This document shows, piece by piece, positions 1-24,000 of a stretch of 24,000 bases of DNA. The notes beneath the pieces were generated by a model. It was not told the origin of the DNA, made no database searches, and saw only the letters and a list, made by a program, of their open reading frames with translations. The stretch's first letter is position 1. Each line of letters opens with the position of its first letter. This stretch comes from Tissierella praeacuta DSM 18095 (lineage in GTDB: Bacteria > Bacillota > Clostridia > Tissierellales > Tissierellaceae). The DNA is taken from positions 125,856 to 149,855 of the forward strand of contig NZ_FQTY01000005.1 of NCBI RefSeq assembly GCF_900128955.1, given 5' to 3'. The position numbers and the translations under genes were made by a program.

Positions 1-219
1 TTTCAATAATGGAACATTATATCCTGTTTTTTCTATAACTTTAACCAACTCTTCGGGCTTAATCTTATCTGTATCAAATTCAATATTCGCCTTATTCGCC
101 AATAAATTTACTACTACAGATAATACTCCCTCCTGTTTTGCTAATACTCTTTCTACTCTATTAGAGCAAGCTGCACAGGTCATACCGACTATATCTATAT
201 TTACTTTTTTAACTGTCAC
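1..219 (-). CDS. copA: Heavy-metal (probably copper) P-type ATPase, N-terminal HMA domain; only the 5' part is present and the gene runs off the window start
   Basis: Minus-strand translation from GTG 217-219 gives VTVKKVNIDIVGMTCAACSNRVERVLAKQEGVLSVVVNLLANKANIEFDTDKIKPEELVKVIEKTGYNVPLLK, which carries the GMTCxxC metal-binding motif. GGAAAGGAG RBS upstream. The frame is open to base 1 and continues past the usual CopZ length. Missing from the ORF track because it is truncated. Confidence 0.7.
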   Translation of the reverse strand, partial: MTVKKVNIDIVGMTCAACSNRVERVLAKQEGVLSVVVNLLANKANIEFDTDKIKPEELVKVIEKTGYNVPLLK

Positions 220-236
220 TATATCACTCCTTTCCT

Positions 237-263
237 TACCCCCCCACCAGGGGGGTGTGGTTA
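237..263 (-). promoter_or_regulatory. CsoR-type copper-repressor operator candidate (C-run/G-run pseudo-palindrome)
   Basis: TACCCCCCCACCAGGGGGGTGTGGTTA: C-rich and G-rich arms around a 4-nt spacer, in an otherwise AT-rich intergenic region. It lies directly downstream of the -10 of the ATPase promoter and resembles TACCC-N-GGGGTA CsoR boxes. Confidence 0.5.
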
Positions 264-264
264 T

Positions 265-293
265 ATTTTATTCTTCTTTAATTACTTTGTCAA
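265..293 (-). promoter_or_regulatory. SigA-type promoter of the metal ATPase gene
   Basis: Minus strand reads TTGACA-17 nt-TAAAAT (the -35 is complement of 288-293, the -10 complement of 265-270). Confidence 0.55.
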
Positions 294-326
294 TATTATT
301 TTAAAATAATATTGAATTATACATAG

Positions 327-358
327 AGACCTCTGAAAATTTTAATTTTCAGAGGTCT
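327..358. terminator. Perfect 14-bp hairpin, likely terminator/insulator between the NhaC-family gene and the ATPase promoter
   Basis: AGACCTCTGAAAAT-TTTA-ATTTTCAGAGGTCT. The T-run follows on the plus strand only; on the minus strand the trailing sequence is only moderately U-rich. Confidence 0.55.
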
Positions 359-400
359 TTTAAATATACTAAATATAAATATAAATTAATCTGTGAAAGT

Positions 401-1864
401 TTACAACTCTACTTTTTGTTTCTTCTTTTTTAAACTTACCTGTGGTTCTGATGGTATATTAAATAATGGAATAAACCTATCAAGCCCTGTCAATGTAAGA
501 ATTAACATTGAAAATACAGCTATTATTGCCATATAGTTATACTTAATAATATCTATAGCCGTGATTTCCTTCAAAGGATAAACTGCCATGCATATTGCTA
601 CATAAAATCCCATATAGCAATGCCAAGGAATAAGCTGAGAACCGAATACCCCCATTGCATCTGAAAAAGTAGCATTTCTTAATCTAAGTTTATACATATC
701 CTCTTCTGATGCCTCTACATTTTTATCAGTCATTTCTTTTATTATTGGACCAATAGTTACTATTTGTGCCATCTCATCAGCTAAAGCCGCATTACCAATT
801 ATAGAAAGAAGACCATTGTAAAACATTAATTGCCTTACTGATTTAGATATTCTAAGTACAAAATTAGATATTGGTTCAAAGGCTCCAATACTGCTCATAA
901 TACCCCCAAAGGCACCTATCCAAAGCATCATAACAACTGACCAGCTGCCTGCCGACTCAAATCCAGCCTGAACTAATTCTAAAAACTCATTTAGAGAACC
1001 TACTGTACCAGCAGCTAATCCAAAGATTAATGCAGATATAATTCCTATGCCAAGACAAATCATTGTAGGAACTCCCTTGAATGCTATAGCTATTACAAGA
1101 AACATAGGTATTACCATAAAATAGGGGACTCCTGATTTTACCTGCTCTAATAATGTAACTGCTGCAGGTCTAACTTCTGCCAACCTTTCAAATACATCTG
1201 CTGGTATAGAATCAATAGCATCAGCAGCATTACCTACTGTATTAGGCAGCCCCATTGAAATACTAACTAAATATATTACTAATCCAGATATTAAAAGAAC
1301 TAATGCAGACCATACTCCTTGATGTCTTACTCTATCTGTTACATTAACTTTTTGCAATCCCGAACTAACAACTGTAGTATCTGAAATCAAACCAATATTA
1401 TCTCCAAAACAGGATCCTCCAGCTATGGCAGCTGCTGTAAGTAGGACATGACCTCCTACTATATGGTTGAGCCATAAAAATACAGGAGCACAAGATGCAA
1501 AGGTTCCCCAAGAGGTTCCAGTAGCTATTGATAAAAGTGATGTAACTACAAATCCTACTATTGCAACAGTCTTTGCAGTAACTCCAAGTTTCAAAGAAAT
1601 TATTATAATAGATGCCCCAACTCCTGTAGCCATAAAGGTTTCTGCCACTGCATATGCAAACATTAAAATGAAAAATACAAGTATCATTTCCTTTACAGCT
1701 TTAAAACCATTTTCCATTATTTCATCATATTTATGTTTTTCAGTAAATCCAGCTATGAATCCAGCATAAATTGTAGCTAAAGGTGCTGCCATAACCAAAT
1801 CCATACCAGATATCATTAAACCTGCTAATAAAAATATAGGTGTTAATTTAATAATTGCCATCAT
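401..1864 (-). CDS. Na+/H+ antiporter NhaC-family membrane transporter (substrate unknown)
   Basis: 487-aa polytopic hydrophobic protein with NhaC-like architecture. AAGGAGGT RBS before the tandem ATG ATG start. Last gene of the sigma-54 operon. Confidence 0.7.
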   Translation of the reverse strand: MMAIIKLTPIFLLAGLMISGMDLVMAAPLATIYAGFIAGFTEKHKYDEIMENGFKAVKEMILVFFILMFAYAVAETFMATGVGASIIIISLKLGVTAKTVAIVGFVVTSLLSIATGTSWGTFASCAPVFLWLNHIVGGHVLLTAAAIAGGSCFGDNIGLISDTTVVSSGLQKVNVTDRVRHQGVWSALVLLISGLVIYLVSISMGLPNTVGNAADAIDSIPADVFERLAEVRPAAVTLLEQVKSGVPYFMVIPMFLVIAIAFKGVPTMICLGIGIISALIFGLAAGTVGSLNEFLELVQAGFESAGSWSVVMMLWIGAFGGIMSSIGAFEPISNFVLRISKSVRQLMFYNGLLSIIGNAALADEMAQIVTIGPIIKEMTDKNVEASEEDMYKLRLRNATFSDAMGVFGSQLIPWHCYMGFYVAICMAVYPLKEITAIDIIKYNYMAIIAVFSMLILTLTGLDRFIPLFNIPSEPQVSLKKKKQKVEL

Positions 1865-1945
1865 ATTACCTCCTTATAATTTAAGTTTGTTAATATTCTG
1901 TCAATTTTCCCAATTTTCTGAAAGTTCTTCTTATAAAATAAGGTT

Positions 1946-3064
1946 TCAATATACTCCTGAAACCTTATATATAATATCCATTTTGTATCCAACCTTAATT
2001 CTATAATATCCTGCTAATTTTTTATCAGTTGTTTCATCTCCTGTATAGATTAAGAGAGGATTTCCTCTTAAATCAACTATTTTAGAATTAGGAGCTATTA
2101 TTAAAATATTATCTTTTCCAATTATTTTAAGTACTTTGGGGCTTATTTGTTGATTACCTCTTCCTAAAAGATATCCTTGCCCTCCTGTTGGAGTTATGAT
2201 TAACCTTCCTTTTTTATCAGCTAAAACATTTAATATATCTTCTTCATTACAGTCTAATTTAATTACCTTTTTATCCTTAACAATATCTACACCTAATAAA
2301 GTACTAGGAAGATTCAATGTTTCCATAATAGCCCTAGTAGTTGTACCTGGTCCTATAATATAATATATTTCTTCTTCCATATTATCTATAATATCTAAGG
2401 CAATAGCTTTTTGACTTGCTTCCTCTATCAAAGGAGTAGGAGCCTTTTTATTTTGCAATAATTCTTTTTTATAGGGTATTTTCAAATAACCAAAAAGTTG
2501 AGTTCTTACTATATCATTTCTAAAGGCTTCCTCATCTATATCAATAACCTCTTCTTCTTTTACATTAAGATTGTCACCCTTTAGATATAATAGAGCTAAT
2601 TCTCCAGCAGATTCTGGTGTGTTTCCATAGACTGGAGAGTGAATTTTTACTCCTGCGGGAATACCAAGTACGACTACCCTATTATTTATAGCCTCATATA
2701 TATTCCTAGCAGTACCATCTCCACCTACAAAAATAATTAGTTCTACACCTCTTTTCTCCATTAATTTAGCTGCATTTATAGTATCTAAAGCATTAGTTTC
2801 TTGGGTAGATTTATGAATTATTTCATAATCAAAACCTAAAAGTTTACATTGATTCTCTCCCATATCAAAAGAAGAAGTTAGTATCAACAATTCTTCCTTA
2901 ATGGGCTCTAGCTTTTTTAAAGCCTTAACGGCTTTACTAGGGGCTTCTTTCACAGCCCCTAGCTTTATTGCTTTATCCAAAATTTCCCTACCGTCAGTTC
3001 CCTTTAGTCCAACTTTACCACCCATTCCAGACACAGGATTGATAATTAGTCCAATAGTTTTCAT
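1946..3064 (-). CDS. ATP-NAD kinase family protein (AcoX-like, about 370-aa form)
   Basis: GGDGT signature (FVGGDGTARNIY) and an N-terminal GMGGK glycine-rich loop. Start lies 15 nt after the stop of the upstream gene. Confidence 0.7.
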   Translation of the reverse strand: MKTIGLIINPVSGMGGKVGLKGTDGREILDKAIKLGAVKEAPSKAVKALKKLEPIKEELLILTSSFDMGENQCKLLGFDYEIIHKSTQETNALDTINAAKLMEKRGVELIIFVGGDGTARNIYEAINNRVVVLGIPAGVKIHSPVYGNTPESAGELALLYLKGDNLNVKEEEVIDIDEEAFRNDIVRTQLFGYLKIPYKKELLQNKKAPTPLIEEASQKAIALDIIDNMEEEIYYIIGPGTTTRAIMETLNLPSTLLGVDIVKDKKVIKLDCNEEDILNVLADKKGRLIITPTGGQGYLLGRGNQQISPKVLKIIGKDNILIIAPNSKIVDLRGNPLLIYTGDETTDKKLAGYYRIKVGYKMDIIYKVSGVY

Positions 3065-3078
3065 AATGCAGTACCTAA

Positions 3079-4641
3079 TTAATCTTCTTTTGTCTTTCTA
3101 AGATAAACCCTCCAAGATGGACACCATTTTTCCGGATCATCAAGGCTTGATTCATCTACTTGATGGATAGTACTATTATGAGGTGCTTTATGAATTATTT
3201 CTGGAGATTCATAAGCCTCATTAAATATATGATGTAGCGTATCTATATACTCATCTAAATCTTCCCTAGAAGGTGTTTCTGTTGGCTCTAAAGTAATTGG
3301 CTCTGGAATATAATACGGATGATGACTTGACCATATATGCATGCCAAAATCCATTACTCTGCGGGATATATCAGCAGAAGTAATTCCTGTATCCTCAGTT
3401 ATTTTCTCAACAGTATATCTAGCCTGTTCAACTCTTTGAGTATCTATTTTATAAGGAACTGTTATTCCTTTATGCTCTAATAGTCTTTTAATTAAATAAA
3501 CATTGTTAAGAGATGCTACCTTAGCAACTTCATATAATCCTTCTGCTCCCAAACTCATTATCCAAGCATATGCTTTAAGAACAACTTGCGGTGTACCATA
3601 AAAAGCCTTCACTTTTCCAATACTATTCTTTAAATCATAATCTAAAAAATATTTTTCTCCATCATAAGCAATTAATGGCTTTGGTAAATATTGTTTCAGT
3701 TCTTCTACTACCCCTATTGCACCAGAACCTGGTCCTCCACATCCATGTGGTGTTCCAAAGGATTTATGAAGATTGAAATAACACATATGAAATCCTGCTT
3801 CCTTTGCCCTAGCTACACCGAAAAGTCCATTGGCATTAGCCTGATCATAACAATTTAATCCTCCCGCCTTAGTCACTAAATCTGTAAACTCCTTGACTCT
3901 TGGATTAAATATACCAGTATCTTCAGGGTTTGCTACAACAAAAGCAGCTGTTCTATCACTTACTGCGGCTTTAAAAGCCTCATAGTCGGGATGTCCATTT
4001 TCATCGGCCATAATTGTAATTATCTTATATCCCTTTAAAGCTGGTGCTGCTGCATCAGAAGGATGAGAGTATACAGTAGTTATTATTTCATCTCTTTTTT
4101 CTTCTTCTCCCCTTAATCTATGATACATTCTAACAATTGAGGCCATAGTCATAGTGGCTTGAGAGCCTCCTCCAGGTTGGAAACTAAAATAATCCATACC
4201 TGAAATTTCCCTCATCATTAAATCCGTTTTATACATTATTTCTAATATACCCTGAACTGTACTTTCATCTTGTAAAGGATGAAGTGCTGTCATCTTTTCA
4301 GTATTAGCAATTTTATCATTGATCTTAGGATTATATTTTACAGTACAAGTTCCTTGACCGATTTCCACATTTATATCTCCACCTAAAGTTTCCTGTGAAA
4401 GTCTTAAATAATGCATTAAAACTCTCTTCTGATTTATTTCTGGTAAATTAGGTGCTCCATTTCTTCTCATAGATAAAGGAAGTTTAGACAATCCATCTCC
4501 CACTTGATTAATTATAGCTTCTTCTGCCTTGGGAACTAACACTCCCCTTTCGCCCTTGCGACTTAATTCAAATATAATTGGCTCATTCCATCTTGCTTGA
4601 TGAAAGTCTCTAACCTTAGAGCTTCTCTTTATTCTCTTCAT
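3079..4641 (-). CDS. gcvPB: Glycine dehydrogenase (decarboxylating) subunit 2-like PLP enzyme (P-protein beta paralogue)
   Basis: 520 aa. The PLP-lysine region FNLHKSFGTPHGCGGPGSG matches the GcvPB NLHKTF..PHGGGGPG motif. GAAAGGA RBS. Confidence 0.75.
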   Translation of the reverse strand: MKRIKRSSKVRDFHQARWNEPIIFELSRKGERGVLVPKAEEAIINQVGDGLSKLPLSMRRNGAPNLPEINQKRVLMHYLRLSQETLGGDINVEIGQGTCTVKYNPKINDKIANTEKMTALHPLQDESTVQGILEIMYKTDLMMREISGMDYFSFQPGGGSQATMTMASIVRMYHRLRGEEEKRDEIITTVYSHPSDAAAPALKGYKIITIMADENGHPDYEAFKAAVSDRTAAFVVANPEDTGIFNPRVKEFTDLVTKAGGLNCYDQANANGLFGVARAKEAGFHMCYFNLHKSFGTPHGCGGPGSGAIGVVEELKQYLPKPLIAYDGEKYFLDYDLKNSIGKVKAFYGTPQVVLKAYAWIMSLGAEGLYEVAKVASLNNVYLIKRLLEHKGITVPYKIDTQRVEQARYTVEKITEDTGITSADISRRVMDFGMHIWSSHHPYYIPEPITLEPTETPSREDLDEYIDTLHHIFNEAYESPEIIHKAPHNSTIHQVDESSLDDPEKWCPSWRVYLRKTKED

Positions 4642-4662
4642 TTAATCAATCCTTTCTATAGA

Positions 4663-6066
4663 TTATCCTTCGATGATTTTTCTAATGGCATTTACTAAAG
4701 TATCAATATCTTCCTTTAAATGAACTTCAGTAACACAGTACAAAGCCGATTGACCTAATTCAGGGAACTCCTCAGATAAATCTTTGCCACCAAATATACC
4801 TTCATCTAGTAATTTCTTATTTATCTCATTTACGGTTTTTCCAGTATTATTGAAATCAACTACAAATTCTTTAAATCCTATATTATTAAACCTTGAGCCT
4901 TTAACGCCTTTTACTTTAGATAGTTCTTCTATAGCGTATAAGGATTTCTGTATAATATTTTGCCCTAATTCAACCATTCCCTTAGGTCCCATTAAAGACA
5001 AATAAACTCCTGCTGTAATACCAAGCAGAGCAGTTTGTGTACCTACGTATTCCTTACCTTTCTCTCTCAAGTTTCCAAAGGAAGTTCTTTCATAGGCTAT
5101 ATCTCCAAATCCATATTCTCCTTCTTTTATAGTGGGAGCTACACCGAATAATCTAGATGGATACTCCATTACAAATCTTTCTTCATCTCTAGTAGAAATA
5201 AAACCTGATTGTCCTCCACCATAATTCATATGCATCCCCAAAGGTTGAAGATCTCCACATATAATATCTGCTCCATAGGATGATGGAGGTGCTATAACTC
5301 CCAAGCTACTTGGATCAACACCTACTACTGATATTGCACCAGCTTCATGAGCTATCTTAGAAATCTCAGCCCCTTGGTCTTCAATAAATCCTAAATATGA
5401 AGGATTCTCAAAATATACTGCTGCAGTATTATCAGAAATCTTTTTCCTCAAATCTTCTAAATCCATCTTTCCAGTTTCTTTATCATAATCAATTAAAGTA
5501 ATTTTAACCCCTGGATCACAATAATTTTTTATTATCATCAACCTTTCAGTACTTATAGTCCCAACAACTAAAGCTTCAGACCTTTCAGTAATTCTAGATG
5601 ACATCCTGAGGGATGTAGCAGCTCCTTGAGCCCAATCAAAGGTAGGAACATTTACAACATCCATATCAAGTAATTCCGCTAATAAGGACTCATATTCAAA
5701 CAAAGTCTGAAATCTACCATGGTCATTATATGGCTCTCCAGCATAAGCAGTCAAAAATTCAGATCTGCTATTTATTTCATCACAAACTGCTGGTACATAA
5801 TGCTGCCAGCATCCTGCTCCTAGAAAATTCAAATATTCCTTAGATGATATATTCTTTCTCAAAATTTTATCTATGCCTCTTTTTAATTCATACTCTGACT
5901 CAAAAGGCTTTGGCAAATTCAACGGTCTTTTTAATTTTAATTCTTCTGGTACTTCTGCATGTAATTCATCTAAAGATTTTAATCCTATTTTTTCTAACAT
6001 TTCCCTTTGAACTTCTAAATCTGAATTTGGAATATAGGGATGATTTTTAAATCCACGTATTGTCAT
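4663..6066 (-). CDS. gcvPA: Glycine dehydrogenase (decarboxylating) subunit 1-like protein (P-protein alpha paralogue, divergent)
   Basis: 467 aa. The N-terminus HPYIPNSDLEVQREMLEKIGLKSLDELHAEVPEELKLKRPLNLP and the FLGAG...SRSEFLTAY block parallel GcvPA, but the following AYTPYQPEISQG-type block is replaced by AYAGEPYNDHGRFQ. AGGAGGT RBS. Confidence 0.7.
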   Translation of the reverse strand: MTIRGFKNHPYIPNSDLEVQREMLEKIGLKSLDELHAEVPEELKLKRPLNLPKPFESEYELKRGIDKILRKNISSKEYLNFLGAGCWQHYVPAVCDEINSRSEFLTAYAGEPYNDHGRFQTLFEYESLLAELLDMDVVNVPTFDWAQGAATSLRMSSRITERSEALVVGTISTERLMIIKNYCDPGVKITLIDYDKETGKMDLEDLRKKISDNTAAVYFENPSYLGFIEDQGAEISKIAHEAGAISVVGVDPSSLGVIAPPSSYGADIICGDLQPLGMHMNYGGGQSGFISTRDEERFVMEYPSRLFGVAPTIKEGEYGFGDIAYERTSFGNLREKGKEYVGTQTALLGITAGVYLSLMGPKGMVELGQNIIQKSLYAIEELSKVKGVKGSRFNNIGFKEFVVDFNNTGKTVNEINKKLLDEGIFGGKDLSEEFPELGQSALYCVTEVHLKEDIDTLVNAIRKIIEG

Positions 6067-6087
6067 ACTTCTACCTCCTAAATTTTA

Positions 6088-6864
6088 TTATGCAATTCCT
6101 CCACCATCTACAACTAAAGCAGTTCCAGTAACCCAAGTTGATAAATCACTACATAAAAACAGTACTGCCTTTGCAATATCCAATGGTGTTCCCAGTCTTT
6201 CTAGGGGTCTGCCCTTAGCTGATTCCACAAGGAAAGCATCTATCTCCTTTTCTCCAAGCTGTCTTCCTTCATCTCTTAACATTGCTGTGTCAGTATCCCC
6301 AGGATTTATAGAGTTAACTCTAATATTTTGTGGTCCATGATCAATTGCCATGGCTCGAGTTAAATTTACAATTCCACCCTTTACAGCACAGTAAACAGCG
6401 GCCTTATCTCCACCTTTTAGTCCCCAGCCTGAACCAGTATTTATTATGCTTCCTCCTCCATTTTTAGCCATAATTGGTATTGTATATTTAGATAATAAAT
6501 ATGTTCCTTTAAGTCCTACATCAATTACAAAATCCCATTCTTCTTCTGTTAAATCTACTACTGTCTTTCTAACAGTAACCCCCGCATTATTAAATAATAT
6601 ATCAATTCTGCCAAATTCTTCTTCTATTGATTTAATAGTATTTTTACAATCTTCATTATTAGTCACATCGCATTTCTTGAAAATAGCAAAACTACCCTCA
6701 TTAATGATTTCTTTAGCTGCCGAGTCTCCTTTTTCTTGATTAACATCAAGTAGCACAACCTTTGCACCATGTTGAGCTAATAATTTTCCCGTTCCCAGTC
6801 CAATACCAGAAGCTCCACCTGAAATAACCGCTACTTTTCCCTCTAAATTTAATGGATTATTCAT
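6088..6864 (-). CDS. Short-chain dehydrogenase/reductase (SDR) family oxidoreductase
   Basis: GGASGIGLG cofactor motif, NNAG, and catalytic YCAVKGG (YxxxK). Start moved to the ATG at 6862-6864 (MNNPLNLEGK...), which has a GAGGGGGAG RBS. The longer track ORF (to 6963) would run through the sigma-54 promoter. Confidence 0.85.
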   Translation of the reverse strand: MNNPLNLEGKVAVISGGASGIGLGTGKLLAQHGAKVVLLDVNQEKGDSAAKEIINEGSFAIFKKCDVTNNEDCKNTIKSIEEEFGRIDILFNNAGVTVRKTVVDLTEEEWDFVIDVGLKGTYLLSKYTIPIMAKNGGGSIINTGSGWGLKGGDKAAVYCAVKGGIVNLTRAMAIDHGPQNIRVNSINPGDTDTAMLRDEGRQLGEKEIDAFLVESAKGRPLERLGTPLDIAKAVLFLCSDLSTWVTGTALVVDGGGIA

Positions 6865-6915
6865 AATTCTCCCCCTCACAAAATAGTTTTCGCCAAATGC
6901 TATTGGTATTACTAT

Positions 6916-6934
6916 CTTGCATAAATCATGCCAA
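6916..6934 (-). promoter_or_regulatory. Sigma-54 (-24/-12) promoter of the SDR-gcvPA-gcvPB-kinase-transporter operon
   Basis: Minus strand reads TTGGCATGATTTATGCAAG. The GG and GC dinucleotides have exactly the TGGCAC-N5-TTGCA spacing. It lies about 55 nt upstream of the SDR start and is divergent from a GAFTGA-type activator gene. Confidence 0.8.
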
Positions 6935-6953
6935 AAAATTAGATAAAAAATAT

Positions 6954-7067
6954 CTTTTAGCAATCTACCTATTTTTTCAGACTTTTAGCAATTTTATAAT
7001 TGTTTTATTGAGTTAATGTGGTATAATTAAATTGTCTTTATTGACAAATATAGCAACTTTTTTGCTA
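6954..7067. promoter_or_regulatory. Candidate enhancer (UAS) sites: repeated TAGCAA half-sites
   Basis: CTTTTAGCAAT occurs at 6954-6964 and 6982-6992 (28-bp period), and the palindrome TAGCAActtttTTGCTA lies at 7051-7067. All are upstream of the sigma-54 promoter in the divergent intergenic region. Confidence 0.35.
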
Positions 7068-7086
7068 GATATGGCAGGTGCCTGAT

Positions 7087-8799
7087 ATGATTGATTTAAA
7101 AAGCTTAAAAAGTAGTTTAGCAAATATAGTATCAACAATGGCTAACTTAACCAATATGGAATATGCAATATTTAACACCAATGCTGAATTAGTAAGTAGT
7201 ACACAAGTTTATTTGCAAAGGAAAGGTCTAAAAGTACATTTAACCTCTATAGAAGAAGTCTTAAATCAAGGAAATGTAATTGTGAATAAACCTGGACTTA
7301 TGAAATCATGTGTTGGATGCAGATTTGTTAATAACTGTCCTTCTACTATAGAAATTCTATCCTGTATAAAACTAAATGGAGAACCTATAGGTGTAGTGAG
7401 TCTCACATCATTTTCTCAAGAAGGACATAATATGATTGAAGAAAACATTCGAATATATACAGATATGTTGGAGGATATTTCAAACTTAATATCTATGTTT
7501 GCATTTAATGAAAACTCAAAAAAAGATACTCAAGTCTTACATGAAATAATTAGTAACATTATTGAAGAAACAGAAGATAACTATCTTATAGTAAATAATA
7601 GGGGTCTTTTAATTCATTGGACTAAAGGTATTGAAGAACTATTTTCTTATTGCGATTTATATACACAAACTATTGATTTAATGTTTCCTAAAGACATTAC
7701 TAATTGGATATTTAATGAAGAAAAACAGGGGAAAAAATATTGTGTTATAGAAGGATTTAAAGGAATTTTATACTCCAGACCTTTAAAAATAGAAGAAGAT
7801 ATAGTGGGTTACATTCTAAAATTAGAAAAAGATAAAAATAGTTCAAATTCACATATTAAAGAAGATTATTTAGGCTCCATTATCTCCAATGATTACAAAA
7901 TAGAAAATATAAAATCACAAATAAAAAAAATATCCAATTCATCTTCTTCAGTTTTAATAACTGGTGATACAGGCACAGGAAAGGAAGTAGTGGCAAAAGC
8001 AATTCACTATACAAGTAAAAGAGCTAATAATCCTTTCATTCCAATTAACTGTGCTAATATACCAGACTCTTTATTTGAATCTGAACTCTTTGGATATGAG
8101 GAAGGTGCTTTTACTGGTGCAAAAAAAGGTGGTAAATTAGGTTTGTTTGAATTGGCTAATGGTGGTTCAATCTTTTTAGATGAAATTGGTGAATTGCCAA
8201 TTTACTTACAAGCCAAATTACTTAGAGTTCTTCAAGAAAATGCTATACAAAGATTAGGTAGTATCACAAATATCCCAGTGGATATTAGAATAATAGCAGC
8301 TACTAATCAAGATTTAGAGTCAATGGTAAATGAAAATAAATTTAGAGCTGATTTGTTCTATAGATTAAATGTTATACCTATTTATTTACCTCCATTAAAT
8401 CAAAGATTATCGGATATAGACATACTCTCAACCCATTTTATAGAAAAATATAATAGAAAACTAATGAAAAACATTAATAATATTTCCAAAGAAGCCTTGG
8501 AACTTATGAAATCATATTCATGGCCAGGAAATGTAAGAGAACTTGAAAACACTATAGAATATGCAATTAATATGGAAGATACAGAAATTATTCATATTGA
8601 AAGCCTTCCCCATAGAATAAGAAAAAAAGCTAATGGAAAAAACGATTTTAAAGAGCTAATTGCACAAAAAGAAGCAGATTTAATTATAAATGTCCTCAAT
8701 AAACACGGTTGGGATTTAGAAGGAAAACAAAAAGCATCAAAAGAATTAGGAATTAGTATTAGAACATTATATAGAAAACTCAAAGAACTGGAAATATAG
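7087..8799 (+). CDS. Sigma-54-dependent transcriptional activator (bEBP) with an N-terminal sensor region, AAA+ core and C-terminal Fis-type HTH
   Basis: Walker A GDTGTGKE, the GAFTGA loop (ESELFGYEEGAFTGA), Walker B GGSIFLDEIGE, and the C-terminal HTH ASKELGISIRTLYRKLKEL. Start is either the ATG at 7087 (preferred, AGGTG 6 nt upstream) or the GTG at 7078. Confidence 0.9.
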   Translation: MIDLKSLKSSLANIVSTMANLTNMEYAIFNTNAELVSSTQVYLQRKGLKVHLTSIEEVLNQGNVIVNKPGLMKSCVGCRFVNNCPSTIEILSCIKLNGEPIGVVSLTSFSQEGHNMIEENIRIYTDMLEDISNLISMFAFNENSKKDTQVLHEIISNIIEETEDNYLIVNNRGLLIHWTKGIEELFSYCDLYTQTIDLMFPKDITNWIFNEEKQGKKYCVIEGFKGILYSRPLKIEEDIVGYILKLEKDKNSSNSHIKEDYLGSIISNDYKIENIKSQIKKISNSSSSVLITGDTGTGKEVVAKAIHYTSKRANNPFIPINCANIPDSLFESELFGYEEGAFTGAKKGGKLGLFELANGGSIFLDEIGELPIYLQAKLLRVLQENAIQRLGSITNIPVDIRIIAATNQDLESMVNENKFRADLFYRLNVIPIYLPPLNQRLSDIDILSTHFIEKYNRKLMKNINNISKEALELMKSYSWPGNVRELENTIEYAINMEDTEIIHIESLPHRIRKKANGKNDFKELIAQKEADLIINVLNKHGWDLEGKQKASKELGISIRTLYRKLKELEI

Positions 8800-8811
8800 G
8801 TTCCTGAAATA

Positions 8812-8847
8812 ATAGACAAGTAGCTTATATGTAAGTTGCCTGTCTAT
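8812..8847 (+). terminator. Imperfect hairpin after the activator gene (weak terminator candidate)
   Basis: ATAGACA...TGTCTAT outer stem with an inner AGCTTA/TAAGTT stem. The downstream tract is A/T-rich rather than a clean T-run. Confidence 0.3.
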
Positions 8848-8857
8848 AATAAATTTA

Positions 8858-8886
8858 TTGCATTTATCTGAGAAATATATTATACT
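8858..8886 (+). promoter_or_regulatory. SigA-type promoter of the feo operon
   Basis: TTGCAT-17 nt-TATACT, immediately upstream of a Fur box. Confidence 0.55.
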
Positions 8887-8894
8887 TATAACGT

Positions 8895-8909
8895 TGATAA
8901 TCGTTATCA
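8895..8909. promoter_or_regulatory. Fur box (7-1-7)
   Basis: TGATAAT-C-GTTATCA differs from the TGATAATnATTATCA consensus at one position. The extended 19-mer GATAATCGTTATCATTATG matches 15 of 19 positions of the classical Fur box. Confidence 0.75.
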
Positions 8910-8947
8910 TTATGGCTTATTTTGTATAAAATGGAAGGATGATATTT

Positions 8948-9172
8948 ATGAGCACTTTATCTTTAGTTTCTTTAAAGCCTAATGAATGTGGAAGAATTAA
9001 GGAAATCTCAGGATGCTGTAAGGCTAAAAAAAGGTTGTACGAGCTTGGTCTCCATAAAAATGCCTATGTTAAAGTTATAAAAAATGATTTTGGTCCTCTA
9101 ATCATTAGTTTATCCGGTAATAAATTGGCTCTAGGTCGCGGGTTAGCCTGTCATATTATAGTTGAGCGTTAA
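8948..9172 (+). CDS. feoA: Ferrous iron transport protein A (FeoA)
   Basis: 74-aa SH3-like FeoA-sized protein directly upstream of feoB. GGAAGGA RBS before the ATG at 8948; the track start at 8939 overlaps the RBS. Confidence 0.8.
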   Translation: MSTLSLVSLKPNECGRIKEISGCCKAKKRLYELGLHKNAYVKVIKNDFGPLIISLSGNKLALGRGLACHIIVER

Positions 9173-9187
9173 TTTTTTGTTATTAGT

Positions 9188-9202
9188 TGATAATGGCTAT
9201 CA
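9188..9202. promoter_or_regulatory. Second, weaker Fur-box-like site between feoA and feoB
   Basis: TGATAAT-G-GCTATCA, two mismatches to the 7-1-7 consensus. Confidence 0.45.
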
Positions 9203-9222
9203 TTTATAAAGGGGGAATTTTT

Positions 9223-11217
9223 TTGAATACCATTGCTCTTGTAGGTAATCCTAATAGTGGAAAAACTACATTGTTTAATGCTCTAACTGGTTCCAATCAA
9301 CATGTTGGCAATTGGCCCGGAGTTACTGTTGAAAAAAAAGAAGGAAAATTTAAATATAAAGGAAATCACTATAATGTCGTCGACTTGCCGGGAACTTATA
9401 GCCTTGGAGCTTATTCAGAAGATGAAGTAGTTGCTCGTGACTATATACTTAAAGGAAATCCAGATATTGTAATTAATGTAGTTGATGCTACTAATATAGA
9501 AAGAAATTTATATTTAACAACACAATTAATCGAAATGGGTGCAAAGGTTATTATAGCACTTAATATGATGGATGAAGCCAAGCAAAAAAATATTGAAATT
9601 GATTTAGAAAAATTATCTAAAGAGCTAGGAGTTCCAATAATCCCTACTGTAGCTTCCAAATCTAAGGGGTTAGATATGCTAATAGAAAAATCTATTCAAT
9701 ATGCGGAAAATAAAGAAAATCCTAATTTGAAATTTAGTTATGGAGAGGACATTGATAAAGAAATTGAAGATATAAACTCAATGCTTAGTAATTCAAACTT
9801 AGAATACCCTGGCAAGTGGGTGGCAATAAAACTCTTAGAGGGTGATAAGGAAGTCTATAGACTTATAGAGAATAAAGGTACTGCACCTATTAAAGAAAGA
9901 TTAATATCATTAGAGGAAAAGTCCACAGAATATGAATTACAAATTGTAGATAAAAGATATGATTTTATAAACACTATTGTAAATAAGACTGTGAAAAAAC
10001 CATCTGATACAGTAGAAACTCCAACTGATAAAATAGATAAGATTATTACACATAAATATTTAGGACTTCCTATATTTGCTTTAATTATGTTTACCATATT
10101 TCAACTTACATTTGTTCTTGGTCAAGATATACTTGGTGGATATGTAGCAACTATTGTGGAAACCATTGGAGAATATGTAGTTAATCTATTAGTTATGATA
10201 AATGCTCCTGAATGGGTGCAATCTTTTATTTCTGAAGGTATATTTGCTGGGGTTGGTGCTGTATTTGAATTTGTTCCTCTCATTACAGTATTATATTTTT
10301 TTATAGGTATATTAGAGGATACAGGTTATATGGCTAGAGCTGCTTATGTAATGGATGGATTGATGAGAACCCTTGGTCTTCATGGTAAAACTTTTATTTC
10401 CATGATAGTAGGCTTTGGATGTAATGTCCCTGGAATAATGTCTGCTAGAACCTTAGATAATAAAAAGGATAAAATGATTGCTATTCTTATTAATCCATTT
10501 ATGTCTTGTGGAGCAAGATTACCTATTTATTTAGTGTTTATTGCTGCGTTTTTCCCTAAACATGGGGGAATAGTATTGTTTTCTCTTTATACTCTCGGTA
10601 TTATAATGGCTTTATTAGTTGGTAAAATATTTTCAAAAACACTATTTAAAGGTGAATCTTCACATTTTATTATGGAACTACCTCCTTATAGACTACCTAT
10701 ATTTAAGTATGTTATAAGGGATATGTGGGATAAGGTATGGGATTTCTTATATAGAGCTGGAACTATTATATTTGTTGTAGTTTCTCTACTTTGGGTTTTA
10801 TCTGTATTGCCATTTGGAGTAGAACCCTATAGTCAAGAAAGTATTTTAGGTAAAATAGGTACTATTTTAGCTCCTATATTTATACCTGCTGGATTTGGTA
10901 CTTGGCAAGCTACAGTTAGTTTGTTTGCAGGTATAGCAGCTAAGGAAGCTGTAGTAGCTGTTCTAGGTATGGTTTATGCTGGAGTATCTGAAGGTTCTCA
11001 GCTAGTTAGTGCTTTACAAAATGTATTTACTCCTCTTACTGCTATATCTTTTATGGTAATGGTACTTTTATACACACCCTGTGCCGCAGTAATAGGTACT
11101 GTAAAAAAGGAAACTAATTCTACTAAATGGGCAGTATTTATGACAGTTTATCCTTTTATAATAGGTTGGATATCCTCTGTACTTGTTTACCAAGTTGGTA
11201 GATTATTAGGTTTTTAG
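9223..11217 (+). CDS. feoB: Ferrous iron transporter FeoB (G-domain plus membrane domain)
   Basis: G1 GNPNSGKTTLFNALTG, G3 DLPGTYSL, G4 NMMDEA, followed by a long polytopic C-terminal domain. Probable TTG start at 9223 after an AAAGGGGGA RBS; the track ORF begins at 9187. Confidence 0.9.
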   Translation: MNTIALVGNPNSGKTTLFNALTGSNQHVGNWPGVTVEKKEGKFKYKGNHYNVVDLPGTYSLGAYSEDEVVARDYILKGNPDIVINVVDATNIERNLYLTTQLIEMGAKVIIALNMMDEAKQKNIEIDLEKLSKELGVPIIPTVASKSKGLDMLIEKSIQYAENKENPNLKFSYGEDIDKEIEDINSMLSNSNLEYPGKWVAIKLLEGDKEVYRLIENKGTAPIKERLISLEEKSTEYELQIVDKRYDFINTIVNKTVKKPSDTVETPTDKIDKIITHKYLGLPIFALIMFTIFQLTFVLGQDILGGYVATIVETIGEYVVNLLVMINAPEWVQSFISEGIFAGVGAVFEFVPLITVLYFFIGILEDTGYMARAAYVMDGLMRTLGLHGKTFISMIVGFGCNVPGIMSARTLDNKKDKMIAILINPFMSCGARLPIYLVFIAAFFPKHGGIVLFSLYTLGIIMALLVGKIFSKTLFKGESSHFIMELPPYRLPIFKYVIRDMWDKVWDFLYRAGTIIFVVVSLLWVLSVLPFGVEPYSQESILGKIGTILAPIFIPAGFGTWQATVSLFAGIAAKEAVVAVLGMVYAGVSEGSQLVSALQNVFTPLTAISFMVMVLLYTPCAAVIGTVKKETNSTKWAVFMTVYPFIIGWISSVLVYQVGRLLGF

Positions 11218-11228
11218 GAGGGAATTTA

Positions 11229-11489
11229 ATGCTTAGGGACGTCTTAAAAGAAATATCTAATGCTAAAGTATTTTCTGTTTCTTTGATAGCAAAAAAGTTA
11301 AATATATCTGAAACTTTAGTTGAAGATGCAGTAAAAGAATTATCTAGAATGAATTACATTATAGAAGATATGGGTTCCCCTACTTGTGAAACAAAATGCA
11401 GCGGATGCTCAATGAAAGCTTTTTGCAATACAGTCCCAATAAAAACCATTAGTTTAACAGATAAGGGAATGAAGTTGTTAAAACATTAA
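11229..11489 (+). CDS. FeoC-like small winged-helix protein with a C-terminal Cys cluster
   Basis: 86 aa, AGGAGGG RBS, placed immediately after feoB. It has an HTH-like N-terminal half and a CETKCSGCSMKAFC cysteine cluster. Confidence 0.55.
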   Translation: MLRDVLKEISNAKVFSVSLIAKKLNISETLVEDAVKELSRMNYIIEDMGSPTCETKCSGCSMKAFCNTVPIKTISLTDKGMKLLKH

Positions 11490-11520
11490 TATAACTTTTT
11501 GTAATTTTTCAATATTTTAC

Positions 11521-11549
11521 TTGACTAACTTGTTAAAGCGATGTATAAT
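11521..11549 (+). promoter_or_regulatory. Near-consensus SigA promoter starting a ~290-nt non-coding transcript/leader
   Basis: TTGACT-17 nt-TATAAT. No credible ORF follows before the terminator at 11796-11840. Confidence 0.6.
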
Positions 11550-11795
11550 TAATTTAAATAAAACTTTAACTTTTCCACCCTAAAGATTTAAAAAATTTGA
11601 TAGTTTATTTTATTAGTAAGGATTGGAAAAACAATAGTTAGTTTGTAGTATAATAAAAAAGTATTCTGTGTAGTAAAATGTAGAAACCTTTTAAACCCTC
11701 ATTAAATCAACGTAAGGAGTGTATCAGAAGATTGAATTTAGTAGTTGAATTAAATCAATCAGGTTGGAAAGGTTGTAAAAAGTTTTATTTTAAAT

Positions 11796-11840
11796 AATAG
11801 GTAGTTTCTAGAGATATTAGAGACTACCTATTTATTTTTT
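11796..11840 (+). terminator. Intrinsic terminator inside the feoC-pncB intergenic region (leader attenuator or sRNA 3' end)
   Basis: AATAGGTAGTTTCTA-gagatat-TAGAGACTACCTATT forms a 15-bp stem with one G-U pair, followed by TATTTTTT. Confidence 0.75.
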
Positions 11841-11853
11841 GTTATTTCCTTTG

Positions 11854-11882
11854 TTGAACTTTCTTTGCTATAGGTCTATAAT
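11854..11882 (+). promoter_or_regulatory. Proximal promoter-like element before pncB
   Basis: TTGAAC-17 nt-TATAAT, about 30 nt upstream of the pncB RBS. It could be a chance match in AT-rich DNA. Confidence 0.4.
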
Positions 11883-11914
11883 TAGAGTAACAATATATAA
11901 AAAGGAGACTACCG

Positions 11915-13369
11915 ATGATAAGCTTAGATTGGAAAGAGAGAAAAAATCTTACTATGTTAGCAGATTTCTATGAATTCACTATGGCCAACGGATATCTAGA
12001 AAATAACATGGAAAATCAAATTGGATATTTTGACATGTTTTTTAGGAGTATACCAGATGATGGTGGATTTGCTATTATGGCTGGTGTTGAGCAATTAATA
12101 GAATATCTAAGAAATCTTAAGTTCAATGAGGAGGACATTGCCTATTTTGAATCCAAGAAAATTTTTGGAGAAAAGTTTTTAAACTATTTAAGAAATTTTA
12201 AGTTTAAATGCGATGTATGGGCAATTCCAGAAGGTACTCCCATATTTCCTCAAGAACCTATAGTAATTGTAAGAGGACCTGTAGTTCAAGCTCAACTTAT
12301 AGAAACCATGGTTCTTCTAACTATAAACCATCAAAGTTTAATTGCTACTAAAGCTAATAGAATAGTTAGGGCTGCAAATGGAAGAACTGTAATGGAATTT
12401 GGTTCTAGACGTGCTCAGGGTTATGAAGGTGCTATCCTTGGTGCTAGAGCTGCTTATATTGGCGGATGTATCGGAACCGCTAATACCATAGTGGATAGGG
12501 ATTTTAATATTCCAGCATTGGGAACTATGGCTCATAGCTGGGTACAAATGTTTCCTACTGAATTAGATGCTTTTAGGGCATACGCTAAGATTTATCCAGA
12601 TAACTGTACTCTTCTAGTCGATACTTACAATACCTTAAAAGAAGGCATTCCAAATGCAATAACAGTATTTAATGAGGAAATTGTACCATTAGGATTTAGA
12701 CCAAAGGGAATTAGAATAGATAGCGGAGATATTGCTTATCTATCTAAGGAAGCCCGCAAAATGCTTGATGAAGCTGGATTCCCTGATTGCATGATTGTAG
12801 CATCATCCAGTTTAGATGAATATGTTATAAGAGATTTATTAATCCAAGGTGCACAAATTGATTCTTTTGGCGTTGGTGAAAGACTTATAACTGCAAAATC
12901 TCAACCTGTTTTTGGCGGGGTCTATAAATTAACTACAATAGAAAAGGACGGAAAACTTATACCAACAATTAAAGTTAGTGAAAATGTAGGTAAAATAACT
13001 ACACCAGGATTTAAACAAGTTTATAGATTATTCGACAAAGCAACAAATAAAGCTATTGCTGATGTCATTACTTTACATGATGAAATCATTGATGACACTA
13101 AGCCCTATGAAATCTTCCACCCTTTATATACATGGAAGAGAAAGACCTTAGAAAATTTTTATTCTAAGAAACTATTAGTAAAAATCTTTGAAGATGGACA
13201 TTGTATTTATGAAAACCCTACTATTCATGAAATAAAATCTTACTGCAAAGACCAATTAGATTTAATGTGGGATGAAGTCAAGAGATTTGAAAGACCCCAT
13301 AGATATTTCGTAGACTTATCTCAGAAACTATGGAATATTAAGGATGAATTATTAAAGAAACATAAATAA
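11915..13369 (+). CDS. pncB: Nicotinate phosphoribosyltransferase
   Basis: 484 aa. The N-terminal LTMLADFYEFTMANGY block, FGSRRAQG, and GTMAHSWVQ are typical of the class II NAPRTase family. AAAGGAG RBS. Confidence 0.85.
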   Translation: MISLDWKERKNLTMLADFYEFTMANGYLENNMENQIGYFDMFFRSIPDDGGFAIMAGVEQLIEYLRNLKFNEEDIAYFESKKIFGEKFLNYLRNFKFKCDVWAIPEGTPIFPQEPIVIVRGPVVQAQLIETMVLLTINHQSLIATKANRIVRAANGRTVMEFGSRRAQGYEGAILGARAAYIGGCIGTANTIVDRDFNIPALGTMAHSWVQMFPTELDAFRAYAKIYPDNCTLLVDTYNTLKEGIPNAITVFNEEIVPLGFRPKGIRIDSGDIAYLSKEARKMLDEAGFPDCMIVASSSLDEYVIRDLLIQGAQIDSFGVGERLITAKSQPVFGGVYKLTTIEKDGKLIPTIKVSENVGKITTPGFKQVYRLFDKATNKAIADVITLHDEIIDDTKPYEIFHPLYTWKRKTLENFYSKKLLVKIFEDGHCIYENPTIHEIKSYCKDQLDLMWDEVKRFERPHRYFVDLSQKLWNIKDELLKKHK

Positions 13370-13380
13370 GTGTAAATAAT

Positions 13381-13418
13381 AAGTGCTATTTTTGATATCA
13401 AATACAAAAATAGCACTT
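13381..13418. terminator. Bidirectional terminator between the convergent pncB and the 194-aa ORF
   Basis: AAGTGCTATTTTT-12-nt loop-AAAAATAGCACTT, with A/T runs on both sides. Confidence 0.75.
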
Positions 13419-13419
13419 A

Positions 13420-14004
13420 TTATTTTTCTAAAATATATCTGGTTATATCAATATTTTTACTATCAAAAAAAGTAGTTTTGGGGAATTCCATATTCTTATC
13501 TTTAAACCTATTTACAATCAAATAATAATCTTTTTGGGATATATCTTCTTTTTTAACAATATCTCCAAAATCTAATTCAAAATGTGAAATTCTCCTATTA
13601 TTATTTTTCCCATAAACAATATATAATTGATGCTTATCCTTACAAGCATCAGTGATATAATAAATATTAAATAAATATGGAGAAGCTTTATTTGCTGCAA
13701 GTCTGATATACTTATTTATAAATACCTTTTCATATATAACTAACCCAATTTCATTTGAATTCTTTATAGAATAAATTACATATAAATATTTTTTATCATG
13801 ATCATCATAAATAAATTCCTTTATTTCTATAGGTCTCCCCTCTTTTAATTCAATATCCAAAGCTAAGTTTTCATATTTTATTGGAGGAGTTGAAAATAAA
13901 TATTTACTACTAACTTTATATATAATAGACATCCATATGAATAAAATAATAAATAGCACAAAAATATATCTCAAATTTTCATTGATACGATCCAAAACAT
14001 ACAC
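13420..14004 (-). CDS. Hypothetical membrane-anchored protein
   Basis: 194-aa ORF with one N-terminal TM helix (YIFVLFIILFIWMSIIY) and no recognisable motifs. The start codon is ambiguous (GTG, ATG or TTG within 13990-14004, after AGAGG). Confidence 0.5.
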   Translation of the reverse strand: MYVLDRINENLRYIFVLFIILFIWMSIIYKVSSKYLFSTPPIKYENLALDIELKEGRPIEIKEFIYDDHDKKYLYVIYSIKNSNEIGLVIYEKVFINKYIRLAANKASPYLFNIYYITDACKDKHQLYIVYGKNNNRRISHFELDFGDIVKKEDISQKDYYLIVNRFKDKNMEFPKTTFFDSKNIDITRYILEK

Positions 14005-14247
14005 CTCTTTTTTTGCTAAATCAATAGAATAGGAAGAAACAATATTTTATCTATAAGTTCATTCTACATTATTAGAAGTTATTTAATATGAGTTCAAAAG
14101 ATATTAATTTTAGATCCGTTTTTATATTAATTAAATATAGTGCTTTAAAACCTCAATGCTATTAATAAAAAATATATATAATATAGGACATATAACTTTA
14201 AAAAATCACCACTTTAACAATTGCATCTTAATAATAAAATGAAAATT

Positions 14248-14291
14248 AAAAACACTGGTTTTCAGATTAGTTCTGAAAACCAGTGTTTTTT
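14248..14291. terminator. Bidirectional intrinsic terminator downstream of agrD
   Basis: AAAAACACTGGTTTTCAGA-ttagt-TCTGAAAACCAGTGTTTTT is a 19-bp perfect stem with A/T runs on both sides. Confidence 0.8.
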
Positions 14292-14440
14292 GATTTAATG
14301 GATTTGAACAGATTAAATAATCTGGCTACTAGGTTTTCATTGAAAAAGTCAAATTATTAACCTTTATTATATTGTTAATGCAAATCTGTAGAAATTAATT
14401 ATGTTTGATATTAAAAAGTAATCTTTCCAAAACTCTTGTC

Positions 14441-14548
14441 TTATTTCTTTAGAGCCTTAGGTGCCTTAGGTTCATAATATAAAAATGCAGAAATTGTGTT
14501 TGGAGATTCCTCTGCAACTTTTTTTGCTACCTTGCTTATTTTCTCCAT
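14441..14548 (-). CDS. agrD: AgrD-type autoinducing-peptide precursor (35 aa, no cysteine)
   Basis: Hand translation gives MEKISKVAKKVAEESPNTISAFLYYEPKAPKALKK. It starts 4 nt after the agrB stop, has an amphipathic N-terminus, and ends in an EPxxPKxL-type charged tail as in clostridial AgrD. Not in the ORF track because it is too short. Confidence 0.7.
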   Translation of the reverse strand: MEKISKVAKKVAEESPNTISAFLYYEPKAPKALKK

Positions 14549-14552
14549 CCCT

Positions 14553-15161
14553 TTACTTAAAACTTTCTTCATATCCATCTTCCTCCCCTTTAGTTTTATT
14601 ATTAATACTTAATGCCACTATCATTAAAGAACTACTAATGGCAAAGAAGTAATTAATTTCATTTACTAAGCCTAGTACTGTTAATATATGGCATATGGTT
14701 GCTAAAGCCAAGATAACACTTAACCATTTATCCTTTTTCGTATTGCTTTTATTTATAATCTCTTGATTTACAATTCTATTTTTATGTACTGTAGGTTTAG
14801 AGAGATAAATTTTTATAGTAGCATAAATAATAAATATTATTCCTATAATTTCTTTTAAATTCTGATTCAGCCATTTTTCTAAAAACACTATAATAATAAA
14901 ATTTATACTTGTAACAGATAAACATCCTAAATATGTCTTACTATGATAGCCTCCAACATTTCTCCTAAGTAAAATCAGTGTACCTAGGTAAATCACAGCA
15001 GATACTGCTTGTCCCATAATAATTCCAATCAATATAACAATTAGAGATGTTAAGATACTAGTTCCTATTATTTTCATTCCATAAAATATTATTTCAGCTT
15101 CATCTTCATCCATTGTGGATTGTGAAAAACAATATCTAATAAACTGATTTATCACTTTCAA
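14553..15161 (-). CDS. agrB: AgrB-family AgrD-processing membrane endopeptidase
   Basis: 202-aa polytopic protein with RRNVGGYHSKTYLGC. The His and Cys are spaced 7 residues apart, as for the catalytic H77/C84 of S. aureus AgrB. Start is the TTG at 15161 or the GTG at 15155. Confidence 0.85.
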   Translation of the reverse strand: MKVINQFIRYCFSQSTMDEDEAEIIFYGMKIIGTSILTSLIVILIGIIMGQAVSAVIYLGTLILLRRNVGGYHSKTYLGCLSVTSINFIIIVFLEKWLNQNLKEIIGIIFIIYATIKIYLSKPTVHKNRIVNQEIINKSNTKKDKWLSVILALATICHILTVLGLVNEINYFFAISSSLMIVALSINNKTKGEEDGYEESFK

Positions 15162-15265
15162 TCCTAACCCCTTTCTCTTACAATAATTATAACAAGTAAA
15201 TTTTTAAATAGTTAAAAATTGGAGTAAGTGGTCTTTTTTTGGATTGAACGGTTATTTAAGAGTGA
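15110..15265. repeat. agr divergent-promoter segment, copy 1 (agrB 5' end, promoter and conserved 50-bp core at 15204-15253)
   Basis: 156 bp that differ at only 2 positions from 16203-16358. The core TTAAATAGTTAAAAATTGGAGTAAGTGGTCTTTTTTTGGATTGAACGGTT recurs at 20892-20941. The minus-strand promoter TTAACT-18-TATAAT spans 15186-15215. The imperfect direct repeat ACCGTTCAA-N11-ACCACTTAC (minus strand) is a candidate LytTR box pair. Confidence 0.8.
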
Positions 15266-15440
15266 ATACCATAAATAACACAATAAAATCTTATGTGAAT
15301 TGCAGTGGAAAGAAAAGATATATTTATTTAAAATTACATCCTCATAAAAATTCCCTACGTAATAAAACAAAAACATATATATGCCTGTTAATAATAATTT
15401 CCTTAATAAAATCAAAAGCAATGTATTTCCTCTAGACATT
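15244..15440 (+). pseudogene. Decayed fragment of an AgrC-like histidine kinase (N-box/ATPase region)
   Basis: The frame reads ..NTINNTIKSYVNCSGKKRYIYLKLHPHKNSLRNKTKTY.., which parallels LFNTIDNAIEACLNYSGKNKYIYLELYPDGNFLCYKIKNTY of the intact kinase (22.69-22.81 kb). There is no N-terminal domain or H-box, and it is fused directly to the promoter repeat. Confidence 0.65.
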
Positions 15441-15526
15441 GCTTCAGTATAATAGAATATATTATAAATAAATATATTGGATTTATGAATAACTCGATTG
15501 TTATTGTTCTTTTTAACTCCTCCTAT

Positions 15527-15913
15527 TTATTGTTTATAAATTTTTCCTTCAAATGTTGCTAAATAGTACCCCGTTATGGGGTCTATAGTTATGCTTCCTA
15601 CTCGTGCAAGTACTCCTGACCACCAGTACCCATCTGTGTATTCACTGTATTCTACAGCTGCAGGAATATTATTCTTTGAAGAATATCTTTTTTGTATACT
15701 TATAAATTTTCCTCCAAAAAGCGGTTCAGGATTAGCTTTTATATATTCCTCATACTCCTCCTGTGAAAGATTAGGTGAATGTTTTATTGAATCCTGTGTA
15801 TATTGTCCCTCACTTTGTCTATTAAAGTTGTTTTCAGCAAATATTGTATTGTAAGAAAAAAGTACAGACAAAAGAATCATCATTGATAGACAAGTACCTA
15901 ATTTTCTTTTCAT
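15527..15913 (-). CDS. Secreted hypothetical protein (signal peptide)
   Basis: 128 aa. The N-terminal MKRKLGTCLSMMILLSVLFSYNTIFA looks like a Sec signal. GGAGG RBS. Family not recognisable. It lies downstream of agr promoter copy 2. Confidence 0.65.
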   Translation of the reverse strand: MKRKLGTCLSMMILLSVLFSYNTIFAENNFNRQSEGQYTQDSIKHSPNLSQEEYEEYIKANPEPLFGGKFISIQKRYSSKNNIPAAVEYSEYTDGYWWSGVLARVGSITIDPITGYYLATFEGKIYKQ

Positions 15914-15989
15914 ACCATTTACCTCCTTCTATTTTTGTTGTTCTTTTTATACCATATATGTCTGCTTTTTATTACTGATTTTTCATTCT

Positions 15990-16088
15990 TTACCAATGAT
16001 TTATGGTGGTATTTACAAGGAAAAATGTAAATTCTATATTTGTTGACCCTTCTGTATTCTTCTTTACTTCATTACTTATTTTCTCCAT
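15990..16088 (-). CDS. AgrD-related small peptide (32 aa), divergent and possibly decayed
   Basis: Hand translation gives MEKISNEVKKNTEGSTNIEFTFFLVNTTINHW. It shares MEKIS..KK with AgrD and the same junction sequence (TTATTTTCTCCATCC), but lacks the EP-type tail and any Cys. Confidence 0.35.
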   Translation of the reverse strand: MEKISNEVKKNTEGSTNIEFTFFLVNTTINHW

Positions 16089-16254
16089 CCCTCCCACTAC
16101 TGTTGATACATGACATATTGTTGCTAAAGCTAGGATAATACTTAGCCATATATCCTTTTTTGTATTACTTTTATTTATAATTTCTTTTAAATTCTGATTC
16201 AGCCATTGTGGATTGTGAAAAACAATATCTAATAAACTGATTTATCACTTTCAA
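16089..16254 (-). pseudogene. agrB remnant, copy 2 (5' end plus patches, internally deleted)
   Basis: The first ~17 codons are identical to agrB (MKVINQFIRYCFSQSTM). The sequence then jumps to patches matching agrB 14.69-14.88 kb. The reading frame stops after ~27 codons. Confidence 0.8.
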
Positions 16255-16358
16255 TCCTAACCCCTTTCTCTTACAATAATTATAACAAGTAGATTTTTAA
16301 ATAGTTAAAAATTGGAGTAAGTGGTCTTTTTTTGGATTGAAGGGTTATTTAAGAGTGA
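16203..16358. repeat. agr divergent-promoter segment, copy 2
   Basis: 154 of 156 positions identical to 15110-15265. TTAACT-18-TATAAT is retained (16279-16308, minus strand). Confidence 0.85.
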
Positions 16359-16438
16359 TATTCTCAATATAGTTATGAATAAAATAAGGTACATACATAA
16401 CTCCATATGAGTACTCATATATACATCTGCTTATATTA

Positions 16439-16465
16439 GAAAAAAAGAGGGCTGTTTAACCCTCG
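16439..16465 (-). terminator. Intrinsic terminator ending the RiPP-like operon
   Basis: Minus strand reads GAGGGTtaaacaGCCCTC followed by TTTTTTT, 9 nt after the stop of precursor C. Confidence 0.7.
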
Positions 16466-16473
16466 ATAATCAG

Positions 16474-16638
16474 TTATTCAACTAAACATGGTACTCCACC
16501 ACAATTACAGCCACAACCACATCCACAGCCACTCCCAGAACTACAACCACGTCCGCAGGAACATCCTTGTACACAGCCTGCACCACATCCTGCAACTATC
16601 AAATCTCTTAAACTTCTCTCATCTCTTAAAATTTCCAT
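16474..16638 (-). CDS. Cys/Gly-rich precursor peptide C (54 aa, 11 Cys)
   Basis: Hand translation gives MEILRDERSLRDLIVAGCGAGCVQGCSCGRGCSSGSGCGCGCGCNCGGVPCLVE. GGGGAGGA RBS 8 nt upstream. The N-terminus is shared with the other two peptides. Not in the ORF track. Confidence 0.75.
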   Translation of the reverse strand: MEILRDERSLRDLIVAGCGAGCVQGCSCGRGCSSGSGCGCGCGCNCGGVPCLVE

Positions 16639-16774
16639 AATCTTATTCCTCCCCTCATATAATATATATCACTATTCCCATGGGGTAATAATACAGGTAG
16701 ATGTTGTGATTTCCTTTTTCCACCAAACCAACCAAGTAATTACTCATATCATAGGAATTAGAGATGTCTTCATT

Positions 16775-18598
16775 TTAAACATAGTATTTCGCCTGGGTTT
16801 GATAATATTTAGCATAATCTCCATTTTTATCTATAAGTTCTCTATGAGAGCCCTGTTCAAATATAGTCTTATTCTTTATAAAAATAATTTGATCAGCAGT
16901 TGATGCACAAGTCATTCTATGAGAAATATAAATAACAAGTTTATCTGCAGCTAAATTCTTGAATTTGCTTAATAAATCATCTTCAGATATTGGGTCTAAT
17001 GCAGATGACGGCTCGTCCAGCATTATTACTGGTGTTTCTCTAAACAAAGCTCTAGCCAATGCAAGCTTTTGATTTTCTCCTCCTGAAAGAATTACTCCGT
17101 CTTCATAAAAAATCTTATCAAGGTTTGTATGTATCCCTTTAGGTAAAGTTTTAATCTTACCACCTAATCCAACTTCTTGAAGATATGAAGAAATCTTAAA
17201 TTCATTACTATCATTGGATTTATTCAAAGCTACATTTTCAGCAATTGTAAAAGAAAAGTATTTAAAATCTTGAAAAACTATGCTAAATATATTTCTATAA
17301 TCCATATAATCTATTTGATTTATTGGAATATTATTTAAGTATATGGTTCCTGAAGTTGGTTCATATAATCCGCTTATTAAATTAATTAGGGTACTCTTTC
17401 CTGCTCCATTTTCTCCAACAATAACGTAGACTTTACCATATTCAAAAACATAATTTATATTTTCCAGAACATATTTATCTGTTCCTGGATAAGCAAAATA
17501 TACATTCTCTAAACGTATTGTTAAATCATTACCTTTTAATACACTCTCTATTGTTTTTATTTCTCCATTTTTTAATAAGATATCATTATTTCTCTTAATA
17601 TCACTTTCCAGCTCCATAAATTCTCTAAAAGATTCTATATACTTTCCATTTATATTTAATTGAGTTATAAATCCTACAAAGTTTAATATAGCACTTGAAA
17701 GCTGACTTGTAGCAGTAAAATATTGAGAAAATTGTCCCACAGTTATATTACCAATAAAAGTTTTCCATGCTAAATATAAATAAATGCCGTTACTTTTTAA
17801 ATTTTCTCCTATTATACTTACTATTTTAATATTCATACTCGTATTGTATAATTTTTTCAATCTAATTCTTAAAAAGCTTAGAGTAGTCAAATATTTGTTC
17901 ATAATCCAGTCAACAAATCCAAACATCTTCATTTCTTTTGCAGAACTACTCTCCCCCATAATCCTTATATAATAGTTAAGAATACGTGTTAAATATATAT
18001 TTTCATCTCTTTGTGAGATTTTCCAATTCTCCGATTTTAAATTTAGATAAACAGAAAAAAATGAAAAAAGTATTATAACGAAAATTAAATTAATATCTGC
18101 AGAGATTATTATAATGGTAGTAGATATAATTAATACTATACTTGATAAAGAATGAAATAAACTATTTATTAAATTGATACCTATTCCTTTATAGATTATA
18201 TCTTGGGCTAAAGCTAATTTTTGATGAGTTTCCGGCAAGTCTAATTGTGCCATATCTAATGATACGACCTTTTTATTAATAATTAATAAAAAATGCATTG
18301 CATAAAGATGCCCATTAAGATTCACATATTTTTCAGTCAAAATCGCAGTAATTAGTGATGCTGTCAATTGAATTAAAATATAAATTAAAATATAGTTTAC
18401 TATTTCACTAAAATTCTTACGGTTAATTAATCCATCAATTATTAGTTTCGGTATTATTATATATATTAATGGAATTAAACCTTCTATAATTGAAATTATT
18501 CCTTGGGATATGACATAGGATTTACTAAACTCAAAAACATATTTGAAAAAATAAAAATTATTCTTTATATTGTTTTTATAATTTTTTTTAGAGTCCAT
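16775..18598 (-). CDS. ABC exporter, fused permease and ATPase (no N-terminal C39 peptidase domain)
   Basis: 607 aa with an N-terminal six-TM-type domain. Walker A GENGAGKST, signature LSGGENQKLALARAL, Walker B IMLDEPSSALD. AAAGGAG RBS. Confidence 0.9.
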   Translation of the reverse strand: MDSKKNYKNNIKNNFYFFKYVFEFSKSYVISQGIISIIEGLIPLIYIIIPKLIIDGLINRKNFSEIVNYILIYILIQLTASLITAILTEKYVNLNGHLYAMHFLLIINKKVVSLDMAQLDLPETHQKLALAQDIIYKGIGINLINSLFHSLSSIVLIISTTIIIISADINLIFVIILFSFFSVYLNLKSENWKISQRDENIYLTRILNYYIRIMGESSSAKEMKMFGFVDWIMNKYLTTLSFLRIRLKKLYNTSMNIKIVSIIGENLKSNGIYLYLAWKTFIGNITVGQFSQYFTATSQLSSAILNFVGFITQLNINGKYIESFREFMELESDIKRNNDILLKNGEIKTIESVLKGNDLTIRLENVYFAYPGTDKYVLENINYVFEYGKVYVIVGENGAGKSTLINLISGLYEPTSGTIYLNNIPINQIDYMDYRNIFSIVFQDFKYFSFTIAENVALNKSNDSNEFKISSYLQEVGLGGKIKTLPKGIHTNLDKIFYEDGVILSGGENQKLALARALFRETPVIMLDEPSSALDPISEDDLLSKFKNLAADKLVIYISHRMTCASTADQIIFIKNKTIFEQGSHRELIDKNGDYAKYYQTQAKYYV

Positions 18599-18635
18599 AT
18601 AAGCTCCTTTTTTCTTGATAATATAAACATCAAGG

Positions 18636-18673
18636 GGCTGGTATTTAAATAAATAACAATTTAAGTACCAGCC
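18636..18673 (-). promoter_or_regulatory. Stem-loop between precursor A and the ABC gene (possible partial terminator or processing site)
   Basis: GGCTGGTA-22 nt-TACCAGCC, 14 nt after the precursor A stop. There is no clean U-tract. Confidence 0.35.
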
Positions 18674-18686
18674 AACTGATATTTAA

Positions 18687-18914
18687 CTAATTTGCAGTCC
18701 CGCAGCCGCAGCCACAGCCCATTCCATTTGGAGGGCAGGTATTACCGCCACCTTCACCAGAACAATTACAACCACACCCATAGCCAGGATAATCCCCGCC
18801 ATTCCCTGGCGGAAAGCCTGTACAGCCACAGCCATAACCATTTTGACAACCACAGCCACAACCCATACCAGGATTATCATTACCATTAAAGCATGAATTT
18901 CTAACTATCTCCAT
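18687..18914 (-). CDS. Cys/Gly-rich precursor peptide A (75 aa, 13 Cys, 24 Gly; four GCGC blocks)
   Basis: MEIVRNSCFNGNDNPGMGCGCGCQNGYGCGCTGFPPGNGGDYPGYGCGCNCSGEGGGNTCPPNGMGCGCGCGTAN. AGAGGTGAT RBS 5 nt upstream. Of the three overlapping ORFs here, only this frame has an RBS and shares its N-terminus and core type with peptides B and C. Confidence 0.75.
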   Translation of the reverse strand: MEIVRNSCFNGNDNPGMGCGCGCQNGYGCGCTGFPPGNGGDYPGYGCGCNCSGEGGGNTCPPNGMGCGCGCGTAN

Positions 18915-19102
18915 GGAATATCACCTCTTTTCTAAAATATATTATTAATATATTTTAAGCCCATGAATTAATAAAATATTGTCTGAAATAAACTAGATTA
19001 CTATATTCATACTCATTTATATCTTTAAAATCTCAATATTTTAATATACGATTTTCATATTAATACCTACTAATCAAGTCCTTAAAAATTACATACTTTG
19101 AA

Positions 19103-19210
19103 TTATGCTTTAGTCCCACAACCACAACCACATCCACATCCGCAGCCACATCCTGCCCCACTAGCCATAATCGATATACCATTATTTTTTTCATCTCTAA
19201 TTATATCCAC
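19103..19210 (-). CDS. Cys/Gly-rich precursor peptide B (35 aa; the core is a pure (GC)6 repeat)
   Basis: Hand translation from GTG 19208-19210 gives MDIIRDEKNNGISIMASGAGCGCGCGCGCGCGTKA. GGAGGTG RBS 7 nt upstream. It lies 73 nt downstream of the radical SAM gene. Not in the ORF track. Confidence 0.7.
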   Translation of the reverse strand: MDIIRDEKNNGISIMASGAGCGCGCGCGCGCGTKA

Positions 19211-19283
19211 ATTATCACCTCCACATTAATATATTATTTATTATTCTATATTCATGTGCTTAAAACCAAAGAATTTAAGCATA

Positions 19284-20621
19284 TTACCTATAAGTACTTA
19301 TTAAATTTTCTAATTCGCTTTCTTCAATTTTGGGATCACAAAAATATTTTTCCCCATGAACACGTCCATTTACACATCTACCGCCAAAACAAATTGGTAA
19401 TACCCTACACTCCTTGCACTCATCTTGCAAGTCAACCTTATTACTAATCCACCTAGAATGTTTATCTTCAGCTAAATTCATTGAACCATCTTCTGATATG
19501 TATCCAATTTTATTAAGATCATCATCTAATGATAAGGTACATTTTAAAATCGAACCATCATAATCAATTATTAAATTATTGTGTTTAGAAGCATAACATA
19601 CCCTACTATAAGGTCGTGTCATAACATCCACCACATCATTGTTTATGTTTAGCTGTTTTATTACTTTAGCAATATTTACAGAGGATTTAGCAACATCTAA
19701 TTTATCTAGTATATCTAATTTATCATCATTACAGCCACCAAGTCTTTTTATACCTTCATAATATATACTAAACCTATTATCAAAATTTTCTTTTATATAT
19801 TTATAAAATTCTTCTGCCCGTAAAAATACTTCATCATTAAAATTAGTGCGTATTGTTACTTTAAAATTATAATCCGTGCTAGCCATATATTTCAAATTTT
19901 CCATTATCTTGTCCCAACTACCTCTACCATCAACACTAGCCCTATACTTATCATGAGTTTCTTTAAATCCATCTACTGTTATCTGATAATATCTACAGTT
20001 TAAAGAAGAAAGAACTTCAAACCTTTCTGGATATATCAACGCACCATTTGTTGTTGCGCTTGCACTATAAGGAATTCCGTACTCTTCACATAATGATTTT
20101 ACTTTTCCTAAAAAAGCTACAACTTTATCATATTCTACAAATGGTTCTCCGCCAAAAAGTGATATAGCAACACCTGTATATAATTTATTTCTTAGAGAAT
20201 TATCTATATACTTCAATATACTGCTATAAAGGTCTTCTGTCATAGCTTTATTCTCATGTTCTTCATAGCAGTAAATACATCTGAGATTACATTGCCTTGT
20301 TACAATTAAAGTCAGTACTAAGGTAGTATCTCTTACAACATCCCTTTCATAACAATACCTAGCAAATTCATATTCTCTTCTATCTTTAGGAACTAGAATC
20401 CCTTTTTCATAAAAAGTCAATATCATCTCATCAGAGTTATCATAAATAATTGTATCTTTTTCCATTATCTCTCTCAATTTTCTAACATTTATTTCTGAAT
20501 AAATGTAAATTATTGCACCAGAAAGAGAATTATAAACCAAATATGTACCGTCCTCTTTAGGTATAAAAAAATTATAATAGCTTTTTTTCAATACATTTGG
20601 TTTTATCATAAGCTTTTCCAT
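19284..20621 (-). CDS. Radical SAM/SPASM peptide-modifying enzyme with an N-terminal RRE-like extension
   Basis: 445 aa. CNLRCIYC (CxxxCxxC) sits about 110 residues in. The C-terminal SPASM pattern is CYASKHNNLIIDYDGSILKC (Cx13Gx4C), then CKECRVLPICFGGRC, then FCDPK. GAGGAG RBS. Confidence 0.9.
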   Translation of the reverse strand: MEKLMIKPNVLKKSYYNFFIPKEDGTYLVYNSLSGAIIYIYSEINVRKLREIMEKDTIIYDNSDEMILTFYEKGILVPKDRREYEFARYCYERDVVRDTTLVLTLIVTRQCNLRCIYCYEEHENKAMTEDLYSSILKYIDNSLRNKLYTGVAISLFGGEPFVEYDKVVAFLGKVKSLCEEYGIPYSASATTNGALIYPERFEVLSSLNCRYYQITVDGFKETHDKYRASVDGRGSWDKIMENLKYMASTDYNFKVTIRTNFNDEVFLRAEEFYKYIKENFDNRFSIYYEGIKRLGGCNDDKLDILDKLDVAKSSVNIAKVIKQLNINNDVVDVMTRPYSRVCYASKHNNLIIDYDGSILKCTLSLDDDLNKIGYISEDGSMNLAEDKHSRWISNKVDLQDECKECRVLPICFGGRCVNGRVHGEKYFCDPKIEESELENLISTYR

Positions 20622-20696
20622 TAAATCATCTCCTCATATAATATGATCATCCCCAACTTATAAGCCACCTAAGTATATTTAATTCTTTACATAGCT

Positions 20697-20850
20697 ATAT
20701 TTCCCCTATCCTCCCCTCTAGTTTTAATATCATTAAAAAACTGCTAATGGAAAAGAAGTAATTAAATTTCATCCATTAATCACATTACTGTCAAATTTAT
20801 TATTGTTAGAATTAAGATAATAAGCCATATATCCTTTTTGCATTGCTTAT
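20697..20850 (-). pseudogene. agrB remnant, copy 3 (3' third only)
   Basis: Aligns by eye with agrB 14.57-14.75 kb, for example CTGCTAATGGAAAAGAAGTAATTAAATTTCAT versus CTACTAATGGCAAAGAAGTAATTAATTTCAT. It is joined directly to the agr 5'-UTR and has no intact frame. Confidence 0.7.
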
Positions 20851-20856
20851 ATCATA

Positions 20857-20943
20857 CTCTTTCCCTTATAATAATAATAGCAGGTACGATTTTAAATAGT
20901 TAAAACTTGGAGTAAGTGGTCTTTTTTTGGGCTGAACGGTTTT
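20857..20943. repeat. agr divergent-promoter segment, copy 3 (between the rSAM operon and the LytTR regulator gene)
   Basis: Core 20892-20941 is near-identical to 15204-15253. The minus-strand TTAACT-18-TATTAT (20874-20903) keeps the -35, -10 and 18-nt spacing although the spacer sequence has diverged. Confidence 0.8.
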
Positions 20944-20956
20944 TAGGAGGATAGTT

Positions 20957-21682
20957 ATGTTCAAAATTGGGATTTGTGAGGATAATAAAATTTTTTCATT
21001 AGAATTGAAGTCAATTATTGAAAGAAAATTTACTCAGTACAATTTAGAATCTAAAATAAATTGCTTTTATTCAGGAGAAGACACTCTTGAAGGTATTCTA
21101 AATGCAAAGGAAAGGTATGATATTATATTTTTTGATATAGAGCTACCAAAATTAAATGGAATAGAAGTAGCACGAAAAATTAGGGAATTATATGATGATA
21201 CCATATTTATATTTATCACATATCTAGATGAAAAGGTATATGAAGCTTTAGATTTAACAATTTTTCATTTTATTAGAAAAAGTCATTTTCAAAAGGAAAT
21301 TAATTTAATTCTTGATTCATTAATAAAAAAACTTGACTATTTAACTGAAAAATATGCCTTTCCCATAGGGGAAGATAATGTTTATTTTAGACTTTATGAT
21401 ATTTTATATCTTGAAATATTAAATAGACAATTAATTATACATACTAAAGAAAATGTATATACTTCAACCTATCGTTCCTTAAAAGATATTTCATTTGATT
21501 TAACAAAAAAACATTTTTATGAAGTATATCGAGGGATTATGGTTAATCTCAATCATGTAAAGGATTTTATAGATAATAAAATTATCCTTTCTAATGGAGA
21601 TATAGTTTATATAGCAAGAAGAAGACTCAATGGATTTAAAGAAGAATTCTATAAATATATTTCATCCAAGAGAGAGGGATAA
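20957..21682 (+). CDS. agrA: LytTR-family response regulator (AgrA-like)
   Basis: 241 aa with an N-terminal receiver domain (YDIIFFDIELPKLNG acceptor-Asp region) and a C-terminal LytTR-type domain (..YRGIMVNLNHV..). AGGAGG RBS. Confidence 0.85.
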   Translation: MFKIGICEDNKIFSLELKSIIERKFTQYNLESKINCFYSGEDTLEGILNAKERYDIIFFDIELPKLNGIEVARKIRELYDDTIFIFITYLDEKVYEALDLTIFHFIRKSHFQKEINLILDSLIKKLDYLTEKYAFPIGEDNVYFRLYDILYLEILNRQLIIHTKENVYTSTYRSLKDISFDLTKKHFYEVYRGIMVNLNHVKDFIDNKIILSNGDIVYIARRRLNGFKEEFYKYISSKREG

Positions 21683-21684
21683 TA

Positions 21685-23013
21685 ATGTCACGTCTTAATA
21701 TTATATTAAACTTTTTATTCTGTATAATAGATGCTATGATCTTTATAAATCTGTTATATATTTTTAAAGATAATAAAAGCGAATACAAATTCACTGATAA
21801 TATCTCTATAATAGCAGGAATATCCATTGCAATATTCTTCTTTACTCAGTTGGGAATTATTCCTTACACTAAGGTAATCCTTATTTCAATAGTTCTGTTT
21901 TTTATAACATTTTTATATGAACTTAGATTATATCAACAACTTTTAATTGTTATATTATATTATTTTATATTAATTATATCAGAATTATTAATTACATTAT
22001 TAGCTTCAAATATTTTAAGTGTAGGTGTAGATAGTATTGGAAAACACAACTATTCTTTCTTTTTTTTAGGAACAATTAGTAAGTTCTTATCTATATTAAT
22101 TCTTTCGTTAGTTAAAAGAAGATTTGCCAATAGGAAAATCATACTTCCTATAATTCTAAATTATATTATTATATTGATATTACTAATATCTACTATTTCA
22201 ATGGTTTTATTGTTTTATTCTAATTTAAATTCGCATTCTAAAAGTATTCAATTTATTTTATTTCTTGTTTGTTTATTTACCTTATTTACTAGCATAGGCA
22301 TCTTGATAATTTATTTTTATGCAAACGATTTTTATATTGATTTACAAAAAGAAACTACTAAAAAAATTTATGATAAGTCATACGAAAAATTTATAGCTAA
22401 TGCTGAATTGAGAAATGACTCTTTAGCTAAAATATGGCATGATATAGGAAACCATATTAAAGTCTTAGAAAAAATGAACAAAATAGAAAATAATACTGAT
22501 ATTGAATATATTAATTCAATAAAAAATAGACTTAAATCAATTCCCAATACCATAAATACTGGAAATAAATTAATAGATATAATATTGAATGATAAGTATT
22601 CAGAAGGTATTATGAAAGGTATAGACTTTGATATAAAAGCAATAGCTCCTCCTAAAATAGACATTGATGATATGGACTTAAGTTCTATATTGTTTAATAC
22701 TATAGATAATGCAATAGAAGCTTGTCTAAATTATAGTGGGAAGAATAAATATATTTATTTAGAGTTATATCCAGATGGAAACTTTTTATGTTATAAAATT
22801 AAAAACACATATACTCCTATTAAAAATACCTCTGTTAAAAATTTTTACTTTAACAAAAAACAATATATTTCTTCTGGATATGGGCTTAGTATAATAAAAG
22901 ATATTGTAAATAAGTATGATGGCTACATGGATATAAATAAAGATGATAAAGAGTATTCAGTTACTATTGTTCTTCATTTAAATAACCAATCAGTCCAAGA
23001 AATAACCACTTAG
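21685..23013 (+). CDS. agrC: AgrC-like (HPK10-type) membrane sensor histidine kinase
   Basis: 442 aa with about 6 N-terminal TM helices. H-box KIWHDIGNHIKVL, N-box LFNTIDNAIEA, G-box SSGYGLSIIKDIV. Starts 3 nt after the regulator stop. Confidence 0.85.
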   Translation: MSRLNIILNFLFCIIDAMIFINLLYIFKDNKSEYKFTDNISIIAGISIAIFFFTQLGIIPYTKVILISIVLFFITFLYELRLYQQLLIVILYYFILIISELLITLLASNILSVGVDSIGKHNYSFFFLGTISKFLSILILSLVKRRFANRKIILPIILNYIIILILLISTISMVLLFYSNLNSHSKSIQFILFLVCLFTLFTSIGILIIYFYANDFYIDLQKETTKKIYDKSYEKFIANAELRNDSLAKIWHDIGNHIKVLEKMNKIENNTDIEYINSIKNRLKSIPNTINTGNKLIDIILNDKYSEGIMKGIDFDIKAIAPPKIDIDDMDLSSILFNTIDNAIEACLNYSGKNKYIYLELYPDGNFLCYKIKNTYTPIKNTSVKNFYFNKKQYISSGYGLSIIKDIVNKYDGYMDINKDDKEYSVTIVLHLNNQSVQEITT

Positions 23014-23087
23014 TCCAAATTTAAACTGTCTTTAGTTTTGTTTGTTATAATAATTATAAAATTTGGTACAAAATAAAGGAGGTATTT

Positions 23088-23273
23088 ATGAAGGATTTTG
23101 TAAAAGATTTTTTTACAAAAAGATTAGAATTAAATTTTATTAATATTTTAATGATAGCTTTACTTGTTTATGTCTATAATCTTTCTGGAAACAAATATTT
23201 TTTAGTCTACCTTTTTTTCTTTAGACTTATTGCATTATGTATAGATTATCTGACAGATTATTTAAAAAATTAA
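23088..23273 (+). CDS. Small hypothetical membrane protein
   Basis: 61 aa with a strong AAGGAGG RBS and two hydrophobic segments. No recognisable motif. Confidence 0.45.
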   Translation: MKDFVKDFFTKRLELNFINILMIALLVYVYNLSGNKYFLVYLFFFRLIALCIDYLTDYLKN

Positions 23274-23380
23274 ATACATCCTAGCCTAAAATTTTCTTAA
23301 TCAAAATTTTTCTTGAAAAATCATTCACCTTATCTTTAGATTTTTATATATTTTAATTTTAAAGATAAATAAACCTTTTA

Positions 23381-23427
23381 TAATAAACAGACAGTGGCTT
23401 TATGTAAAGCCACTGTCTGTTTATTAT
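23381..23427. terminator. Bidirectional intrinsic terminator
   Basis: TAATAAACAGACAGTGGCTTT-atgt-AAAGCCACTGTCTGTTTATTA is a 21-bp perfect stem flanked by A/T-rich runs. Confidence 0.75.
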
Positions 23428-23430
23428 AAA

Positions 23431-23622
23431 TTACAAATCATAATCGTCCCAATAAAAATCAAATTCATCTCCCATATTATCTATATAATATTTATAATCA
23501 CGATCTTCATATGCCCATATAGATTCTCTACCCCTATCTCCTTCATAATTTCTATATGGACCACCATTATAATAAAACCTCTTAAGATTAGTATCATATA
23601 ATTTGCGTGCTATCCCAATCAC
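23431..23622 (-). CDS. Hypothetical Tyr/Asp-rich protein, possibly the 3' part of a disrupted gene
   Basis: 63-aa ORF from GTG. The in-frame upstream sequence (to the stop at 23722-23724) encodes a TM-like segment NIATILIAIFTLRVLLLCIVIGIA but has no canonical start codon or RBS. Confidence 0.3.
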   Translation of the reverse strand: MIGIARKLYDTNLKRFYYNGGPYRNYEGDRGRESIWAYEDRDYKYYIDNMGDEFDFYWDDYDL

Positions 23623-23775
23623 TATACATAGTAGCAGTACCCTTAGCGTAAATATAGCAATTAATATAGTAGCAATATTAGAAACAGTAGCATTTTTTTC
23701 AATTCCATTATCATCAAATAGCTACTATCAATGATTAATTTACAATAAGTATAACAGATATAATTGATTTATTGC

Positions 23776-24000
23776 TAAAGCTTGGATTAAATTGAATGGG
23801 ATACTTAATAATATTAAACAATAAATATTCAGAAAGAACTATGAAAAATATAGACTTTGATATAAAAACAATAATTCTTCTTGAAATAGACATTGATAAT
23901 ATGGACTTAAGCTCTATATTGTTTAATACTATAGATAATGCAATAGAAGCTTATCTAAATTATAGTGGGAAATAAATATATTTATTTAGAGTTATATCCA
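23776..24000 (+). pseudogene. Second decayed copy of the AgrC-like kinase gene (runs to the window end)
   Basis: 23.80-24.00 kb aligns with 22.56-22.77 kb of the intact kinase (..DFDIK..IDIDNMDLSSILFNTIDNAIEAYLNYSG..). A 2-nt deletion (GGGAAATAAATAT versus GGGAAGAATAAATAT) creates an in-frame TAA. Upstream domains are missing. Confidence 0.7.

Follow-up and report, generated by a model that had tools for sequence, protein, structure and literature searches.

From our point of view, the element that recurs across this locus of Tissierella praeacuta DSM 18095 is probably the operator-promoter module of a local agr quorum-sensing circuit, with the radical SAM (rSAM) RiPP cluster probably among its outputs. 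The window, i.e., the whole stretch of 24,000 nucleotides that was analysed, would hence hold a single functional agr circuit split around a RiPP cluster that became one of its outputs (Table 1). In this circuit, AgrB would turn AgrD into a cyclic peptide (a lactone); on sensing it, the AgrC-type kinase would phosphorylate the LytTR regulator, and the regulator would bind every operator copy and activate four units, namely agrBD from P1 (positive feedback), a decayed agr remnant with a secreted 128-aa protein from P2, the rSAM maturase, its three precursors with Cys-Gly repeats and the ABC exporter from P3, and a 61-aa membrane peptide from P4. We infer from the DNA sequence that the RiPP operon would be autoinduced and controlled by cell density.

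Table 1. Features of the window on which the analysis draws.
Feature	Position	Strand	Basis
Terminator closing the agrBD unit, intrinsic	14248-14290	-	19-bp stem, then T run
agrD, intact autoinducer precursor, 45 aa, predicted ring SAFLY then YEPKAP	14441-14578	-	TIGR04223 AgrD, 35.4 bits (cut-off 19)
agrB, intact, 202 aa	14553-15161	-	Pfam PF04647 AgrB, 97.5 bits
P1: operator 15219-15252, -35 TTAACT 15215-15210, -10 TGnTATAAT 15191-15186	15186-15252	-	promoter-like-site listing, core pattern match, 11-copy comparison
Kinase-gene 3' fragment, N-box region, no intact gene	15265-15491	+	about 70-73% to 22696-22930, same strand
128-aa protein, N-terminal signal-peptide-like sequence, cargo of P2	15527-15913	-	ORF
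agrD remnant, 35-aa ORF, GTG start	15990-16097	-	71% nucleotide identity to 14481-14552
agrB debris 3' of P2: first 17 codons, then three internal deletions	16093-16254	-	colinear pieces; repeat families D5, D12
P2: operator 16312-16345 and promoter	16279-16345	-	156-bp tract 16203-16358, 99% identical to P1
Terminator ending the rSAM operon, intrinsic	16447-16464	-	terminator-like-site listing
Precursor C, 54 aa, Cys-Gly-rich core	16474-16638	-	ORF; conserved in L001, L002
ABC exporter, 607 aa	16775-18598	-	PF00005 and MsbA-like NCBIfam matches
Precursor A, 75 aa, CGCGC repeats	18687-18914	-	ORF; homologous precursors in L004, L010, L012, L016, L017
Precursor B, 35 aa, GCGCGCGCGCGC core	19103-19210	-	ORF
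Radical SAM/SPASM peptide maturase, 445 aa	19284-20621	-	PF04055; best NCBIfam CefB 196 bits and TIGR04463 181 bits, both far under the family cut-offs
agrB 3'-end debris and agrD start remnant, within the rSAM leader	20709-20852	-	73-85% to 14752-14581
P3: operator 20907-20940 and TTAACT-18-TGnTATTAT	20874-20940	-	orthologous sites in loci L070, L071
LytTR response regulator, 241 aa, presumed operator binder	20957-21682	+	PF00072 and PF04397; 100% identity with the T. praeacuta DSM 18095 protein
AgrC-type membrane histidine kinase, 442 aa, sensor half hypervariable	21685-23013	+	PF14501 HATPase_c_5
P4: operator 22985-23018, -35 TAAACT, TGnTATAAT 23046-23051	22985-23051	+	orthologous in L070 (12014-12047) and L071 (12027-12060)
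61-aa ORF, two hydrophobic segments, strong RBS, cargo of P4	23088-23273	+	ORF; 97% conserved in L002
26-bp perfect palindrome, likely bidirectional terminator	23377-23430		inverted repeat I8
Second kinase pseudogene fragment, running on past the window	23796-24000	+	23808-24000 87-90% to 22579-22752; continuation in L002 6487-6859

The operator core spans 34 bp and consists of two imperfect ACCnnTnAnTCCAA direct repeats of 12-14 nt each with a period of 20 nt. With up to three mismatches allowed, the 34-nt pattern matches four times in the window against 0.00 expected from 100 shuffles, which excludes chance as an explanation for the copies. Each core lies 5' of its promoter at a constant spacing from a weak -35 (TTAACT or TAAACT) and a TGnTATAAT -10. 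Across five Tissierella genomes, 11 operator copies show an identical spacing to the TGnTATAAT element, and the information content of these copies amounts to 1.5-1.8 bits in the repeats, 1.36 bits in the -35/-10 and 0.8-0.9 bits in the flanks. On the minus strand, the promoter-like sites read TTAACT-18-TATAAT at P1 and P2 and TTAACT-18-TATTAT at P3, with a TG preceding the -10 in all three. The right repeat presumably fits the classical GTT-containing LytTR motif only in part. The overall anatomy agrees with the published description of LytTR sites, i.e., two 9-11-nt repeats with 11-13 nt between them (PMC4847170), and the architecture appears to be that of a LytTR/AgrA-type activator site. 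The 20-nt period lies at the short end of the range for known LytTR sites.

An earlier sequence-only reading had described a triplicated agr promoter region. Its three copies are present, but its total was too low, as the window holds at least four, P4 having been missed, and the locus five with the P5 copy of a related strain. Exactly as this reading stated, 15110-15265 and 16203-16358 agree at all but 2 of 156 positions (15199 and 15249; 99% identity); beyond the limits of this tract the identity between P1 and P2 collapses, with flanks at 70-85%. The third copy (20859-20944) is 86% identical to the first and was found, as proposed, to keep the core together with TTAACT-18-TATTAT, the operator core and -35 hexamer showing three differences from copy 1 in all. 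P4 is inverted relative to P1-P3, its core covers the last kinase codons and the stop, and it faces the 61-aa ORF, and P5 is found just past the window's right edge in a 95%-identical strain (L002:1546-1579). P3, P4 and P5 are positional orthologues between species whose regulators are merely 70% identical.

Contrary to the former view of P3 as an "extra" copy, it appears to be the ancestral control region, its position being kept in Tissierella sp. MB52-C2 and T. carlieri and its operator ending 17 nt short of the regulator ATG in each of the three species with a P3. It does occupy the divergent region of the regulator-kinase pair, as had been claimed; however, since it points towards rSAM and ends 17 nt before the ATG, it is no classical activating site for that pair. 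The geometry from the repeats to the -35/-10 is identical to that of P1, and P3 is the only minus-strand entry among the promoter-like sites listed for the interval that separates the rSAM start from the regulator gene. From P3 to the rSAM start runs a leader of about 245 nt, whose folding is not unusual (z=+0.73) and which may contain a weak internal promoter.

The repeats are embedded in remnants of genes. The region downstream of copy 2 aligns in colinear pieces with agrB/agrD at 15265-15089, 14875-14844, 14764-14671 and 14552-14481, and that downstream of copy 3 with 14752-14619 and 14607-14581, so that the agrB fragments reported after both copies are real and in order. That inventory was incomplete, however, as it lacked the kinase debris at 15265-15491 and 23808-24000. 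The former begins just past the upstream end of P1, at the expected start of the regulator gene, is colinear with the intact regulator-kinase unit and translates as NTINNTIKSYVNCSGKKRYIYLKL, compared with NTIDNAIEACLNYSGKNKYIYLEL in the intact kinase. A remnant of the regulator RBS is found 5' of both P1 and P2, and P3 and P5 of L002 have a deletion junction in common. In T. carlieri, two divergent agr units have decayed reciprocally; the agrB frameshift there was read from a metagenome contig and may reflect misassembly.

The kinase fragment beside P1 and the agrB remains that lie in order downstream of P2 and P3 strongly support an origin by duplication of entire agr units with a divergent layout (agrD<-agrB<-P->RR->HK), followed by their reciprocal decay. 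Of unit 1, agrBD survives, whereas the regulator and most of the kinase are gone; unit 2 is reduced to its promoter and carries the secreted-protein gene; in unit 3, regulator and kinase persist but agrB and agrD have disappeared, the rSAM module now standing in the place of agrD. The intact agrBD lies in a duplicated unit whose own regulator and kinase were lost. In Tepidibacter, Lachnospiraceae and one Tissierellales MAG, the rSAM-precursor-ABC module occurs without agr, and in the same chromosomal slot of MB52-C2 it is absent, with P3 there preceding agrD and other cargo; the module would hence have come to stand behind an ancestral agrB promoter. Together with the agrB and kinase debris and the T. 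carlieri pattern, these comparative data lend strong support to the original proposal that duplication and decay of an agr unit left a LytTR-type promoter before the rSAM cluster. No terminator-like site precedes 16464-16447 in the rSAM transcription unit, and Pfam/NCBIfam family matches identified no Rgg-type regulator in the cluster region.

With regard to the signal, the ring of AgrD reads SAFLY in one and STFLY in the other of two 95-98%-identical strains, and the kinase region 21663-22262 shows 62-89% identity to L002 within flanks of about 98%. Divergence between these two strains is confined to the sensor half of the kinase and agrD (n=2), a covariation which suggests that signal and receptor belong together. 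The cargo formerly assigned to copy 2 stands as far as the secreted 128-aa ORF is concerned. The "AgrD-like" peptide was rejected as a functional AgrD, as it is a truncated pseudogene remnant, devoid of the start and the C-terminal half, that TIGR04223 fails to match even with the threshold relaxed to E<=1. The 128-aa protein has no Pfam or NCBIfam family; its homologues range from 48 to 98% identity, the closest being encoded on another public NCBI contig, and the operator is missing from both homologue contexts examined (79% and 73%). For the 61-aa ORF, neither a family match nor similarity to AgrB was found.

One could argue that P2 and P3 are inert agr relics or constitutive extended -10 promoters and that the RiPP operon is independent of quorum sensing. 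TGnTATAAT promoters are able to work without an activator, and the extended -10 could here provide basal or constitutive, regulator-independent transcription; moreover, the surroundings of copies 2 and 3 are all debris, and elsewhere the rSAM module adjoins NarL-type, AraC-type or sigma-54 activator regulators. We nevertheless regard this as rather unlikely, as the operators match 33-34 of 34 pattern positions compared with 73% for the adjoining debris and are kept at orthologous sites across species, P3 is the sole promoter-like site listed upstream of rSAM, and the cargo ORFs are intact and, where shared with L002, 95-99% conserved. That regulator-bound P3 would mainly have a negative effect, or would target the divergently transcribed regulator-kinase operon (roadblock/promoter occlusion, autoregulation), instead of activating rSAM seems quite improbable to us. 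Any plus-strand promoter of the regulator must lie upstream of the operator, whose position 17 nt ahead of the ATG is common to all three species, so that its transcript crosses the bound site and binding might also repress the regulator. However, P3 has the geometry of P1, which serves agrBD, and is aimed at the rSAM side, and in the Fsr system expression of the regulator gene is constitutive, and it is the target operons that are activated through LytTR sites (PMC5454873). The two roles of P3, on the rSAM side and on the regulator operon, are mutually compatible.

The presence of several copies in both orientations, the 99% identity of P1 and P2 against 70-85% in their flanks, and an IS fragment in the T. 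carlieri locus could be read as signs of a self-spreading mobile or recombination element (MITE-like or att-like), or of an assembly artefact behind the near-identity of P1 and P2. This appears far-fetched, as repeat analysis of the window found neither terminal inverted repeats nor target duplications, three sites are orthologous between species, and the copies always come with colinear agrB or regulator/kinase pieces, which argues for the copying of whole gene units. An independent short-read assembly (L001) is interrupted precisely at the repeat, which is what a genuine repeat should cause, and the content of the P1-P2 cassette is unique, with the 128-aa protein having its 98%-identical homologue elsewhere in NCBI. 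The operator-promoter module of an agr circuit hence remains our preferred reading, and it can be placed among several known systems.

In streptococci, a peptide pheromone circuit (Rgg/SHP) turns on the adjacent radical-SAM RiPP operon of streptide; there the SHP peptide is imported and Rgg acts as its cytoplasmic receptor, whereas the T. praeacuta regulator belongs to a LytTR two-component system. The pln system of Lactobacillus plantarum, a three-component class II bacteriocin regulon, is induced by a linear double-glycine peptide that is ABC-exported, and its products are unmodified bacteriocins; in T. praeacuta the inducer is predicted to be cyclised by AgrB and the products to be rSAM RiPPs. 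As far as the account cited within PMC4847170 goes, pln (PlnABCD) resembles the present locus in that one LytTR regulator serves a direct-repeat promoter before every bacteriocin operon, autoinduction included. VirSR of Clostridium perfringens likewise combines a LytTR regulator and two imperfect direct repeats (VirR boxes) 5' of a few target promoters with an Agr-type peptide signal from an agrBD apart from the two-component genes (PMC4877802). Its targets, however, lie dispersed in the genome and comprise toxins, a protease and sRNAs, without a RiPP cluster and without evidence that VirR boxes spread via duplication of agr units. Beside agrBDCA of Clostridium acetobutylicum, a neighbouring RiPP-enzyme-like gene (lanM-like CA_C0082), which is conserved beside agr operons, is directly agr-controlled (PMC10301443). 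CA_C0082 is devoid of catalytic residues, precursor and exporter, whereas T. praeacuta has a complete rSAM-precursor-exporter cluster behind a duplicated agr promoter.

Overall, Fsr of Enterococcus faecalis (fsrABDC) shares with the T. praeacuta locus an agr-type circuit of AgrB-like protein, cyclic lactone peptide, AgrC-like kinase and LytTR regulator, as well as LytTR sites before the autoinduction operon and a small number of effector operons, among them that of an antimicrobial peptide precursor, the FsrA sites lying at fsrB, gelE-sprE and ef1097/enterocin O16 (PMC5454873). In T. praeacuta, where binding and induction are predicted from sequence, the target promoters differ in bearing agrB and kinase fossils that betray their origin. 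Unlike in Fsr, the predicted output is a radical-SAM RiPP cluster that encodes an exporter of its own, and this cluster physically separates agrBD from the regulator-kinase pair.

The repeated element of the locus resolves into an operator-promoter module, of which the window holds four copies, P1 to P4. The sequence-only reading had considered the promoter region to be triplicated; its three copies were recovered, but the count has to be raised, since a search with the pattern ACCNNTCANYCCAANAAANNACCACTTASTCCAA (<=3 mismatches) returned four matches against 0.00 expected, the additional one residing on the plus strand. The tracts 15110-15265 (P1) and 16203-16358 (P2) indeed differ at exactly 2 of 156 positions, with identity collapsing beyond both ends, and P3 (20859-20944) is 86% identical to P1. 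A promoter scan also bore out the predicted minus-strand promoters, namely TTAACT-18-TATAAT at P1 and P2 and TTAACT-18-TATTAT at P3, with TG preceding each -10. The fourth operator overlaps the last codons and the stop of the kinase gene and is followed on its 3' side by TAAACT, TGnTATAAT, a strong RBS and then the 61-aa ORF.

The anatomy of the module was derived from 11 operator copies of five Tissierella genomes, i.e., the window, Tissierella sp. CTOTU49745 (L002, a MAG), Tissierella sp. MB52-C2 (L070), T. carlieri (L071) and T. creatinophila (L072). In all of them the core consists of two imperfect direct repeats ACCnnTnAnTCC with a start-to-start period of 20 nt; the operator directly precedes a poor -35, with an extended -10 beyond it, and the spacing is invariant in 11/11 copies, as the -35 begins 4 nt and TGnTATAAT 27 nt past the repeat. 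Information content amounts to 1.5-1.8 bits per position in the repeats, 1.36 in the -35 and -10, and 0.8-0.9 in the flanks. Sites of LytTR regulators comprise two direct repeats of 9-11 nt with 11-13 nt between them (PMC4847170). The Tissierella repeats, read as 9 nt + 11 nt, fall within this range, at its short end; as in LytTR operators, they immediately precede a weak -35 and keep a constant register with the promoter. The repeated element hence matches the anatomy of a LytTR operator (AgrA/VirR/FsrA/PlnC-type) and represents a predicted site. A single metagenome match to the right repeat plus -35 (ACCACTTASTCCAANTTTWAAC) was dismissed as chance because it lies inside an unrelated gene on a contig that carries no agr genes.

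All constituents of an agr system, namely an AgrB peptidase, an AgrD precursor, an AgrC-type kinase and a LytTR regulator, are encoded in the window (see table), and a profile search found this LytTR regulator to be the only one there; the protein shows 100% identity to its T. praeacuta DSM 18095 counterpart. Staphylococcal agr forms a single agrBDCA operon. This is not the layout of the window, where agrBD (14441-15161, minus strand) and the regulator-kinase pair (20957-23013, plus strand) reside on opposite strands with ~5.8 kb between them, and the agr circuit thus appears to be physically split around the RiPP cluster, an arrangement that we consider new.

Features of the locus (window coordinates unless L-prefixed; L004, an unrelated Clostridia MAG)
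Feature	Position	Strand	Basis or match
Operator P1	15219-15252	-	pattern search
Operator P2	16312-16345	-	pattern search
Operator P3	20907-20940	-	pattern search
Operator P4	22985-23018	+	pattern search
agrD	14441-14578	-	TIGR04223, 35.4 bits vs cut-off 19
agrB	14553-15161	-	PF04647, 97.5 bits
128-aa protein, signal-peptide-like N-terminus	15527-15913	-
Cys-Gly-repeat precursor	16474-16638	-
ABC exporter	16775-18598	-	profile search
Cys-Gly-repeat precursor	18687-18914	-
Cys-Gly-repeat precursor	19103-19210	-
Radical SAM/SPASM maturase	19284-20621	-	profile search
LytTR response regulator	20957-21682	+	PF00072 and PF04397
AgrC-type GHKL polytopic kinase	21685-23013	+	PF14501 (HATPase_c_5), 60.1 bits
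61-aa ORF behind P4, two hydrophobic segments, strong RBS	23088-23273	+
Stretches matched by debris after P2	15265-15089; 14875-14844; 14764-14671; 14552-14481		identity 100% (second), 85% (third), 71% (fourth)
Stretches matched by debris after P3	14752-14619; 14607-14581		identity 73%, 85%
Kinase-gene debris, begins just beyond P1 upstream end	15265-15491	+	~70% to kinase 3' part
Kinase-gene debris	23808-24000	+	87-90% to 22579-22752
agrB-derived copies in L004	L004 6571-7916, 12476-13188, 15984-17432

Between the regulator gene and the start of rSAM, the scan listed no minus-strand promoter-like site other than P3, and the next minus-strand terminator-like site (16464-16447) lies just past precursor C; P3 would hence transcribe the rSAM gene, precursor B, precursor A, the ABC exporter and precursor C up to this terminator. 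P2 would read through debris into the 128-aa gene, with no terminator, P1 would drive agrB and agrD as far as a terminator at 14290-14248, and P4 the 61-aa ORF as far as a palindromic terminator at 23377-23430. The agrB-debris leader of the rSAM operon gave no signal of a structured RNA (folding z=+0.73), and Rfam matches on 13300-24000 were all sub-threshold and on terminator hairpins. Convergent on the P4 terminator is a Tyr/Asp-rich ORF of 63 aa (…YYNGGPYRNYEGDRGRE…DFYWDDYDL; 23431-23622, minus strand), which is kept in L002 but more divergent, 23463-23562 being only 77% identical. Apart from a VanZ match at L002:2842-4251, no Pfam or NCBIfam family was found for the 128-aa, 61-aa and 63-aa proteins or for the cargo of L002 and L004; that the 61-aa P4 cargo is a fragment of AgrB was ruled out (BLASTP E=2.1, no family match).

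The window and L002 are colinear, with a nucleotide identity of about 95%, and almost everything is 95-100% identical, the exceptions being the kinase sensor half and agrD. Between these two strains, the sensor half (21663-22262) shows 62-89% identity versus about 98% in its flanks, and agrD (14451-14550) encodes the predicted ring SAFLY versus STFLY in L002, plus leader changes. In agr specificity groups, hypervariable signal and sensor co-vary, and the divergence seen in this comparison of two strains resembles such groups. Being confined to the sensor half and agrD, it would suggest that the P1-encoded peptide is the signal of the kinase at P3. About 6 kb, including the conserved RiPP operon, separate the diverged sensor from the signal.

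The agrB debris that had been proposed to follow P2 and P3 was found at both as colinear pieces matching agrB/agrD. The AgrD-like peptide postulated behind P2 had to be given up: its 35-aa ORF is a remnant that the AgrD model does not match at any threshold, the same model matching the intact AgrDs of the window, L070 and L004. Kinase-gene debris lies beside P1, and P1 and P2 are each preceded by 11 nt (CACTCTTAAAT) that are the counterpart of the regulator RBS region at P3 (CCTCCTAAAA), which is why unit 1 (P1 with agrBD) can be read as colinear with unit 3 (P3 with regulator and kinase) except for a deletion from the regulator start into the kinase N-box. Unit 3 is complementary to unit 1 in that regulator and kinase are intact, whereas ~150 nt of agrB and only a start remnant of agrD are left.

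In T. carlieri, agrB starts directly after P3 and divergently from the regulator, and we therefore infer a divergent ancestral Tissierella unit, agrD<-agrB<-P->RR->HK (RR, LytTR regulator; HK, AgrC-type kinase). A second divergent unit is present in this species; in one unit agrB is intact, the operator is degenerate and the regulator is a fragmented pseudogene, and in the other agrB appears frameshifted and both regulator and kinase are intact. This reciprocal decay appears to be the same as in T. praeacuta. Together with the colinear agrB and kinase debris in the window, it leaves the proposed duplication of an agr unit followed by decay well supported. The second agr unit of T. carlieri (L071 3448-5231) lies near an IS (rve) fragment and is associated with a second copy of the 3' part of the V-ATPase D gene (151 aa), and the duplications therefore seem to have taken in flanking housekeeping sequence. 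P3 of T. praeacuta and the fifth operator-promoter (P5, in L002) have one deletion junction in common, and therefore the promoter plus truncated-agrB module itself would have been copied. In the P2 cassette, old agr debris (70-85% diverged) stands beside a 156-bp promoter tract that shows 99% identity to P1; the cassette (1,093 bp) is absent from L002, in which precursor C leads on to just one promoter and an intact agrB. The simplest reading of this history would be that P1 and P2 underwent gene conversion in the lineage of the window, and that the lineage of L002 lost the cassette by P1 x P2 recombination. An intact donor of the cassette was sought via homologues of the 128-aa protein, and the two contexts examined (79%, 73%) contained neither operator nor agr genes. 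On a metagenome contig (L074), a homologue of this protein adjoins a VanZ-like gene.

Both flanks of the region are syntenic, namely feoAB with the nicotinate phosphoribosyltransferase gene on the left across Tissierella (window 8212-13369, L070 58-4659) and the V-ATPase operon on the right (L002, L070, L071), and the agr/cargo region thus represents a variable island (~9 to 16 kb) whose chromosomal slot is fixed. In MB52-C2, P3 in the pncB/V-ATPase operon slot is accompanied by what a deletion has left of one agrB, by intact copies of agrD and agrB, and by a 76-aa membrane ORF and the gene of a 173-aa secreted protein; the rSAM module is absent from this slot. P5 lies past the right end of the window (L002 1546-4251), adjoining the V-ATPase D gene; behind it come agrB debris, the remnant of an agrD (36 aa) and, besides two small ORFs, a VanZ-family protein of 469 aa. 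In L070, the heptamer GGGGATA occurs four times in tandem directly after the P5 -10 (13330-13388). The cargo of P4 varies between species: the ~60-aa ORFs of T. carlieri and T. praeacuta are unrelated and have two hydrophobic segments each, and in L070 (12014-12160) no ORF of >=25 aa follows and a GAAGG...CCTTC hairpin with a T run lies ~90 nt downstream, for which reasons P4 may drive a short RNA there.

The maturase scored far below the curated cut-offs of all five named rSAM maturase families searched, i.e., CefB NF038107 (196 of 600 bits), TIGR04463 (181/525), CcpM TIGR04068 (90/500), SCIFF (70.6/425) and PapB (122/340), and appears to form a related but undescribed subfamily. Since, in addition, the three precursors match no NCBIfam or Pfam model, the product apparently belongs to an undescribed RiPP family. 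The leaders of all three precursors begin with M-[DE]-I-[ILV]-R-[DN] and their cores consist of CGCGC / GCGC repeats, and homologous clusters are widespread in MAGs of Lachnospiraceae, Oscillospiraceae and Defluviitaleaceae. In Tepidibacter thalassicus, many Lachnospiraceae and a Tissierellales MAG, the rSAM-precursor-ABC module occurs without agr and next to unrelated regulators, and it can be regarded as a portable cassette. Given these occurrences and its absence from the MB52-C2 slot, the lineage of T. praeacuta would therefore have acquired the module downstream of the ancestral agrB promoter. A tblastn search with AgrB, regulator and kinase of the window against 28 loci with rSAM homologues found linkage only in L002 and, weakly, in L004. 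In the latter, the leader of the homologous rSAM operon consists of an ORF-less agrB copy whose catalytic His codon has become Tyr, another agrB copy precedes the gene of a 275-aa secreted protein, and an intact AgrD followed by a frameshifted agrB lies downstream of the exporter. L004 would thus represent a parallel to T. praeacuta in which the signature is seen independently. The repeats of L004 (~0.9 kb, 91-99% identical) carry N-terminal fragments of a response regulator.

It could be argued that the copies are inert fossils or constitutive extended -10 promoters and that the rSAM operon is expressed independently. The operator is, however, conserved relative to the debris and also across species: P3 (17 nt upstream of the regulator ATG), P4 (over the kinase stop codon) and P5 (adjoining the V-ATPase D gene) occupy orthologous positions in species whose regulators share only about 70% identity. 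From these comparisons, the module appears to be under purifying selection and not neutral debris, and a regulatory function is probable. That the repeats represent a mobile element or MITE, or an artefact, can be rejected, as a repeat search of the window revealed neither terminal inverted repeats nor target-site duplications, the copies carry colinear gene debris, and an independent assembly (L001) terminates exactly within the repeat. Operator binding at P3 might also dampen expression of the regulator, because the operator is located between any regulator-kinase promoter and the regulator ATG; the plus-strand candidates for such a promoter are weak (TTTCCA-16-TATAAT, 20615-20642, by scan; TTGCTT-17/18-TATAAT, 20843-20872, by eye). 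Such dampening would not conflict with activation on the other side.

Besides the split circuit, two aspects are new, namely an rSAM RiPP cluster that is probably an output of an agr circuit, and a fossil record which, as read from the sequence, shows promoter spread via unit duplication and reciprocal loss. If the former is true, T. praeacuta DSM 18095, a culturable type strain, would make its Cys-Gly-repeat rSAM peptides only at high density or with the predicted lactone peptide, which would offer a practical switch for a silent RiPP cluster. The locus further constitutes an unusually legible record of regulon growth, as promoter copies retain fragments of co-duplicated genes, duplicated units partition functions by reciprocal loss, and strain-level divergence is confined to signal and sensor parts. 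One could tentatively speculate that agr-unit duplication with reciprocal decay is a recurrent, general route in Clostridia by which new cargo is wired into the quorum-sensing regulon, with agrB fossils as 5' leaders; besides the Cys-Gly-repeat rSAM RiPPs, such cargo would here include secreted proteins and small membrane peptides, and perhaps a short RNA.

In streptide-type RiPP systems, an Rgg regulator and an SHP pheromone adjoin the rSAM operon. None of the ten cluster proteins scanned by profile search (agrD through kinase, 14441-23013) matches an Rgg-type regulator, and the T. praeacuta regulator is of LytTR type; the streptococcal Rgg/SHP-rSAM operons, a parallel already drawn in the sequence-only reading, are hence similar in logic and outcome only. 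A further parallel is provided by pln-type bacteriocin regulons. In Clostridium acetobutylicum, agr controls the neighbouring lanM-like gene CA_C0082 (PMC10301443), which is likewise comparable to the T. praeacuta locus. The locus also resembles the VirSR system of C. perfringens, in which VirR boxes are found at five targets and an unlinked agrBD gives the signal (PMC4877802). In the Fsr system of E. faecalis, FsrA LytTR sites are located at fsrB, gelE and the enterocin O16 precursor gene, the promoter of the regulator being constitutive (PMC5454873), and it is this logic that the T. praeacuta locus, as far as it can be read from its sequence, appears to follow.

What the first reader, a model, noticed from the sequence alone, without database searches (positions are those of the whole stretch)
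16474..20621. Radical SAM/SPASM cluster encoding three (Gly-Cys)n-repeat peptides plus an ABC exporter: candidate uncharacterised RiPP or metal-binding peptide system
Seen directly: one minus-strand operon contains an rSAM enzyme, three small genes and a permease-ATPase ABC exporter, and ends in a terminator. The rSAM enzyme has CxxxCxxC, a full SPASM Cys pattern, and about 110 N-terminal residues where RRE-type leader-binding domains normally sit. The three small genes have cores dominated by alternating Gly-Cys: (GC)6 in B, four GCGC blocks in A, and GCGCGCGCNC in C. Established: SPASM rSAM enzymes next to Cys-rich peptides (sactipeptides, SCIFF/ranthipeptides) make Cys-derived thioether cross-links. 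Inference: in pure GCGCGC tracts almost the only acceptor residue is glycine. Side-chain (ranthipeptide) links are therefore largely impossible there. This leaves Cys-S to Gly-C-alpha links, a different chemistry, or a thiolate-rich metal-binding product. No leader peptidase and no immunity gene are visible. I vaguely recall that in-silico surveys of rSAM maturases listed clostridial Cys-rich precursor families, so the family may be catalogued. I cannot verify that, and I know of no product structure for such repeats.
Basis: partly seen in the sequence, partly recalled or inferred. Interest (0 to 1): 0.9.

Follow-up and report, generated by a model that had tools for sequence, protein, structure and literature searches.

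The report
Gly-Cys repeat peptide maturation operon
A Tissierella praeacuta operon encodes three small peptides built from alternating glycine and cysteine, a radical SAM enzyme that most likely cross-links them, and an exporter; the set is conserved in other anaerobes, uncharacterised, and here sits behind a quorum-sensing promoter.

Summary
On the minus strand, 16447-20621 holds a radical SAM/SPASM enzyme, three Shine-Dalgarno-preceded small genes with Gly-Cys repeat cores, an ABC exporter and a terminator.

The pairing is not chance. All 10 loci whose enzyme is at least 49% identical carry peptides with the same short leader (M-x-[IVL]-[ILV]-R-[DENQ]) and the same G-x-G-C-G-C(-G-C) blocks. 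The ABC exporter follows the enzyme or its peptides in most of them.

The enzyme is closest in sequence and predicted fold to CteB, a thioether-forming maturase. It stays far below every curated NCBIfam cutoff, and no model hits the peptides, so I found the family in no curated library and no paper.

The best reading is a new precursor class of a known kind of RiPP. The enzyme most likely makes Cys-derived thioethers, probably Cys-S to Gly-C-alpha (sactionine), which has precedent in StsA, BlaA and streptosactin. The chemistry remains inference.

- The operon sits behind a copy of the agrB promoter, inside a gutted agrBD unit and divergent from LytTR/GHKL regulator genes, so quorum-sensing control is likely.
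- The blocks are joined by strict 2-residue linkers.
- The same core occurs with a double-glycine leader, beside a distantly related rSAM enzyme, in loci with Gram-negative-type gene content.

The parts
19284..20621 (-). Radical SAM/SPASM peptide maturase (445 aa) with an N-terminal RRE-like domain
   Evidence: Pfam Radical_SAM and Fer4_12. CxxxCxxC plus 7 invariant SPASM Cys. Best PDB match is CteB: E 5e-24 by profile, and Foldseek E 1e-19, TM 0.65-0.70 over the full length. AF2 model pLDDT 90.3 with a beta-strands-then-three-helices N-terminal domain. Best NCBIfam hit is CefB at 196 bits against a cutoff of 600.
19103..19210 (-). Precursor peptide B (35 aa, GTG start): MDIIRDEKNNGISIMASGAG(CG)6TKA
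   Evidence: ORF with GGAGGTG ribosome-binding site. Leader and core match the family consensus.
18687..18914 (-). Precursor peptide A (75 aa) with four G-x-G-C-G-C blocks
   Evidence: This exact sequence is absent from the 15-billion-protein collection, so it appears not to have been called as a gene there.
18619..18689 (-). Strong stem-loop between peptide A and the ABC gene, with no U-run (a likely mRNA-stabilising or attenuating hairpin)
   Evidence: MFE -26.3 kcal/mol, z = -4.2 against shuffles. The function is inferred.
16775..18598 (-). ABC exporter, fused permease-ATPase (607 aa), no C39 peptidase domain
   Evidence: Pfam ABC_tran. NCBIfam exporter families match, all below cutoff. It is 65% identical to the ABC gene that follows the homologous enzyme in Tepidibacter.
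16474..16638 (-). Precursor peptide C (54 aa): MEILRDERSLRDLIVAGCGAGCVQGCSCGRGCSSGSGCGCGCGCNCGGVPCLVE
   Evidence: A peptide in the same position after the ABC gene is found in Lachnospiraceae locus L003.
16447..16464 (-). Intrinsic terminator ending the operon
   Evidence: 7-bp GC-rich stem followed by a T7 run.
20865..20953 (-). agrB-type promoter module upstream of the operon (-35 TTAACT near 20903, extended -10 TATTAT near 20874)
   Evidence: The 24-nt core CCAAAAAAAGACCACTTACTCCAA occurs exactly three times (15219, 16312, 20907; 0 expected by chance).
20690..20780 (-). Remnant of the agrB 3' end and the agrD ribosome-binding site between the promoter and the rSAM gene
   Evidence: 85-90% identical to 14581-14659 (families D10 and D17). 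Sequence read.
20957..21682 (+). LytTR-family response regulator, divergent from the operon
   Evidence: Pfam Response_reg and LytTR.
21685..23013 (+). AgrC-like membrane histidine kinase (GHKL HATPase_c_5)
   Evidence: Pfam HATPase_c_5, E 2e-16.
14441..15161 (-). Intact agrB (14553-15161) and agrD (14441-14578), the likely source of the signal that drives the shared promoter
   Evidence: Pfam AgrB, E 8e-28. TIGR04223 AgrD, 35.4 bits against a cutoff of 19.

Best explanation
This is a biosynthetic operon for a ribosomally made, post-translationally modified peptide (RiPP) in Tissierella praeacuta.

Proposed mechanism, step by step:
- Three precursors share a short leader (M-[DE]-I-[IVL]-R-[DN]-[ES]).
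- The N-terminal RRE-like domain of the radical SAM/SPASM enzyme is proposed to bind that leader.
- Their cores are G-x-G-C-G-C(-G-C) blocks.
- The enzyme cleaves SAM, abstracts a hydrogen from the core and joins Cys sulfur to carbon, as its nearest structural relative CteB does.
- In these cores almost the only acceptor is glycine. The most likely product is therefore a peptide densely stapled by Cys-S to Gly-C-alpha (sactionine) bridges, either as a hairpin ladder or as local i to i-3 rings.
- The co-conserved ABC transporter exports the product.
- Leader removal, if it happens, is done by an enzyme encoded elsewhere.
- Transcription most likely starts at a copy of the agrB promoter and is controlled by the adjacent LytTR/AgrC-like two-component system, which would make it a quorum-sensing output.

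What is shown: gene content, the conserved enzyme-peptide(-exporter) association, the fold and the Cys ligand pattern, and the promoter homology.

What is inferred: leader binding, the thioether chemistry, the acceptor identity and ring topology, export, and the regulation.

My probabilities: genuine RiPP system about 0.85; Cys-derived thioether about 0.6; specifically Cys-Gly sactionine about 0.4.
For: Anatomy:
- The genes, ribosome-binding sites and terminator are as described.

Conservation:
- All 10 loci with an enzyme at least 49% identical carry 1-3 downstream peptides with the same leader and G-x-G-C-G-C blocks. These are the window, L001-L004 and L084-L088.
- An ABC gene of about 600 aa follows the enzyme or its peptides in most of these loci. 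The one I compared, in Tepidibacter, is 65% identical to the window's ABC protein.
- The peptide coding sequences of L001 and L002 differ by 13 synonymous and 5 nonsynonymous codons.
- More distant clade members (40-47% identity) keep the leader but carry minimal C-G-x-G-C cores.
- The same G-x-G-C-G-C-G-C core occurs with a double-glycine leader next to a rSAM enzyme that is 26% identical, in loci with Gram-negative-type gene content.

Enzyme:
- CteB is the best solved relative by sequence profile and by fold.
- CxxxCxxC and 7 SPASM Cys are invariant.
- PapB, a thioether former, is the best-scoring family among those I know to be biochemically characterised, at 122 bits.

Precedent for Gly acceptors:
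- StsA has Cys2-Gly15, Cys4-Gly13 and Cys6-Gly11; BlaA has Cys13-Gly22 and Cys15-Gly20 (PMC10288494).
- Streptosactin has Cys31-Gly34 (PMC8172795).

Architecture compatible with this chemistry:
- 24 of 25 short linkers between blocks are exactly 2 residues long, often x-N before G. Cys and Gly therefore keep opposite parity, and every block Cys has a Gly at i-3.

Regulation:
- An exact 24-nt promoter core is shared with two agrB upstream regions.
- A LytTR regulator and a GHKL kinase are encoded divergently.
Against: - There is no biochemical or expression data.
- The enzyme is below the curated cutoff of every NCBIfam maturase family, so its chemistry cannot be transferred by family membership.
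- The six catalytic-site-proximity positions defined in PMC10288494 read Y119, F156, T190, T215, T362, L363. My mapping comes from the CteB alignment. This is a mixture of the CteB profile (F, F, T, S, H, Q) and the StsB profile (Y, T, I, S, K, L), so it does not decide between a sactionine-forming and a ranthionine-type enzyme.
- Pfam does not recognise the N-terminal domain as PqqD/RRE.
- No leader peptidase or immunity gene is in the operon.
- C-x-C arrays are also typical of metal-thiolate binding.
- Quorum-sensing control rests on promoter homology alone. Only some homologous loci have quorum-sensing-type regulators nearby.
Confidence: 0.6

Rival explanations
1. The product is a secreted, thiolate-rich metal-binding peptide (a metallophore or metallothionein-like molecule). 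The rSAM enzyme makes only a few modifications, or a different one, and most Cys stay free to bind Cu, Zn or Fe.
For: The cores are C-x-C arrays at 17-20% Cys, a pattern typical of metal-thiolate clusters (established knowledge). Long cores such as peptide A have more Cys than a simple hairpin would use. A CsoR-type metal repressor gene lies near the Tepidibacter locus, and ArsP genes lie near L086.
Against: No metal-related gene is conserved across the loci. The window operon has none, and feoB lies 5 kb away across unrelated genes. The closest enzymes consume Cys thiols in thioethers. Free poly-thiol peptides would oxidise once outside the cell.
Confidence: 0.15
2. The enzyme performs a different radical reaction on the core. 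Candidates are Cys-to-formylglycine-type oxidation as in anSME, epimerisation, Cys thioethers to the few non-Gly residues (a ranthipeptide), or C-C or C-N cross-links.
For: The enzyme is below all family cutoffs, and anSME, DynA and YhhB also score (74-87 bits). anSME and TigE are among the top fold matches. SPASM enzymes closely related in sequence are known to differ in chemistry (PMC10288494). Blocks often contain or adjoin D, N, S or T residues, for example GCGCDC in L004.
Against: Peptide B and L085a have almost pure GC cores with no side-chain acceptors. The full-length fold match, including the N-terminal domain, is best to the thioether-forming CteB. The SPASM region has 7 invariant Cys rather than the 8 of anSME. 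The count of 7 is; the anSME comparison is from my own knowledge.
Confidence: 0.2
3. The small ORFs are not genes. The Gly-Cys tracts would then be hexanucleotide DNA repeats, and the rSAM enzyme and ABC protein would act on something else.
For: The tracts do register as 12-nt-spaced DNA repeats (family D2). Peptides A and C are absent from public protein sets.
Against: Ribosome-binding sites and start codons precede every copy in 10 loci. A leader outside the repeat is conserved. Gly and Cys codons vary synonymously, and 13 synonymous against 5 nonsynonymous differences separate two orthologues. The tracts lie in a single reading frame, and their position next to the enzyme is conserved.
Confidence: 0.03

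Closest known systems
CteB/SCIFF and PapB-type ranthipeptide systems (rSAM/SPASM thioether maturases of Clostridia)
   Same: An rSAM core with an N-terminal RRE-like domain and a 7-Cys SPASM domain. CteB is the best solved structural match, and PapB is the best-scoring family among those I know to be characterised. The precursor is Cys-rich and repetitive, and the clusters are compact. SCIFF ranthipeptides have been linked to quorum sensing in clostridia (Chen et al. 2020, as cited in PMC8102284).
   Different: Scores are far below the family cutoffs: 122 against 340 for PapB, and 71 against 425 for the SCIFF maturase. The cores lack the Asp, Glu, Thr or Asn side-chain acceptors those enzymes use. 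No SCIFF model hits the peptides.
Cys-to-Gly sactipeptides: StsA/StsB, BlaA/BlaB, streptosactin (GggA/GggB)
   Same: Alternating C-x-C-x-C donors and G-x-G-x-G acceptors in StsA give nested Cys-Gly sactionines. Streptosactin has an i to i+3 Cys-Gly ring and is regulated by quorum sensing. The alternating Gly/Cys register of the present peptides would allow either topology.
   Different: According to the paper, StsB is MftC-like and works with a separately encoded RRE protein, StsC. GggB did not appear among the window enzyme's 25 best NCBIfam hits and scored only 43 bits against a cutoff of 650 for the 47%-identical homologue in L089. Here donors and acceptors are interleaved in the same tract rather than segregated, and there are up to 14 Cys per peptide.
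NCBIfam CefB (Cys-every-fifth, NF038107) and TIGR04463 rSAM/SPASM RiPP maturases
   Same: These are the nearest curated families (196 and 181 bits), aligned over the full length. By their names they are Cys-rich-peptide maturases. To my knowledge their chemistry is uncharacterised.
   Different: Both are far below cutoff (600 and 525). The precursors here have Cys at every second residue, not every fifth, and no precursor model matches them.
agr-type quorum-sensing loci (AgrBDCA)
   Same: An intact AgrB and AgrD, a LytTR regulator and a GHKL kinase are present, and the operon carries an agrB-type promoter.
   Different: The unit next to the regulator genes has lost agrB and agrD and carries the RiPP operon instead. 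The regulatory link is inferred.

Membership tests
rSAM/SPASM RiPP maturase (sacti-/ranthisynthase-like) | CxxxCxxC radical SAM cluster motif | tested here: met
   C111, C115 and C118 are invariant in 30 homologues. Pfam Radical_SAM, E 5e-17.
rSAM/SPASM RiPP maturase (sacti-/ranthisynthase-like) | C-terminal SPASM domain with 7 Cys for two auxiliary clusters | tested here: met
   C342, C361, C402, C405, C411, C416 and C428 are invariant. The Pfam SPASM score is just under the cutoff, 20.5 against 21.5. The region aligns with the CteB SPASM domain.
rSAM/SPASM RiPP maturase (sacti-/ranthisynthase-like) | RRE (leader-recognition) domain | tested here: inconclusive
   The AF2 N-terminal domain has four strands followed by three helices. 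The full-length Foldseek and HMM alignments to CteB start at about residue 15. No Pfam PqqD hit was found.
rSAM/SPASM RiPP maturase (sacti-/ranthisynthase-like) | Adjacent Cys-containing precursor that co-occurs with the enzyme | tested here: met
   10 of 10 loci with an enzyme at least 49% identical carry such peptides.
Sactipeptide | Cys-S to acceptor C-alpha thioether in the product | not testable with these tools
   This needs MS/MS, desulfurisation labelling or NMR. The catalytic-site-proximity residues (Y, F, T, T, T, L) are intermediate between CteB and StsB.
CefB family (NF038107) | HMM score of at least 600 bits | tested here: not met
   196.2 bits.
TIGR04463 family | HMM score of at least 525 bits | tested here: not met
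   181.1 bits.
PapB ranthipeptide maturase (NF047865) | HMM score of at least 340 bits | tested here: not met
   122.3 bits. From my own knowledge, PapB's substrates carry C-x3-D/E motifs; the cores here are G-x-G-C-G-C blocks instead.
SCIFF system (TIGR03974 maturase) | HMM score of at least 425 bits and a SCIFF precursor | tested here: not met
   70.6 bits, and no NCBIfam hit for any of the peptides.
agr quorum-sensing locus | AgrB, AgrD, a LytTR regulator and an AgrC-like kinase | tested here: met
   PF04647, E 8e-28. TIGR04223, 35.4 bits against a cutoff of 19. PF04397 and PF14501.
agr quorum-sensing locus | The operon is transcribed from an agr-responsive promoter | tested here: inconclusive
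   The promoter module is homologous to the agrB upstream regions, with the 24-nt core identical. No expression data exist, and no LytTR box has been verified.

The most novel reading that the evidence does not exclude
The enzyme may convert interleaved (Gly-Cys)n tracts into a previously unseen scaffold. One form would be a continuous ladder of Cys-Gly sactionines, up to about one bridge per two residues. Another would be fused six-membered S,N-heterocycles formed between neighbouring residues. The result would be a rigid sulfur-rich rod released as a quorum-sensing-controlled signal, toxin or metal chelator. The same core appears beside a distantly related rSAM enzyme with a double-glycine leader in loci with Gram-negative-type gene content, which would imply a widespread scaffold that has been missed.
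Probability: 0.25. Interest if true: 0.85.

Novelty: new variant of a known kind. Interest (0 to 1): 0.66.

Why it matters
rSAM/SPASM enzymes are a major source of new peptide chemistry, and what they do is set largely by their substrates. A conserved precursor class made almost entirely of alternating Gly and Cys does not fit ranthipeptide logic. It would extend the few known Cys-Gly sactionines to a dense, repetitive format.

The system is compact (one enzyme, short leaders, one exporter) and comes from a cultured type strain, T. praeacuta DSM 18095. It is therefore directly testable by co-expression.

The replacement of agrBD by a RiPP operon behind a retained agr promoter is also a clear example of how a secondary-metabolite operon can be wired into quorum sensing.

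Tried and rejected
- Literature searches for Gly-Cys, GCGCGC or CGCGC precursors, agr-linked rSAM RiPPs, CefB/OhkG/FlmE/TIGR04463 and Tissierella RiPPs found no description of this family.
- The supplements of PMC10288494, a compendium of about 15,000 rSAM RiPP enzymes, are not held, so I could not check whether the enzyme is listed there.
- A metagenome scan with the single protein returned only three distant loci.
- Pfam found no PqqD/RRE hit in the N-terminal domain, and no ABC_membrane hit in the N-terminal half of the ABC protein.
- The peptide profile search over 1.84 billion representatives gave only 12 hits, one of them spurious (P0149). The family is therefore either rare or mostly not called as genes.
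- I attempted catalytic-site-proximity profiling by hand. The result was ambiguous.
- I considered and rejected the idea that the tracts are non-coding microsatellites.
- I rejected membership of the CefB, TIGR04463, PapB, SCIFF, Clo7bot, CcpM and GggB families because the HMM scores fall below their cutoffs.

Full report
**1. What is there**

The minus strand between 16447 and 20621 carries the following, in order:
- a 445-aa radical SAM gene (19284-20621);
- peptide B (19103-19210, GTG start, MDIIRDEKNNGISIMASGAGCGCGCGCGCGCGTKA);
- peptide A (18687-18914, 75 aa, four GCGC-type blocks);
- a 607-aa fused permease-ATPase ABC gene (16775-18598);
- peptide C (16474-16638, 54 aa, ...GSGCGCGCGCNCGGVPCLVE).

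Each small gene has a GGAGG-type ribosome-binding site. A GC-rich hairpin followed by a T-run at 16464-16447 ends the unit. A strong hairpin without a U-run lies between peptide A and the ABC gene (-26.3 kcal/mol, z -4.2). That arrangement is common where a precursor must be made in excess over its exporter. The function is my inference.

Of 379 six-frame segments in the window, only these three contain GCGC. They are 17-20% Cys against 1.1% in the large ORFs, and they use mixed Gly and Cys codons.

Exact protein matches identify the organism as Tissierella praeacuta DSM 18095. Peptides A and C are not in the 15-billion-protein collection, so they appear not to have been called as genes.

**2. 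The enzyme**

- Pfam finds Radical_SAM and Fer4_12.
- C111/C115/C118 and seven C-terminal Cys are invariant across 30 homologues. Read against the sequence, they fit the SPASM spacing.
- A profile of the family finds CteB (5WGG/5WHY) as the best solved relative (E 5e-24, aligned from residue 15 to 423).
- An AlphaFold model (pLDDT 90.3) matches CteB best over its whole length (Foldseek E 1e-19, TM 0.65-0.70). The next matches are TigE, anSME, ChlB and SuiB.
- The N-terminal 100 residues fold as strands followed by three helices, as RRE domains do. Pfam's PqqD model does not hit, so I rate the RRE as probable, not proven.
- In NCBIfam the best families are CefB (196 bits, cutoff 600), TIGR04463 (181/525), FlmE/OhkG, geopeptide, Clo7bot and PapB (122/340). 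None reaches its cutoff.

The enzyme therefore belongs to the thioether-maturase neighbourhood of the SPASM superfamily but to no curated family.

**3. Is the pairing conserved?**

Yes. Homologues of the enzyme exist in Tepidibacter thalassicus (68% identity) and in many Lachnospiraceae and other Clostridia assemblies.

In every locus with an enzyme at least 49% identical that I could read (L001-L004, L084-L088, plus the window: 10 of 10), one to three small genes follow the enzyme or the ABC gene. They encode M-x-[IVL]-[ILV]-R-[DENQ]..., then about 10-15 variable residues, then G-x-G-C-G-C(-G-C) blocks. All have ribosome-binding sites. Two orthologous peptide genes differ by 13 synonymous and 5 nonsynonymous codons.

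An ABC gene of about 600 aa follows the enzyme or its peptides in most of these loci. The Tepidibacter one is 65% identical to the window's ABC protein.

Among about 80 loci with enzymes at most 37% identical, none has such peptides next to the enzyme.

Clade members at 40-47% identity keep the leader but have short cores:
- MKIIRESFDQGFNPLHNTGCPCEGAENVGCKA
- MVMTIVRSEVVATLIENIICGYGCKL
- four tandem copies of ...VINIFACGLGCI
- ...QIVCGVQIGCNCGCGTS

The common denominator is C-G-x-G-C. The GC repeats look like an expansion of overlapping copies of that motif.

**4. Architecture of the cores**

Blocks are G-x-G-C-(x-C)n. In 24 of 25 cases the short linker between blocks is exactly two residues (x-N, x-S, T-T...), so Gly and Cys keep opposite parity across blocks. 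Long linkers do not keep it.

Two consequences follow; both are my inference. First, any hairpin with an even-length turn (x-N-G-x is a classical turn) places each Cys opposite a Gly. Second, the conserved G-x-G prefix gives every block Cys a Gly at i-3. Either a nested ladder or local small rings would therefore be geometrically served.

**5. A second context for the same core**

A profile search recovered peptides with a double-glycine leader (LPLDxIEVLDxEL...GG) followed by GSGCGCGC-xS-GAGCGCGC cores (P0132-P0134, and a further one in L091). They sit next to a glycosyltransferase, a rSAM/SPASM enzyme only 26% identical to ours, an outer-membrane beta-barrel protein and a C39-peptidase ABC transporter. 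That rSAM enzyme has the same top NCBIfam neighbours, also below cutoff.

The recurrence of the core with a different leader, exporter and cell-envelope type argues that the Gly-Cys block itself is the functional substrate.

An exhaustive HMMER scan of 1.84 billion representatives found only 11 genuine peptides. The family is therefore rare or mostly not called as genes.

**6. Likely chemistry**

This part is inference.
- The nearest enzymes I know to be characterised (CteB, PapB) join Cys sulfur to a carbon of another residue.
- In peptide B and L085a the core is essentially only Gly and Cys, so Gly C-alpha is the only abundant acceptor.
- Cys-Gly sactionines are established: three nested ones in StsA, two in BlaA (PMC10288494) and Cys31-Gly34 in streptosactin (PMC8172795).
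- I mapped the six catalytic-site-proximity positions of that paper through the CteB alignment. They read Y119, F156, T190, T215, T362, L363, which is intermediate between CteB (F, F, T, S, H, Q) and StsB (Y, T, I, S, K, L), so the test does not decide.

I put thioether formation at about 0.6 and Cys-Gly sactionine specifically at about 0.4. A different radical reaction gets about 0.2. A mainly metal-binding thiolate product gets about 0.15; no metal gene is conserved in the neighbourhoods.

**7. Regulation**

- The operon is divergent from a LytTR response regulator (20957-21682) and a GHKL AgrC-like kinase (21685-23013).
- Downstream lie an intact agrB/agrD pair (14441-15161) and a deleted second copy (15990-16358).
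- An 85-nt module containing a -35 TTAACT and an extended -10 occurs three times: before agrB, before the agrB remnant and before the rSAM operon. Its 24-nt core is identical in all three, with 0 expected by chance.
- Between that promoter and the rSAM start are remnants of the agrB 3' end and the agrD ribosome-binding site.

The RiPP operon thus occupies the place of agrBD in the unit adjacent to the sensor genes. Quorum-sensing control is therefore likely but untested. Some homologous loci have AgrB fragments or RNPP-type regulators nearby, and others do not.

SCIFF ranthipeptides have been linked to agr signalling in clostridia (Chen et al. 2020, as cited in PMC8102284).

**8. Novelty and verdict**

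The system works like a sacti-/ranthipeptide pathway and fits that general kind. It fails the membership test for every curated family I tried. No model or paper I could find describes Gly-Cys repeat precursors. I cannot exclude that the enzyme is listed in large compendia.

I class it as a new variant of a known kind, with moderately high interest. It is conserved, compact, comes from a cultured type strain, and could plausibly yield an unusually dense thioether scaffold.

Noticed in passing
window 14441-16358 and 20690-20953: The agr region is a patchwork. It holds an intact agrBD, a second agrB with an internal deletion plus a divergent agrD-like ORF (15990-16254), and a third, gutted copy in front of the rSAM operon. 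All three carry the same promoter module.
   Followed up: partly
window 15265-15491: A fragment 73% identical to the 3' part of the histidine kinase gene (22696-22933) lies upstream of agrB. This suggests past duplication or recombination of the whole agr unit.
   Followed up: no
window 15527-15913 (-): A 128-aa ORF with a signal-peptide-like N-terminus and no Pfam or NCBIfam hit sits between the two agr copies. Its function is unknown.
   Followed up: no
L091 1392-1679 and 4890-5168; L093 8001-8234; L094 1230-1463: Gly-Cys repeat cores with a double-glycine leader sit beside a glycosyltransferase, a rSAM/SPASM enzyme 26% identical to the window's, an outer-membrane beta-barrel protein and a C39-ABC transporter. 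This looks like a parallel system in what appear to be Gram-negative (Bacteroidota-like) metagenome contigs.
   Followed up: partly
L089 8467-8985: Four tandem, near-identical 35-39-aa genes (...RRVSKMTVVSSGVSTYGWVINIFACGLGCI) follow a 47%-identical enzyme, with RNPP/TPR-HTH regulators upstream. They form a sister precursor type with a minimal C-G-x-G-C core.
   Followed up: partly
L086 10932-12506; L088 1459-4527: Some homologous loci carry a second, different radical SAM gene. In L088 a second ABC transporter accompanies it, so several RiPP systems are clustered there.
   Followed up: no
L042 7391-7699; L062 7400-7747: Syntrophomonas loci with an enzyme only about 27-29% identical have about 100-aa downstream ORFs containing ICGCGGGSPICGCDCP. 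This is another C-G-C-bearing candidate precursor in the wider superfamily.
   Followed up: no
window 401-8799: A sigma-54 enhancer-binding protein (7078-8799, +) is divergent from a minus-strand gene run: an SDR, GcvPA- and GcvPB-like glycine dehydrogenase subunits, an NAD-kinase-like protein and a Na+/H+ antiporter family protein. This is probably an amino-acid catabolic operon and is unrelated to the finding.
   Followed up: no
P0149 (protein library): A 1930-aa, perfectly repetitive predicted protein scored against the peptide profile through 21 short stretches. It looks like a translation of tandem-repeat DNA and I take it to be a false positive.
   Followed up: no
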